In this document: piece after piece, positions 1 to 64,000 of the stretch
Position numbering within the stretch: the stretch's first letter is position 1
How the letters are laid out: the number at the start of each line of letters is the position of its first letter
Origin: a bacterium
Lineage (GTDB): Bacteria; UBA8248
Direction: 5' to 3'
DNA: 64,000 nt
Assembly (NCBI GenBank): GCA_963692865.2
Contig: OY843592.1
Location: forward strand, 2,528,001-2,592,000
The notes under the pieces: generated by a model
Databases searched by the model: none
The model's input: the letters and a program-made list of their open reading frames with translations, nothing else
What the model was told of the DNA's origin: nothing
Translations under genes and position numbers: made by a program

Positions 1-2175
<2,175 letters not shown>

Positions 2176-2275
2176 GAGGTGAATTCTCATCAGGAGCATT
2201 GATTTTATCTCCCCGGCTGCACCATAATCCCTATCGTGATGATCGCGCCCGCTCCACCACGCCGCATGAAAGACC

Positions 2276-3031
2276 ATGGCCCGGATACTTCTTTGCAACG
2301 ATGACGGCATCGATTCGGAAGGATTAAAGGCTCTCTACGCGGCTCTCGCCCCGCTGGGGGATTTGATCGTCGTCGCCCCGGACAGGGAGCAGAGCGCGGC
2401 GGGACACTCCCTGAGCCTGCATCGCCCCCTGCGCATCAATGAACGGGAGCATAACTGGTTCGCCGTGGACGGCACCCCAACCGACTGCGTGAATCTCGCC
2501 CTGAACGGCCTGTTCAAGAACGAACACCCCGACATGCTCGTCTCCGGCATCAACCGGGGCGGAAACATGGGCGACGACATCACCTACTCGGGAACCGTGG
2601 CCGCCGCGATGGAGGCCACCCTCCTGGGGCTTCCGGCGGTGGCGGTCTCCCTCGCCCACGAGGACGGGGAGACGCTCGATTTTGAGCTGGCGAAAAAAGT
2701 TGCGCGCGCCGCCGCGCGGGAAGTATTATCCCGTGGACTGGAGCCGGGCGTTCTTCTGAACGTCAACGTCCCGAACGTTTCTCCGCAAAAATGCCGGGGA
2801 GAGAAGGTCACCCGCCAGGGCAAGCGCGTTTACGAAGAAGCCATCGTAGAGAAAATCGACCCGCGCGGACGCGAGTATTACTGGATAGGGGGAGGCAGCC
2901 TCCTGTGGAAGGACGAGCCCGACACGGACTTCGAGGCCGTTTCGAACCACCAGGTTTCCATCACCCCCCTGCGGCTCGACCTCACGGACTACGACGCGAT
3001 GAAAGGGCTGGAATCTTGGCGTTTTCATTAA
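2276..3031 (+). CDS. surE: 5'/3'-nucleotidase SurE
   Basis: ILLCNDDG, VVAPDREQSAAGHS, DGTPTDCV, SGINRGGNMGDDITYSGTVAAA motifs. Confidence 0.97.
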   Translation: MARILLCNDDGIDSEGLKALYAALAPLGDLIVVAPDREQSAAGHSLSLHRPLRINEREHNWFAVDGTPTDCVNLALNGLFKNEHPDMLVSGINRGGNMGDDITYSGTVAAAMEATLLGLPAVAVSLAHEDGETLDFELAKKVARAAAREVLSRGLEPGVLLNVNVPNVSPQKCRGEKVTRQGKRVYEEAIVEKIDPRGREYYWIGGGSLLWKDEPDTDFEAVSNHQVSITPLRLDLTDYDAMKGLESWRFH

Positions 3032-3696
3032 GCGGGAGAAGGGAGGACCGCCGGCGCCGCGCGCGCGAGGAGATGGTGGAGGGGCAAATCATCGCCCGCG
3101 GCATCGCGGACGCCCGCGTCGTCGAGGCCTTGCGCGAGGTGCCGAGGCACCATTTCGCGCCCGAGATATTCAGCGAAACCGCCTACGCCGACAAGGCCCT
3201 GCCCATCGGGCACGGGCAGACGATCTCACAGCCCTACATGGTGGCCGCCACGCTCGAGGCTCTGGAACTCAAGGGCGGGGAGAAGGTGCTTGAGATCGGG
3301 GCGGGTTCGGGTTACCTTACCGCGCTTTTGGGGAGGCTCGCGGGCTCCGTCCGCGCGATCGAGCGGGTGCCCGAACTGGCGGTGAGGGCCAGGGAGCGGC
3401 TTGATTCTTTCGGCCTGACGAATTATATGCTCTGGACGGCGGACGGCACCTACGGGTGGCCGGAGGAGGCGCCCTTCGACGTCATCGTGAGCGCGGCGTC
3501 GGCGCCCCGCGTCCCGGAGCCCTGGAAGCGGCAGATAGCCCCCGGCGGGCGCATCGTCATGCCCCTGGGGGAGGGGGAGAGGCAGACTCTCGTACGATAC
3601 CGCGTCTCCCGGACCGGCGAGATACTTGCCCCCGAGAAGTTGGTGAACTGCGTTTTCGTGAAACTGGTGGGAAAATACGGCTGGGAGAAACCATAA
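3016..3696 (+). CDS. pcm: Protein-L-isoaspartate O-methyltransferase
   Basis: [41 protein letters not shown]; follows surE. Start uncertain (TTG 3016 or ATG 3073). Confidence 0.95.
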
Positions 3697-3730
3697 AAAC
3701 GGCGATTCCGCCGTCTGAGGGATTGTGCGT

Positions 3731-3807
<77 letters not shown>

Positions 3808-4098
3808 TTTTCTCATCGCGTCCCATCAGTGGACTTGGGCGGTATGCGAATCTGACCCGGAGATTGCCGGGATCCCGATACTTAAAGTAATACTTCATGT
3901 TTATTCGAAACTATCAAATTAAATTTAATCCTGAAATATCCGATGGATGTCTTTACATACTTATTGAAATACATTGGATATATTGCCGCTCAATGCTAGG
4001 TAATATAAGTGTGAATTTCACGCCGACGGATTCACCTCGCCCCGTTTTCTCTGGCTGAAACGCAACTTGTTCCACGACGAAAAAAAGGAGTTCCGTGC

Positions 4099-4716
4099 GG
4101 GGTTGTGGAAAAGTCCGATTTCGAGAAATGGTGAATGCCATGGACAGGAAAAAGGAAAGACTTCCTCACTGGTGGGGAACGCAACGTTCTTGTGTCGGGG
4201 ACGCATACATGCGTCCCTGCTTTTTCGCCACTCGCCACGGGCCGCATGTATGCGGCCCCTGCAGAACCATCACGATCCGCAAGGGATTGTTGAAAAAATC
4301 CCCGATGAAGAAGGATTTGACACGAACGAGGAGCGGGCGATTGTGTGTTGGTAGCGCGACCTGTCCCTGCGGATTCGATTCAAAACGCGGGAGGTGTGTA
4401 GGGGCGTCGAACTTCCCTCTTCGGAAGTTCGACCGTGGCCGCCCGCATGGGAATATGTCTATCCCCATGGTTGCGCTTCGCATGGACAGGCACGGGGGCC
4501 TGTCCATGCAGCCCTTGCAGCTTTGCTCGTCATTCCGGCGCATGCCGGAATCCAGGGACTTTGCTTTTGTATTTGTTTTTTCGCTTTTTCGTTTTTCCTG
4601 GTCGTCCTGCGATTCGGTATCCCCGTCTGCTCTGGGTTCCGGCTTTCGCCGGAATGACGGTGGAACACTCCCGATTGGGGGCAATAACCCCTTAGGAAGA
4701 CTTCTTCAACAGCCCC
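4099..4716. repeat. REP/MITE-like mosaic cluster 2
   Basis: TIR-like GGGGTTGTGGAAAAG (4099), GGGATTGTTGAAAAA (4283) and TTCTTCAACAGCCCC (4702-4716). REP palindromes at 4194-4262 and 4484-4510. GTCATTCCGGC...GCCGGAATGAC pair 4529-4658. Segment ~4480-4716 recurs at ~8170-8430. Confidence 0.85.
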
Positions 4717-4743
4717 ATGAACCCCCGGCTTCCCGCACCCCAT

Positions 4744-4786
4744 AAAAAAAAGAGGCGCCCCGTGAGGGACGCCCCCTTTTCGTTTC
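4744..4786. terminator. Probable bidirectional intrinsic terminator downstream of metY copy 2
   Basis: AAAAAAAGAGGCGCCCC-GTGA-GGGACGCCCCCTTTT; GC stem flanked by A-tract and T-tract. Confidence 0.6.
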
Positions 4787-4800
4787 TCTCTTGCGATGCG

Positions 4801-6111
4801 CTACGCCGCGTCCAGAGCCTGCTCGAGATCGGCGATGATGTCGTCGATGTGCTCGATGCCGACCGAAAGCCGCACGTAGCCCGGCGTCACGCCCGTCTGT
4901 TCCTGCTCCTCGGGGCTGAGCTGGGAGTGCGTGGTGCTCGCCGGGTGGATGGCGAGGCTCCTCGAATCTCCGATGTTCGCCACGTGGTAGAACATCTTGA
5001 GCGCGTTGATGAAGTTCTGCCCCGCCTCGTATCCGCCGGTGAGGTCGATTCCGACCAGGCCGCCGTAGCCGCCCTTGAGATACGCATCCGCGCGGCGGCG
5101 GAACTCCCCGTCCATGAGGCCGGGGAAAATCGTGGTGTTCACCTTGGGGTGGGCGTTCAGGTAATCCGCTACGGCGGCGGCGTTTTGGCAGTGGCGCTCC
5201 ATCCGCAGGGGCAGGGTTTCCAGACCCTGCAGGAACAGGAAGGTGTTGAAGGGGCTCATCGCCTGGCCGGAATCGCGCAGGAGCGTGACGCGCGCCTTGA
5301 TGATGTAGGCGATGGGGCCGAGCGGTTTGACGGCTTGGCTCCACACGGCGCCGTGGTAGCTCGGGTCCGGCTGGTTGAGGTAGGGCTGCCTTTCGGGGTG
5401 CGCCTCCCAGTCGAAGTTGCCGGCGTCGATGATGATGCCGCCGATGGAGTTGCCGTGTCCGCCGATGTATTTCGTGCACGATGAGGCGATGACGGCCGCG
5501 CCGTGCTCGAAGGGCTTGCAGAGACCATGCGCCGCCGTGTTGTCCACGATGAGGGGGATCCCCAGCTCGCGCCCGAGGTCGGAAACCTCCCGGATCGGGA
5601 AGACGTGCAGTTTCGGGTTCGGCAGCGTCTCCGCGTAGTAGGCGCGCGTCTTATCGTCCGTCGCCCGGACGAAATTCTCCGGATCTTCCGGGTCCACGAA
5701 ACGGCACTCGATGCCGATGTCCTCCAACTGGTTGGCGAAGAGGTTCCAGGTGCCGCCGTAGAGGTCCGTCGAACTCACGATGTTGTCGCCCGCGCGGGCC
5801 ACGTTCATCACCGCCATCATCGAGGCCGACTGGCCCGAGGATACGGCGAGGCCGCCGACGCCGCCCTCGAGGGCCGCCAGGCGTTTTTCCAGCACGTCGT
5901 TCGTGGGGTTCATGATCCGCGTGTAGATGTTGCCGAGCTCCTTCAGCGCGAAAAGATTCGCCGCGTGGTCCGTGCTGTCGAACTGGTAGGAGGACGTCTG
6001 GTAAATCGGCACGGCCACGGCGTTCGTGGCGGGGTCCTTGCGGTATCCGGCATGAAGGACGATTGATTCATCATTGCTGAGCTCCAGTATCTCCGCTGTT
6101 TCCACGGTCAT
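4801..6111 (-). CDS. metY: O-acetylhomoserine aminocarboxypropyltransferase (MetY/CysD family), copy 2
   Basis: LHAGYRKDPATNAVAVPIYQTSS, NIYTRIMNPT, SCTKYIGGHG, HVANIGDSRSLAIHPASTTH, VRLSVGIE. Likely start ATG 6111. Confidence 0.95.
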   Translation of the reverse strand: MTVETAEILELSNDESIVLHAGYRKDPATNAVAVPIYQTSSYQFDSTDHAANLFALKELGNIYTRIMNPTNDVLEKRLAALEGGVGGLAVSSGQSASMMAVMNVARAGDNIVSSTDLYGGTWNLFANQLEDIGIECRFVDPEDPENFVRATDDKTRAYYAETLPNPKLHVFPIREVSDLGRELGIPLIVDNTAAHGLCKPFEHGAAVIASSCTKYIGGHGNSIGGIIIDAGNFDWEAHPERQPYLNQPDPSYHGAVWSQAVKPLGPIAYIIKARVTLLRDSGQAMSPFNTFLFLQGLETLPLRMERHCQNAAAVADYLNAHPKVNTTIFPGLMDGEFRRRADAYLKGGYGGLVGIDLTGGYEAGQNFINALKMFYHVANIGDSRSLAIHPASTTHSQLSPEEQEQTGVTPGYVRLSVGIEHIDDIIADLEQALDAA

Positions 6112-6290
6112 TTCCAAAACCCTCTCTCTAAAAGAAAAGATAGCGGCAGGGGATCGAGAGGCCTTGCAGGAAACTCGCAACCCCTGCCGTTTTGAAGACA
6201 CAAAGATGCGAATCTACACAAAATCAATGGATTCGGCAAATACAATTCCAGCAAGGGCGCAACACGTCCATATCGCCCGAGCGGTTGACC

Positions 6291-6306
6291 CGGCACGGCT
6301 CCTGCA
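6291..6306 (+). promoter_or_regulatory. Candidate sigma-54 (-24/-12) promoter for the alpha/beta hydrolase
   Basis: CGGCACGGCTCCTGCA = GG-N10-GC, close to TGGCACG-N4-TTGCA, ~95 bp upstream of ATG 6401. Confidence 0.45.
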
Positions 6307-6400
6307 TGAATATAGCGCGCTGAATCCGGCGTCATATCCGTTCGAAAACGGCGAGGGAAATGCTCGCCCCATCACACACACGAAAGGAGAAGGCAGCGTC

Positions 6401-7588
6401 ATGAGAAGACAGGCGTCACGCGCGAACCAGAACTGGATTTTCGATAATTTCCTGAAACTCTCGGACAACGAAGACGTTCTCCACCCCGGCATCATGGGCA
6501 CGCGCTACGAGAGGGGTTTCCGGCACCAGGACCTGGAGGCCGTCTACTCGCGGGTCTCGGGCCGCCGCTCCATCCCGCTTCTGTGGGGAAAACAGGCCGC
6601 CCTGCAGGAGAAGAAGGCGCGCGCGGCGGAAGAGGCGGGAAACCGCGTGACCGCCGCCATGCACTACAACCGCGCGGGCCTTTGCTACGGGCGCGGCCAG
6701 CACTTGATCCCCGTGGACGGGCATCCGCGGAAGAAGGAATACTACGCGGGCGTCTCTCGCTGTTTCGAGAAGATGCGCGAAATGAGGGGCGGCGACATCC
6801 AGAAACACCAGGTGGAGTTCGACCCCGGCAAGAACGCGTACTTCTATTACTGGCCCCAGGCAGGCGATGAGCCCAGGCCCACCGTACTGCTCATCCCCGG
6901 CATGGACATGATCAAGGAAGACGGCCTGTTGCCCTACAACAACTGGTTTCACGCGCGCGGTATGAACTTCGCCATCATGGACGGACCGGGGCAGGGCGAG
7001 TGCAACATCAACCAGGTGTGGGTGGATCACCACAACTACGCGCGCGCGGGCAGCAGGGTCATCGACTGGCTCGCCGAGCGCGAGGAGGTGGATTCCTCCA
7101 GAATAGGCATCATGGGCATGAGCATGGGCAGCCGCTGGACGGTGGAAATCGCCGCCCAGGACGAGCGCGTCAACACCGTCGTCGGCCAGATGGCGAACGT
7201 GGGGCCTTCGGACATCATCTTCGACCAGGCCCAGCCCAACTTCAAGCGCATCTACATGTACATGACGAACATTCTCGACGAGGATGCGTTCGACGAATTC
7301 GTCGAGGAGCGCGACGCCATCTGGCTGCCCCTGGTGGGGGAGATGAAGTCGAACTACCTCCTCGTGGCGGGCGACATGGACGAGCTCTGCACGCCCGACG
7401 ACATCGACGTCTTCTTCGAGCACCTCACCTGCCCGCGCGAGCTATGGCTCTACGAGGGTGTTTTCCATCCCATGGGCGAGGTCGCGGCGGACATGTACCC
7501 CGCCATCGCGGACTGGATGCTGCACACGCTGGAGGGCGGCCTGCCCGCGGACCACGACAAGCGGGTGATCGTCCCGGAAGGGGGGTAA
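6401..7588 (+). CDS. Alpha/beta hydrolase, FrsA / 2,6-dihydroxypseudooxynicotine hydrolase-like
   Basis: PTVLLIPGMDMIKE, DGPGQGE, nucleophile elbow GMSMGS, GDMDELC acid and VFHP His. AAAGGAG RBS before ATG 6401. Confidence 0.85.
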   Translation: MRRQASRANQNWIFDNFLKLSDNEDVLHPGIMGTRYERGFRHQDLEAVYSRVSGRRSIPLLWGKQAALQEKKARAAEEAGNRVTAAMHYNRAGLCYGRGQHLIPVDGHPRKKEYYAGVSRCFEKMREMRGGDIQKHQVEFDPGKNAYFYYWPQAGDEPRPTVLLIPGMDMIKEDGLLPYNNWFHARGMNFAIMDGPGQGECNINQVWVDHHNYARAGSRVIDWLAEREEVDSSRIGIMGMSMGSRWTVEIAAQDERVNTVVGQMANVGPSDIIFDQAQPNFKRIYMYMTNILDEDAFDEFVEERDAIWLPLVGEMKSNYLLVAGDMDELCTPDDIDVFFEHLTCPRELWLYEGVFHPMGEVAADMYPAIADWMLHTLEGGLPADHDKRVIVPEGG

Positions 7589-7612
7589 GGCGCAGACGCG
7601 GACCCCCGGAGA

Positions 7613-8430
7613 GGGGGTTGTCGGAAAAGCCTCCAGGGGGGAAGGGAATCCCGATCATCGAATTCTTCACCGCCAGGACAGGCCCCTGTGCCTGTCCTGG
7701 CGAAGCACAACCGCGGGGACAGACATCTTCGATACGGGCGACCGCGGGGGCCGCCCCTACGTTACAAACCGCGATGGGTATATATTCTCTTCCCGGTCGG
7801 CTCCACAACGCCGAGCCACGAAACCGGCTGATTTCCCGCGTCCCTCGATACGACGCTTACGCGCCTACTCGGGATGAGGGTGTTTTAGTTTCCTCACCCT
7901 GAGTAGCCGCCGGAGGTCAAACGCGACTGATGAGGGGGTGTTGAAAAACCCCTTGCGAGCCGGCCGGGATCTCACCGTAGGGGCCGCATATCATGCGGCC
8001 CTGCCTTGTCGCCTTCACAATACGGGTCGCATGATATGTCAGACATATATGTCTGACCTGCCAAACTCTGCGAAACGAAACGCAGGGGCGGATCTGTGTG
8101 TCCGCCCGACCCCGGAACAGGGTTTTTCAACAGCCCCGATGAAGGAGCGTTTGTATCGAAGGGCGTCCCCGGACAGGCGCGGGGGCCTGTCCCTGCGGGT
8201 GGATATGGTTTTGATCGTCATTCCGGTGTCAAACCGACCAAGGCGGGAGGGTTCGACGGAATCCGGGGACTTTGTTTTTGAATTTGTCTTTTCGCTTATC
8301 GTTTTTCTTGGTCGTCTTGCGATTCGATATTCTCGTCCGTTCTGGATTCCGGCATTCGCCGGAATGACGGTGAACGCTCTCGATTGGGGAGGGGCGACAC
8401 CCCCTTTGGGAGACTTTTCCGACAACCCCG
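7613..8430. repeat. REP/MITE-like mosaic cluster 3 with nested TIR pairs
   Basis: Outer pair GGGGTTGTCGGAAAAG (7614) / CTTTTCCGACAACCCC (8414-8429). Inner pair GGGGTGTTGAAAAACCC (7935) / GGGTTTTTCAACAGCCCC (8120-8137). REP palindromes at 7676, 7735, 7977, 8082 and 8171. Confidence 0.85.
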
Positions 8431-8498
8431 GGTGAGTTGGAGCGCACGTTGATGCGCTCACGAATTGCGTTCCGGCGAGGCGAGGGCTTCTGCGCGAC

Positions 8499-8526
8499 TT
8501 GACGAGACGCGCCCGCCCGCTACAAT
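8499..8526 (+). promoter_or_regulatory. Candidate sigma-70 promoter
   Basis: TTGACG-N16-TACAAT, 31 bp upstream of ATG 8558. Confidence 0.45.
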
Positions 8527-8557
8527 CAGGAAGAATCAATCGCCCTTGGATTATCGG

Positions 8558-9007
8558 ATGCGAACCATCATCGGCGTCATCGGCGATTCCGATCCGGCTC
8601 CCGAAACGGCCGACCTGGCCGAGGAGGCGGGCGGCGAGATTGCGCGCGCGGGCGCAGTCCTCGTGTGCGGGGGGCTGGGAGGCGTCATGCAGGCCGCGGC
8701 GCGCGGGGCGAAGGAAGCGGGCGGCCTCACGGTGGGCGTCCTGCCCTCGTACGACGCCGGGTCCGCCAACGCGTTCATCGACATCCCTATCGTCACCGGA
8801 ATGGGCCACGCCCGGAACGTCGTCATCGCGGCGACGGCCCACGCGCTCATCGCCATGGCGGGCGCGTACGGCACGCTTTCTGAGATCGCCATCGGCCTCA
8901 AGCTCGGCAAGCGCGTCGTCTCTCTGGGGCGCGACGCAAGCCCCGCGGGAGTCGTCCCGGCGGCGAGCGCCCGCGAGGCCGTGCGGATGGCCCTGGGCGG
9001 CTCATGA
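8558..9007 (+). CDS. TIGR00725-family Rossmann-fold protein (LOG/Smf-like)
   Basis: IIGVIGDS, LVCGGLGGVMQAAARGA, GLTVGVLP, IVTGMGHARNVVI, GAYGTLSEIA. Confidence 0.88.
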   Translation: MRTIIGVIGDSDPAPETADLAEEAGGEIARAGAVLVCGGLGGVMQAAARGAKEAGGLTVGVLPSYDAGSANAFIDIPIVTGMGHARNVVIAATAHALIAMAGAYGTLSEIAIGLKLGKRVVSLGRDASPAGVVPAASAREAVRMALGGS

Positions 9008-9903
9008 GGGACGCAGTGGACAGGAAGTCATCACGCATCTCGCCCGTTCCGGGTCCGCGGGGCCGGCGCGCCATGCGGCGAAGCGCGTTCGTCTTGTTCC
9101 TCTGTTTCCTTACCGGTTGCGCGCTCGTCGCACCACCCCTGCCGACGCCCAAGCGAACTCACCGCGATGCGGGCGGGGTCCACCACACCGTAAAACGCGG
9201 CGAGAACCTCTGGCGCATCGGGCGCGCCTATGGGGTGGGGGTCGAACAAATCGCCGTCCTGAACGGCATCGACAATCCGGATCGTCTGGAAATCGGCCAG
9301 CGGCTCTTCATACCGGGCGCCAGGAGCAAACACCTCGTACGGAAGAACGTCAGCGCCACTCCGCCCGAACGACGCCCCCGCTGGGCGGCTCCGCGCCCCC
9401 GCAAGTCGCCGCCGCGCCGGAAGGCTTCCGTAAGGCCGACCCGGAAATCCAGCCCGAAGCCGAAAAGCGCCGCCCGGAAGCACCGCGTGAACAAGAGGAG
9501 GACGCCGCACCGCAGGGCGTACGGCAAAAGGCCCAAATTCTCCTGGCCCCTGCGGGGACGCCTGATTCGCCGCTTCAAGGGGAGCGGCAGCCGCAAGGCG
9601 GACGGCATCCTCATCGCCGCCCGCGAGCGCGCCCAGGTCCGGGCCGCCGCTCCCGGCCGCGTCATCTATTCCGATTTCGGCCCCGGAAACCTGGGCCGCC
9701 TCATCATCCTGCGCCACCACGGGGGGGAGTACCACTCCGTTTACGCGAACGTCGCCGAGAATCTCGTGCGCAAGGGGCAGCAGGTTTCGCGCGGCGCGCC
9801 CATCGCGCTCACGGGCCGCACGCCGCGCTTCCGGACCGCGCGCCTTCACTTCGAGATCCGCCATCGCACGCGCCCCAGGAACCCGCTCTCCTATTTGCCG
9901 TAG
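9004..9903 (+). CDS. nlpD: NlpD-like lipoprotein (LysM plus degenerate M23/LytM domain)
   Basis: Lipobox LTGC (true start may be ATG 9073), LysM HTVKRGENLWRI, basic linker, FSWPLRG...VRAAAPGRVIY...LHFEIR. Confidence 0.8.
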   Translation: MRDAVDRKSSRISPVPGPRGRRAMRRSAFVLFLCFLTGCALVAPPLPTPKRTHRDAGGVHHTVKRGENLWRIGRAYGVGVEQIAVLNGIDNPDRLEIGQRLFIPGARSKHLVRKNVSATPPERRPRWAAPRPRKSPPRRKASVRPTRKSSPKPKSAARKHRVNKRRTPHRRAYGKRPKFSWPLRGRLIRRFKGSGSRKADGILIAARERAQVRAAAPGRVIYSDFGPGNLGRLIILRHHGGEYHSVYANVAENLVRKGQQVSRGAPIALTGRTPRFRTARLHFEIRHRTRPRNPLSYLP

Positions 9904-9905
9904 AA

Positions 9906-10209
9906 GGGGTTGTTAAAAAAGTCCCGATTTCATGGTTCGGTTTTTGGAATCAACAGATGAGAGAGAAGAACCACTCCCCCCTTGAGGGGGAGTCAACGAG
10001 GCAAGGGCGAAGCCCGCAGGCGAGTTGGTGGGGGGTAGAATTCGGAATGGCGATCAAACACGTTTTACCCCCACCGAATCGGCCTTCGCAAAAATCGCTC
10101 GGCCTCTTCGTCGGGCTTTCCCCTCGGGAAGCCCGACCCTCAAGGGGGAGTGAATTTCAAAAGAGTGCGTGTAACCAAATTCACTCTACAGGGGTTTTTC
10201 AACAGATCC
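9906..10209. repeat. TIR-bounded MITE-like element carrying a ~180-bp palindromic repeat
   Basis: GGGGTTGTTAAAAAA starts 2 bp after the nlpD stop; GTTTTTCAACAGATCC at ~10194-10209. Internal CACTCCCCCCTTGAGGGG...CCCTCAAGGGGGAGTG at 9972-10152. Confidence 0.8.
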
Positions 10210-10365
10210 TGGAATTCATGGGTTATCGTGATGACATGCCGTGATGAGGATGCTATGTAGGGTTCTCTCGTCCGCCGGATTCGAAACCGGGGTAGATGCC
10301 GCACCACACACGGCACGGAACGCCGTGAGGCGGCGAAAACGCTTTCATCCGCGAGGGGTAGATTC

Positions 10366-10893
10366 ATGTCCGACATCAGCCGGCTTCTGGCGCACGTTCG
10401 CGACGTGCCCGACTTCCCGAAAGAGGGCATTCTGTTCAAGGACATCACGCCCATGCTCCAGAACGCCGAGGCCTTTCAGCAGGCGGTGGACATGGCGGCG
10501 GAGCCCTTGATGGGGGAGGGGATCGACGTCGTTCTGGGCGTCGAGGCGCGCGGCTTCATCATCGGAGCGCCCCTGGCCTACAAACTCGGCGCGGGCTTCG
10601 CCCTGGTGCGAAAGGCGGGGAAGCTCCCCTGGGAGAAGACCCGGGCCGCCTATGAACTCGAATACGGCGCGGACGCGCTCGAAATCCACAAGGACGCCGT
10701 CGCGCCCGGCATGAAGGTGCTGATCGCAGACGACGTGCTCGCCACGGGCGGCACCGCCGCCGCCTGCATATCGCTCGTGGAATCGCTCGGCGGGAGCATC
10801 CACGGCTTTTCATTCCTCATCGAGCTCGCGTTCCTGAACGGACGGGAAAAACTCGCTCCACACCACGTTCGCTCTCTGATAACATACGACTGA
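10366..10893 (+). CDS. apt: Adenine phosphoribosyltransferase
   Basis: VPDFPKEGILFKDITP, EARGF, RKAGKLP, YELEYG, PRPP motif VLIADDVLATGGT. Confidence 0.97.
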   Translation: MSDISRLLAHVRDVPDFPKEGILFKDITPMLQNAEAFQQAVDMAAEPLMGEGIDVVLGVEARGFIIGAPLAYKLGAGFALVRKAGKLPWEKTRAAYELEYGADALEIHKDAVAPGMKVLIADDVLATGGTAAACISLVESLGGSIHGFSFLIELAFLNGREKLAPHHVRSLITYD

Positions 10894-10918
10894 CGCGCCT
10901 CGCCGCGCGCGGCTCCTG

Positions 10919-10995
10919 GCCCCCGTAGCTCAGCAGGATAGAGCGCCGGATTCCTAATCCGTAGGCCGCAGGTTCGAATCCTGCCGGGGGTACCA
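10919..10995 (+). tRNA. tRNA-Arg (CCT)
   Basis: GCCCCCGTAGCTCAGCAGGATAGAGCG-CCGGA-TTCCTAA-TCCGT...GGTTCGAATCC...CGGGGGTACCA. Confidence 0.95.
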
Positions 10996-11064
10996 GAAAC
11001 CTAACTCCTCACTGTTGGTATTTCCCAAGAACTAGGCCTCCTGTGATTTGAAAATCAATTCTCC

Positions 11065-11095
11065 TTGACAGCCTAACTGGCCTTTTCTATATCAT
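11065..11095 (+). promoter_or_regulatory. Candidate sigma-70 promoter
   Basis: Perfect TTGACA followed at 17-19 nt by TATATC/TATCAT, upstream of ORF 11158. Confidence 0.4.
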
Positions 11096-11157
11096 CCAAT
11101 CGACCTAGGAATTACATGTAATTCCTTTTTTCATACCTTTACACGAGGAAATTTCTG

Positions 11158-11652
11158 ATGCGTATTTTGCTCACTGTTTGTTGTTTGTTAATTGCCTCCG
11201 GCTGCGCGACCTTTGTTTCCGGCACCTCACAATCCATCTTGGTCGATGTCATTAACGCAAAAGGTGCATCATGCACTGGTATCGACAAGCGAGGCAGACG
11301 ATATCACTGGGTCAATACTCCTAGCGCGACGACGGTTCATAAAGGAGACGGACCAATGGTTTTAACGTGTGAGAAAAAAGGTTTCAAAAAAACAACGCAC
11401 TCATTCGATGAAACTTTAGTCGCCTCTACTTTGGGAAACATCATTCTCGGTGGAGGCATCGGGATTTTGGTCGACGCCGCAAGTGGCGCTGCGCAGGAAT
11501 ATCCGACCAAAGTAAGTGTCATCATGGAGCCTGAGGATTCGGCATCCGATAGCCTCAAAAAGCAGTACCAGGAGTTGAAAAAAGAATTGGCCGAAAAAAT
11601 GAAGAAGGAAAAAGAGGCAGAGAAGAAAGAAATCTCTGAGGCAGGAAAATAA
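11158..11652 (+). CDS. Hypothetical lipoprotein (AT-richer than neighbours)
   Basis: Signal peptide with lipobox ASGC, GNIILGGGIGILVDAASGA glycine-rich segment, charged tail, GAGG RBS. Confidence 0.8.
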   Translation: MRILLTVCCLLIASGCATFVSGTSQSILVDVINAKGASCTGIDKRGRRYHWVNTPSATTVHKGDGPMVLTCEKKGFKKTTHSFDETLVASTLGNIILGGGIGILVDAASGAAQEYPTKVSVIMEPEDSASDSLKKQYQELKKELAEKMKKEKEAEKKEISEAGK

Positions 11653-11696
11653 GAGCCTGATTTTCGAGATTCATGTGAAGAAATTGTTTTAGTTCC

Positions 11697-11978
11697 TCAA
11701 GTCCACCAGTCGAGCGCGTAGGAGCCGGCGAAGAGGAGGCCGCCGAGGCCCATGAGGCCGACGGCGGGTTTCGCGGCGCCGATGGAGAGCGCCCCCAGGC
11801 CGCCGCACAGCATCAAGGCGCCCGTGCCCCACATGACCTTCACGACGATCGCCTTGGCGTCGATGACGTTCAATGGCCGCTCGTCGCCGCTGTTCGCCTC
11901 GATGGTTTCCCCGCAAGCGGGGCAGGTTTCGTCGTCTGGGGTTTCGGCTCCGCATTCAGGGCACCGTGTCTCGGCCAT
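11697..11978 (-). CDS. Small zinc-ribbon membrane protein (hypothetical)
   Basis: CPECG...CPACG followed by two hydrophobic helices; AGGAAG RBS-like sequence upstream of ATG 11978. Confidence 0.7.
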   Translation of the reverse strand: MAETRCPECGAETPDDETCPACGETIEANSGDERPLNVIDAKAIVVKVMWGTGALMLCGGLGALSIGAAKPAVGLMGLGGLLFAGSYALDWWT

Positions 11979-12206
11979 GGCGTCTTCCTTCCTCGAAACA
12001 GGCGGGTGGATGAGAGGCATTCGTTATGCGTGCGGCATTTTCCCACAACGCCTGTGCATAGGAAACGCGCCGGAAATTTTTTCGCGTGAATATGCTTGCG
12101 CCACTGCCGCCGCACCCTCTCTCTCGCTTTCCGCTCATGCGCGCCGTGTGGGATGATGGCCGGAATTCATCCCGCGCGCCCAGGAAATGAATGAGGAGCA
12201 ACTGTC

Positions 12207-13124
12207 GTGCAATATCATATCGACCCCGAGCGCGTCGTCGTAACGGAACCCGTGCCTGGTTCGGAATACCCGGTTCACCTGATGTACGTCGAACTGCTGG
12301 ACGGCGTATATGCGCCCATAGGGCTGCGGACGCCTGCAGGCGCTGCGCCGCACCCCACCGTGCTGCTCGGGCGGGGAAACGGCGGCGGCGGAATGGCCTG
12401 GGTGCGCGAGGCGACCCGGAACATGGGCTGCATCCAGGAGCGCCTGCTGGAGGCGGGTTACGCCTGCGCCTGGCTGAGATACCGCGCGGAGGTGGAACTC
12501 GGCTACAACAACGGCGGCCGCCTCGTCGAGGACGTGCGCCAGGGCCGCCAGCTTCTGAACCGCTCGCCGCTCGAGTATGAAGACGAAATCGCGATCATCG
12601 AATACATGAAGACGCTGCCCGAGGTGGACGGGGAGCGCATCGGCCTGATGGGCGTGAGCCACGCGGGCGAGATGATACTCAAGATAACGTCCGAATACGG
12701 CGGCGCGCGCGCCTGCGTGGCCTGCGAGCCGGCCTCTCATGAATTTCTCGATCTCGCGCCGGACGATACCGCCTTCGTGAACGAGGAGACGAAGCTCCGA
12801 AACATCGAGGGCATGATGATGCGCGAGGTCGAGAAGGTGCGGGCGCGCATCAATAAGGAACTCGCGCTCGAAAGGATGAGGAGCATTCAAACGCCGATAC
12901 TCATCATGGGCAGGGATGCGGATCACCTCCAGGGCGTCTTCCGCGCCACGTTCGATTTGATGGTCGAGGCGGGCGCCGACGTCGAGTGGACCTCATACGA
13001 TCACCCGGTGCACGGCTACATCTTTCCCGAGCGGGGAGCGGACGGGGAGTACGCCGTCGACGCGGCGCAGGAGGCGGCGATCTCGAAGTGCATCGCCTAC
13101 TTGGACAAACACATGAAGAACTGA
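12207..13124 (+). CDS. Alpha/beta hydrolase (dienelactone hydrolase / S9-like fold)
   Basis: VDGERIGLMGVSHAGE nucleophile elbow, PILIMGRDAD, PVHGY; GAGGAG RBS and GTG start. Confidence 0.78.
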   Translation: MQYHIDPERVVVTEPVPGSEYPVHLMYVELLDGVYAPIGLRTPAGAAPHPTVLLGRGNGGGGMAWVREATRNMGCIQERLLEAGYACAWLRYRAEVELGYNNGGRLVEDVRQGRQLLNRSPLEYEDEIAIIEYMKTLPEVDGERIGLMGVSHAGEMILKITSEYGGARACVACEPASHEFLDLAPDDTAFVNEETKLRNIEGMMMREVEKVRARINKELALERMRSIQTPILIMGRDADHLQGVFRATFDLMVEAGADVEWTSYDHPVHGYIFPERGADGEYAVDAAQEAAISKCIAYLDKHMKN

Positions 13125-13202
13125 GCTATACTATTCTTGAAAGACGCGCCGGGAGCCCGAGGCGTTCCCGAACATCCGCCGCGAAGACGGACACCGAAAC
13201 CC

Positions 13203-14663
13203 ATGGAATCCCGGACGAGAATTTTCTCCTGCCTTGTGGATGACTTCCTGAAAACCGGTGCGCTGATAGTTCCGGCTTCGGAGAATCTCAGGCTGGTCAT
13301 TTCCCGAATGGCGGAGAAGAACGCAAACTGCGTTCTCGCGACGGATGAGGAGGGCAGGCTCACCGGCATCTTTACGGAAAAAGACGTTACGCGCCGCGTC
13401 GCCCTGCGGTGCGACGGCTCGGAGACGATAGGGCAGGTGATGACGTCCCGCGTCTGGTCCGCGAAACAGGGGGACTACCTCTATCACACCATCGCGAGGA
13501 TGCGCCGCCTCGGCCACCGCCACATGCCCGTGGTGGATGAGGCGAACCGCCCACTCGGCCTGCTGGATCTGCAGGACGCCATGGCCGTGGCGGCCGCGAA
13601 TGTGGTGGAGCACATCGACGCGCTCACGCAGGTCCCGGAACTCTACGGCCTGCAGGAGGTGAAAGCCGTGCAGGCGGTCGTGGCGCAGGAACTGCTCGAA
13701 GACAACCTCCCCGCGCCGGAGATTCAGGCGCTGCTCACGCACGTGAACAACGACATCTACCGGCAGGTGGTCGAGAAAGTGACGGGGACCATCGAAAAGG
13801 CGGGCGGGGGCGCGCCGCCCGTGCGGTACGCCGTGATCGTCATGGGCTCGGGCGGGCGGGGGGAGAACTTCATCAACCCGGATCAGGACAACGGCATCAT
13901 CCTCGAAGACTATCCCGTGGAGCGGCACAACGAAGTCAACGACTATTTCATCCGCTTCTCGGAACTGCTGACCTGGAATCTCGAAGCCATCGGCTTTCCC
14001 CTGTGCGACGGCAACGTGATGGCCACGAACCCGCTTTGGCGCAAATCAATCTCCGAGTGGAAGCGCCAGACCCTGCGCTGGTTCCAGAAGAGGAGCACGT
14101 TCCAGGTTCAGTTGAGCGACGTCTTCTTCGATTTCGACATCGCCTGCGGGGATCTCTCCCTGGGACAAGAGTTGCGGAATCACATCACGGGGTTCGTCCA
14201 GAAAGAACCCGCCGTGCTCCAGGCGATGTTCCAGACCGAGGCCGACAGGCACGTCGCTCTCGGCCTGTTCGGCATCCTGCGCGCGGAACGAGTGGGAGAG
14301 GGCCTGCCGCAGGCGATAAACCTCAAGCACGGGGGCATCCTCCCCCTTGTCGGGGCCGTGCGGCTTCTCGCCCTGAAAGAGGGCATCGAGGCGACCTCCA
14401 CCTACGAGCGCATCCGCCTGCTGCACGAAGCGGGGGTTTTCAGCGACGATGAGGCGGACGACTACACCGCCGCCATCGAGCATATGACTTATCTGCTCCT
14501 GCGCCAGCAGTTGAGGGACTTCAGGCGTATCAGGAAGGCGACGCGCTACGTGAGGAAATCGGCGATGTCGCGAAGGGAGAAACAGGTACTCAAGATGTCT
14601 TTCAAGGCGGTTCGCTCGCTCAAGGAGCGGGTGCGTTCGGAGTTCACCGGCGAGATTCTTTGA
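13203..14663 (+). CDS. CBS-pair plus putative nucleotidyltransferase (DUF294-type) signal transduction protein
   Basis: Two CBS repeats (GIFTEKD, RHMPVVD), MGSGGRGE...DQDNGII, GFPLCDGNVMATNPLW, INLKHGGILPLV. Confidence 0.88.
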   Translation: MESRTRIFSCLVDDFLKTGALIVPASENLRLVISRMAEKNANCVLATDEEGRLTGIFTEKDVTRRVALRCDGSETIGQVMTSRVWSAKQGDYLYHTIARMRRLGHRHMPVVDEANRPLGLLDLQDAMAVAAANVVEHIDALTQVPELYGLQEVKAVQAVVAQELLEDNLPAPEIQALLTHVNNDIYRQVVEKVTGTIEKAGGGAPPVRYAVIVMGSGGRGENFINPDQDNGIILEDYPVERHNEVNDYFIRFSELLTWNLEAIGFPLCDGNVMATNPLWRKSISEWKRQTLRWFQKRSTFQVQLSDVFFDFDIACGDLSLGQELRNHITGFVQKEPAVLQAMFQTEADRHVALGLFGILRAERVGEGLPQAINLKHGGILPLVGAVRLLALKEGIEATSTYERIRLLHEAGVFSDDEADDYTAAIEHMTYLLLRQQLRDFRRIRKATRYVRKSAMSRREKQVLKMSFKAVRSLKERVRSEFTGEIL

Positions 14664-14690
14664 GAAACCCTTCCTTGAGAATCACGATAC

Positions 14691-14941
14691 GGAGTTGCTG
14701 AAAAACTCCCTCAAGGGGAGATGACGGCGCGCATTCGGGGCTGTTGAAAAAACCCGGGACAGCGACCGTGGGGACAGGCCTCTGTGCCTGTCCGATAGCC
14801 TGACAAAGGACAACCACGGAGGGTTGTCCCTACGGGGCCGTTGCCCCCCTGACAAGGGATGGTTGCGGGTTTCGTCCTCGCTCCGCTAACGGGTTCCCCG
14901 AGAGAAGAAATCCGGCCCCCAACGGCTTTTTCAACAGTCTC
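14691..14941. repeat. REP/MITE-like cluster 5
   Basis: GGGGCTGTTGAAAAAA (14737)...TTTTTCAACAGTCTC (14926-14941, overlapping the YciI stop codon), enclosing REP pair GGGACAGGCCTCTGTGCCTGTCC / GGACAACCACGGAGGGTTGTCCCTAC. Confidence 0.8.
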
Positions 14942-15554
14942 ATACGGGCGCCTTGAACCGGTCGAACACCCGCCCGAAGCGCCAGGCGTAGAACTCCACG
15001 CTCTCGTACAGGCCCGCGCGGTTATAGGGCTCCTCAGCCCAGAACGCCCGCGCCGACTCGATGTCGGGAAAATCGAGCAAGAGCACGCTGCCGTTCCTGG
15101 TCTCGCCGTCATCGGTGCCCAGGGGGCCGCGCGCCATCACCGAGTCGCCGTGCTCGGTCAGGTAGGCGACGTGCTCTTCATGCAGGGTCTTTCGGACCGC
15201 GCCGCCGTCCGCCTTGTCCAGGGCGTGGACGTAGAACTGGAGGTTTCCCTCTTTTCGCGGACAGTCGCGCCAGGAGTAGGGCACGGTGGCGCGCCAGCGC
15301 CGAATCGAGGGCCGCTCCTGAATCCCCTCGATGATGAACGGCTCGTTCGCCACGTGCGCCTCCGCCGCGGCGCGGTCGGCCAAGTCGAGAATACGGAAAC
15401 TGCCCAGTTCGCGCTCGCCGTCGTCGGTCAGGAACGGGCCCGCGAAGCGGGTGACGCCGTCGAAGCTCTTGAGATAATCGAGATGCGCCTTGCGGTGCAC
15501 GTCCCTCAGGGAGGCCGCCTCGGGCCTGTCGTAAATCTTGATGACGAATTCCAC
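14940..15554 (-). CDS. Tandem YciI-domain protein
   Basis: Two repeats of D...R...H..YL...GP..DDG...GS......A......EP(F/Y)...G. GTG start 15554 with AAGGA RBS. Confidence 0.85.
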   Translation of the reverse strand: MEFVIKIYDRPEAASLRDVHRKAHLDYLKSFDGVTRFAGPFLTDDGERELGSFRILDLADRAAAEAHVANEPFIIEGIQERPSIRRWRATVPYSWRDCPRKEGNLQFYVHALDKADGGAVRKTLHEEHVAYLTEHGDSVMARGPLGTDDGETRNGSVLLLDFPDIESARAFWAEEPYNRAGLYESVEFYAWRFGRVFDRFKAPV

Positions 15555-15676
15555 GAATGATTTCCTTCTGATGAGAAGTGAAAAGAGTCTGTCGTGAAGT
15601 ATCAGGTATCTGTGATGACGCCCGGATTCTATGTGCGGATGCGCCAGGCCGCAACGGACGCAGCGGGGCGCATTGC

Positions 15677-16001
15677 GGAGTTGTTGAGAAGTCCCGAAAA
15701 GGAGGGTTGGGGGGGTCTGTAGGGGTCGCATACGGGATTTTTGAAAAATCCTAAAGGGAGAGCGCGCTGAATTTCACTCCCCCCTTGAGGGGGTCGGGCT
15801 TCCCGAGGGGAAAGCCCGACAGAGGCCGAGCGGTTTGTGCGAAGGCCGATGTGGTGGGGGGACATGCCACGGAAAAAGCTCCCCCCACCGGCGCGACTTC
15901 GGACTACGTCCTCGTCTTGCCGACTCCCCCTCAAGGGGGGAGTGAACTTCAAAAGCGTGCGCGCAACCCAAAATCGCTTCCTGGACTTTCCCAACAACCC
16001 C
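15677..16001. repeat. REP/MITE-like cluster 6
   Basis: GAGTTGTTGAGAAGTCC (15678)...GGACTTTCCCAACAACCCC (15983-16001), enclosing the ~170-bp CACTCCCCCCTTGAGGGGG...CCCCCTCAAGGGGGGAGTG element at 15775-15944. Confidence 0.8.
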
Positions 16002-16048
16002 TTACGAAGAAGACGGAATGGCGCTCGCCCCCTTCGGGCCGGGCGTCC

Positions 16049-17239
16049 TCACCCGTCGCAGCGGAACGCCTTCATGGGGAAGGTGTGCAGGGAGCGGAAC
16101 CCCTCCCGGGTGACGACCCCCATGTCGCCCATCTGCACGCCCCGGCCTTCGGAATCCATCGGGTTCGGCTGAATCACCATCACCATGTTTTCGCGGTACT
16201 TGAAGTCGGCCGGCGGAGCGAGGTAGTTCGATCCCCGGATGCCGATGGAGGGCTGGAGCAGGTCCGTGCCGAAGCCGTGAGCGAGCGAATCGTATATCTG
16301 GAAACCCTTCTTGGGCAGCGGGTCCGTGGCCTCGAAAACGGCCTGGGCGGAGTTGCCCGCCTTCATCGTTTTGCCCACGCCCTCGTACACCTCGACGGCG
16401 GCGTCGAGCAGCGCCTGGTACGGAGGCGTCGGGTCCGCCCCGATGGTGAAGGTGCGCAGGCTCTGGCCAGCGTAGCCGTAATACGCCGCGCTGATCTCCA
16501 TGATGAGGGCGTCGCCCGCTTCGAGTTTTCTCCTCGTGGGGTTCTGCCAGGGTACGGGCGTGCGGGGATTCGCCATCGGCGTGGCCGTCACGAACTGCAC
16601 CATCTGTTCGCCGCCCTGCTCACGGAACGCGGCGGCCATCCGGCCCGACAACTCGATTTCCGGGATGCCCGGCTTCGCGTGGATTCGGGCCGCTTCCATG
16701 GCGAGGTCCGTGAGCCGCGCCGCCTCGGTCAGCCACTCGATTTCCTCATCGCTCTTTATCAGCCTCAAGTCCCTGAATCTGGCGCTCACGTCCACCCACT
16801 CCGCTTCGGGGAAGCGTTCCGCCAGATAGTCCATGTGCTCGAAGGGCAGCAGAATCTTGAAGCGGGGGTTGATGCCCACCAGGCCGACCCGCGCGTTCCC
16901 CAGCCCCAGGGCGTCGAGCTGATCCGCCATGCGTTCGGGGTTGCCGTACGCACCGTGGCGCACGTCCTCGAAGATGCACTGCATCTGCGCGTTGTGCAGG
17001 TGGTTGTACAAACCCGTGAAGAGGGAAGGGGGGCCTTCTTTCGGGAAAATCAGATAGCAGTGGTTGAAATCCCGGTAGCAAGAAAGCCAGTAGATGTTCG
17101 CCTGGGCGTTGCGGTTCGTGCCGCCCATGCCGAAGAACAACAGGGCGTCGAGGCCTTCTTCTTCCATCAGGTCCTTCGCCGCCGCATGCCGCCTGTTCAT
17201 TTCTGCTTCCGAGAAGCGCGGATACCATTCTTCTGCCAT
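16049..17239 (-). CDS. M24 family (Xaa-Pro peptidase / creatinase-like) hydrolase
   Basis: Creatinase-N-like FSEAEMNRRH, RLIKSDEEIE, RKLEAGD, AHGFG; metal ligands partly non-canonical. Confidence 0.85.
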   Translation of the reverse strand: MAEEWYPRFSEAEMNRRHAAAKDLMEEEGLDALLFFGMGGTNRNAQANIYWLSCYRDFNHCYLIFPKEGPPSLFTGLYNHLHNAQMQCIFEDVRHGAYGNPERMADQLDALGLGNARVGLVGINPRFKILLPFEHMDYLAERFPEAEWVDVSARFRDLRLIKSDEEIEWLTEAARLTDLAMEAARIHAKPGIPEIELSGRMAAAFREQGGEQMVQFVTATPMANPRTPVPWQNPTRRKLEAGDALIMEISAAYYGYAGQSLRTFTIGADPTPPYQALLDAAVEVYEGVGKTMKAGNSAQAVFEATDPLPKKGFQIYDSLAHGFGTDLLQPSIGIRGSNYLAPPADFKYRENMVMVIQPNPMDSEGRGVQMGDMGVVTREGFRSLHTFPMKAFRCDG

Positions 17240-17357
17240 TTCGCCTCCTTGCGCGATAATCCCTCGTGGGAGAGAATAATCTTGTCAACGGAAATTTTCA
17301 GTCTGCGCGGCGCATTATAGCGGGCGCATCAAGAATATACGACCGGGGAGGAAGCGT

Positions 17358-18452
17358 ATGAGCATCATCGGCCATGGCGTGATTTCAAGAAAAGCGGGCG
17401 AAAGCACGGAAGTGGAGGAAATCGAACTCGGCTCCCCGGGCCCGGGCGAGGTGCTGGTGAAAATCCAGGCCAGCGGCGTCTGCCACACCGACCTGCATTA
17501 CAAGCTCGGAAAAATCGGGGACGAATTTCCCTACCTGCTCGGTCACGAGGGCTCCGGTATCGTTCAGGAGGTGGGGGAGGGCGTGTCCGACCTCGCCGTG
17601 GGCGACTACGTCGTTCTGGCCTGGCGCGCCCCCTGCGGCCTGTGCCGGTTCTGCGCCATCGGCCAGCCGAACCTTTGCGCCGCCAGCCTGAACGCTGAAT
17701 CCAAGATGCGGGCGAAAAGAGACGGGCAGGTGTTGAGCCCTTCCATCGGCATCGGCACGTTCTGCACGCACACCGTCGTCGCCGCGAAACAGGCCGTGAA
17801 GGTGCCTGCCGTCTGCACGCCGGAGCAGGCCTGCCTCATCGGCTGCGGCGTCATGACGGGCGTGGGCGCATGCCTCTACACGGCGCAGGTGCGGCGCGGG
17901 AGCAGCGTGGCCGTGTATGGATGCGGGGGGGTGGGCTGCAGCGTCATCATGGGCGCCAAAATGTCGCGCGCGTCCAAGATCATCGGCGTCGACATCGCCG
18001 AGAACAAGCTGGACTGGGCCAGGGAATTCGGCGCCACCGACGTCGTGAACGCGTCCGAAACCGACCCGGTGGAAGCCATCAAGGAGCTGACCGGCGGGAA
18101 CGGCGTCGATTACTCCTTCGAGGCCGTGGGCACGCCGCAGACGCTCCTGCAAGCCCTCTGGTCGCGCGATCTGGCGGGAACCTGCACGCTCATCGGCGTT
18201 CCCGCCCCCGACATGATGATGGAGCTGCCCATGCTCCAGTTCTTCGGCCTGGGCGGCGCGATGCGCGTGTCCTGGTACGGGGACTGCCTGCCTTCGAGGG
18301 ACTTCCCGCTGCTCGCCGACTGGTACGAAAAGGGAGAACTCGACCTCGACCGCATGGTCACGAAGGTGATCGGTCTCGAAGACGTGGAGCCCGCGTTCGA
18401 GGCCATGGAGCGCGGCGAAACCCTGCGTTCCGTCATCCGGAACCCGGATTAG
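17358..18452 (+). CDS. Zn-dependent medium-chain dehydrogenase, S-(hydroxymethyl)mycothiol dehydrogenase (MscR)-like
   Basis: GVCHTD, LLGHEG, structural Zn CGLCRFC...C, GCGGVG, and the MscR-type C-terminal SWYGDCLPSRDFP...GETLRSVI. Confidence 0.85.
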   Translation: MSIIGHGVISRKAGESTEVEEIELGSPGPGEVLVKIQASGVCHTDLHYKLGKIGDEFPYLLGHEGSGIVQEVGEGVSDLAVGDYVVLAWRAPCGLCRFCAIGQPNLCAASLNAESKMRAKRDGQVLSPSIGIGTFCTHTVVAAKQAVKVPAVCTPEQACLIGCGVMTGVGACLYTAQVRRGSSVAVYGCGGVGCSVIMGAKMSRASKIIGVDIAENKLDWAREFGATDVVNASETDPVEAIKELTGGNGVDYSFEAVGTPQTLLQALWSRDLAGTCTLIGVPAPDMMMELPMLQFFGLGGAMRVSWYGDCLPSRDFPLLADWYEKGELDLDRMVTKVIGLEDVEPAFEAMERGETLRSVIRNPD

Positions 18453-18523
18453 ATTATATAAACTAAAACATGAGGAAGGCCTTGTATCTTATTGTTTACA
18501 AACCCTAACCAGGGACGTGTGAT

Positions 18524-21412
18524 CTAATCATCCAGGGCGTCGGCGAGCGCTTCGGCGATGTGAACGGCCTTCCTGCCGACGCCGGTTGCGATTTGCTGGC
18601 GGCAGGAGACGCCGTTGGCGATGATCGCCGCGTCCTCATCGCCCTCCCTGAGAGCCGGGAAGAGTTTCGTCTCGCCGATGGCGAGCGAGATGTCGAAGTG
18701 CTCTTTCTCGTAACCGAACGAACCGGCCATCCCGCAGCAGCCCGAGGGAATCTGGGTCACTTCCAGATCGGGAACCATGCCCAGTATTCCGAGGGAAGGG
18801 CCTGTACCCACCAGCGCTTTCTGGTGGCAATGGCCGTGAAAGAGGGCATTTTGCCGTTTCGGGGTTTTGAATTTCAGGTCGAGTTCGCCCTTGTCCCGCA
18901 GGCTCTGGAGAAATTCCTCGAGCATCCAGGAATTCTCCGCCAGACGCCCGGGCGCATCGCCCGCCACGAGGTCGGGGTATTCATCCCGGAAGGTGAGCAG
19001 GCAACTCGGCTCCACGCCGATGATCGGAAGGCCCGCCTCGATGGCGGGGGTCAGCCTCGCGATGTTCTCCTGCGCCAGCTTCTGGCCCTCGCGCAAGAGG
19101 CCGTGCGATATCATGGGCCGCCCGCAGCAGCCCGTCTCCGCCAGTCCGACCTCGAAGCCGGCCGCCTCCAGCACCTTGACCGCGGCCTTGCCGATTTCGG
19201 GGTAGTTGAAGTTCGTGAACGTGTCGTTCAGGAACAAGACTTTTCCCCGCGCGCCGACCCCGTTTCGCGCGGAAGGCCGGTTCTTGAACCACTCCTCGAA
19301 GGTGGGCGTCACAAGGGGCGGGAGCCTTCTTCGCTTGTCTACGCCCAGGAACCTGTCCAGCAGGGAGCGCACGAAGCCGTTCCCGAGCGTCCAGTTCACG
19401 ATGGGCGCCACCGGGACGCTCAGGCGGTTGATCTGCGCGATGCGCCCCATCATCCGCACGCGCAGGGGCACGCCGTTCTTGTCGTAGTAGGCCTGCAGCA
19501 CCTCCGCCTTGATCTTCGCCATGTCCACGCTCGAGGGGCACTCCGCCTTGCAGCCCTTGCACGAGATGCAAAGGTCCAGCACCTCATAGAGCCGCTCGCT
19601 GCCCAGGTCCTCTCCGGGGATTCCGTTCGCAATGACTTCCCGGAGCGCGTTCGCCCGCCCGCGCGTGGAGTGCTCCTCCTCCATCGTCGCCTGGTAGGAG
19701 GGGCACATCGTGCCGTCGCGCTTGCGGCACGCGCCCACCCCGTTGCATAGCTCGATCGCGCGCGCGAAGCCGCCGTCGCCCGAAAAATCCATGATGGTCG
19801 GTATCTCGGGCGTCTTGTAGGAGCCGTCGAAACGCAGATTCCGGGTGAAGGGGAGGGCGTTCACGATTTTTCCGGGGTTCATCCGGTTTTCGGGGTCGAA
19901 GAGCCGCTTCACCTCGACGAAAGCTCCATAGAGCCTCTCGCCGAAGAATTTCGGGACCCACTGGCTTCTCGCCAGGCCGTCGCCGTGCTCTCCGCTCATG
20001 GCGCCGCCGTATTCGAGCACGAGGTCCGAGACCTCCTCTGCGATGGCGGCCATTTTCTCGATCTCCTCATGCTCTTTGAGGTTGATGAGCGGGCGCAGAT
20101 GCAGCAGGCCCACGCTCGTGTGGCCGTAGTAGGAGGTGGCCGTATCGTACTTCTTCATGATCGCTTCGAAATGCCGGTAATAATCCAATAAATGTTCGGG
20201 GGCCACCGCGCAATCCTCCACGAAGGCGCAGGGCTTCCAGTCGCCCCGGCGTCCGAGGAGAAAGCCCAGCCCCGCCTTGCGCATGTTCAGGCAGTCCTGC
20301 TTGTGGGCGGGGTCGTCCAGCGGAACGCGCGCGTAGCCGATGTTCTTCGCTTCGAGTTCATCGTGGAGGCGCCTGACCTTCTCCCTGGCCTCGTCGTCGT
20401 TTTCGGCGAAAAACTCAATCGTCAGGAAAGAGTCCGGATCACCCACCACGAAACTGTCCATGAGGCGCTGGGCTTCGAGGTTTTGCTTGGCGAGATCGAT
20501 GATGACCCGGTCGATAATCTCTATCGCCGCCACGTCGTGGGCCAGAATCGTCGTGCTTGCGGCGAGAGCCTCCTCGATACTGTGGAAATGCGCCACCAGG
20601 ACGCCTAACGCCCTGGGCTTGGGGCACACGCGCACCTTGGCCTCCGTCACCACGGCCAGCGTGCCTTCCGCGCCCACCATGAGCTTGGCGAGGTTGAAGG
20701 GCTGCGTCTCATCGGCGAGTTCATCGAGGTTGTATCCGCTCACGCGGCGCATGATCTTGGGATAGCGGTCCTCAATCTCCACGCGCTGCTCGTCCACGAT
20801 GCCCTTGAGCGCCTTGTGGAGCCTGCCCGCGCGCGAATCTTCCCGCATGAGATTTTCCAAAGATTCCGCGTCATGCGGCCCGAAGGAGAAGGGCTCTCCG
20901 TCTGCGAAATAGCCGGAAACTTCGATGACGTGATCCACCGTCTTCCCGTAGACGATGGAGCGCGAACCCGAAGAGTTGTTCCCCAGCATACCGCCGATGG
21001 TGGCGCGGCTGCTCGTGGAGGTATTGGGGCCGAAGACGAATCCGTGCGGGCTCAAGAAATCGTTGAAATGATCCTGCACCAGTCCCGGCTGGACGCGCGC
21101 CCATTCCTCGTCGGCGTTCAGTTCGATCACCCGGTTCATGTATTTGGAAAAATCGAGCACCAGCGCTTCGCCCACGGTCTGGCCGGCGAGGCTGGTGCCG
21201 CCGCCCCGGGGCAGGATGGCGGCGTTGTGCCTTTGGGCGATCTGAAGCGTTTTTCGCACGTCGGCGTCCGTTTTCGGCAGTATGACGCCCACGGGTTCTA
21301 TCTCGTACATGCTCGCGTCGGTGCTGTATATTTTTCGGGTAAAGACGTCGAAACGCACTTCGCCTTCAATCGCTTCGTGCAACTCTTCTTCAAGCGATAC
21401 GGTAACTTCCAT
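18524..21412 (-). CDS. FAD-binding / 4Fe-4S / CCG-domain oxidoreductase (YdiJ/GlcD-GlcF fusion type, 2-hydroxyacid dehydrogenase-like)
   Basis: YSTDAS, PRGGGTSLAGQ, GEHGDGLARS, CNGVGAC...MCPSY, CISCKGCKAECP, HGHCHQ, GCCGMAGSFG. Confidence 0.92.
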   Translation of the reverse strand: MEVTVSLEEELHEAIEGEVRFDVFTRKIYSTDASMYEIEPVGVILPKTDADVRKTLQIAQRHNAAILPRGGGTSLAGQTVGEALVLDFSKYMNRVIELNADEEWARVQPGLVQDHFNDFLSPHGFVFGPNTSTSSRATIGGMLGNNSSGSRSIVYGKTVDHVIEVSGYFADGEPFSFGPHDAESLENLMREDSRAGRLHKALKGIVDEQRVEIEDRYPKIMRRVSGYNLDELADETQPFNLAKLMVGAEGTLAVVTEAKVRVCPKPRALGVLVAHFHSIEEALAASTTILAHDVAAIEIIDRVIIDLAKQNLEAQRLMDSFVVGDPDSFLTIEFFAENDDEAREKVRRLHDELEAKNIGYARVPLDDPAHKQDCLNMRKAGLGFLLGRRGDWKPCAFVEDCAVAPEHLLDYYRHFEAIMKKYDTATSYYGHTSVGLLHLRPLINLKEHEEIEKMAAIAEEVSDLVLEYGGAMSGEHGDGLARSQWVPKFFGERLYGAFVEVKRLFDPENRMNPGKIVNALPFTRNLRFDGSYKTPEIPTIMDFSGDGGFARAIELCNGVGACRKRDGTMCPSYQATMEEEHSTRGRANALREVIANGIPGEDLGSERLYEVLDLCISCKGCKAECPSSVDMAKIKAEVLQAYYDKNGVPLRVRMMGRIAQINRLSVPVAPIVNWTLGNGFVRSLLDRFLGVDKRRRLPPLVTPTFEEWFKNRPSARNGVGARGKVLFLNDTFTNFNYPEIGKAAVKVLEAAGFEVGLAETGCCGRPMISHGLLREGQKLAQENIARLTPAIEAGLPIIGVEPSCLLTFRDEYPDLVAGDAPGRLAENSWMLEEFLQSLRDKGELDLKFKTPKRQNALFHGHCHQKALVGTGPSLGILGMVPDLEVTQIPSGCCGMAGSFGYEKEHFDISLAIGETKLFPALREGDEDAAIIANGVSCRQQIATGVGRKAVHIAEALADALDD

Positions 21413-21594
21413 ACGTTACCTCATTGTTTCTAAAAGATAATAAACAGTATGTTTAATAAATTACTTTAAGTCTGGTTAGCGGGTTCATCATATGCCAGAC
21501 CCGTTATGGAGACAAGAGAAGTATCGCCCCTTTCCGTTCTCTTCGCCACACGGGTTTGCCAAAGGGTGGGGCTGCGCGTAAAGTTTCGGGCCTG

Positions 21595-22620
21595 ATGCCC
21601 GAGAGAAGGATATGCGCTTTGGACTACCACGATTTGGCGCGACGCGCCTTGGAAGATGAAAGACCCGGACGAGACGAGGCGCTCTCCGTCATCAATGCGC
21701 CCGATGACGAGATTCTCAAACTTCTGGACGCCGCCTTCTCCGTGCGGCGCGCGTATTTCGGGAAAAAAGTACAGATCCACTACCTCATCAACGCCAAGAG
21801 CGGCATTTGTCCCGAAGATTGCGGATACTGCTCCCAATCTTCCGTCTCAAGCGCCCGGATCGACAGATACGAACTGGTGGACGAAGAACAACTTATGGAA
21901 GGGGCTTCGCGGGCCGAGGCCGCCGGTTCGAGGCGCTACTGCATCGTCATCAGCGCGCGCGGACCGTCGGACGCGGAAATCGAAAGACTCTGCCGGGCCG
22001 TCTCCACGATCAAGTCGCGCCACCGCCTCTCCGTGTGCTGCTCTCTCGGACTGCTGGAAGCTGCCCAGGCCGTCAGGCTCAACGAGGCCGGGGTGGACCG
22101 CTTCAATCACAACCTCAATACGAGCGCGCGTTATTATCCCCGAATCTGTTCCACTCACACCTACGCCGACCGCGTGGACACCCTGAACGCCGCGCGCGGG
22201 GCCGGTCTCGAATTGTGCTCGGGCGTTATTTTCGGGCAAGGGGAGAGCGCGGAGGACGTCGTCTCCGTTTGCGAGGCGCTGAGCGCGCTCGCGCCCGAAT
22301 CCATACCGGTCAACTTTCTCAACCCGATAGGCGGCACGCCGCTCGAAGGAAGACCGCTCCTCGGGCCGCTCGCCTGCCTCAAACTGCTCTGTCTGATGCG
22401 CTTCTACAACCCACGCTCGGAAATTCGCGTCGCCGGGGGAAGGGAAGTTCAACTGAGAGATTTTCAGCCTCTCGCGCTCTACCCGGCCAACTCGATTTTC
22501 GTGGACGGCTACCTCACGACACCCGGCCAGGAGTCGGCCGCGGCGCGACGCATGATCCGTGACGCGGGATTCGAACTCGACACAGAAGGCCACGCCGACC
22601 CGGTCTTGTCGGGGCGATAA
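21595..22620 (+). CDS. bioB: Biotin synthase
   Basis: NAKSGICPEDCGYCSQS radical-SAM motif, FNHNLNT, STHTYADR, ELCSGVIFGQGE, SIPVNFLNPI, RVAGGRE, YLTT. Start approximate. Confidence 0.95.
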   Translation: MPERRICALDYHDLARRALEDERPGRDEALSVINAPDDEILKLLDAAFSVRRAYFGKKVQIHYLINAKSGICPEDCGYCSQSSVSSARIDRYELVDEEQLMEGASRAEAAGSRRYCIVISARGPSDAEIERLCRAVSTIKSRHRLSVCCSLGLLEAAQAVRLNEAGVDRFNHNLNTSARYYPRICSTHTYADRVDTLNAARGAGLELCSGVIFGQGESAEDVVSVCEALSALAPESIPVNFLNPIGGTPLEGRPLLGPLACLKLLCLMRFYNPRSEIRVAGGREVQLRDFQPLALYPANSIFVDGYLTTPGQESAAARRMIRDAGFELDTEGHADPVLSGR

Positions 22621-22839
22621 TCGGGCGAGGAGCGCGTTTCGAGGCATTCACCATGAAGGGGACAGTAAGAGATAGTAAATGAAATTATTTTAGGTATTTA
22701 TATGCTTTCATATCATAAGTCACATTAGCACCGGGTCAGCTGTTATCCGGGCTTGAGCAAGGCTAATTCCGCAGGAACTCCACGAAGTAACTGCCGACCG
22801 CGTCAACACAAGCAAGAGAAAAAACTTGACTGCTCCGCG

Positions 22840-24063
22840 CTAGTCCCTGAAGTCGTCCCGAACTTCGGGTCCCGCCATCGCCACCCCGATGGGCGTGAGC
22901 ACATGCAATACACGAAGCGCGTCATCATGGAGCTTCAATACCTCTTCGAGGCGCTTGTAGGCCTGCGGTGCTTCATCCGTATCGGCTCCTCGAAGCACAA
23001 CTTCCATCTTGGCGATCCACTCATTCATCTGTTCTCGCGTAATCGCGCCGCCCTTGCGAATCAGACGGCCCTTGCGCCATTTTTTCCTGCCGGCGGCCTT
23101 CGTTCTGCTCATCACCCGGCCCGCGCCGTGAATTGTCGAGTAGAGGAGGGATTTCGACCCCGATGTCTCCACGCCTTCGGCGATGACGGAAATATCCCCC
23201 ATGCTCCCGCCGATAAAGCATTTCTGGCCCGGCCAGGCGGGCGTGGCGCCCTTGCGCACCACGATATAACGCTCGCCGCCGTGCTCTTCCTCCCACGCGA
23301 AATTGTGATGGTTGTGGACCTCCCACTCGGAAGCGGCGCCCAGGATTTCGAGCACTCGGCCTCCCACGTAATTCCTCCCGGCGTAGGCGTAGCGCCCCGC
23401 CAGCTTCATGGCGGCGAAATAGTCTCCTCCCAGGGGGGAGGCGAGTGAAAACACGGTGGCGGGAGCGTGCATATCCTCTCGGGCGGGCGGATCGGCGAAC
23501 TTCCTGTTTTTCGCCAGATTCAAAAACCCGGTGCACGTCTTGTGGCCAAAGCCCCTGGAGCCGAAATGAATCCCGATCCAGAGCGCGTCGTCCGCCTCGT
23601 CGACGAATAAATCGACGTAATGATTGCCCGCGCCGACCGTGCCCAGCTGGGAGCGCGCGAGCGGCTTCAAATCCTCGAGTTCGGGCATCAACTTCCATGA
23701 GGGGTCATCGAAAAGCGCATCGTCTATGGGCTCAGGATTCTTCCGGCCCATGCCGAATTCGAGGTTCCGGAATATCTCGTCCATGATGGCGGAGAGACTG
23801 GGGCGCACGTCCGATGCCTTCAGGTTCGTCCTGATGGCCTTGTTGCCGCAGGCGATGTCATAGCCCACGCCACTCGGCGATACGGCGTTCTCGTAGGCGA
23901 TGATTCCGCCGATGGGCATGGAGTACCCCAAATGATGATCGGCGCATAGAGCGCCGGCGCGCGCTTCTTCATCGGCGAGACAGCACTCGATCTGGCGAAG
24001 AGCGCCTTCATCGAGAGGATGTCCGCGGACGGCGAGGGGTTTATCTTTGATATGAGTCGCCAT
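22840..24063 (-). CDS. rtcB: RtcB-family RNA ligase
   Basis: ADHHLGYSMPIG, GVGYDIACG, GTVGAGNHY, HFGSRGFG, HNHHN, VVRKGATPA, GGSMG, HGAGR, DEAPQAYK. Confidence 0.93.
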   Translation of the reverse strand: MATHIKDKPLAVRGHPLDEGALRQIECCLADEEARAGALCADHHLGYSMPIGGIIAYENAVSPSGVGYDIACGNKAIRTNLKASDVRPSLSAIMDEIFRNLEFGMGRKNPEPIDDALFDDPSWKLMPELEDLKPLARSQLGTVGAGNHYVDLFVDEADDALWIGIHFGSRGFGHKTCTGFLNLAKNRKFADPPAREDMHAPATVFSLASPLGGDYFAAMKLAGRYAYAGRNYVGGRVLEILGAASEWEVHNHHNFAWEEEHGGERYIVVRKGATPAWPGQKCFIGGSMGDISVIAEGVETSGSKSLLYSTIHGAGRVMSRTKAAGRKKWRKGRLIRKGGAITREQMNEWIAKMEVVLRGADTDEAPQAYKRLEEVLKLHDDALRVLHVLTPIGVAMAGPEVRDDFRD

Positions 24064-24180
24064 GACCCAGTCTATCATGCAGGGGAGTTCAAGAAAAAGG
24101 TGAGGAATCGGGCCGGGGTATTATTTTACATAACATATCTTATCGTTATTTTCCTGCATGGTGAATTTCCGGGATGCCCG

Positions 24181-24846
24181 TTATTTGGCGGCTCTTTCGC
24201 CGCTCAGCTTCGCGCGGATATGACCGCTCAAAAACGGACTCTCAGGATGCTTTTTGCTCAATTCCTCGTAAGTCTTGCGCGCATCCTCCGTCCGGCCGAG
24301 CTTCTCCTGACAATCGGCAATGGATATATACAGATCCTCGGACGTGAAGAAACTCCCTTTTTTGAGAATCGATTCCCAGACCGAGACGGCCTCGGCGCAG
24401 GCGCCCTCCAGCATCAAGACGGAGGCGATTCCGCGTTTCGCCAGTTCCTTGTCGGTCTCCGAAGAAATGCTGCTCTTCTCCACGAGTTCATACTGCGCCC
24501 GCGCGCCCTGGTATTGTTTTCTCTCGCGCAGCAAGGCCGCCAGGTGCAATCGCGCCAGAAGGCCCGGACGCGAGCGTGGATGCTCGTCCGCCACTTTTTG
24601 GAACGCGGCTTCCGCCGCCTCGCCGCCCGGAGAAGCGGTTTTGGCCAAACCATATGCCAAGGCCGCCTTTTCGCGTGCGCGCTCATCCCACATCCGGTAG
24701 CCCACAAAAACGGCGGCCACCAGAATAACGGCGCCCAGCCCCATATAGAGAATCTTCTGGTTTTCGGCGAACCAGAGAACCACCTTTCTTCCCTGAGTCT
24801 GCAGCGCATCCGGCTGGCGGATTTCCTTTCTGAAAGTTCTGGCCAT
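24181..24846 (-). CDS. Membrane-anchored TPR protein (YfgM-like)
   Basis: RKEIRQPD N-terminus, single TM helix, TPR-like helices. Confidence 0.78.
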   Translation of the reverse strand: MARTFRKEIRQPDALQTQGRKVVLWFAENQKILYMGLGAVILVAAVFVGYRMWDERAREKAALAYGLAKTASPGGEAAEAAFQKVADEHPRSRPGLLARLHLAALLRERKQYQGARAQYELVEKSSISSETDKELAKRGIASVLMLEGACAEAVSVWESILKKGSFFTSEDLYISIADCQEKLGRTEDARKTYEELSKKHPESPFLSGHIRAKLSGERAAK

Positions 24847-25015
24847 CTTACGATAATCCTTTAGTATGAAAATCCTGTTCGACTACCCGTATTCAAAGTT
24901 CTCACGCGGTTGCCGTCTTTGGAAATGAGCGGGTGGCACGATAAGCGGAACGGACGGTTCCGTCAATCGCGCTTCGAAATCGGAGGCGGAATCAAAAGGT
25001 GAAATCCGGCAAGTT

Positions 25016-25438
25016 TCAACGGTTCTTATCAAGAATTTCGAGTATTTCCCGGAGTTCCTGGCGCATCCACGTCAGGTCGACGTTTTCCCGACTCGGGTTT
25101 TCAAACGGCAGCACAGGAGCGATTTCCGGCCCGGCCTCGACCGGCTTTTTCGCCTTGTTCGCTTCGGCTCGCGCTGCTCGTTGTTTTTGAAGCTGCTTCT
25201 TGGCTCCGGCAATGGTGAAGTTCTCTTCGTACAACAACTGCTTGATCGAAAAAACGAGTTCCACGTCTTTGCGGCGATATACCCGTTGCCCGGAGTCACC
25301 TTTCGCCGGCCGGAGCATTCGGAATTCACTCTCCCAGTAGCGCAGCACATGAGGCTTCGTGCCCGTCAATTCCGCAACCTCACCGATTTTGAAGAACAGT
25401 TTGTCGGGTATCTGCTGATTCGGGGCGGTCCGGGCCAT
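25016..25438 (-). CDS. MerR-family transcriptional regulator
   Basis: [30 protein letters not shown]...GQRVYRRKD...[10 protein letters not shown]; GGGAG RBS before ATG 25438. Confidence 0.92.
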
Positions 25439-25448
25439 TGTCGACTCC

Positions 25449-26699
25449 CTATTTACGCAACCTGCGACGAACAACGATGGCGTCCCCGAATCCGTCCTGA
25501 CGTATTTTCTTCCTGAACGCCAACGCCTCGCGGAGGCTCCCGAACTTCCCGGTTCGTATCCTGTAAAGCCGCCTCGTCTCTGCGCGCCGGAGACGGGAGG
25601 CGAGCTCGCCTCGAAAACCGGAATCCTCCACGCGGTCCAAGAGCAGAGCGGCATCTTCCAGATTCCTGAAACTACCCACCGCTACTTTCCATTGATTATC
25701 CGATCGGTATACCCTGGCTCCGATCTTTTTCTTCCTCGCCCTGCTCGCCAGGACCCGCGCCTCGGCCAGACTCGAAAACGAACCGAGACGCACCTCCGTC
25801 ATTCGGCGGCTGCTGCGCCTCCTCGCACGGTTCGTGCCTGCAACCTTGAAGGCTGAAAATCCTTTTTGCTTCAAGCGTTTTGAAAATGACTCCGCGCAAC
25901 GCCGGGTGCTGCAGGAAGCCACCTGCACGCTGTAATAAAAACTCCGGGTCGCCTTGCGGGCGTCTCCCCGAATGATCCGAGCCGGCTTTTTCCCGGCAAG
26001 CTGTTTTCCGGGTTTCGCCCTTTCGGGAGGGGCTTTCTTCTCGGGCTTTGGCGCCGCAGGCGTCGTTTCGCGCCTCGGTTTCGCCGTCATCCCAGGCGGA
26101 GGGACGGGCTTTTGCATCGTCGGAGTTGCGGCGAGCGGCGTCTTTTCAGCCCGGTTTGGAGGCGTGTTTTTTTCCAACATCGCTACGGCGGCGGACGGCG
26201 CTTTCCCCGTCGGGCCTGGGGCTGTGGAATTTCGTCTGATTGTCGGCGCGGCGGGTGGCGCCGTTGTTTCGGTCGGCCTCGATGGCGAGGGTCGCCCGGA
26301 CTGCATGTTTGGCTCCGGTGCGCCCATGGTTCTTTTTGGGGCTTGCGAGCCTGCGGACCGAGAAAACCGCTCATTGGCCCGGGGAGACTGCCTCTCGCGT
26401 ACCGAAGCGCCTCCCATTTTCGCCAAGCGTGTTTTTCTTTGTTGTTCCTGCTTCAGGCGGGCTTGTTCGATCTGCGCCTCTTTTTTGACTTTGGGAAGCC
26501 ACCAGAACTGGTAACCCGCCCATGCCACTCCGCCCAGCATGACGCATACGAAAAGAATGACCATCAATGCATCGACGAATCCGCCTCTGCGACGCTCGTA
26601 ATCCCCTCCTCCGTCTCCGGAGTCGGAGTTGGTTCCCGAGTCGTCGTCCCTTTCTTCGTCATCATCGCCTTCCAGAAGATTCACCCCTTTACTCGCCAT
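25449..26699 (-). CDS. SPOR-domain protein (TM anchor, Pro-rich linker, multiple SPOR repeats)
   Basis: Acidic N-terminus, TM helix, Pro/Lys/Arg linker, [33 protein letters not shown]. Confidence 0.82.
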
Positions 26700-26724
26700 G
26701 ACAGGAACCCTCTATGTGCGAAAT

Positions 26725-28812
26725 TTAGTCGTTCTCGCGAACTTCCGCCGCCTCGGATATGATTTTTTCAGAAATCTGCCCCGGCACTTCCTCGTAATGT
26801 GAAAACTCCACGGAGAAATCGCCCCGGTCCGCGGTAAGCGACCGCAGTGCGGGCGCGTAGTTCAACACCTCCGCCATGGGAACCTGGGATTTAATGACCT
26901 GTTTGCCGCCAACGCCGGGGTCCATGCCGAGCACCCTGCCCCTGCGAGAGTTCATGTCCCCGATGATGTCGCCCATATACTCTTCGGGAAGAATGATTTG
27001 CATGTTCATGATTGGCTCGAGAAGGGTCGGCCTGCATTCCTGAACGCCTTTCTTGAAGCCCAGAGAACCGGCAATCTTGAACGCCATCTCAGAACTGTCG
27101 ACGTTGTGAAAACTGCCGTCATACAGCGTGATCTTGAGGTCCGTAACGGGATAGCCCGCCAGGGTCCCCGAGTCCATCGCTTCGACAATCCCCTTCTCTA
27201 CGGCCGGAATAAACGTCTTGGGAATCGCGCCGCCCACGATCTTGTCCACGAACTCGAACCCGCCGCCGCGTTGCAGCGGCTCGATTTCAAGCCAGGTGTC
27301 TCCAAACTGCCCTCGCCCACCGGTTTGTTTCTTGTAGCGGCCCTGCACCTTGGTTCTGCCCTTAATCGTTTCCTTATACGGCACGCGCGGAGTCTTCATC
27401 TCCACTTCTACGCCATATTTGCGCTTGATGCGCTCGACCATCACTTCGATGTGTAAAACGCCCAGGCCCGAAAGGAGCATCTCTTTCGTCTGAGGGTCGC
27501 GACTGACGGTGAGCGCGGGGTCCTCATCGCGCAAACGCGTGAGGGCCGTGCTGAGTTTCTCCTCATCGCCTTTGCTCTTGGGCGCCACGGCATAGGAAAT
27601 GACGGGCGAGGGAAAGTTGATGGGCTCGAACACGATGGAGCCGGCCTCATCGCAAAGCGTATCTCCGGTTCTCGTGGTTTTCAGCTTGGCGAGCGCCGCG
27701 ATATCTCCCGGGACGAGTCTGTCGGAAACGGGAGACTGGCTTTTCCCTTGAATGAAGAACAAAGAACCGATTCTCTCTTTCTCCGATTGCGTGGTGTTGA
27801 GAACGCCGGTATCGGAAGAAACCTCGCCCGAGACCACCCGGAAATAATTCAACTTGCCGGCGAATGCGTCTACAACCGTCTTGAACACCAGGGCGCGGAA
27901 GGGTTCTTCCGCATCCGCCTGAATGTTCACCTCCTCGTCATCGGAATTTTTCGCCTTGAACACGTGCGAAGATGGCGACGCGCCGAACTGCTCAATCGCC
28001 TGGAGCAAAAGGTCCGTGCCTACGTTTTTCAAACCGCAACCGCACAAGACCGGCAAAAAGGAACCTTCATGGATTCCCTGGCGCAACCCTTCGACAATCT
28101 CATCCGGTGAGAGTTCTTCCCCCTCCAGATATTTCTCAAGGACTTCTTCGTTCGCTTCCGCCGCGAACTCGATGAGCTGCCCGCGATACTCTTCACAGGC
28201 ATCTGCAAGTTCGGCCGGAACGTCGCCTTCCACGGCCTTGCCGTTGCCCTCCTCCTGGTAGGTGTAGGCCTTGCCCGAAATGAGATCGACGACTCCGTTG
28301 AAATCGGCGCCGGGATTCACGGGTAATTGAAGCACGACGAGACGTTTGTTGATCGTCTTCTCCGCATACTCCATCGCGCGGCTCAAGTCGGCTTGTTCAT
28401 GATCCATCTGGTTCAGATATATGAACGTGCACAAACCCTCTTCTTCGGCCCAGGCCAACACTTTTTCGGTGATCACCTTCGGCTCCGAGTGCGCATTCAG
28501 AACGACGACGGCGCTGTCGCATGCGCGAATGGCCGCAACGGTGTCGGATATGAAATTCGAATATCCCGGCGTATCGAGAAGATTGAAGCGGTGCCTGTTC
28601 CAATCGGCGTAGGCCACAGCGCCCAGGATGGAGGAATTTCTCTTTACTTCTTCAGGTTCCGAGTCGAGTATGGTGTTCCCGGCGTCCACCTTTCCTTGCC
28701 TGTCCGTGCTTCCCGCTGTGAAGAGGCAGGCTTCCACGAGAGAAGTTTTTCCGTTTCCTCCCTCTCCCACAAAGGCAATGTTTCGGATTTTGTCTGTTTC
28801 GTGCGACGCCAT
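26725..28812 (-). CDS. fusA: Elongation factor G paralog (EF-G2 type)
   Basis: IRNIAFVGEGGNGKTSL, LDTPGY, KKQTGGRGQFG, DGSFHNVDSSEMAFKIAG, LLEPIM. Divergent G1/switch motifs; not in a str operon. Confidence 0.92.
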   Translation of the reverse strand: MASHETDKIRNIAFVGEGGNGKTSLVEACLFTAGSTDRQGKVDAGNTILDSEPEEVKRNSSILGAVAYADWNRHRFNLLDTPGYSNFISDTVAAIRACDSAVVVLNAHSEPKVITEKVLAWAEEEGLCTFIYLNQMDHEQADLSRAMEYAEKTINKRLVVLQLPVNPGADFNGVVDLISGKAYTYQEEGNGKAVEGDVPAELADACEEYRGQLIEFAAEANEEVLEKYLEGEELSPDEIVEGLRQGIHEGSFLPVLCGCGLKNVGTDLLLQAIEQFGASPSSHVFKAKNSDDEEVNIQADAEEPFRALVFKTVVDAFAGKLNYFRVVSGEVSSDTGVLNTTQSEKERIGSLFFIQGKSQSPVSDRLVPGDIAALAKLKTTRTGDTLCDEAGSIVFEPINFPSPVISYAVAPKSKGDEEKLSTALTRLRDEDPALTVSRDPQTKEMLLSGLGVLHIEVMVERIKRKYGVEVEMKTPRVPYKETIKGRTKVQGRYKKQTGGRGQFGDTWLEIEPLQRGGGFEFVDKIVGGAIPKTFIPAVEKGIVEAMDSGTLAGYPVTDLKITLYDGSFHNVDSSEMAFKIAGSLGFKKGVQECRPTLLEPIMNMQIILPEEYMGDIIGDMNSRRGRVLGMDPGVGGKQVIKSQVPMAEVLNYAPALRSLTADRGDFSVEFSHYEEVPGQISEKIISEAAEVREND

Positions 28813-29030
28813 CTACCCCAACTCCTCTTATATCAGCCGTTTGGCAACGTGACGTTCAGCCAGAGTCTCTCGCCCGACCCGGTGATGAGTGCGAAAACCA
28901 GCATTTCTGGAATCCTGCCATTCAAGGTTTGCTTTGTCAATCAGAATGAATTACTTGCAGGGCATCATTAAAGCTGGGCATGAACTATGAAATTGGGCGT
29001 GCGCCCCCGAACCCTCGAAAATCCTTGAGG

Positions 29031-30398
29031 TTATCGCCTCGCTCTTGCGTTTCGTCTTCGGGGGGCGTCCGTCCCCCTTTGGCGGAAGCTCACCCGAAGC
29101 GGCGTACCCTCAAAATCAAATCGCTCTCTCAACCTGTTTTCCACGTACCTCCCGTATTGTTCCAGGGGGATCCGGCTTACGAGACTCGCAAAGAGTATGA
29201 TATGGGGCGGCGAAACGCCGCTCTGCGTGGAATAATACACCTTTGGGCGCCGCCCTCCTGAAACCGTGGGCGGGGGGTGGGAATGAACGATTTCCGCTAT
29301 CGCCCGGTTCAATTGTCCGGTGGGAACGCGCCTGACGTAAGACTCGAAGATTTTCTCTACGACATCGAAAACACGCTCGCATCTCTGCCCCGTCAGAGCG
29401 GAGACGGAAAGAACCGGCGCGAACTGGATGTGGACCAGTTTGTCCTTGATCTCGCGTACTTTCTCGTCAAACGTCTTGCTCCCCTTCGCCAGGAGGTCCC
29501 ATTTGTTCAACAAGATCGCGCAGGCTCGGCCGGATTCCTTGATGTGGCGGGCTATTTGCGCATCCATCGCCTTCGGGCCTTCAGCCGCGTCGATGAGAAG
29601 CAAAGCGATCTGGGCGCGCTCGATGCTGCGATAAGCCATTATCATACTCACCGCCTCCACCTGGCGCTTGCCGATCTTTCCTCTTCTCCTGATGCCGGCC
29701 GTATCGACGAGACGATAGGATTTTCCTTCTCTTATGCACAGGGAATCCACGGGGTCTCGCGTCGTGCCGGGCACGGGACTCACTAAGGTGCGTTCGCTTC
29801 CCAGAATTTGATTCACGAAAGAGGATTTCCCCACGTTCGGGCGGCCGACCACGGCGATACGAAGCTCATTCGTATCTTCGCTCTCCTCGACCCCGGTTTC
29901 ACTGGAAGCGATGCGAAACGCTTCGTCCATCACCTCGGACACGCCTGAACCGTGCTCCGCCGAAACGGGCCGAACCTCCCCGAGACCGAGTTGGTAGAAA
30001 TCCCATTCCGTCTCTCGCGCGCGCCTGGAATCCGATTTGTTCACGATGAGCAGCACCGGTTTTTGCGAGACGCGGAGCATATGCGCCACCTCATGGTCTC
30101 CGGGAAGAAGGCCCTCGATTCCGTCGACGAGAAATAAAACGACATCGCTTTCCTCGACGGCGACCGCCGTCTGTTCCTGAATTTTCGGCGAGAACGGATC
30201 TCCTTCCGCAGCGGCGATGCCTCCCGTATCGACAGCGAGAAATTTCTGGCCTTCCCACTCTCCTTCTCCGTAGCGCCTGTCCCGCGTCACCCCCGGCTCT
30301 GCCTGCACGATGGCGTCGCGTCTGCCGATGAGGCGATTGAAGAGCGTGGATTTCCCCACATTCGGGCGACCGACGATTACGAAGACGGGAGAAGGCAT
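29031..30398 (-). CDS. der: Ribosome biogenesis GTPase Der (EngA)
   Basis: Two GTPase domains: GRPNVGKS twice, GVTRD/GTTRD, DTGG/DTAG, NKSD/NKWD. Start ATG 30398. Confidence 0.96.
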   Translation of the reverse strand: MPSPVFVIVGRPNVGKSTLFNRLIGRRDAIVQAEPGVTRDRRYGEGEWEGQKFLAVDTGGIAAAEGDPFSPKIQEQTAVAVEESDVVLFLVDGIEGLLPGDHEVAHMLRVSQKPVLLIVNKSDSRRARETEWDFYQLGLGEVRPVSAEHGSGVSEVMDEAFRIASSETGVEESEDTNELRIAVVGRPNVGKSSFVNQILGSERTLVSPVPGTTRDPVDSLCIREGKSYRLVDTAGIRRRGKIGKRQVEAVSMIMAYRSIERAQIALLLIDAAEGPKAMDAQIARHIKESGRACAILLNKWDLLAKGSKTFDEKVREIKDKLVHIQFAPVLSVSALTGQRCERVFDVVEKIFESYVRRVPTGQLNRAIAEIVHSHPPPTVSGGRRPKVYYSTQSGVSPPHIILFASLVSRIPLEQYGRYVENRLRERFDFEGTPLRVSFRQRGTDAPRRRNARARR

Positions 30399-30426
30399 GG
30401 AGGTGTATCCAGATGAGGAATGGGTT

Positions 30427-34272
<3,846 letters not shown>

Positions 34273-34559
34273 CTGCAATCTCCCAGGAATTAGAGGTCGC
34301 CATAAAATCAAACAGGGCGCTTCGCTAGATGAAATACGTTTTCCGGCGTCTTTTATCATTTCTTGAATTTGGACGGAAGCGCACGAGAAAATGCGTTTAT
34401 TCGCAAAGCTGCAGACAAAAAACGCCGCCCAAACAGGGGAGATGAAAATTATTCGATATTGATTTTCCGTTAAGATTTAATTATCAATATATTAAATCTG
34501 TTTTTATAGATTTTACATGAAATTATGTGCGTCCGGTTTCCTGGCGTTTTTACGAAAAC

Positions 34560-34841
34560 TTACGTGATCTCCCCAAAACCGGTTCGAACCAAATTGGCCA
34601 ACTCTGCCACCGCAGCCTCTTCATCCGAACCATTTGCGTTTATCAGAAGTTCCGAGCCTGGAGTCGCGGCAAGCATCATGACCCCCATGATGCTTTTGCC
34701 GTCTACCTCCATATCGTGAAATCGAACCGTAATTTCGCTCTCGAATTTGCTCGATAACCTCACGAACTTGGCCGCCGCTCTGGCGTGAAGCCCCGTCTGA
34801 TTGTTGATGCTGACTCTCTGCTCCGCCATGACGGCGCTCAT
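34560..34841 (-). CDS. ptsH: Phosphocarrier protein HPr/NPr
   Basis: NQTGLHARAAAKFV, VDGKSIMGVMMLAA. Confidence 0.93.
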   Translation of the reverse strand: MSAVMAEQRVSINNQTGLHARAAAKFVRLSSKFESEITVRFHDMEVDGKSIMGVMMLAATPGSELLINANGSDEEAAVAELANLVRTGFGEIT

Positions 34842-35260
34842 TCCCTCTCGGCTGGTTGCTGTTTCACTGAATTGATCATTTCACTCGGCTGGGCCAGATT
34901 CCGTCTCCCATACTCCACCAAAAAACGCGCCGCTTCGGAGACGGTTTTGCCCTTGATGAAAGACAACTTCAAGAGCATCGGCAAATTCACTCCCGTCACC
35001 ACTTCCACTCCGGGATGATTCAACATGGCGAGAGCCGCGTTCGTAGGAGCGCCTCCCATCATGTCCGTCATGATTATCACCCCCTCGCCCGTTTCCACTT
35101 CTGCCACCGCCTTTTCTATTTTTTCCGTAAATCCGGCGGGATCGGCGTCGGGTTTCAAGGCGAGCGCCTTCATTTGGGTTGCGCCGGACAAGACGGACTC
35201 GGCCGCATGCAACAACGCATCCGGATAATTTCCATGACCGACGATCACCAGACCAATCAT
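34838..35260 (-). CDS. PTS mannose/fructose-type EIIA component
   Basis: MIGLVIVGHG, DMMGGAPTN, EVVTGVNLPML. Confidence 0.92.
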   Translation of the reverse strand: MIGLVIVGHGNYPDALLHAAESVLSGATQMKALALKPDADPAGFTEKIEKAVAEVETGEGVIIMTDMMGGAPTNAALAMLNHPGVEVVTGVNLPMLLKLSFIKGKTVSEAARFLVEYGRRNLAQPSEMINSVKQQPAERE

Positions 35261-35285
35261 TCCAGGTCTCTTTTCCCTTTCTCCC

Positions 35286-36227
35286 CTAACTCGCCGATTC
35301 GAGCGCAATCCGGGCGGAGAGCGTGCGGCTGAATTCTTCTGCGGAGAAATAGCCCATTCTTTGCAATAACAGGTTCCTGGCGGCCACCTCAATCAGCGTG
35401 GGTATGTTTCTCCCTGGGGCGACCGGGATTTTTACGTGTGGCAAGTATTTGTCCAAGACGTTTTGGGTCTCTATGTCGATTCCGAGGCGCTCAAAAGGCA
35501 AATCCGGGCTCCAGGGGATTAACTCTACGATGAGATCGACATTTTTTTCATAACGAATCGCCACCACGCCAAACAAATCTTTCAAATTCAAGATTCCGAG
35601 CCCCCTCACCTCGATATGGTGTTTGAGCAATTCCGTGCTTTTTCCCACCAGTTCATTTCCGCGCAACTGGATATCCACCACGTCGTCGGCGACGAGCCGG
35701 TGTCCCCGCGTCACGAGATGGAGCGCGCACTCGCTCTTCCCGATGCCGCTTTTCCCCTGAATGAGTACGCCGACGCCATACAAATCAACAAGGACGCCAT
35801 GCAACCTGGCGTGCTGAGAAAGGTGCTCTTCGAGATATCCCGACAATTTCGGCATCAAATCCTTGCCAGGCAATCTTGAGAGTATAATCGGCACACCGGA
35901 TCGTTCGGATGCCTCCCTGGTACTCGGGAAAATATGTTTGCCTCCCGTGACCAACACTGCGCACAGCGGCAGGCGAAAATATCTGCGCACCGCTTCGTCT
36001 CTCTCCTCTTCTTTCAGGTGTTCCAAAAAACCGACTTCGGTGCTGCCCCATACCTGAACCCTGTCCGGGTGCACGGCTTTCAAAAATCCGGCAAGAGGCA
36101 AGCCATTTTTCTGAAAATGTGTATGGTTAATCCAGCGGCTCATGCCGGATTCGCCCGAGAGGATGGATAACTTCAACTCTTCTCGCAGGTCTTCGTACAG
36201 TTGAGATACAGAGAGCTTGCTCACCAC
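35286..36227 (-). CDS. hprK: HPr kinase/phosphorylase
   Basis: HGVLVDLYGVGVLIQGKSGIGKSECAL, RGHRLVADD, HIEVRGLGI, PGRNIPTLIEVAARN. Confidence 0.96.
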   Translation of the reverse strand: MVSKLSVSQLYEDLREELKLSILSGESGMSRWINHTHFQKNGLPLAGFLKAVHPDRVQVWGSTEVGFLEHLKEEERDEAVRRYFRLPLCAVLVTGGKHIFPSTREASERSGVPIILSRLPGKDLMPKLSGYLEEHLSQHARLHGVLVDLYGVGVLIQGKSGIGKSECALHLVTRGHRLVADDVVDIQLRGNELVGKSTELLKHHIEVRGLGILNLKDLFGVVAIRYEKNVDLIVELIPWSPDLPFERLGIDIETQNVLDKYLPHVKIPVAPGRNIPTLIEVAARNLLLQRMGYFSAEEFSRTLSARIALESAS

Positions 36228-36479
36228 GCTCCTCAACGCTTGCTACGCCCCAGGGGATTCGATGTCGATTCCGGGGATACGGATCAACCACCAGAGACGA
36301 AGTATCTATGCCGTCATACTGCGTACCCGACCATGGAACGGCCAGATTCTGTAGATAATAACAAATATTTTTGAATTTTTCAGATAAACTGCAAATCCAG
36401 GGAGCCTCTAGACCCACCTCTGCGAACCATGGAGCGCATGGGGTGAAATGTTAGGCGATATATGGGCCGCACCCCGGTG

Positions 36480-37925
36480 TCATTGACGCATTTTTCTTTT
36501 GCCGGCTGGAGGGATGCGAAGTTCTTTGCGGTATTTCGTTACCGTCCGCCTCGCTATCGCCACTTCGTCTCGCTTGAGCCTATCCATGATTTGCTGGTCA
36601 GTGAGCGGTTTTCCGGGGTTTTCCTGTTCCACCATTTTCTTTATGGTTTCCTTTACGGCTACCGAAGAGGCGCTCTTCCCCGCCTCCGATTCTAATCCGC
36701 TGTGGAAAAAATACTTGAAACTCAAAACACCCTGCGGCGTATCCATATACTTGCCCGTCGTAACACGACTCACGGTCGATTCGTGCATCCCGATATCTTG
36801 TGCTATGTCTCTCAAAACCAAAGGCTTTAAGCGACTCACGCCGTGGTCCAGGAAATCCTTTTGGAAACGCACCAGGCTTTGGCAAACCTTCAGAATCGTC
36901 TTTTTTCTTTGCTCTATGCTTTTAACGAACCAGACGGCCGCCCTCAGCTTTTCCTCCAGATATTTCCGCGTATCCGGAGAGGTTCCCGTCTTGTCGGCTG
37001 CCATGGCCGCATACAGAGAATTCACGCGCAGTAACGGAAGTCCATCGTCATTGAGCGTTACCTCATATTCATCTCCCCTTCTGGCAACGCTTACGTCCGG
37101 GGCGACTACCTCCACTCTTTGCTCTGAAAATCGCAACCCGGGGCGAGGGTCGAGGCTTCGGATGATGTGGATAGCTTGAATGATCTCGTCCACATCGACG
37201 CCGTTGGCCTTGGCGAGTTTCACATATTGCCGCTCGCCTATCGTCTCAATGTCTTCGAACAGCAAGACTCGCGCCAATTCCACGAAACGGCTGTTCCCAT
37301 TCACCGACAGATCAAAATTCTTCAATTGTATGATGAGACATTCCTGAAGCGTTCTCGAACCAACACCAGGAGGATTGAACCCTTGCACCAACGCCAATGC
37401 CCTGTCGGCCTCACGAGGCCCCAAGCCCACGCTGACCGCCAACTCCTCCGCATCAACCTCGAGATAGCCCTCATCATTCACATTCCAAATAATTTGCTCG
37501 GCGACCCTTGCTATCGGCTCGGGAACCACCGAAAGACCTAGTTGCCATTCCAAGTGTTCATGCAACGTGTCGGGTTGCGCCAATGTCTGTTCATGAGATA
37601 GGAAATCATCATCGGAGGGTAAGGGCGAAAAATCAAAATAATTGTCCTGCACAATGTTTTCCCAATCAATTTCGATTTCGCCTCTTTCATCATTGCGTCC
37701 CTCGGGAACATCGTCTCTCAATTCGGGCATCTCGCCATCGGCCACTTCTTTGACTTCATCCTGAATTTCTTCCAGCAAGGGATTGTCCAACATTTCCTGC
37801 TGAACGGCTTGCTGCATCTCGGCGCGGCTCAGAGGCAAAAGACCAATCGCCTGCCGCAGCATGGCGGTCATGACGAGACGCTGCTCCGACTTCGTTGCCA
37901 TCTTATGCTGCAAAACCATGTTCAT
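36480..37925 (-). CDS. rpoN: RNA polymerase sigma-54 factor
   Basis: Q/L-rich region I, LKPLVLRDIA...MHESTVSRVT, RpoN box ARRTVTKYR. Confidence 0.97.
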   Translation of the reverse strand: MNMVLQHKMATKSEQRLVMTAMLRQAIGLLPLSRAEMQQAVQQEMLDNPLLEEIQDEVKEVADGEMPELRDDVPEGRNDERGEIEIDWENIVQDNYFDFSPLPSDDDFLSHEQTLAQPDTLHEHLEWQLGLSVVPEPIARVAEQIIWNVNDEGYLEVDAEELAVSVGLGPREADRALALVQGFNPPGVGSRTLQECLIIQLKNFDLSVNGNSRFVELARVLLFEDIETIGERQYVKLAKANGVDVDEIIQAIHIIRSLDPRPGLRFSEQRVEVVAPDVSVARRGDEYEVTLNDDGLPLLRVNSLYAAMAADKTGTSPDTRKYLEEKLRAAVWFVKSIEQRKKTILKVCQSLVRFQKDFLDHGVSRLKPLVLRDIAQDIGMHESTVSRVTTGKYMDTPQGVLSFKYFFHSGLESEAGKSASSVAVKETIKKMVEQENPGKPLTDQQIMDRLKRDEVAIARRTVTKYRKELRIPPAGKRKMRQ

Positions 37926-37935
37926 TCCTTCGACT

Positions 37936-38700
37936 TCAAAGACGAAATTTTTCTCCCAAATACACATCGCGAGCCTTGTCGCTCGCGGCAATTTCCTCGG
38001 GCATGCCGGACTCCAATATCCGTCCCTCACTGATAATGTATACCCTGTCGGATATCTGAAGGGTCTCGCGCACATTGTGGTCCGTGATGATGATTCCGAT
38101 TCCACGAGCCTTCAAGTCCACCACAATGTCTTGGATGCCATGAACCACAATGGGGTCAATACCGGCGAAAGGCTCATCCAGGAGCATAAAAGTGGGATTC
38201 GTAGCCAATGCCCGGGCTATTTCCACGCGTCTTCGTTCACCGCCGGAGAGGGCATATCCTTTCGTAGACTGGATGTGCTGGATGTTCATATCTTCCAAAA
38301 TATCGTTCAAACGCCTTTCTCGTTGGCTTGAATCACGCAAAATCAGTTCAAGCACCGCCATGATGTTTTCCCTCACCGAAAGACGGCGAAACACAGACGC
38401 CTCTTGAGGCAAATAGCTGATTCCCTGCTTGGCGCGCATATACATAGGCTGGTCGGTGATTTCTGCGCCATTCAAGAAAATTTTCCCCGCATCTGGAACG
38501 ATCAAGCCGACAATCATATAAAAGATAGTCGTTTTGCCGGCCCCGTTTGGCCCGAGCAAACCCACGATTTCACCGGGGCGCACTTCAAGCTCCACTGCGG
38601 AGACAACCTTTCGGCCGGAATAGCTTTTCGTTAACCCTGTGGCGTGAATAGAAACGGCGCCTGCACGCCGCATCGTCTCACCATCGGTTCGCATAGCCAT
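37936..38700 (-). CDS. lptB: LPS export ABC transporter ATP-binding protein
   Basis: [59 protein letters not shown]. Confidence 0.97.
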
Positions 38701-38704
38701 GGGT

Positions 38705-39334
38705 CTAATTGGATTTTTTGCGGCGGGGTATCTCTCTGGAAGGAAAAAGGGTAACGCTAACTCTTCGACGAGGCGAGCCGTGAACTATCGTTTTATCTTC
38801 ATTCAAATTCAACTCTATCCTGGCGCCGAGCAACTGATTCTTTCCTTCCCATACGCGAGGATTGCCCGTCAAAACAGCGATGCCGGTGGATTCTCGATAC
38901 TCAAGCCGGGCAGCAGTGGCGAATCTCCTTTTTGCTTGATCCAGCATCACGTTTCCGATGGCCACAATTCTATCGACTTCCCCACCCCTGTCCTTGGGAG
39001 GCGGCCTGCGTTTCAATCCCGGTTGTTTGGCTTCCAGCGTATACACTTCGAGGCGATTCGCCTTTATGCGCATATTTCCTTGGTTTGCTTTCACATCCCC
39101 GATGAACACGATGAGATTCTTCCGACTGTTCACTTCCATCTTATCGGAGGTAATGCGGATCGGGACCTTGCGATTTAATCGGCCTTTTTTGTTTTTTTCC
39201 TGTGCCGAAGAGTGAGCGCCGCCCCATAGTGAAAAGGCAAAGAACAACCCCAAGACAATGAGACCAAAGCGCTTCGGGCGGTAATTTTTCGGTTTCAAAA
39301 CAGCCCTCCATTCGGGATTGGCCGCGTATGTCAC
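38705..39334 (-). CDS. lptA: LPS transport periplasmic protein LptA (OstA-like)
   Basis: [42 protein letters not shown]; lies between lptC and lptB. Confidence 0.9.
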
Positions 39335-39335
39335 C

Positions 39336-39950
39336 TCAGTTGGCGCGAGTTAGCCTGCTTCCCATTCGCCGCTTGGGAGAATCCTCTCTCGCACCGTATA
39401 TCGTCGCGCTAACCTTCTCCTTTAGCATATAACTCCCCAGATCGGTTCGCCCCTGAAGTCCGGTGCCGGTCAGACGAAAACGGTCCCCCTCCATCAAAAC
39501 CTGCGAATCCGAATCAATGCGTTTTTCTTTTGAATCAAAATACAGAGAGTCTGTTTTCATTAAAACGCCGTTCGACGCCAGGATAGTGACGTCGCCTCTC
39601 ATACTAAGGTCTCGACTCTCGTTCTGCATGGTGCCTTCCTGGGCAGTCACATACGCCGGGGCGCCTTCTTTCGGATAAAAGCGAAGCTTCAGGTTCTTCA
39701 AGACAGTCAAACTTTTCTGGCGGTACACCTTGGCGGAGTCCGCCCACAATTCCCACTCCTTAACGCCTTTTGTGTTCTGAACGACATGGATTTTGTCTAT
39801 GTCGAGGTCCGCATCCGAGGCCCTGAACGAAACTCCTCCTATGTTAAGAAGATGATCATTCGAAGAACCCGTGATGAAATAAACAATCGCACCGCCAACC
39901 ACGAACAGAAAGACCAGCAACACCATTCTCAACGCCTTATGGAAAAGCAT
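39336..39950 (-). CDS. lptC: LPS export periplasmic protein LptC
   Basis: N-terminal TM, GVKEWELWADSA, beta-jellyroll pattern, synteny. Confidence 0.88.
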   Translation of the reverse strand: MLFHKALRMVLLVFLFVVGGAIVYFITGSSNDHLLNIGGVSFRASDADLDIDKIHVVQNTKGVKEWELWADSAKVYRQKSLTVLKNLKLRFYPKEGAPAYVTAQEGTMQNESRDLSMRGDVTILASNGVLMKTDSLYFDSKEKRIDSDSQVLMEGDRFRLTGTGLQGRTDLGSYMLKEKVSATIYGAREDSPKRRMGSRLTRAN

Positions 39951-40077
39951 CGCAAACCTCCTGAAGCACAGGCGGTATTGAATGTCGATACATGCTATAT
40001 CTGTAATATGAACTCATCTCCTCTGGACTTCGAAATGAATCTTCCGCTCTGGCCGCGCTTCTCTCGCCGGAAGATAT

Positions 40078-40094
40078 ATGCAAAAACAATGCCT
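40078..40094 (-). promoter_or_regulatory. Candidate sigma-54 promoter upstream of lptC-lptA-lptB-rpoN
   Basis: Minus strand AGGCATTGTTTTTGCAT = GG-N10-GC with TTGCA at -12, ~130 bp upstream of lptC. Confidence 0.4.
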
Positions 40095-40138
40095 TATCAG
40101 ATTGCCACCCTTTTCTTTCTTTGTAAAGAAGAACCATC

Positions 40139-40591
40139 TCATGACCGGGAAATGTAGAGGCGTCGGCTTTCTTCTCCCACAATCTCAAACTCGACGTGCG
40201 TTGACACGGAGAAACGCCACTTCTCCACATGGTTGGGCCACTCGATCAATACAAAATCACTCTCGCCGATATGATCCCACAACCCCGTTTCCATGAGGTC
40301 TGAATCTTTTGGGAAACGGTAAAGGTCGATATGGTGAACGGACGGTATGGTTGGATAATGGTGAATATAAACAAACGTGGGGCTTCTGATAATTTGCCCT
40401 TCTCCCCCGGGCACTGATTCGATAAAACCTTTTGCGAATACGGTTTTTCCGGCGCCCAGGTCGCCATCAAGCAAAATGACCTCACCGGGTCTCGATGCGT
40501 TCGCCAATCGAGCCCCCAACTCGGCCGTTTGTTCAATCGAGTCGCTTTGCGCCTCCAGGGGAAATTCAAGCAGTTTTGGAACCTCCCGCAT
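40139..40591 (-). CDS. tsaE: tRNA threonylcarbamoyladenosine biosynthesis ATPase TsaE
   Basis: LDGDLGAGKTVFAKG, SPTF, HIDLYR, IEWP. Confidence 0.95.
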   Translation of the reverse strand: MREVPKLLEFPLEAQSDSIEQTAELGARLANASRPGEVILLDGDLGAGKTVFAKGFIESVPGGEGQIIRSPTFVYIHHYPTIPSVHHIDLYRFPKDSDLMETGLWDHIGESDFVLIEWPNHVEKWRFSVSTHVEFEIVGEESRRLYISRS

Positions 40592-42140
40592 CCATGAACA
40601 CTTCCCTTCTCGCCTTGGGGAGAGCTTGTAAAATATCGGTTGCCGTGATTCCGAGTCCGCCCATTTCCAAGGACGCCAATTCGCCAGACAAGCCATGCAG
40701 ATAAACCCCGCACGCCAGGGCCCATTTACGGGAAAGTCCCTGAGCGAGCAAAGCGCCAATGACGCCCGCCAACACGTCTCCACTCCCGGCCGTGGCCATG
40801 TTGGAGTTTCCCGTGGGGTTGTAGCAGATTTCTCCAGCCGATGTGGCGACAATTGTTCCCCAGCCTTTCAAGGCAACATCCAGATGGTGATGCACGGCAA
40901 ACGAACTGGCGTGCGTGATGCGGTCTTCCTGCACTTCTCTCGTCGAGATTCCAAGGAGCCTCGCCATTTCCCCAGGATGAGGCGTCAGGATCAATTGGGC
41001 GAGCCTGCCATCCAGGATGGTCAGATCCTGAGCAAGCGCATTCAGGCCATCGGCGTCGAGGACAATGGGAGCATCGATATGTTGGATGAGGCGGTGGACA
41101 AGCTCCGTTGTTCTCGGGTTCGTGCTGAGCCCAGGTCCCACGACCAAGGCACTCATGCCTTCTGAACGCTCGACGACAAAATCAAACGCCGATGCGTCGA
41201 CAGAGCCTGATTCCGTGGCCGGCAAAGACAACGTCATGACTTCAGGATACTTGCTCTCCGCCAGGGTGCTAATACTTTCAGGCACTGCAAGCGTTACACG
41301 ACCGGCGCCCGAACGAAGAGCCGACATAGCCGTCATCAAGGCGGCTCCCGACATACCGGGCGCGCCGGCTATCAGCAAAAGATGGCCGGCGTCTCCTTTG
41401 TGCGCATCGGGACGTCTTTCAGGCAAATTCTCAGCCACGTCAAAGGGTTCCGTGACGTGGAGCGAAATGTTTTCTTCTTTCAAACATTCTTGTGGAATTC
41501 CGATATCAAGAGATATCACCTCACCCACATGCTCAGCAGCGGGCATGAGAAGATGCCCCCTCTTGAGCGCGCCCAACGCCAAGGTGATTTCCGCGCCAAT
41601 ATATGGAAACTCTGCCTTCCCTGCCGTGGCGTCGAGCCCGGACGGCATGTCAATGGCCACTATCGGGGTTTGACTTGCGGAAAGAATGCGAACGGCTTTT
41701 TCGGGAAGCCCTCGGACAGGCGGGCAAAACCCGGTTCCCAAAATCGCATCTACTATCAGTTCCGTATTTTTTGCCTTTGCCTCCAGCAGCGCGGTATCTT
41801 CCTCTTCCACCTCGAGGATGGGAATCCGCATCTTTTCAAGCGATTTCAAAAAAACGGCAGGAGCACCCGCGGCTTCTTTCAGGGGAAACAAAGTCGCGAC
41901 ATCAACATCGGCTCCCGCATTGCGCAAATGTCTGGCGATTACGAAACCATCTCCACCGTTGTTTCCTTTGCCGCAAACAATCAGAACGCGGAGACCGGCT
42001 CTGCCATATTTCTCCCAGATCATTTGAGAGGATTTCACGCCTGCCGTTTCCATCAAGCAAGTGGAGGGAATTCCATATTCTTGAATCGCCCGGCTGTCGA
42101 TATTCGACATTTCCTGGGCCGTAACGACGGGGACCGGCAT
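40566..42140 (-). CDS. nnr: Bifunctional NAD(P)H-hydrate epimerase/dehydratase (YjeF)
   Basis: LMETAG, CGKGNNGGDG, DAILGTG, DMPSG, HKGDAG, VGPGL, LDADGLN, LTPHPGE, ATAGSGDVLAG. Confidence 0.96.
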   Translation of the reverse strand: MPVPVVTAQEMSNIDSRAIQEYGIPSTCLMETAGVKSSQMIWEKYGRAGLRVLIVCGKGNNGGDGFVIARHLRNAGADVDVATLFPLKEAAGAPAVFLKSLEKMRIPILEVEEEDTALLEAKAKNTELIVDAILGTGFCPPVRGLPEKAVRILSASQTPIVAIDMPSGLDATAGKAEFPYIGAEITLALGALKRGHLLMPAAEHVGEVISLDIGIPQECLKEENISLHVTEPFDVAENLPERRPDAHKGDAGHLLLIAGAPGMSGAALMTAMSALRSGAGRVTLAVPESISTLAESKYPEVMTLSLPATESGSVDASAFDFVVERSEGMSALVVGPGLSTNPRTTELVHRLIQHIDAPIVLDADGLNALAQDLTILDGRLAQLILTPHPGEMARLLGISTREVQEDRITHASSFAVHHHLDVALKGWGTIVATSAGEICYNPTGNSNMATAGSGDVLAGVIGALLAQGLSRKWALACGVYLHGLSGELASLEMGGLGITATDILQALPKARREVFMDAGGSKTA

Positions 42141-42142
42141 GT

Positions 42143-42871
42143 TCAGGAGGCGCCTACTCGGTCGATGATGTCCGTCATCTCGCGCACGGCTCTCTCAAAG
42201 CCGACAAAAACGGAATGCGAGACGATGCTGTGGCCAATGTTGAGTTCCTGCAGGTGGGGTAGAGAAGCCACGGCTTCCACATTGAGGTAGGTGAGGCCGT
42301 GGCCAGCGTGAACGCCGAGACCGATATTATGGGCTTGCAAGGAAGCATCCCGGAGCGAGGCCAACTCCTTTTGCTGGGAAACATGACTTTGGGCTTCAGA
42401 ATATGCCGCCGTGTTCAATTCCACGAAATCTGCGTCTAACTCCTTGGCGGCTTCGATCTGCCTGGGATGAGGGTCAATAAAAAGACTCAAGAGAAGCCCC
42501 GCTTCTCGCAACGGCTTCATCAAGCTGGCTATTTGTTCGATGTTGTCAGCCACGTTCAAGCCACCCTCGGTCGTTATTTCCCGGCGTCGTTCCGGGACCA
42601 AAGTGACCTGCTCCGGCTTCACGTCCAGTGCGATATCCTGCATCTCGGATACCGGCGCCATCTCCAGGTTGAGCTTGCCCCGAACCACTTGTCGCATCAA
42701 CCTCAAGTCCCTGTCCTGGATATGCCTTCTGTCTTCACGCAGGTGAATGGTGATGCCTATCGCGCCTGCACGCTCAGCGACGAGCGCGGCCGCTACCGGA
42801 TCGGGTTCATTCGTCTTCCGCGCTTCGCGGATAGTGGCAACATGGTCTACATTCACACAAAGCTTGGCCAT
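42143..42871 (-). CDS. pdxJ: Pyridoxine 5'-phosphate synthase
   Basis: [50 protein letters not shown]. Confidence 0.97.
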
Positions 42872-42983
42872 CTTTCCCCTCAACACCACAAACGCAACAC
42901 CAAGTCATTTGGGCGGTACGTCCATGGTGCTGGAATCTAGAGGAACTCGTAAACGACATCATAAATCGAAATATAGGGAGAAA

Positions 42984-44903
42984 CTAGGCCTGGCCGGGCG
43001 CCAAGTCGGTCGGGGACGCCTGCGGATCCTCGCGAGGTTTTTCCTCCGGGTTTGGAGAGAGCGGAGTGTTTCCTTCGTCGACCTCGTCTTTTCGCTTACG
43101 ACTCCTGGAAATCTTTCCGGTTTCCATCAAGGACTCGATGTCTTTGAGGTCGATGGTTTCATACTCAAGCAGCGCATTGGCGAGCAAATCAAGCTTGTCC
43201 CGGTTTTCCTCGAGCAATTTATACGCTCTCTCATAACTCGACGAAACCATATTCTTCACTTCACTATCAATTTCCAGGGCCACTTGGTCGCTATAGTCCC
43301 TGTGCTGGGAGATTTCTCGGCCCAGGAAAATTTGCTCATGTTTTTTCCCATACGCCAAAGGGCCGAGTTTCTCGCTCATCCCCCATTCACAAACCATACT
43401 TCTCGCCAAGTCGGTCGATGTCTGGATATCGGCCTTCGCCCCGGTCGTCAACTCTTCAAAGACCAACATTTCCGCTGCGCGTCCACCCATCAGGCAGGCA
43501 AGCTGGTTCGTCAAAAACGTCTTGTCGTTGCTATAGCGGTCTTCAAGAGGCGAAGACCATGTGCTTCCCAACGAAAAGCCTCGTGGGATGATTGTCACCT
43601 TCTCCACGGGGTCCGTCCCGGGTATCAGCAATGCGACAAGGGCGTGCCCCGCTTCGTGGTAGGCCGTGTTCCTCTTCTCCTTTTCGCTGAGCGCCATACT
43701 GCGCCGCTCCTTGCCCATCAAGACTTTATCCTTCGCTTCCATCAGGTCTTCATTTTCGACGGAGCGTTTCCCGCGACGCGCCGCAAGGAGTGCGGATTCA
43801 TTCAGCAAGTTCGCCAGGTCGGCACCCGCAAATCGCGGCGTTCCACGCGCTATGAGATTCAAATCGACCGATTCATCGAGCGGCACTTTCGACGCATGCA
43901 CTTTCAAAATCGCCAAGCGCCCTTTGATGTCGGGCAAGGAAACGACGATTTGGCGGTCAAAGCGACCTGGTCTGAGAAGAGCCGGATCCAGGACGTCCGG
44001 CCGGTTCGTCGCCGCCATTAGGATGACCCCATCGTTTGATTCAAAACCATCCATCTCGACGAGAAGTTGATTGAGCGTCTGTTCACGCTCATCATGGCCG
44101 CCACCGAGACCGGCTCCCCTGTGACGCCCGACGGCATCAATCTCATCGATGAAAATGATGCACGGCGCATTCGACTTGCCCTGCTCGAACAAATCCCGAA
44201 CCCGCGACGCCCCGACCCCGACAAACATCTCCACGAAACTCGAACCACTTATTGAGAAAAACGGGACATCCGCTTCGCCCGCGATGGCGCGCGCCAGCAG
44301 GGTCTTGCCTGTACCTGGAGGGCCAACCATGAGAACGCCCTTGGGAATACGCGCGCCCAAACGTGTGAACTTTTGCGGATCGCGGAGAAAGTCAACGAGT
44401 TCTTCAAGTTCTTCTTTCGCCTCTTCAATGCCAGCCACATCTGCGAACGTAATCTTTTTCTTCGCTGATTCGGGCATCATTCGCGCTTTGCTTTTCCCAA
44501 ACGACAGAGCTTTCGAGCCACCCATCTGCATCTGGCGCATGAAGAAAATCCAAACGCCCAGCATCACCAGCATAGGCAGCCAACTCAACAACATGTTCAT
44601 ATACCAGGAGTTTTGTTCTACGGGCTGCGCCGTGATGCGAACGCCTTTGGCCCTGAGGGTGTCAATAAGTTTCGGGTCCTTGGGAGCGTGGGTATGAAAG
44701 GATCTGCCACTAAGGTAGCGGCCCCGAATGTTGTCTCCCTGGACAATCACTTCGCTCACCTGGCCATCAGATACCGCTTGCAGGAAATCGCTGTAAACAA
44801 CTGTCCTGTCCGTGGTGCGCGGGCTGTTGAAGGCTTGAAACAGCCCCACCATTATCAACCCGATTATCAGCCAAAGCGCCAAGTTCTTGTAAAATTGATT
44901 CAA
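42984..44903 (-). CDS. ftsH: ATP-dependent zinc metalloprotease FtsH
   Basis: Two TMs, [41 protein letters not shown]. Confidence 0.98.
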
Positions 44904-44996
44904 AATGCATTCCTTTTCTTTCGGGTGAGCGTCTCCACGACCTCTAAATATAAGTTATCAGGATTTTTCCCATCCGTCCACGAGTCAAAAACCAAA

Positions 44997-46484
44997 TCAC
45001 CCATACAACAAATTGAAGAGTTTATCGTCTTCATTCTCCGGCAACGCTTTAAGGGTAACCCCCTTCTTCTCATGCCCATCAAGTACGAATTCCGCCGAAA
45101 CCCGGTGACCTATAATCCAAGCCACCTTGTTTCCCACCGCCAGGAGGGGCGTCTGGTTCCTCAAGGATTTCGGTATTTTCCGCTCTATAAGGTAGTCCTT
45201 GAGCTTCTTCGCCTTTTTTCGGCCCAAAGGGTGGAATTGATCTCCATCGCGCCGGGTTCGTATACAGGCATCCAACCCCAGTTTTTCCGCATCGAGGCGC
45301 GCCTCCCATGCTCCTTCCGGTCGATGCGCAAGATCGCATGAGGCCTCTACTTCCAGACCCAATGAATGATGAACCGTTTTTCCTGGAATCACCAGTTTTT
45401 TCTCCTCGAGCGATTTCGAATCAAAATGTCGACACCCGAAGATAAGGCGATCATATTCCCTCCTCGCTTCCAAGTCGCCCGACAAACTCAGCACACCCGA
45501 GGGATTATCCCCCATCGCCAGACCATCCAAATCTTCAATCCATTTTCGCAAAGGGCGTCTGCGGGCACGGGCGGGCGAATCGTCCATGAACATATCCAGC
45601 GCCGCGCGCCAAACCCCGGCCCTAAGCGATTGAGTGAGCTCTTTCACCTCACGTAAAGGAAAAACAATGAGCTCTCCATCGTCTTCATGGATGAACTTCG
45701 CACTCAAATCCCCGGACATTTCATCCATGAGGGAGATGAGCGGAGCCGATATCTCTGCGCTCTTGGCTATTCCACTGATGGCCGCATCCCCAATATGCGC
45801 CTGAATTACCGGTATGATGTTTTTGCGTATCTGGTTTCTAAGGCGACGCTCGTCTTCATTTGTCTCGTCTTCGACCCAGGAGATGCCCCGCGCCTCCAAA
45901 TACTCCAAAATCTCCGCACGCGACAAATCCAGCAAGGGCCGAATGATGTGGAGCCCATCTTCTCCTTTCGACGAAAGCAGGGTCCGCCACTTCATGCCTG
46001 CAATCCCCCTAACGCCTGCCCCTTCAAATAAACGCATGAGCACCGTTTCGGCTTGATCATCCCGGTTGTGGGCCAACGCGATGGTGTCGGCGCCCAACTC
46101 CTTCGCGGCAGCCAGGAAAGCCGAGCGCCTTGATTCGCGGGCAGCTCCTTCGAGGCCCCATTGCGCCATTCGAGACACATGAACGTGCTCGCAACGAAAA
46201 TCGATGCCGTAGCGACGACACATCTCCTCGGAATGCTCGGCGTCTTTTTTCGAAAGATCGCCACGCAACCCATGTTCGACGTGAACAGCGCACAGGGGCT
46301 GTGATTCCGGCAGGAGCGATTTCAAGGAAAGCAGGAGAGCGGTGGAATCCGCACCACCCGAAAAACCGACGAGCAAGGGGGCCGTCCCACCTTCGTAAAG
46401 CGATTTTTTGAGGCCTCTTCTCACCTTGGTTTCAAATGTTTTTTTTATCTTCCAAGGAGTTGTTCGCGAGGTGTCCGATCTCAT
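44997..46484 (-). CDS. tilS: tRNA(Ile)-lysidine synthase
   Basis: FSGGADS, HVEHGLR, AHNRDDQAET, IIRPLL, RNQIR, C-terminal RRDGD...KKLKDYL. Confidence 0.95.
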   Translation of the reverse strand: MRSDTSRTTPWKIKKTFETKVRRGLKKSLYEGGTAPLLVGFSGGADSTALLLSLKSLLPESQPLCAVHVEHGLRGDLSKKDAEHSEEMCRRYGIDFRCEHVHVSRMAQWGLEGAARESRRSAFLAAAKELGADTIALAHNRDDQAETVLMRLFEGAGVRGIAGMKWRTLLSSKGEDGLHIIRPLLDLSRAEILEYLEARGISWVEDETNEDERRLRNQIRKNIIPVIQAHIGDAAISGIAKSAEISAPLISLMDEMSGDLSAKFIHEDDGELIVFPLREVKELTQSLRAGVWRAALDMFMDDSPARARRRPLRKWIEDLDGLAMGDNPSGVLSLSGDLEARREYDRLIFGCRHFDSKSLEEKKLVIPGKTVHHSLGLEVEASCDLAHRPEGAWEARLDAEKLGLDACIRTRRDGDQFHPLGRKKAKKLKDYLIERKIPKSLRNQTPLLAVGNKVAWIIGHRVSAEFVLDGHEKKGVTLKALPENEDDKLFNLLYG

Positions 46485-46514
46485 TGCTATATCCTCCCCT
46501 AGGTGGCGAGGAAG

Positions 46515-46591
46515 TGGTAGCGGCGGAGGGACTTGAACCCCCAACACTACGGATATGAGCCGTATGCTCTAACCGGTTGAGCTACGCCGCC
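46515..46591 (-). tRNA. tRNA with CAT anticodon, most like elongator tRNA-Met
   Basis: GGCGGCGTAGCTCAACCGGTTAGAGCA-TACGG-CTCATAT-CCGTA...GGTTCAAGTCC...CGCCGCTACCA. Lacks the initiator C1:A72 mismatch and the triple G-C anticodon stem. Confidence 0.93.
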
Positions 46592-46756
46592 AGGATACAC
46601 CCCGTCAGGGAGACTGCTTGGGTCGGAATATGGCGAAAAAAAACATGGCCGAAAGAATATAGAAAAAAACCTGCATGCCGATGTCTTCCATGCGGAAGCC
46701 TACCATCAGGCATAAATATCCCAAAAAGAGCAAAACAAGAATCTCGATTTCACGCC

Positions 46757-46948
46757 TCATTTATTATTTTCTCCCCGTTCCAAGCCTTCGGAAGAAGGTG
46801 GCATCCCCTTCGGTTCCGCTCGCTGTAGTCTTAAATCCAGAGAAAATTCCGGACAAAAAATCGCTCCGTTCGGCTCATTACGATACTTCAGGCGGCAACC
46901 TTCTCGCCAAGCGCAAACAGCACACTCGCGAACCCCTCGGTAAGCCAC
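46757..46948 (-). CDS. Small Cys-rich hypothetical protein
   Basis: CAVCAWREGC...FCPEF four-Cys pattern; GGAAGGAG RBS upstream of GTG 46948. Confidence 0.65.
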   Translation of the reverse strand: MAYRGVRECAVCAWREGCRLKYRNEPNGAIFCPEFSLDLRLQRAEPKGMPPSSEGLERGENNK

Positions 46949-47126
46949 GCTTTAATATCTCCTTCCGCAATATCGTTTCACTACAAAAGCAGAATATAAA
47001 TGCCCAGGCCCAAAAACGTCAAGTTTTCTATTTTCGGTTTCTCTGCATGATATTTCAGCGTCATGAGAGGACTTCGCAACAGGAATTCATTGGCCATTTC
47101 AAAAGAGAATTCGAGAGCCTCGGGAA

Positions 47127-48839
47127 TCATCCGACGGATTTCATCTCTCCGTAAATCAGATTTTTCAAAAAAGATACCGCCTCGTTCATCGCTATCAGTT
47201 GGATTTCCCCCGTTCTTCTCGATTTTATCTCGATTTTCCCTTCCTTGAGACCCTTGGGGCCGATGACCACTTTGTAGGGGAACCCCATGAGATCGGCGTC
47301 CTTGAATTTCACGCCCGGCCGTTCATCTCTGTCGTCAATCGCGACATCCAGCCCTGCGGACTCGATCGAGTTATATATGCCATCACAAATCTTCATGGTT
47401 TCATTATCCATCCTCACCGGAATGACGCCCACATGATACGGAGCGATGGGAGTCGGCCAGATAATGCCGTCCTCATCATGGTTCTGCTCTATGGCTGCCG
47501 CCACTGTGCGACCCACGCCAATGCCATAACAACCCATGACGATGGTGTGCGTCTCGCCACTCTCATCCTGATAGGTAGCGTCCAGGGATTCGGAATACTT
47601 GCAGCCCAGCTTGAATACGTGCCCCACTTCGATGCCGCGCCTGACGCCGAGCTCCGCATCGCATTTGGGACAGGCGTCTCCCTCCTCGGCGACGGTGAGG
47701 TCTGCAAATTTGCTTGCGGCAAAGTCACGGCCCTCGCGCGCGCCTGCGTAGTGATAGTCCGTTTGGTTCGCCCCGACGACGAGGCCGCCGCTATTTTCAA
47801 TGGCGTAATCGGCCAGGAGCCGAACACCCGACAAGCCTACCGGACCTGCGAAGCCGACTCTGGAGTTCGTGAGCTTCTCTACCGTCTCGACGTCGGCAAG
47901 TTCGACGTCCACTGCATCGAGCGCATTTTTCAGTTTGATTTCATTCAATTCCCTGTGGCCCGGAACCAGAGCGGCCACCGGCGCGCCGTCCGCGATATAC
48001 AAAAGGGTTTTCACCATGCGATATGGAGGCAAGGAAAGGAATTGCGCGACCTCTTCTATCGTATGAGCGCCGGGGGTATGTACTTTTTCGAGTTCGCCTT
48101 CCTCATTCTCGGGCAACTTCAACCGGACCGGCGATTTTTCCACATTCGCCGCGTATCCACACGAATCGCAAACGGTGATTGCCTCCTCGCCCGTATCGGC
48201 CATGACCATGAACTCGTGCGAAAAACTCCCCCCGATGGCCCCGGAATCCGCCTCCACGGCGCTGAACTTCAGCCCACAGCGCTGAAATATCCGCGTGTAG
48301 GCTTGCACCATCTCATCATAACTCCGCTCTGCACCCGCCTCGTCCCGATCAAAGCTGTAGCCGTCTTTCATTGTAAACTCCCGCCCGCGCATCACGCCGA
48401 AACGGGGCCTGATCTCGTCTCTGAATTTCGTTTGAATCTGATAGAGATTGAGCGGCAGGTCTCGATAACTCCTTACCTCGCGCGCGACCAGATCGGTAAT
48501 TACCTCCTCGTGCGTGGGGCCCAGGCAAAAATCGCGCTCATGGCGATCTTTCAGGCGAATCAATTCTTTACCATATACGTCCCAGCGTCCCGTTTTCCGC
48601 CAAAGCTCGGCGGGATTCAGCGCAGGCAGAAAAACCTCTTGTGCGCCTGCGCGATTCAACTCTTCACGCAATATCTGCTCGACTTTGCGCTGCACGCGCA
48701 CGCCGAGGGGCAAGAGCGTATACACGCCCGCCGCCAAACGGCGAATCATGCCCGAGCGCACCATAAGCCTATGGCTGACGACTTCCGCCTCGGCGGGCGC
48801 TTCTTTTAATGTGGGGAAAAACCCTCGCGTAAATCGCAT
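47127..48839 (-). CDS. proS: Proline--tRNA ligase
   Basis: LGPTHEEVIT, YQIQTKFRDEIRPRFG, GIEVGHVFKLG, MGCYGIGV, INS editing domain. Confidence 0.98.
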   Translation of the reverse strand: MRFTRGFFPTLKEAPAEAEVVSHRLMVRSGMIRRLAAGVYTLLPLGVRVQRKVEQILREELNRAGAQEVFLPALNPAELWRKTGRWDVYGKELIRLKDRHERDFCLGPTHEEVITDLVAREVRSYRDLPLNLYQIQTKFRDEIRPRFGVMRGREFTMKDGYSFDRDEAGAERSYDEMVQAYTRIFQRCGLKFSAVEADSGAIGGSFSHEFMVMADTGEEAITVCDSCGYAANVEKSPVRLKLPENEEGELEKVHTPGAHTIEEVAQFLSLPPYRMVKTLLYIADGAPVAALVPGHRELNEIKLKNALDAVDVELADVETVEKLTNSRVGFAGPVGLSGVRLLADYAIENSGGLVVGANQTDYHYAGAREGRDFAASKFADLTVAEEGDACPKCDAELGVRRGIEVGHVFKLGCKYSESLDATYQDESGETHTIVMGCYGIGVGRTVAAAIEQNHDEDGIIWPTPIAPYHVGVIPVRMDNETMKICDGIYNSIESAGLDVAIDDRDERPGVKFKDADLMGFPYKVVIGPKGLKEGKIEIKSRRTGEIQLIAMNEAVSFLKNLIYGEMKSVG

Positions 48840-48853
48840 GAATCAGAATTTTC

Positions 48854-50098
48854 TCAGGAGTGCGATGTCTCGAATTGACCTTTTTCGTATTGCGTTGCGA
48901 GTTCCTCTACGCGCTCAACAAGATTTTTCTTGATGTCTTCATAAGAGACCAAACCTGATTTTTCTCCTTTCATAAAAATCAAAGCGCGCTTATGGCCTCC
49001 GGCCACGCCGATGTCGGCGTCTCTCGCCTCGCCCGGACCGTTCACTTCACACCCCATGACGGCCACTGTGATGGGCGCATTGATATGGGCGAGTTCCTGT
49101 TCTACCTCCATGGTGAGCTTGTCCACGTCAATCTGGACGCGCCCGCACGATGGACACGCGACGACATTAACGCCTTTTTGGCGCAACTTCAGGCTTTTTA
49201 GAATTTCATAGCCCACGCGCACCTCCTCTACCGGGTCCGCCGCCAAAGAAACGCGGATGGTGTCCCCAATGCCTTCCGAGAGCAGAATGCCCAGGCCGAC
49301 AGCGCTTTTTATGCTGCCCGTCTGGAGGCTTCCACTCTCCGTGATGCCCAGATGAAGAGGATATTCGACGCGTTTCGCCATCAAGCGATAGGCTTTCACC
49401 GCCCTCGCGACATCGGAGGCTTTCAGAGAGATTTTCGTGGCAAAAAAGTTCCGCTTCTCCAGCATGGCGACATGGCGCAATCCGCTCTCCACCATCGCCT
49501 CGGGCGTTGCGCCGCCGAAACGATCGAGCAGATGCTTTTCCAAAGAGCCGGCGTTCACCCCTACGCGGATGGGCAAACCATGATCCTTCGCCGCAGCGAC
49601 GACCTCGCTTACCCTTTCCTCCCCATTGATGTTGCCTGGGTTGATACGCAAGCAATCAATCCCCGCATCCGCCGCCATCAAGGCATAGCGATAATCGAAA
49701 TGGATATCCGCGACCAAGGGCATCTCAGTGCGTTTTCTGATTTCATAAAGCGCGTTGGCCGACCTCTCGTCAGGAACGGCCAGACGCACAATTTCACACC
49801 CAGCGGCTTCCAGGCGCTCGATTTGGGCTACGGTCGCCTCCACATCGTGCGTGTAAGTGTTGCACATCGATTGCACGACGATGGGAGCGCCGCCACCGAT
49901 TTTGACGCCGCGCACTTCGACTTGGGAACTTTTTCGCCGATTCAGCGGGAACAAAGACGGATCCGCGCAAGGCAACGATTCGCCAGCTTCATCCACTCCA
50001 AGCATTGGCAGATCAGTGCTGCCCTGCTCTTTGGGGGGAAGCCCGACTCCCGGTATAGGCTTCGTGTAAAACACGTCGTCTGTAAACGGCTCAAACAC
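48854..50098 (-). CDS. ispG: (E)-4-hydroxy-3-methylbut-2-enyl-diphosphate synthase
   Basis: VQSMCNT, LVADIHFD, RINPGN, HLGITE, GDTIRVSL, CPSCGR, VMGCEVNGPGE. Confidence 0.97.
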   Translation of the reverse strand: MFEPFTDDVFYTKPIPGVGLPPKEQGSTDLPMLGVDEAGESLPCADPSLFPLNRRKSSQVEVRGVKIGGGAPIVVQSMCNTYTHDVEATVAQIERLEAAGCEIVRLAVPDERSANALYEIRKRTEMPLVADIHFDYRYALMAADAGIDCLRINPGNINGEERVSEVVAAAKDHGLPIRVGVNAGSLEKHLLDRFGGATPEAMVESGLRHVAMLEKRNFFATKISLKASDVARAVKAYRLMAKRVEYPLHLGITESGSLQTGSIKSAVGLGILLSEGIGDTIRVSLAADPVEEVRVGYEILKSLKLRQKGVNVVACPSCGRVQIDVDKLTMEVEQELAHINAPITVAVMGCEVNGPGEARDADIGVAGGHKRALIFMKGEKSGLVSYEDIKKNLVERVEELATQYEKGQFETSHS

Positions 50099-50109
50099 TA
50101 CGAAAGCTC

Positions 50110-51306
50110 CTATTCGCCTTTCTGGCTCTCAGGAGATAGTTTTATCGCGTTTTTATTTTCCCTCTCTTGCTTTTCTTTTTTCGTTATCGCGGCCGGTTCA
50201 CTCCTAAAAAGATAATATACGCTGTCTTTGTAAGTGGCAAAGATCATCAAACCGATGAGCAGAACGGTGCCCACCTGCATGGCCAGCTCCCGGACTCTCA
50301 GACTGATAGGTTTGCCACGCAAGCCTTCAATGAGCAAGAAAAAAATATGTCCGCCATCGAGAACCGGAATCGGCAGCAAGTTCAAAATCGCCAGGTTGAC
50401 GCTAAGTAAAATCGTGAACATGACGAGGTAGCGGAATCCGCGCTGCGCCTGTTCCGCGGCCACCACGGAAATACGGATCGGACCACCGATGTCCGCAGGA
50501 ATAGTCTTCGTGAGCATCGAATACAGCGTAACGACCGTTAAGCTGGCAATGCGGTAGTTTTGATCGAACCCCTTCCCCAAAGACTCAAAGAAGCCAAAAC
50601 GCTCGGTGTAGGTGCCTTGGCCGATCCTGATGCCGATTCGGCCATAACCCAACTCTTTGCCCGTCGCGCTCTTTGATGTTGGAACGATGGATGTTTCAAA
50701 AGACTTGCGGCCGCGCTCCACCGCCAGCACAAGTTTTTGCCCGGCGCTTTTTTGCACGATTGCGACAAGCTCGGACCATTTTTGAATCCGCTTCCCATCA
50801 ATGGCCACGATATGATCGCCGGTCTGGAGGTTCGCCTTTTGCGCAGGCGTATCGGGCAAAACACCGCCGACCCACGTTCCGGGGACGGGGATACCTCCAA
50901 GATGCAGTCCCCAACTGAGGAGTATTGCCAAGGCGACATTAAACAAGGGTCCAGCCGAAATGACAGCCAATCGGTGGCTCACCGGCCGCAAATAGAATGA
51001 TTTCTCCGGCTCATCCGGTTCTTTGGGAACATCAGGATCATCAGGTCGTGCTTCCGGGTCTTCTCCCAGGAGCTTTACATAACCGCCCAAGGGGATCAGA
51101 GACACGCGATATTCGGTCTCTCCCCGCTGAAAACCCCAGATGCGGCGACCGAAGCCCAAAGAAAACGTGGAAACGCCGATTTTGAGCCATTTCGCAACGA
51201 GATGGTGGCCCAACTCGTGGATGAAAATGAGCAGCCCCAGAACCAGCACGGCCCAGAAAATCGTCTGCCCGAAACCCATCACCCAGTTGATGATTTGCAT
51301 CGCCAT
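50110..51306 (-). CDS. rseP: RIP metalloprotease RseP
   Basis: HELGH, IPLGGYV, AGPLFN, PDZ domain, NLLPIPVLDGG. Confidence 0.96.
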   Translation of the reverse strand: MAMQIINWVMGFGQTIFWAVLVLGLLIFIHELGHHLVAKWLKIGVSTFSLGFGRRIWGFQRGETEYRVSLIPLGGYVKLLGEDPEARPDDPDVPKEPDEPEKSFYLRPVSHRLAVISAGPLFNVALAILLSWGLHLGGIPVPGTWVGGVLPDTPAQKANLQTGDHIVAIDGKRIQKWSELVAIVQKSAGQKLVLAVERGRKSFETSIVPTSKSATGKELGYGRIGIRIGQGTYTERFGFFESLGKGFDQNYRIASLTVVTLYSMLTKTIPADIGGPIRISVVAAEQAQRGFRYLVMFTILLSVNLAILNLLPIPVLDGGHIFFLLIEGLRGKPISLRVRELAMQVGTVLLIGLMIFATYKDSVYYLFRSEPAAITKKEKQERENKNAIKLSPESQKGE

Positions 51307-51324
51307 TCTCTAATGAATCCTTAT

Positions 51325-52053
51325 TTATTTCCGGCCGCTGGGGGCCGGCATTTGCAGAACTTCGACATTCGGCGGCACGACGAACTGAAATTTCTCTTCC
51401 GTGATTCTGACGTTTTCTTTGACATTTGAAAACCGCAAACGGCTCTTGTTGCCGATAAGATCGATATACGCCAAAGTGAGGATCATGAAATTTTCAGGCT
51501 CCACCTCTACCCACATTCGCCGAAACGAAGCGACCTCGGACTTCGGCTCCAAGCGAATGCGATGGGGTTGACCGGCCTTCCAGATTCCTCCACTTCGTCT
51601 GGCAATTCCAATCTCTTCCACGGTTACATGAAAATTCTTCCTCAAATTCCCCTTGCCTTCCAAAAACAACAAAGGGGTAGTCCCAAATCCAGCACTCCCG
51701 GTTTTGGAAACCATCACCTGTCTGAAGCGAGCCGTGTAGAGCCAAAACATGTGACCATCAGAGACCAGAACCTGCTTTTCAGGTTTGGCATACTCCATGC
51801 GCAATTTGCCGGGCTTTTTCCACAAGAGACTCCCGCTCGACGTCGTCGTCCGACCCAAGGACCTTAATTCATTTTTTTGCTCGAAAGAAGCTTGCAAAGA
51901 TAAAAGGGTCTCATATTTCTCCTGAAGCGCCGTGATTATCTTCTCGACTTCTGGATTCGATTCTTCCGCTAGAGACACGCCGTGAACGAAAACTTGTACA
52001 AATGCAGAAAACAAAAAAACCAATACCGAAATCCAGAAACTCAATTTGCGCAA
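51325..52053 (-). CDS. lolA: Outer-membrane lipoprotein carrier LolA
   Basis: Signal peptide, ASFEQ, KKPGKLRMEY, LVSDG..FWLY, FQFVVPPNVEV. Start approximate. Confidence 0.9.
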   Translation of the reverse strand: MRKLSFWISVLVFLFSAFVQVFVHGVSLAEESNPEVEKIITALQEKYETLLSLQASFEQKNELRSLGRTTTSSGSLLWKKPGKLRMEYAKPEKQVLVSDGHMFWLYTARFRQVMVSKTGSAGFGTTPLLFLEGKGNLRKNFHVTVEEIGIARRSGGIWKAGQPHRIRLEPKSEVASFRRMWVEVEPENFMILTLAYIDLIGNKSRLRFSNVKENVRITEEKFQFVVPPNVEVLQMPAPSGRK

Positions 52054-52078
52054 AATTCTCTTAATCCTATGTGAATGA

Positions 52079-52732
52079 CTATTCGAAGACCGGCGAAATG
52101 AAGCCCCTGCTTTCCATAAGAGCATCACCTGAGTATTTCACGACGCCACCAATGCAGTGAACGCTCCCCTCGGCGATGAGCCGCACCGCCAGCGGATATA
52201 TAAGGTGCTCATAAACGAGAATTCTCTTTGAGAGGGTTTCTTCATCATCACCTGGCAACACCGGCACGGCAGCTTGTAAAATAATAGGCCCCGTATCCAC
52301 TCCCTCGTCTACAAAGTGAACCGTGCAGCCTGTGACTCTCACGCCACCATCCAAGGCTTTTTTCTGCGCGTGAAGACCAGGAAAACTCGGCAGAAGCGAG
52401 GGATGAATGTTGATGATTCTTCCTGAAAAACGGCTCACAAACTCCGGAGGCAAAATGCGCATAAAACCAGCGCAACAGACGAGTTCGATTCCACAGCTTT
52501 CAAGCTCGTCGCCCATCTTCAGGTAAAAACCATCCTCTTCGGATGCCAGGTATCTGTGTCGTATTCCAGCCATTGAGGCGCGTTCGAGTGCATACGCCTT
52601 TTTTTTATCGCTCAACACCAACACAACTTCCGCCGGAAAATCCGCGTTCTCCCCGGCATCAATGAGGGCTTGCAGATTCGATCCACGCCCCGATGCCAAA
52701 ACGCCCACACGTAATCGTGCTCTTGGATACAC
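52079..52732 (-). CDS. purN: Phosphoribosylglycinamide formyltransferase
   Basis: LASGRGSNLQA, AGFMRIL, NIHPSLLP, GCTVHFVDEGVDTGPII. Confidence 0.97.
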   Translation of the reverse strand: MYPRARLRVGVLASGRGSNLQALIDAGENADFPAEVVLVLSDKKKAYALERASMAGIRHRYLASEEDGFYLKMGDELESCGIELVCCAGFMRILPPEFVSRFSGRIINIHPSLLPSFPGLHAQKKALDGGVRVTGCTVHFVDEGVDTGPIILQAAVPVLPGDDEETLSKRILVYEHLIYPLAVRLIAEGSVHCIGGVVKYSGDALMESRGFISPVFE

Positions 52733-53787
52733 TAGAATATGCCCTCAATGGCGACGGAGCGGCCAGCCTTTGGTTTTTTGACGACTTCGCCGACAACCAT
52801 GGCTTGTTCGCCTGCGTTTTTCAAACATTCGAGCAAAGGTTCCGTTCGCTCCGCCCTCGCGAGGAAGACAAACCCCAAGCCCATATTAAAAGTACGATAC
52901 ATCTCCGCGCTTTCAACCGGGCCGAGCTCTTGAATCAATGGGAATATCTCCGGCGTCTCCCATTTTTCAGGATAAAATTTGGCTTGCAGAGCCCCCGGAA
53001 TCACACGTCCCACGTTTCCCGGTATCCCGCCTCCCGTGATGTGCGCGAGACCGCTTACCCCCTCTTTTCCCCGAACGGAATTAGCCCCTGTGGCGTAAAT
53101 CCGAGTTGGCTCCAACAAAACATCTTCAACGGGAACACCGAGTCTTATCGACGCCATATCTCGTTTTTCCTTTGAATCAAATATCTTTCTCACCATGGAA
53201 AATCCGTTGCTATGAATTCCTGAAGAAGGTAGTGCGAGTATGATGTCTCCCGCTTTCACTGGGATTGCATTCTCCAATTCATTGCGTTCAACCACTCCCA
53301 CGACGAATCCAGCGAGATCATACACGCCCGGCTTATACATATCGGGCATCTCGGCCGTCTCGCCGCCAATCAGGGCGCACCCGGCTTCCCGGCAACCTCG
53401 AGCGATCCCGGACAGGACTGCCTTCAAGACGCTTTGGTCAATCTTTCCCGTCGCGATGTAGTCAAGGAAAAAAAGCGGCTCTGCTCCTGTGGTCAAGATG
53501 TCATTGACGCACATGGCCAGCAGGTCAATCCCGACTGAATCATGCCGCTCGAACTCCTGGGCCAAGAGCAATTTCGTGCCGACGCCGTCGGTACCTGAAA
53601 CGAGTACGGGGTCGTCATATCCTTCCCCCAGGCGAAACAGGCCTGCAAAATCCGCCGTCCCCTTCAGGATACGGCTACTTTGGTTATCGTGGGTAGACTT
53701 TACAGTTTGGGCGATAGACTGAACGAACCGCTCTCCCAAATCCACATCCACGCCTGTGTCACGGTATGTCAGACGATGATCTTTCAA
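52732..53787 (-). CDS. purM: Phosphoribosylformylglycinamidine cyclo-ligase
   Basis: TYRDTGVD, TDGVGTK, FFLDY, GGETAEMP, SSGIHSNGFS, AHITGGG, TFNMGLG. Confidence 0.97.
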   Translation of the reverse strand: MKDHRLTYRDTGVDVDLGERFVQSIAQTVKSTHDNQSSRILKGTADFAGLFRLGEGYDDPVLVSGTDGVGTKLLLAQEFERHDSVGIDLLAMCVNDILTTGAEPLFFLDYIATGKIDQSVLKAVLSGIARGCREAGCALIGGETAEMPDMYKPGVYDLAGFVVGVVERNELENAIPVKAGDIILALPSSGIHSNGFSMVRKIFDSKEKRDMASIRLGVPVEDVLLEPTRIYATGANSVRGKEGVSGLAHITGGGIPGNVGRVIPGALQAKFYPEKWETPEIFPLIQELGPVESAEMYRTFNMGLGFVFLARAERTEPLLECLKNAGEQAMVVGEVVKKPKAGRSVAIEGIF

Positions 53788-53838
53788 AAGTGGTGTTCCA
53801 TGATTTCGCAGGCGGAGTCGTTCAGAATGAACTCAAAA

Positions 53839-55971
53839 TCACCCATGGGCTTCCATCAATTTTTTGACCAATGCGACATTATGTCGATGACCACTCCTCT
53901 CAGCGGTCACTCTCCCTCGAATAGGACGACCGATTAAATACAGATCTCCTATCACGTCAAGAATTTTATGCCGAACGAACTCATTGGGAAATCGCAATTG
54001 GGTATTCACGACACGCGTCTTGTCTACCAGAATCACGTTATCCCAACGGCCACCCTCGGCCAAGCCCATTTTCTCGAGCGATTCCAATTCAGAGACAAAA
54101 CCAAATGTACGGGCCGGTGCGATTTCTTCTTGAAAACCCAAAGCATTCTTGTGTTCATAAAGATAGGCTTGCTTCCCAATCGGCTTGGGATAATCAATGA
54201 GATATGAAACCGAAAAAGAATCCGCAGGCTCTATGCGGATATAACCCTTCTCGTCGCCCGGCTCACCTACTTCGTAAACCTTATCAACCCACAAGTCTTC
54301 GCGTTTTTCTTTTTGATCCTCAATACCCGCTTCTTCAAGCAAGCGACAAAACTCGAGCGCCGATCCATCCATGACGGGCACTTCCTCGCTTATTTTAATG
54401 AGTATATTGCTTATCTTGTATGCGTGCAGCGCGCTCATGAGGTGCTCTATCGTTCGAGCCGTCACCGCTCCATTGCGCAAGTTCGTCGCATGGTTGGTGC
54501 CATCCACGAAATCAGCGTTCGCCCTCACGGTATCGGGGCTCGTCAGGTTGCCGAACTGAATCCCGCTCCCCGGCGGCAAGGGGTCAATGATCAATCCGGT
54601 TTTCAACCCGGAATGAAGCCCCCGGCCATACAACACGACGCTCTTCGAAATACTTCTTTGATTTGTTTTCCCGAGTGGCGACGACGGCGGCGATGCTGGC
54701 TCTATCTTGTATGCTCGAATCTTTCGCCTTAAGGCGGGCACCTTCATGCCCACCCCCCGGGCGGTTTTGCCGATGTCCCAACCGTGCTCCTCCAGGTGGA
54801 AGGAAAGATATTGTCTCTCCCACTGGGTTCTGGCCGCATTAAAATTCGAAGATGCGTCGTTCGTCGATTCGTCCGCCTCGAAATCAGAAACTTCGCGGAT
54901 CGCATGCGGCAAGTGGCCGATGCGAATCTCCGAGCCTTGCGATGTATGTGCCGCGGTGGTCACCGCGCTTTTCAGTTCGGCGATATTGCCCGGCCAATCG
55001 TAGTCTTCCAGAAGCGCGATGACATCTTCGGAGAATTCCTTCTCGTCCCCGCCAAATTCAGCGCATTCATCCAAGAATCTGTTGGCCAAAGGCAAGATGT
55101 CCTCTTTCCGCTCACGCAGAGGGGGCAAATGTATTACATCAGCGCCTATTTTTGTGGACAAAGCTCGCACGTAGGCCTTGTCTTTCGAGGTTCCCATATG
55201 ATCAACGGATGCCATCAGGCGCATCGAGCCCTTTGTATGCGCCAAGAATCGAGCGAGAAATTCCTGACCCTCCACTATGGGCAACTGCTCCAACCCGTCA
55301 AGATATAGCGTCCCCTGAAAGGTAGAGGGCGCCAGCCGATCCAGCGCCTCTTCCCATTCGTTTTTCCCCGATACCGGAAACAGCGAACGGCAATGAACAG
55401 GCCTAAGGTCTTCTTCTTTTCCAGCGCCGTTCTTGTGAATCACCTTTGCGATAAAACGTTTGCCGGTTCCTCTTTCACCCGCAATCAGCAAGGGGCCGAT
55501 ATCTTCCGCCGCATTCCTGACAGCTCTTCGAACCCTTTTAATGCTCTTGCTGGCGCCGTCAAGCATCACGTCGACGATATCATTCGCACTGAGTTCTTTG
55601 GCCCCTCGCGCTTGAACGGCGGCGTCGACTATGCGCAAAACGGTATCAATGGACAGGGGTTTTTCAATAAAATTGAAGGCGCCTAACTTTGTTGCGGCCA
55701 CTGCGGTTTCAATGTTGCCGTGGCCCGACATCAAGACGACCTCGATATCCGCGTTGGACTCTTTCACTGCCTGCAAAGTCTTGATCCCGTCAATGCCCGG
55801 CATCCAAACATCAACCAAAACCACATCCGGAGCTTCGGTCCGAACCAACTGAAGGGCAGTTTCTCCGGAATCGGCCTGTTCTACGCGATACCCCTCATCG
55901 CGCAAGACATCCTCCAGGCTTGCGAGTATTTCGCGCTCATCATCGACGATGAGAACATGTCCCTTATCCAA
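53839..55971 (-). CDS. lpxC: Fusion protein: NtrX-type response regulator (REC, degenerate sigma54-type AAA+, Fis-like HTH) plus LpxC UDP-3-O-acyl-GlcNAc deacetylase
   Basis: REC motifs LIVDDE, D54 in LVDVWMPGIDG, SGHG, FIEKP. AAA-like GERGTGK, LPPLRERKEDI, WPGNIAEL. From about aa 438, LpxC: QRSISK...GRGLHSG, TIEHLMSAL, VPVMDGSA, IAPARTFGF, EFVRHKILDVIGDL, SGH. Confidence 0.93.
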   Translation of the reverse strand: MDKGHVLIVDDEREILASLEDVLRDEGYRVEQADSGETALQLVRTEAPDVVLVDVWMPGIDGIKTLQAVKESNADIEVVLMSGHGNIETAVAATKLGAFNFIEKPLSIDTVLRIVDAAVQARGAKELSANDIVDVMLDGASKSIKRVRRAVRNAAEDIGPLLIAGERGTGKRFIAKVIHKNGAGKEEDLRPVHCRSLFPVSGKNEWEEALDRLAPSTFQGTLYLDGLEQLPIVEGQEFLARFLAHTKGSMRLMASVDHMGTSKDKAYVRALSTKIGADVIHLPPLRERKEDILPLANRFLDECAEFGGDEKEFSEDVIALLEDYDWPGNIAELKSAVTTAAHTSQGSEIRIGHLPHAIREVSDFEADESTNDASSNFNAARTQWERQYLSFHLEEHGWDIGKTARGVGMKVPALRRKIRAYKIEPASPPSSPLGKTNQRSISKSVVLYGRGLHSGLKTGLIIDPLPPGSGIQFGNLTSPDTVRANADFVDGTNHATNLRNGAVTARTIEHLMSALHAYKISNILIKISEEVPVMDGSALEFCRLLEEAGIEDQKEKREDLWVDKVYEVGEPGDEKGYIRIEPADSFSVSYLIDYPKPIGKQAYLYEHKNALGFQEEIAPARTFGFVSELESLEKMGLAEGGRWDNVILVDKTRVVNTQLRFPNEFVRHKILDVIGDLYLIGRPIRGRVTAERSGHRHNVALVKKLMEAHG

Positions 55972-58228
55972 TGGAAGCCGCCCTTTGCTTTTCAGGCGTT
56001 ATGTCCACAGCAGGCGTCAGTGGCAACGTAACGCGAAAAACGGAACCCGCCGGATGGTTGTCCCGCACGCTAATCGTTCCATTGTGATCGGCCACAATGC
56101 GGTGGCATATAGCCAAACCCAAGCCGGAGCCTCTATCTTTCGTGGAAAAATATGGCGAGAATATATGGCCTTTCATATTTTCCGATATCCCCTGCCCCTG
56201 GTCGACAACTTCAACAACTATCATGTTTCTGTCCTTATCACTCCATGCCTGCAAATCTACCCTGCCCTCGACCTCGTGGGATTCGAATGCGTTTTCCAGC
56301 AAATTGATGAACACGCGTTGCAACTGCTCGGAGTCCGCCATGACAGATGCGTTCCCGACATCGATATGAATGGAAAATTTCACATTCCCCTTCCTGCCGC
56401 GATATAAATTCGCGACATCCTCGATGAGGGGAACAAACCCGCAAAGTCTTAATCTCGGCTCCGGCATTCGCGCAAAGCGGCTGAATTCATTCACCATTTC
56501 AATCAGACTCGTCACCTGATTGATAATGGTATCCGTACAAGATTCAAATACTTCTACGAAGTCATAGGCTTCGCTTTCAAATTTTCTTTTCATTCTCTCG
56601 ACGGAGAGCTGGATCGGGGTAAGCGGATTTTTGATCTCATGCGCAATGCCACGAGCCACTTCCTGCCACGCGGCCACTTTTTGGGCCCGTATCAGGGCCG
56701 TCATGTCATCAAACACAATGACGGCTCCGATTCTGCCGCCATCCGCGCTATTGAGCAAAGTCAAGCTGGCGCGCAACGTCAACACCCGGCCATCAATCAT
56801 GATCTCTACCTGCTCCGAAGCGCTTTGATGTTTTTGGCCCCTCATGGAACGCATCAACTGGCGAACAGGTTCAAGATGCGCACTTTCGAAAACCTCGCTG
56901 AACATTCGTCCCACGGCATGCTGAGGTTCGATTCCCAACAATTCCCCAGCCGCTTTATTGAGGGTAGTAACACGCCCTCGGCGATTGATTGATATCACAC
57001 CGGCTGCGATATTTTCGAGCATCGCTTCCATATATCGGCGCCTGCTGTCGATTTCCAAGTTGGAGCGCCGCAGGATTTCAGAGGATTCTTCGATTTTCTC
57101 CTTATTTGCCAACAATTCCTCCGTCATGCCGTTGAATGCGTTGACCAAAAGCCCCACTTCGCCATCCGCTTGCGCATCTACGCGATGTTCGAGGTCGCCG
57201 CCCGACACCGCTCTTGTGGCTTGCGCTAATTTTTCGATGGGAACCGTGATCCCGCGAGCGAGGTAGAAGCCAAACCAGATGGCGGCAAACAGAATGAGCA
57301 AGGTGACCACGAGAAAAGTGATAATGTAGTTCGCTTTGATTGGATTCTTGGATTGCTCCAACTCTTTATAATTCACGAAAGAATCCGATATGCTCCTTAT
57401 CTTCTCAACAAGCCTATCCGACAGATATTTGGATATAACAACAAATCCCACCACTTTTTTTTGAACCTTCAAAGGCGCCACGCCATAGATGACGTCGCCT
57501 TTTTCCCAATTTTCCACACTTGATCGCGACTCCCCGTCAATTACCTGATCCACGTATCCCACCAATGGCGAGAACGTTGTGGCCCGCTCCAACCCCGGAC
57601 GCCTGAGCGACATGATCTCCTTCCGCTCTTTATCGTAGAGTTGGATAAAATCGACCCCCAAGCTCTTTCTCTCAGCCGCCAGCGTTTTTTCAATCGCCTT
57701 GTGGTTTTCCATGATGTCGGGGTGCGTCTTCTCCAACACAGACGCAAGACGACTCGCGCTGAACAGCGCGTTTCGCTCCACTTCGCGGTAATACGTTTGA
57801 GCTACTTCGAACGAGCCCTTGAGCGCGCTCTCCACATTCATGTTGAACAAGGCGTTGAAACTCTGGTTAATCAAGCCGCTGGCCACTATAAAAAGAGCCA
57901 TTACGGGAATGAGCGCAAACCCGACAAAAGCCAACACGAGTTTTAGTTGCAATCGTGAGCGACCGGCGCCCGTTCTCCCTTCGTAGTAAAGACGCACCAG
58001 ATTCTTCGCTATCAAGAGAATAACCACCAGGAGCAGAATGATACTCAGATTCACGAGCGCAAATACGACGACGTTGTTGAGCAGAGGGACTCCCGGCTCG
58101 AGTTCTTTGAAATAAATCCAAGCCGTGAACGAAAGGGTCGCAATTACGATCGAAGCGATGAAGAGGCGCAGAAGCGTTCTTCGCCGGCGCGAGGAGATTT
58201 CTTGATTGTTCAGTCGTTTTGAATACAC
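55964..58228 (-). CDS. ntrY: NtrY-type sensor histidine kinase (TMs, periplasmic domain, HAMP, PAS, HisKA, HATPase)
   Basis: WQEVARGIAHEIKNPLTPIQLSVER, MVNEFSRFARMP, NLLENA, DQGQG, PYFSTK..GSGLGL. Overlaps the regulator start. Confidence 0.92.
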   Translation of the reverse strand: MYSKRLNNQEISSRRRRTLLRLFIASIVIATLSFTAWIYFKELEPGVPLLNNVVVFALVNLSIILLLVVILLIAKNLVRLYYEGRTGAGRSRLQLKLVLAFVGFALIPVMALFIVASGLINQSFNALFNMNVESALKGSFEVAQTYYREVERNALFSASRLASVLEKTHPDIMENHKAIEKTLAAERKSLGVDFIQLYDKERKEIMSLRRPGLERATTFSPLVGYVDQVIDGESRSSVENWEKGDVIYGVAPLKVQKKVVGFVVISKYLSDRLVEKIRSISDSFVNYKELEQSKNPIKANYIITFLVVTLLILFAAIWFGFYLARGITVPIEKLAQATRAVSGGDLEHRVDAQADGEVGLLVNAFNGMTEELLANKEKIEESSEILRRSNLEIDSRRRYMEAMLENIAAGVISINRRGRVTTLNKAAGELLGIEPQHAVGRMFSEVFESAHLEPVRQLMRSMRGQKHQSASEQVEIMIDGRVLTLRASLTLLNSADGGRIGAVIVFDDMTALIRAQKVAAWQEVARGIAHEIKNPLTPIQLSVERMKRKFESEAYDFVEVFESCTDTIINQVTSLIEMVNEFSRFARMPEPRLRLCGFVPLIEDVANLYRGRKGNVKFSIHIDVGNASVMADSEQLQRVFINLLENAFESHEVEGRVDLQAWSDKDRNMIVVEVVDQGQGISENMKGHIFSPYFSTKDRGSGLGLAICHRIVADHNGTISVRDNHPAGSVFRVTLPLTPAVDITPEKQRAASIG

Positions 58229-58231
58229 AAC

Positions 58232-58837
58232 TCACATTCCTTGAAAGCCAAATGTCCGCGAATAACTCCAATCAGACTTCTTCCCCCAAAAAGCGAGTAA
58301 GTAATTAAAAGGAAAAACAAAATCTACATAATTCAACCGCGCTCTGATTTTGACATAATATCGATTATTGGGAGGCAATGCTTCACCAGAGAGAATGGGC
58401 GCGCCATTCAACTCGCGCATCCAGTCCATCATTTTGCCTTGGCTTTTTGTCACTTTTTTCTCAATGTCTTTTGCACCCTCTTTAAGATGAAAAGTATATG
58501 TTTTTTTCAACGCGCTATATTTCACCTGATGATGCAATTGTCGCGAAGAGACTTCCAAATCGTGGATCAGCTTTCGAGAGCGCAGGAGACTTACATCAAA
58601 AATAAACTTTGTGGGCACGCCGCTATGGATGGCTTCCAGCAGTTTTGGCGAAAATACGCCCAAAAGAGAACCAAAAACGAGCAACTCTCCATTTTTCTGA
58701 ACAACGATGATATCTTTTATTCGAATTCCACCTTGGTCATCCGTTGCGGAAAGCGCTGGATCCACCAGAGCAAAGAGCGCACAGATGGTAAGGGCGAACA
58801 TTCCCACAACAAATGTTTTCCGGGTTTCGGGCAACAT
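58232..58837 (-). CDS. DUF4390-like exported protein
   Basis: Signal peptide, EAIHSGVPTKF, VKYSALKKTY, YYVKIRARL, SDW; lies directly upstream of ntrY, the usual position for this family. Confidence 0.8.
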   Translation of the reverse strand: MLPETRKTFVVGMFALTICALFALVDPALSATDDQGGIRIKDIIVVQKNGELLVFGSLLGVFSPKLLEAIHSGVPTKFIFDVSLLRSRKLIHDLEVSSRQLHHQVKYSALKKTYTFHLKEGAKDIEKKVTKSQGKMMDWMRELNGAPILSGEALPPNNRYYVKIRARLNYVDFVFPFNYLLAFWGKKSDWSYSRTFGFQGM

Positions 58838-58862
58838 ATGCTCCCCTTGACCTTTAAGTCGA

Positions 58863-58891
58863 ATGCTATCGCATAAGCGCAAAGCTCTCAA
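58863..58891 (-). promoter_or_regulatory. Candidate sigma-70 promoter of the DUF4390-ntrY-ntrX::lpxC operon
   Basis: Minus strand TTGAGA-N17-TAGCAT, then GGGGAG RBS before ATG 58837. Confidence 0.45.
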
Positions 58892-58969
58892 TCCCGTGTT
58901 TCGTTTCTCTGTCCTCAAGGCTTCGTCAAACGCATCCAGATTGCGCACCGCGCTCTACATCCATTTTTC

Positions 58970-61651
58970 TCACCTCTCACCATTCTTCATCATCCTCCGG
59001 ATTTCATACAGAGCTTCGAGAGCTTGACGAGGCGTCATGGAATCTGGCTCAAGACCTTTCAATACCTCTTCAATCTGCGATTCCGCGCGTGCGAACAAGG
59101 GTAGTTGTCCATTTTCACGGCGATTTTCCAAAAAAGATTTTTCCTCGCCGGAATGGGACATGGCTTCCGCGTTCTCGAACTTAGAGAGCAGAATCTTCGC
59201 TCTGTCGATAACTTTTTCTGGGAGCCCCGCCAACCTGCCTACCTGAATGCCGTAGCTTCTATCGCAACTCCCATCGGTTACTTTTCTTAAAAAAACGATT
59301 TCATCACCCCATTCTCGAACTTCGACCGTTAAGTTTTTTACACAATCAAGCTCTTTCGAGAGTTCGGCCAACTCATGATAATGGGTCGCGAACAAGGTCC
59401 TCGCCCTGTGACGGACCTCATTGTGAAGATACTCTACAACCGACCAGGCGATGCTCACTCCGTCGTAAGTGCTCGTGCCGCGACCGACTTCGTCCAGCAC
59501 GATGAAACTCCTCTGTGTCGCCTCCCTCAATATGGTGGCGGTCTCCACCATCTCCACCATGAAGGTGCTTTGGCCCTCCAAAAGCCGGTCATGCGCGCCG
59601 ACGCGAGTAAACACCCTATCGACCAAACCGATTTTCGCGCTCTTGGCGGGTACGAAGCCGCCGATTTGAGCCATCAGAACGATGAGTGCAGACTGACGCA
59701 GATAAGTGGACTTTCCGGCCATATTCGGCCCTGTAATGATGAGTATTCGACGATCGTCGCGAATCGACAAATCATTCGGCACGAAAGACAGGCCGGGATT
59801 CTCCGCTTCCATTACAGGATGTCTGCCCTCGATGATTTCAAGATTCGTTGAATCCATAATTTGGGGTCTGACGTATCCATGTTTGCGTGCAACGAGCGCC
59901 AATGACAAAACGGCATCAAGAAGCGCTATCCTCTCCGCTGTAGCGAGTATACGCTGGGCCTGTTTCGATATTTGCGCTCTTAAGCGCCCAAAAAGCATGA
60001 ACTCGAGATGCCGGGTTTTCTCCTCTGCGCCGAGGATGTCCTCTTCCATCTTTTTTAACTCGGCAGTGATGTAACGCTCCGCAGAAACGAGGGTCTGCTT
60101 GCGCGTGTATTCCATCGGCGCCTGTTCGCTGAAGCGTTTGGCTATTTCGAGATAATATCCAAAAACACGGTTAAACCCGATTTTCAACGGCAGCCCCGTT
60201 CGTTGTCTTTCCTGGTTTTCGTAATCCTTCAGCCATGTATCGCCCTCCTGCTGCGCTCTTCTCAATCGAGCGAGTTCCTGGTCATAATCAGCACGGAAAA
60301 TTCCACCTTCTCGGATCGAAGCGGGCGGGTCATCCACAATCGCGCTTTTGAGTTCCAGCGCTACCTCCTCAAGAGAATCCCACCCCGATAAGACGGAGCG
60401 AAACAACTCGGAACCCGCCTCCCGTAACGCTCCACAAACCTCCGGCAACTGGGCCAAAGACGCGCCGAGCCCCGCCATATCCCGGGCATTCGCCGTTTGA
60501 GAACCCACACGACCCAAGAGCCGCTCGATGTCTTGAATGGGTTCCAGGGCGTTTCTGAGCATATTCAGGAACTCGGGGTTGTCCACGAGTTCCTGTACGG
60601 ATTCGGCGCGGTAATCAATGGATTTTTTTTCAATCAAAGGCGAAAGCACCCATTTTTTCAGCAGCCGCCCTCCCATTCCCGTCACGGTCTCATCCAGCAA
60701 GCCAAGCAAAGTCCCCTTTTTGCCACGATCCACGGCCGACCGGGTGAGTTCTAAATTTCGCAATGTGGCCGCATCGAGGAGCATGGTGTCCGAGAGTCGG
60801 GAGAAAAACACTGGTTTGATATGGGGAAAATCACCAGGCAGGTTTTCTTTGAGATACGTCAAGACACTTACCGCGGAATCCACCGCTGCCGGATTCGCTA
60901 GAACATTCGCTTCATCCGGAAAGACGGAGGCCAGGTTTTTGAAATCAGGCGGTTCGTTAAAAGTGGAGGCCGGTCTTTTTTCGACATGAATGCGCAGTTC
61001 CTCAATTTTGTTTTTCAACTCATCGGTCGGAGAAAATGCGTCGGGCAAGATGAGTTCACGAGGAGAGAGCCTCTCCAATTGGTTGCAAATAAGCGTCTCG
61101 GCGGCATCGTCTTCCGCCTGGGTCGCACAAAATTCACCGGTCGAACTATCGAGCCATGCCATCCCCCAAAGCGTTTTTCCTTCTCTTGCCGATACGGTGA
61201 GCCCCGCCAAATATTGAGATTCCTTGCTATCCAGCAACTCGAGGTCGGCAATCGAGGTTCCCGGAGTAAGGACGCGAGTCACCTCGCGCTTCACTACTCC
61301 CCTACTTTCTCCCGCATCTTCCACCTGTTCGCATATGGCGACTTTATAGCCTGCTTCCAGTAATCGCCCACAATAAGAGGATGCCGAATGGCAGGGTACG
61401 CCACACATCGGGATGGGCCCCTTGTCATCACTCTGGCGCGACGTCAACGTGAGTTCCAGGACTTTGGCCCCCAGTTCCGCATCTTCATAGAACATCTCGA
61501 AAAAATCACCCAGCTGAAAAAAAAGCATCGCGTCTGGATAGCGTCTTTTCGTTTCCAGGTATTGGCGCATCGCGGGAGATGGGCCACGACTCTTCTTGTC
61601 CGGCCTGGTTTTTTCTTTTTGGGGTTGCAGAGCGCCTTTGGGGAAAGACAT
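58970..61651 (-). CDS. mutS: DNA mismatch repair protein MutS
   Basis: PAMRQY, GDFFEMF, PMCGVP, GRHPVME, TGPNMAGKSTYLRQ, STFMVEM, LDEVGRGTSTYDG, FATHYHEL, SYGIQV. Confidence 0.98.
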   Translation of the reverse strand: MSFPKGALQPQKEKTRPDKKSRGPSPAMRQYLETKRRYPDAMLFFQLGDFFEMFYEDAELGAKVLELTLTSRQSDDKGPIPMCGVPCHSASSYCGRLLEAGYKVAICEQVEDAGESRGVVKREVTRVLTPGTSIADLELLDSKESQYLAGLTVSAREGKTLWGMAWLDSSTGEFCATQAEDDAAETLICNQLERLSPRELILPDAFSPTDELKNKIEELRIHVEKRPASTFNEPPDFKNLASVFPDEANVLANPAAVDSAVSVLTYLKENLPGDFPHIKPVFFSRLSDTMLLDAATLRNLELTRSAVDRGKKGTLLGLLDETVTGMGGRLLKKWVLSPLIEKKSIDYRAESVQELVDNPEFLNMLRNALEPIQDIERLLGRVGSQTANARDMAGLGASLAQLPEVCGALREAGSELFRSVLSGWDSLEEVALELKSAIVDDPPASIREGGIFRADYDQELARLRRAQQEGDTWLKDYENQERQRTGLPLKIGFNRVFGYYLEIAKRFSEQAPMEYTRKQTLVSAERYITAELKKMEEDILGAEEKTRHLEFMLFGRLRAQISKQAQRILATAERIALLDAVLSLALVARKHGYVRPQIMDSTNLEIIEGRHPVMEAENPGLSFVPNDLSIRDDRRILIITGPNMAGKSTYLRQSALIVLMAQIGGFVPAKSAKIGLVDRVFTRVGAHDRLLEGQSTFMVEMVETATILREATQRSFIVLDEVGRGTSTYDGVSIAWSVVEYLHNEVRHRARTLFATHYHELAELSKELDCVKNLTVEVREWGDEIVFLRKVTDGSCDRSYGIQVGRLAGLPEKVIDRAKILLSKFENAEAMSHSGEEKSFLENRRENGQLPLFARAESQIEEVLKGLEPDSMTPRQALEALYEIRRMMKNGER

Positions 61652-61653
61652 GC

Positions 61654-62052
61654 CTACTCCGCCTTCGATTCGCGGGGCGAGAGGCTCGCCTGAGATTTGG
61701 AATCAGTTTTCGATGTACGTTCATCAAGTGCGGTTGCGGATTCGTCAGCTTCTGGATTTCCCATCGCAAGGAGTCTGCCGCTTTTATCACCCGCCTTATC
61801 CAGATTGCTCTCCAACGCCTTTACCTCGCGTTTCAATTTTCCGATTTGGTTCCTGAACCTCAACCTGTCCAATACCCCGCCAAACCATGCCGCGATGAAT
61901 CCGAACGCAAACACGGCCAACAGCACATAAAAAAGAGGCAGGCTGATGCTGCCTTGATAATAGGCGACAGTGACCGGTTCCATGTTGATGACACCAAAAC
62001 TCGTAATCACCAACGCCAGAATCAAACCGATGATGAGTCGAAGACTACCCAT
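61654..62052 (-). CDS. lapA: Lipopolysaccharide assembly protein A (LapA/DUF1049 family)
   Basis: TM1-FGVINMEPVTV...SLPLFYVLL-TM2-coiled coil (RNQIGKLKREVKALE); GGTGGTG RBS before ATG 62052. Confidence 0.8.
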   Translation of the reverse strand: MGSLRLIIGLILALVITSFGVINMEPVTVAYYQGSISLPLFYVLLAVFAFGFIAAWFGGVLDRLRFRNQIGKLKREVKALESNLDKAGDKSGRLLAMGNPEADESATALDERTSKTDSKSQASLSPRESKAE

Positions 62053-62069
62053 ATCACCACCAAATCCAA

Positions 62070-62235
62070 AGGGTTCTGAGGTTTCAAAATCAGGGCGGAA
62101 TTGATTGCGGATCGTCTCTAAATTATCGGGAATCACCCGCACGCCGCCGGGAGCGGCATAAGATTCTGCTCCATCCTCCCAACGCGGAACGATGTGCACG
62201 TGCGAATGGCCGGTAATTCCTGCGCGGTGGCGTCC
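62070..62235 (-). pseudogene. C-terminal remnant of a HIT-family nucleotide hydrolase, in frame with lapA
   Basis: AGITGHSHVHIVPRW...VRVIPDNLE carries the HxHxH triad. There is no room for the N-terminal ~100 aa before ybeY. Confidence 0.65.
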
Positions 62236-62248
62236 ACGATGTTTCCAC

Positions 62249-62728
62249 TCAAGAATTCTCCGGCTTGCGTCTAGACAGCCATCCCCCGTCAAGCAGACAG
62301 GCGATTCTTTGTTCTTCCTCATTCATGCGCGCGGATTCCGCCTTCGTGTAATGATCATACCCCTTGAGGTGTAAAAGGCCATGCACGAGCAGCCGCTCCG
62401 CCAAGACTCCATAATCAACCGCCTCGGCCTCCGCCTGGCGGAGCACCTCATCCACGCAGATGACCAATTCTCCCCCAAAAGCCTTCCCCTCCCCTTGCTC
62501 GTCCACAGGCGGAAAAGAATCCGCCGGCGGAAAAGCCAACACATCCGTTGTTTCGTCTTCCTCCCGATATCGGGAATTCAACGCGCGCATCTGCTCGTCT
62601 CGAATGAATACGACGCTGAACCAGTCATCTTCGGACCGGAGAGCTTTCCGTATGACGTCCAAATGTTGCCTCAGCGCTTTGTGATCCAGCGCGAACAGCT
62701 TTTGATCGTTTTTGATGAGGACTTCCAT
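62249..62728 (-). CDS. ybeY: rRNA maturation RNase YbeY
   Basis: MRALNSRYR...TDVLAF, GELVIC, VHGLLHLKGYDH. Start ATG 62728. Confidence 0.93.
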   Translation of the reverse strand: MEVLIKNDQKLFALDHKALRQHLDVIRKALRSEDDWFSVVFIRDEQMRALNSRYREEDETTDVLAFPPADSFPPVDEQGEGKAFGGELVICVDEVLRQAEAEAVDYGVLAERLLVHGLLHLKGYDHYTKAESARMNEEEQRIACLLDGGWLSRRKPENS

Positions 62729-64000
62729 TCGCAGCTCCTTTCTTCGGAGCGCCTTCTTGTCCCGGATAATGAATCCGGTGGTGATGAATGCCAACCAAAA
62801 CGCGCATGAAGGCATCCTGAATGTTGCTCAAATCCCTGAGTGTGAGGCTGCAATTGTCCAATTGCCCCTCCACGAAAGCGCTCTGGACGATTCTGTCCAC
62901 CAAGGCGCTCAGGCGGCCGAGAGAATGGTCCGACAGCGAATGCGACGATGCCTCCACCATATCAGCCAGCATCAGGATGCCCGCTTCTCTCGTCTGGGGT
63001 CTTGGCCCCGGATAGCGAAAAAACTCTTCTGTCACGCCATCCCCATTTTGATCCTTCGCCTTCTCGTAAAAAAACCGAATCAAGGATGTGCCATGATGTT
63101 GCTGAATCAAATCGATGATCTCTTTGGGCAGTTGATGGCTTTTGGCAAGTTCCACTCCCTCTTTCACATGGCTGATCAGGATGAGCGCGCTCATGTTGGG
63201 CTTGAGTCTGTCGTGCCGGTTTTCGCGCCCCTGGTTTTCGATGAAATACTCCGGTTTCATCATCTTGCCGATATCGTGGAAATACGCGCCCACGCGCGTT
63301 AGAAGCGGATTCGCGCCGACCGCCTCGGACGCCTCCTCCGCCAGGTTGCCTACGAGAAGGCTGTGGTGGTAGGTGCCTGGCGCGCCGACAACCATCTTTC
63401 TCAGTAGCGGGTGATTCTGGTCGGCCAACTCCAGAAGGCGCATGTCGGTCGTGAGTTTGAAAATCGACTCGAGCAGGGGCATGGCGCCGGCTACGATGAT
63501 GACGTTGGAAAGGCCGCCGAGCAATGCGATGGGAACATCCGTCCATTGCATAATTGCGGCGCGGAAACCCTCCTGCACGTTGAAACCCAGAGCGAGCGCA
63601 GCGCCCAGCAGACCCAGGATGAGCGCCACGATAAGCACGGAAGTCCTGCGACGATATTCTTTCCATCGAATGGCCGACAGCACGCCGCCGGCCAGGGCGA
63701 CAAGGCTGAAGTTCATATGATTCGGCAAAATCAGTCCGGTCAGAACGGCGGAGAAAATCGCCATCAACACCGCGGATGAGCGTCCCAGTAAAACGGCCGC
63801 GAGCAGAGAGGCGGAACAAAATGGAATGACGTAGTAGAACGAGTGTAGTGGAATCCCCCGAAAAGTTTCATGCAACACTTCGGAGAAAAGAATGCCCATT
63901 TTCAGCAAAACAGCCTGGCTTAAAAGCAGTATCACGAAAAGTGTTACGTTTTTTTGCGATGACAAAAAACTCACGTCGTATTTCTGCACGCAAATCCATG
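62625..64000 (-). CDS. 7TM-HD membrane phosphohydrolase (PgpH/YqfF-like); 5' part outside the window
   Basis: Multiple TMs, LLELADQNHPLLR, APGTYHHS, YFHDIGK, FIENQ, SHVKEG, QHHGT, FRYPGPRP, LMLADMVEA. Confidence 0.92.
   Translation of the reverse strand, partial: WICVQKYDVSFLSSQKNVTLFVILLLSQAVLLKMGILFSEVLHETFRGIPLHSFYYVIPFCSASLLAAVLLGRSSAVLMAIFSAVLTGLILPNHMNFSLVALAGGVLSAIRWKEYRRRTSVLIVALILGLLGAALALGFNVQEGFRAAIMQWTDVPIALLGGLSNVIIVAGAMPLLESIFKLTTDMRLLELADQNHPLLRKMVVGAPGTYHHSLLVGNLAEEASEAVGANPLLTRVGAYFHDIGKMMKPEYFIENQGRENRHDRLKPNMSALILISHVKEGVELAKSHQLPKEIIDLIQQHHGTSLIRFFYEKAKDQNGDGVTEEFFRYPGPRPQTREAGILMLADMVEASSHSLSDHSLGRLSALVDRIVQSAFVEGQLDNCSLTLRDLSNIQDAFMRVLVGIHHHRIHYPGQEGAPKKGAANGSPHQKRSKAVRAGSQSAEATFGRHTESSPVRR

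Follow-up and report, generated by a model that had tools for sequence, protein, structure and literature searches.

LpxC, a zinc deacetylase, catalyzes the reaction by which UDP-3-O-acyl-GlcNAc is committed to lipid A. Lipopolysaccharide synthesis is controlled mainly at this enzyme, which has also long been a target for antibiotics. Its regulation beyond a few proteobacteria takes up a short section in the accessible text of a 2025 review (PMC12444477). The window analyzed here, a whole stretch of 64,000 nucleotides of bacterial DNA, contains a gene in which a two-component response regulator runs into LpxC, raising the question of whether a signaling protein has become part of the enzyme and, if so, how one half acts on the other.

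The fusion gene and its domains

The open reading frame lies at 53839..55971 on the minus strand, starts with TTG, and encodes 710 amino acids followed by a stop. A preliminary description had read it as one uninterrupted frame joining the regulator to LpxC, and the ORF listing and the stop-free translation bear this out. The frame is confirmed as genuine, with the domain order receiver (REC), decayed AAA+, weak Fis-type helix-turn-helix (HTH) and complete LpxC, and profile searches gave Pfam matches to Response_reg, Sigma54_activ_2, AAA_lid_14, HTH_8 and LpxC along it. The stretch from the linker to QRSISK, described earlier as lacking an in-frame start, indeed holds no ATG, GTG or TTG from residue 412 to 445. 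A start-codon scan of the frame found that residue 409, which lies in the HTH, is encoded by an in-frame ATG with a G-rich stretch upstream; this Met409 is unconserved in aligned relatives, and internal initiation there may give a near-standalone LpxC. Contigs of four public runs (three samples of one study, possibly the genome's own source, and compared as contigs only) span 53700-55386 and with it the junction, and show neither differences nor indels.

The REC domain comprises residues 6-114 (55630..55956, minus strand; Response_reg, PF00072, E 2.8e-30) and carries the phospho-acceptor D54, the acidic pair D10/D11, S82, K104 and the aromatic switch F101. The acidic pocket, D54, SGHG and KP attributed to it earlier are all in place (D10, D11, D54, S82 of SGHG, K104-P105), so that the fold, acidic pocket, phospho-acceptor Asp, Ser/Thr and Lys by which a response regulator is recognized are all found in the fusion. 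Conservation was counted in 70 long and 44 short fused homologues; P0002, which is identical to P0001, was left aside, as were six proteins of 436-630 aa, intermediate in length and probably truncated. Both D10 and D11 occur in 68/70 long and 44/44 short homologues, D54 and K104 are kept in all of both kinds, position 82 is S or T throughout, and F101 is nearly invariant.

The LpxC domain is complete (residues 438-706; 53854..54660, minus strand; PF03331, E 5.9e-83), scoring 278.9 bits against a cut-off of 27 over profile positions 1-267 of 268, and its limits agree with the earlier estimate of about 53839-54666. The NCBIfam lpxC model TIGR00325 gives 239.5 bits (cut-off 187.25). The EH, HKxxD and SGH motifs claimed for the catalytic site were recovered within GLHSG, TIEHL, TFGF, HKILDVIGD and SGH, and the LpxC motifs align residue for residue with solved LpxC chains (E about 1e-47). 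We take the zinc and catalytic set to be H79, H238, D242, E78 and H265 plus T191, K239, D246 and H19 (E. coli/P. aeruginosa numbering); 70/70 long and 43-44/44 short fused homologues retain ten positions that are catalytic or bind zinc. Judged by conservation, strong constraint is shown both for the phospho-acceptor machinery of REC and for LpxC's catalytic machinery. The fusion ends four residues past the LpxC domain, with no long C-terminal tail. An assignment to the LpxC-FabZ type was rejected, as there is no C-terminal FabZ and the bifunctional model NF009667 reaches 211.6 bits against a cut-off of 465, matching via the LpxC part only. A single PF03331 match makes this the only lpxC of the genome, which is 97.4% complete; LpxA, LpxB and LpxK are encoded elsewhere in it, and the lipid A pathway therefore needs the fused LpxC, a predicted deacetylase serving lipid A synthesis. 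The LapB zinc-ribbon PF18073, a 28-position model that matches 10 of 14 controls including Gram-positives, has no match in the source genome.

The AAA+ core between these domains (residues 139-285; 55117..55557, minus strand; Sigma54_activ_2, E 1.3e-10) is decayed. Sigma54_activat matches residues 139-196 only, equivalent to profile positions 3-60 of 168; Walker A is kept as GERGTGK, Walker B reads DG in place of DE, and sensor I is altered. In the lid (residues 286-367; 54871..55116, minus strand; AAA_lid_14, E 8.5e-21) the sensor II Arg is replaced (GNIAELK), and motif comparison finds both this Arg and the arginine finger lost or replaced in the fused protein. Measured by Walker A and B, sensors I and II and arginine fingers, the fusion is not a competent AAA+ ATPase. 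Walker A persists in 70/70 long fused homologues and the Walker B Glu in 0/70, while GAFTGA is absent from the window's protein and from all 23 long fused representatives (0/23). A reading of the fusion as a sigma-54 activator is excluded by the missing GAFTGA and Walker B Glu. The Fis-type HTH (residues 383-421; 54709..54825, minus strand) is borderline at 22.9 bits for HTH_8 against a cut-off of 22, and forms three helices in the AlphaFold2 model. The Pro-rich linker reported earlier is present as IEPASPPSSPLGKT; the Pro/Ser-rich linker region spans residues 422-437 (54661..54708, minus strand), and pLDDT falls below 50 at 427-432. In the AlphaFold2 model of the full fusion (mean pLDDT 81.7, pTM 0.44) the individual domains are well folded, with low-confidence hinges at residues 130-132, 364-374 and 427-432, and at this pTM no confident domain arrangement can be read from it. 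A predicted complex of REC (1-125) with LpxC (432-710), both cut from one alignment, has a score of 0.26 (mark 0.32) and is evidence neither way.

The fusion gene closes a three-gene module, DUF4390 (PlrP-like)-ntrY-ntrX::lpxC. The first gene, which precedes ntrY, encodes a DUF4390 protein (58232..58948, minus strand; Pfam DUF4390, E 1.7e-26) whose true start is likely the Met at residue 38 (about 58837); there the translation, judged by eye, continues into a hydrophobic stretch ending in ALSA, a signal-like N-terminus. The product is probably a periplasmic accessory of the kinase. The second gene encodes an NtrY-type sensor histidine kinase of 754 aa (55964..58228, minus strand; Pfam NtrY_N, HAMP, PAS, HisKA and HATPase_c), and its stop overlaps the fusion start codon by 8 nt. 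Among 32 same-class fusion-bearing genomes, NtrY lies at most 345 nt upstream of the fusion in 31, the gap in G025 being 1.45 kb; gene adjacency makes this NtrY the putative cognate kinase of the fused REC. Scans of 51000-62500 gave eight promoter-like sites (8.4 expected) and 11 terminator-like sites (13.7 expected), none beyond chance.

Distribution and origin of the fused form

The same architecture, sought in related genomes, was found throughout the genus, class and phylum. In 19 of 22 same-genus genomes a single open frame matches residues 1-709/710 with 70-87% identity; the remaining three comprise a short form, a gene interrupted by contig ends and an irregular case. The AAA+/HTH middle is deleted in G009, and G015, an 8-Mb assembly, matches in two frames. 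Irregular cases are limited to G015 and to genomes whose contigs end within the gene. Across the class, matches over the full length show 43-55% identity, and one full-length match lies outside the phylum; same-class relatives have one LpxC locus per genome. In the phylum set, LpxC was found in 48 of 49 genomes, and all 43 complete matches (34 long, nine short) are in frames of 432-755 aa, none standalone; the fused form is thus shown to be the sole LpxC of every sampled genome of the phylum. The architecture is not rare, for the long (REC-AAA-HTH-LpxC) and the short (REC-LpxC) form are likewise found in records with names from several phyla (Thermodesulfobacteriota, Acidobacteriota, Thermodesulfovibrionia). 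When shorter relatives of LpxC were sought, most of the matches were fragments lying on 1-3 kb contigs. No paper describing a REC-(AAA-HTH)-LpxC fusion was found in a literature search, in line with the initial remark that no characterized protein of this architecture was known.

Loci from a wider range were the best 80 among at least 591, a non-random set selected with two peptide patterns; one contig-end fragment (L015, residues 1-445) is counted among its 50 unfused loci. Among these best 80 loci an NtrY-type kinase is adjacent in three of 21 short forms outside the phylum and in two of five long loci, including L014, whose ntrY overlaps the fusion start; the neighbors in four kinase-less short loci are unrelated genes. 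The kinase link is established for Nitrospinota-type loci and a few others only. The fused gene is the only LpxC in four of five genomes behind fused loci named from other groups. The cultured Desulfopila sp. IMCC35006 (locus L070) has a short REC-LpxC together with a standalone LpxC, so the fused form is not always the housekeeping enzyme.

In an LpxC tree of the 150 representatives nearest to the query, with midpoint rooting only and with 17 partial rows of 151 classified left out, all 42 fused rows fall within one clade of 46 (SH-aLRT 98), which also holds four rows that lack an N-terminal extension. Long rows are intermixed with short ones, sister pairs having support of 100 and 95, and LpxC signature residues of the fused clade are G459, Y518, K526 and C542. 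The fused LpxC domains share one origin, the middle having been lost repeatedly. Pairwise identity in the AAA core is 0.258 among fused and 0.580 among unfused proteins, although REC divergence is similar (0.535 vs. 0.568), and mean pairwise identity of the HTH is 0.294 vs. 0.476. No short form has an HTH, five of 23 long representatives lack it too, and short forms have a low-complexity linker of 60-95 aa where the AAA+/HTH middle stood. Sequence comparison shows AAA+ and HTH to be decaying and to have been deleted repeatedly, leaving REC-LpxC. Since the HTH evolves fast and is absent from all short and from those five long proteins, the earlier suggestion that LpxC ligands feed back on DNA binding is disfavored. 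DNA binding may persist in the window's genus, whose protein here keeps a recognizable HTH.

The term "NtrX-type" used in the preliminary description holds for gene order, as the regulator is encoded directly after an NtrY-type kinase, but not for family membership (NCBIfam NtrX NF051870, 234.3 bits vs. a cut-off of 600). Among solved structures, Brucella NtrX (5m7n, E 8e-44) matches the N-terminal 430 residues best. By their motifs, the nearest unfused relatives are canonical sigma-54 activators, not alphaproteobacterial NtrX: GAFTGA occurs in most unfused NtrY-adjacent regulators, and Walker B DE and arginine fingers are present. REC identity between fused and unfused NtrX receivers is 0.52, compared with 0.535 among fused receivers. 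Of the 34 unfused NtrY-adjacent loci with 4 kb of upstream sequence, 18 have a separate same-strand lpxC upstream, and the unfused order is often lpxC-DUF4390-ntrY-ntrX. The single target of the D. vulgaris regulator DVU2934 is lpxC, and in S. fumaroxidans lpxC lies directly upstream of the orthologous regulator operon (PMC3333781); we infer that DVU2934 is an orthologue of the unfused NtrY-adjacent regulators. In R. sphaeroides and C. crescentus, lpxC transcription is repressed by NtrYX (PMC7240162, PMC12444477), and in Bordetella genetic evidence supports DUF4390/PlrP as a third component of an NtrYX-family system (PMC13001219).

How the receiver may act on LpxC

The gene is an ancient, genuine fusion by which a two-component response regulator became the N-terminal part of LpxC, and with slightly more belief than doubt we read the data as post-translational control of the enzyme by that receiver. 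The ancestor would have been a sigma-54 activator controlling lpxC transcription; this regulator of lpxC would have captured its own target gene by fusion, after which control would have shifted from transcription to the protein itself. With tuning by the periplasmic DUF4390 protein, the NtrY-type kinase/phosphatase would set the phosphorylation of D54, and the phosphorylation state of REC would set LpxC output, so that a membrane sensor kinase probably controls outer-membrane lipid synthesis directly via the fused REC. The most likely mechanism would be CheB-like, with the receiver docking on or releasing the catalytic domain, an arrangement that would tolerate very variable linkers; that phosphorylation switches LpxC on is a guess by analogy with the activator ancestry. 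The short forms, which keep REC joined to LpxC and lose AAA+/HTH, fit a receiver acting on the enzyme. For the full sequence of events, in which a sigma-54 activator fused to its target, lost ATPase activity and DNA binding, and now relays the periplasm-facing NtrY/DUF4390 state to the enzyme, we hold the chances to be evenly balanced.

Single-domain receivers such as RssB and CpdR are protease adaptors, which favors the alternative, in our view unlikely, that REC is a built-in phospho-dependent degron or protease adaptor, setting the amount of LpxC rather than its activity and replacing the FtsH/LapB route. Regulated proteolysis is the best-known control of LpxC (PMC12444477), the LpxC domain ends right after its last helix without a long C-terminal tail, and the conserved REC pocket would suit a degron as well as direct gating; however, the data indicate no particular protease, and domain contact explains the LpxC signatures of the fused clade and the retention of REC across linkers equally well or better. 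More doubtful is an arrangement of two independent halves, a DNA-binding regulator that possibly autoregulates the operon and a constitutively active LpxC carried as a passenger for co-expression. This is hard to reconcile with an HTH and AAA+ that evolve about twice as fast as those of unfused relatives (the HTH being missing in 5/23 long forms), with the deletion of the middle in G009 of the same genus, with the exclusion of sigma-54 activation by the lack of GAFTGA and the Walker B Glu, and with short forms that, without AAA+/HTH, keep an intact phospho-acceptor REC in 44/44 cases, even though the window's protein keeps its three-helix HTH and Walker A and known links of this regulator family to lpxC elsewhere are transcriptional.

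Lower still we rate the idea that REC is a tether: docked on NtrY, it would keep LpxC at the inner membrane, close to later enzymes of lipid A synthesis, and phosphotransfer would be of minor importance for catalysis. LapB/Ght of Neisseria has been proposed to localize LpxC to the membrane (PMC12444477), which favors such a role, as do the tight ntrY adjacency with its overlapping stop and start, and the fused-to-unfused REC similarity (0.52), which is about that among fused receivers (0.535), as expected of a conserved surface for kinase docking. Elsewhere, however, most short forms have no kinase beside them, and the near-invariant phospho-switch set, including S/T82, F101 and K104, exceeds what docking needs. 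That the fusion is an assembly error, a read-through private to this genome or a gene in decay has next to no probability and is refuted by the frame conserved in relatives and by the contigs from three samples that are identical across the junction; the same open frame recurs in dozens of independent assemblies from several phyla, as the sole LpxC in genomes carrying the rest of the lipid A pathway.

If control of LpxC by its own receiver proves true, it would represent a new principle of LpxC regulation, and a documented shift from transcriptional to post-translational control within one signaling system. LpxC is wired to a receiver in many lineages and, in the phylum, also to a defined sensor kinase and a periplasmic accessory, and the signal setting lipid A flux becomes testable with a single purified protein and a phosphomimic. 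The fusion would explain the recurrent appearance of NtrYX-family systems as envelope and lpxC regulators. A graded series, from clustered separate genes through the long fusion with decaying AAA+/HTH to the minimal REC-LpxC, offers a model of a regulator capturing its target. In the cultured Desulfopila sp. IMCC35006, with its short form and standalone LpxC, genetics should be possible.

Comparison with known systems

In CheB, a response regulator with an enzymatic output, a flexible linker connects the N-terminal receiver to a hydrolytic enzyme domain. The fusion shares with it an N-terminal receiver with the full phospho-acceptor set and an enzyme domain, and the gating logic is proposed by analogy; unlike CheB, its output is a biosynthetic zinc deacetylase of an essential envelope pathway, and many members keep a vestigial AAA+/HTH. 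The order of DUF4390, ntrY-type kinase and REC-AAA-HTH regulator is likewise found in NtrY-NtrX and Bordetella PlrP-PlrS-PlrR systems (PMC13001219), and in the accessible text of that paper on PlrP neither LpxC nor lipid A occurs. Brucella NtrX is also without GAFTGA, but keeps the Walker B DE that the fusion does not have. In R. sphaeroides as well as C. crescentus, NtrYX alters lpxC transcripts, whereas here the regulator is covalently joined to LpxC. The sigma-54 activators beside ntrY in Desulfobacterota and Acidobacteriota have a REC about 52% identical to the fused one and the same upstream DUF4390 and ntrY, but they are separate genes whose products have GAFTGA, Walker B DE and arginine fingers intact and the HTH conserved, and therefore act on transcription.

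Proteolysis of LpxC by FtsH/LapB/YejM in E. coli answers the same need, enough lipopolysaccharide but not too much (PMC12444477). Unlike E. coli LpxC, the fusion has no C-terminal tail, and control would come via the attached receiver and sensor kinase; the words "fusion" and "fused" are absent from the accessible text on LpxC control in that review. The other known multidomain LpxC is LpxC-FabZ. A C-terminal LpxC extension occurs in five of the 150 nearest representatives, all of these rows lying outside the fused clade. The extension of LpxC-FabZ is C-terminal and metabolic, whereas that of the fusion is N-terminal and belongs to signaling.

The fused reading frame and its sole-copy status

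The fusion is encoded on the minus strand (53839-55971) as one open frame of 710 codons with a TTG start, its first codons overlapping the upstream gene's stop by 8 nt. Pfam recognizes a receiver domain at residues 6-114 (E 2.8e-30), a sigma-54-type AAA+ core that matches weakly (residues 139-285, E 1.3e-10) and covers only the first 60 positions of the classical Sigma54_activat model, an AAA+ lid (residues 286-367), a borderline Fis-type HTH (residues 383-421; score 22.9 bits, cut-off 22) and a complete LpxC domain (residues 438-706, positions 1-267 of 268, E 5.9e-83). The protein lies above the cut-off of the NCBIfam lpxC equivalog (239.5 vs 187.25 bits) and far below that of the NtrX equivalog (234.3 vs 600). 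In an AlphaFold2 model based on 89 homologues, all four modules are folded (mean pLDDT 81.7) and their mutual arrangement is left open, with a pTM of 0.44 and low-confidence hinges at residues 130-132, 364-374 and 427-432. Given these Pfam, NCBIfam and AlphaFold2 results, the preliminary description of a response regulator joined through a linker to LpxC is correct, linker included, as is its statement that no in-frame start occurs at the linker, none being found over residues 412-445. Residue 409 is encoded by an in-frame ATG, which may act as an internal start and as such weighs against the reading preferred below.

The fusion is the single LpxC match in its own genome (4.15 Mb, 97.4% complete), which answers in the affirmative the earlier question of whether it is the only lpxC there. 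Since LpxA, LpxB and LpxK are also encoded, about 0.9 Mb away, and LpxC is present in this sole form, the lipid A pathway is, judging by gene content, present and dependent on the fusion protein. Residues 1-709/710 are matched in one open frame in 19 of 22 congeneric genomes at 70-87% identity; the remaining three are a shorter in-frame form (genome G009), a copy cut by contig ends and an irregular copy (genome G015). At the levels of family, order and class, full-length matches continue at 43-55% identity, and outside the phylum there is one, at 41%, in a single genome. LpxC is present in 48 of 49 genomes of a phylum-wide set, each at least 80% complete, and all 43 complete matches are part of open frames spanning 432-755 aa (34 long, and nine of 432-538 aa), with no frame of standalone-LpxC size among them. 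The junction, whose coverage the preliminary description had proposed to check, is reproduced without difference in contigs of three samples from one study, which may be the genome's own source. An assembly artefact or private read-through is rejected in view of the same open frame in relatives, the sole LpxC and the identical junction contigs. The irregular copy in G015, an 8.0-Mb assembly, is matched in pieces (G015:C19:33661-35593): a 662-aa frame holds residues 1-373 and 412-643, and a different frame holds the LpxC end. A frameshift, decay of this copy or faulty assembly may account for the pattern.

Conserved ends, relaxed middle and the fused clade

In an alignment of 70 long (REC-AAA-HTH-LpxC) and 44 short (REC-LpxC) homologues, the receiver residues D54, the phospho-acceptor, and K104 are kept in every sequence, D10 and D11 in 68/70 long and 44/44 short forms, and position 82 carries S or T throughout. 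Ten positions of the LpxC domain, which align with the zinc ligands and catalytic residues of solved enzymes, are kept in 70/70 long and 43-44 of 44 short forms. Within the AAA+ core, the Walker A lysine is present in all 70 long forms and the Walker B glutamate in none. Compared with NtrC1, Brucella NtrX and unfused relatives, the window's fusion lacks GAFTGA, carries DG rather than DE in Walker B and GNIAELK rather than GNVRELK in sensor II, and has lost the arginine-finger motif. Mean receiver identity is comparable in fused long forms and unfused regulators (0.535 vs 0.568), whereas that of the AAA core is 0.258 vs 0.580 and that of the HTH 0.294 vs 0.476; the HTH segment is absent in five of 23 long representatives. 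Such patterns indicate that the REC and LpxC ends are under strong constraint and that the AAA+/HTH middle is relaxing.

A large protein collection searched with the LpxC part, limited to proteins of 390-1243 aa, gave 5772 matches, each of the best 120 being either a receiver-LpxC combination or a truncated version of this arrangement. The long form comprises about 700-740 aa (REC-AAA-lid(-HTH)-LpxC) and the short form about 432-460 aa, with a low-complexity, often basic linker of 60-95 residues after the receiver. Source names of fused records include Nitrospinae/Nitrospinota, Tectomicrobia, Thermodesulfobacteriota, Syntrophobacterales, Desulfomonile, Syntrophorhabdus, Thermoanaerobaculia, Holophagae, Aminicenantes, Thermodesulfovibrionia, Desulfocapsaceae and the isolate Desulfopila sp. 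IMCC35006. The fused gene is the only LpxC in four of five genomes searched from these other groups, the exception being Desulfopila. This cultured isolate (genome G057, locus L070) has two LpxC genes, at C22:125342-126157 and C93:50829-51659, namely a standalone one (330-aa frame, 322 bits) and a REC-LpxC (452-aa frame, 246 bits), the latter with no adjoining kinase and, among its neighbours, genes for hemerythrin-PilZ and NlpC/P60 proteins. Two Acidobacteriota-type loci, L026 (G061:C6:758884-759684) and L022, have matched regions of 2.6-2.8 kb, and LpxC of L026 lies in a 544-aa open frame, longer than the usual short form.

A scan of 1.84 billion representatives, with the LpxC part as query, yielded 8499 relatives, of which the best 150, together with protein P0001, were classified as 16 long, 19 short, seven N-extended without a receiver (probably truncated), 87 standalone, five with a C-terminal extension and 17 partial. 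In a maximum-likelihood tree of 134 LpxC domains, partial rows being left out, all 42 fused rows fall into one clade of 46 (SH-aLRT 98), which also holds four rows without extension, and the other 86 rows, standalone or C-extended, are placed outside it. Rows of the long and the short form interleave, with sister pairs supported at 100 and 95, so that the simplest reading of the tree is repeated loss of the AAA+/HTH part, the shortened form of G009 in the window's own genus being an example. The fused clade is marked by signature residues G459, Y518, K526 and C542 and by small indels.

Gene neighbourhood and the candidate kinase

The module and its neighbours all lie on the minus strand. Upstream of the fusion are an NtrY-type kinase (NtrY_N, HAMP, PAS, HisKA, HATPase_c) and a DUF4390 gene, and downstream are purM, purN, a LolA-like gene, an RseP-like protease gene and ispG. 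DUF4390 is the PlrP family, described on genetic evidence in a 2026 study (PMC13001219) as a periplasmic third component that restrains PlrS, a homologue of NtrY, in its phosphatase activity; the N-terminus of the window's DUF4390 protein looks signal-like by eye. Among the 32 same-class genomes carrying the fusion, 31 have NtrY at most 345 nt from it. An adjoining kinase is found in only three of 21 short forms outside the phylum, which weighs against the preferred reading, and at four kinase-less loci of this kind the neighbours are unrelated genes. In a Desulfomonile MAG (locus L019, 713-3277, plus strand), a hybrid kinase rather than NtrY precedes a long fusion and contains PAS, HisKA and HATPase_c as well as three receiver stretches; the kinase that feeds the fused receiver may differ between lineages.

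The genes after purM and purN (48854-52128, minus strand), for a LolA-like lipoprotein carrier, an RseP-like M50/PDZ site-2 protease and IspG, follow on the same strand with short gaps, and several of these envelope-related genes may be transcribed together with the module. A 222-aa protein with a LapA (lipopolysaccharide assembly protein A) domain (E 4.7e-15) is encoded two genes upstream of the module, with mutS between (61654-62322, minus strand). It is not followed by a LapB-type gene, and the LapB zinc-ribbon model, which is very short and unspecific, had no match in the genome. At the window edge (62625-63989, minus strand) lies a 7TM receptor with an intracellular HD hydrolase domain (7TMR-HD).

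Ancestry and predicted control of LpxC

Among the best 80 of at least 591 loci from a family-alignment search, 50 carry an unfused regulator, directly preceded by ntrY in 40, and 18 of the 34 such ntrY-adjacent loci with a full 4 kb upstream have a separate same-strand lpxC in the order lpxC-(DUF4390)-ntrY-regulator. Such loci lie within L038-L092 (e.g., L042 80-856, L046 231-1040, L088 16-675), under record names including Deltaproteobacteria, Syntrophales, Smithellaceae, Desulfobacterales, Acidoferrum and Rokubacteria, among others. The regulators of the unfused loci are sigma-54 activators of the canonical type, having GAFTGA, Walker B DE, FREDLYYRL and GNVRELK. Their clustering with lpxC agrees with a published study (PMC3333781), in which lpxC is the single mapped target of the D. 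vulgaris regulator DVU2934 and, in S. fumaroxidans, lies directly upstream of the orthologous operon.

The fusion joins, by its conserved residues, an intact phospho-receiver covalently to an intact, essential LpxC, in a link that is itself conserved; a dedicated kinase and accessory gene adjoin it in the window's phylum, and its transcription-activation parts are decayed and appear to have been lost repeatedly. We propose that an ancestral sigma-54 activator controlling lpxC became fused to its own target, that the NtrY/DUF4390 sensor would set D54 phosphorylation, and that the receiver state would set LpxC output at the protein level. CheB-like gating, in which the receiver would dock on the catalytic domain, is favoured because only the end domains are conserved while what joins them varies, from a 16-residue linker together with a relic of 300 residues to a disordered stretch of 60-95. 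The sigma-54 activator ancestry suggests that phosphorylation would turn LpxC on. Regulated proteolysis as the basis of control is unlikely, and the receiver is most improbable as a membrane tether for LpxC. That the protein is independently bifunctional draws on the HTH still retained by the window's protein, which counts against direct gating; we consider this quite improbable.

The architecture, regarded as uncharacterized in the preliminary description, has no describing paper in a full-text literature search that covered few subscription journals and no supplements, for either a receiver-LpxC or an NtrX-LpxC fusion, and the words "fusion" and "fused" are absent from a 2025 review of lipid A regulation (PMC12444477). 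In public databases the fused proteins carry ordinary names such as "UDP-3-O-acyl-N-acetylglucosamine deacetylase" or "NtrX". Receivers fused to enzymes are already known; a receiver on LpxC is a new case among them.
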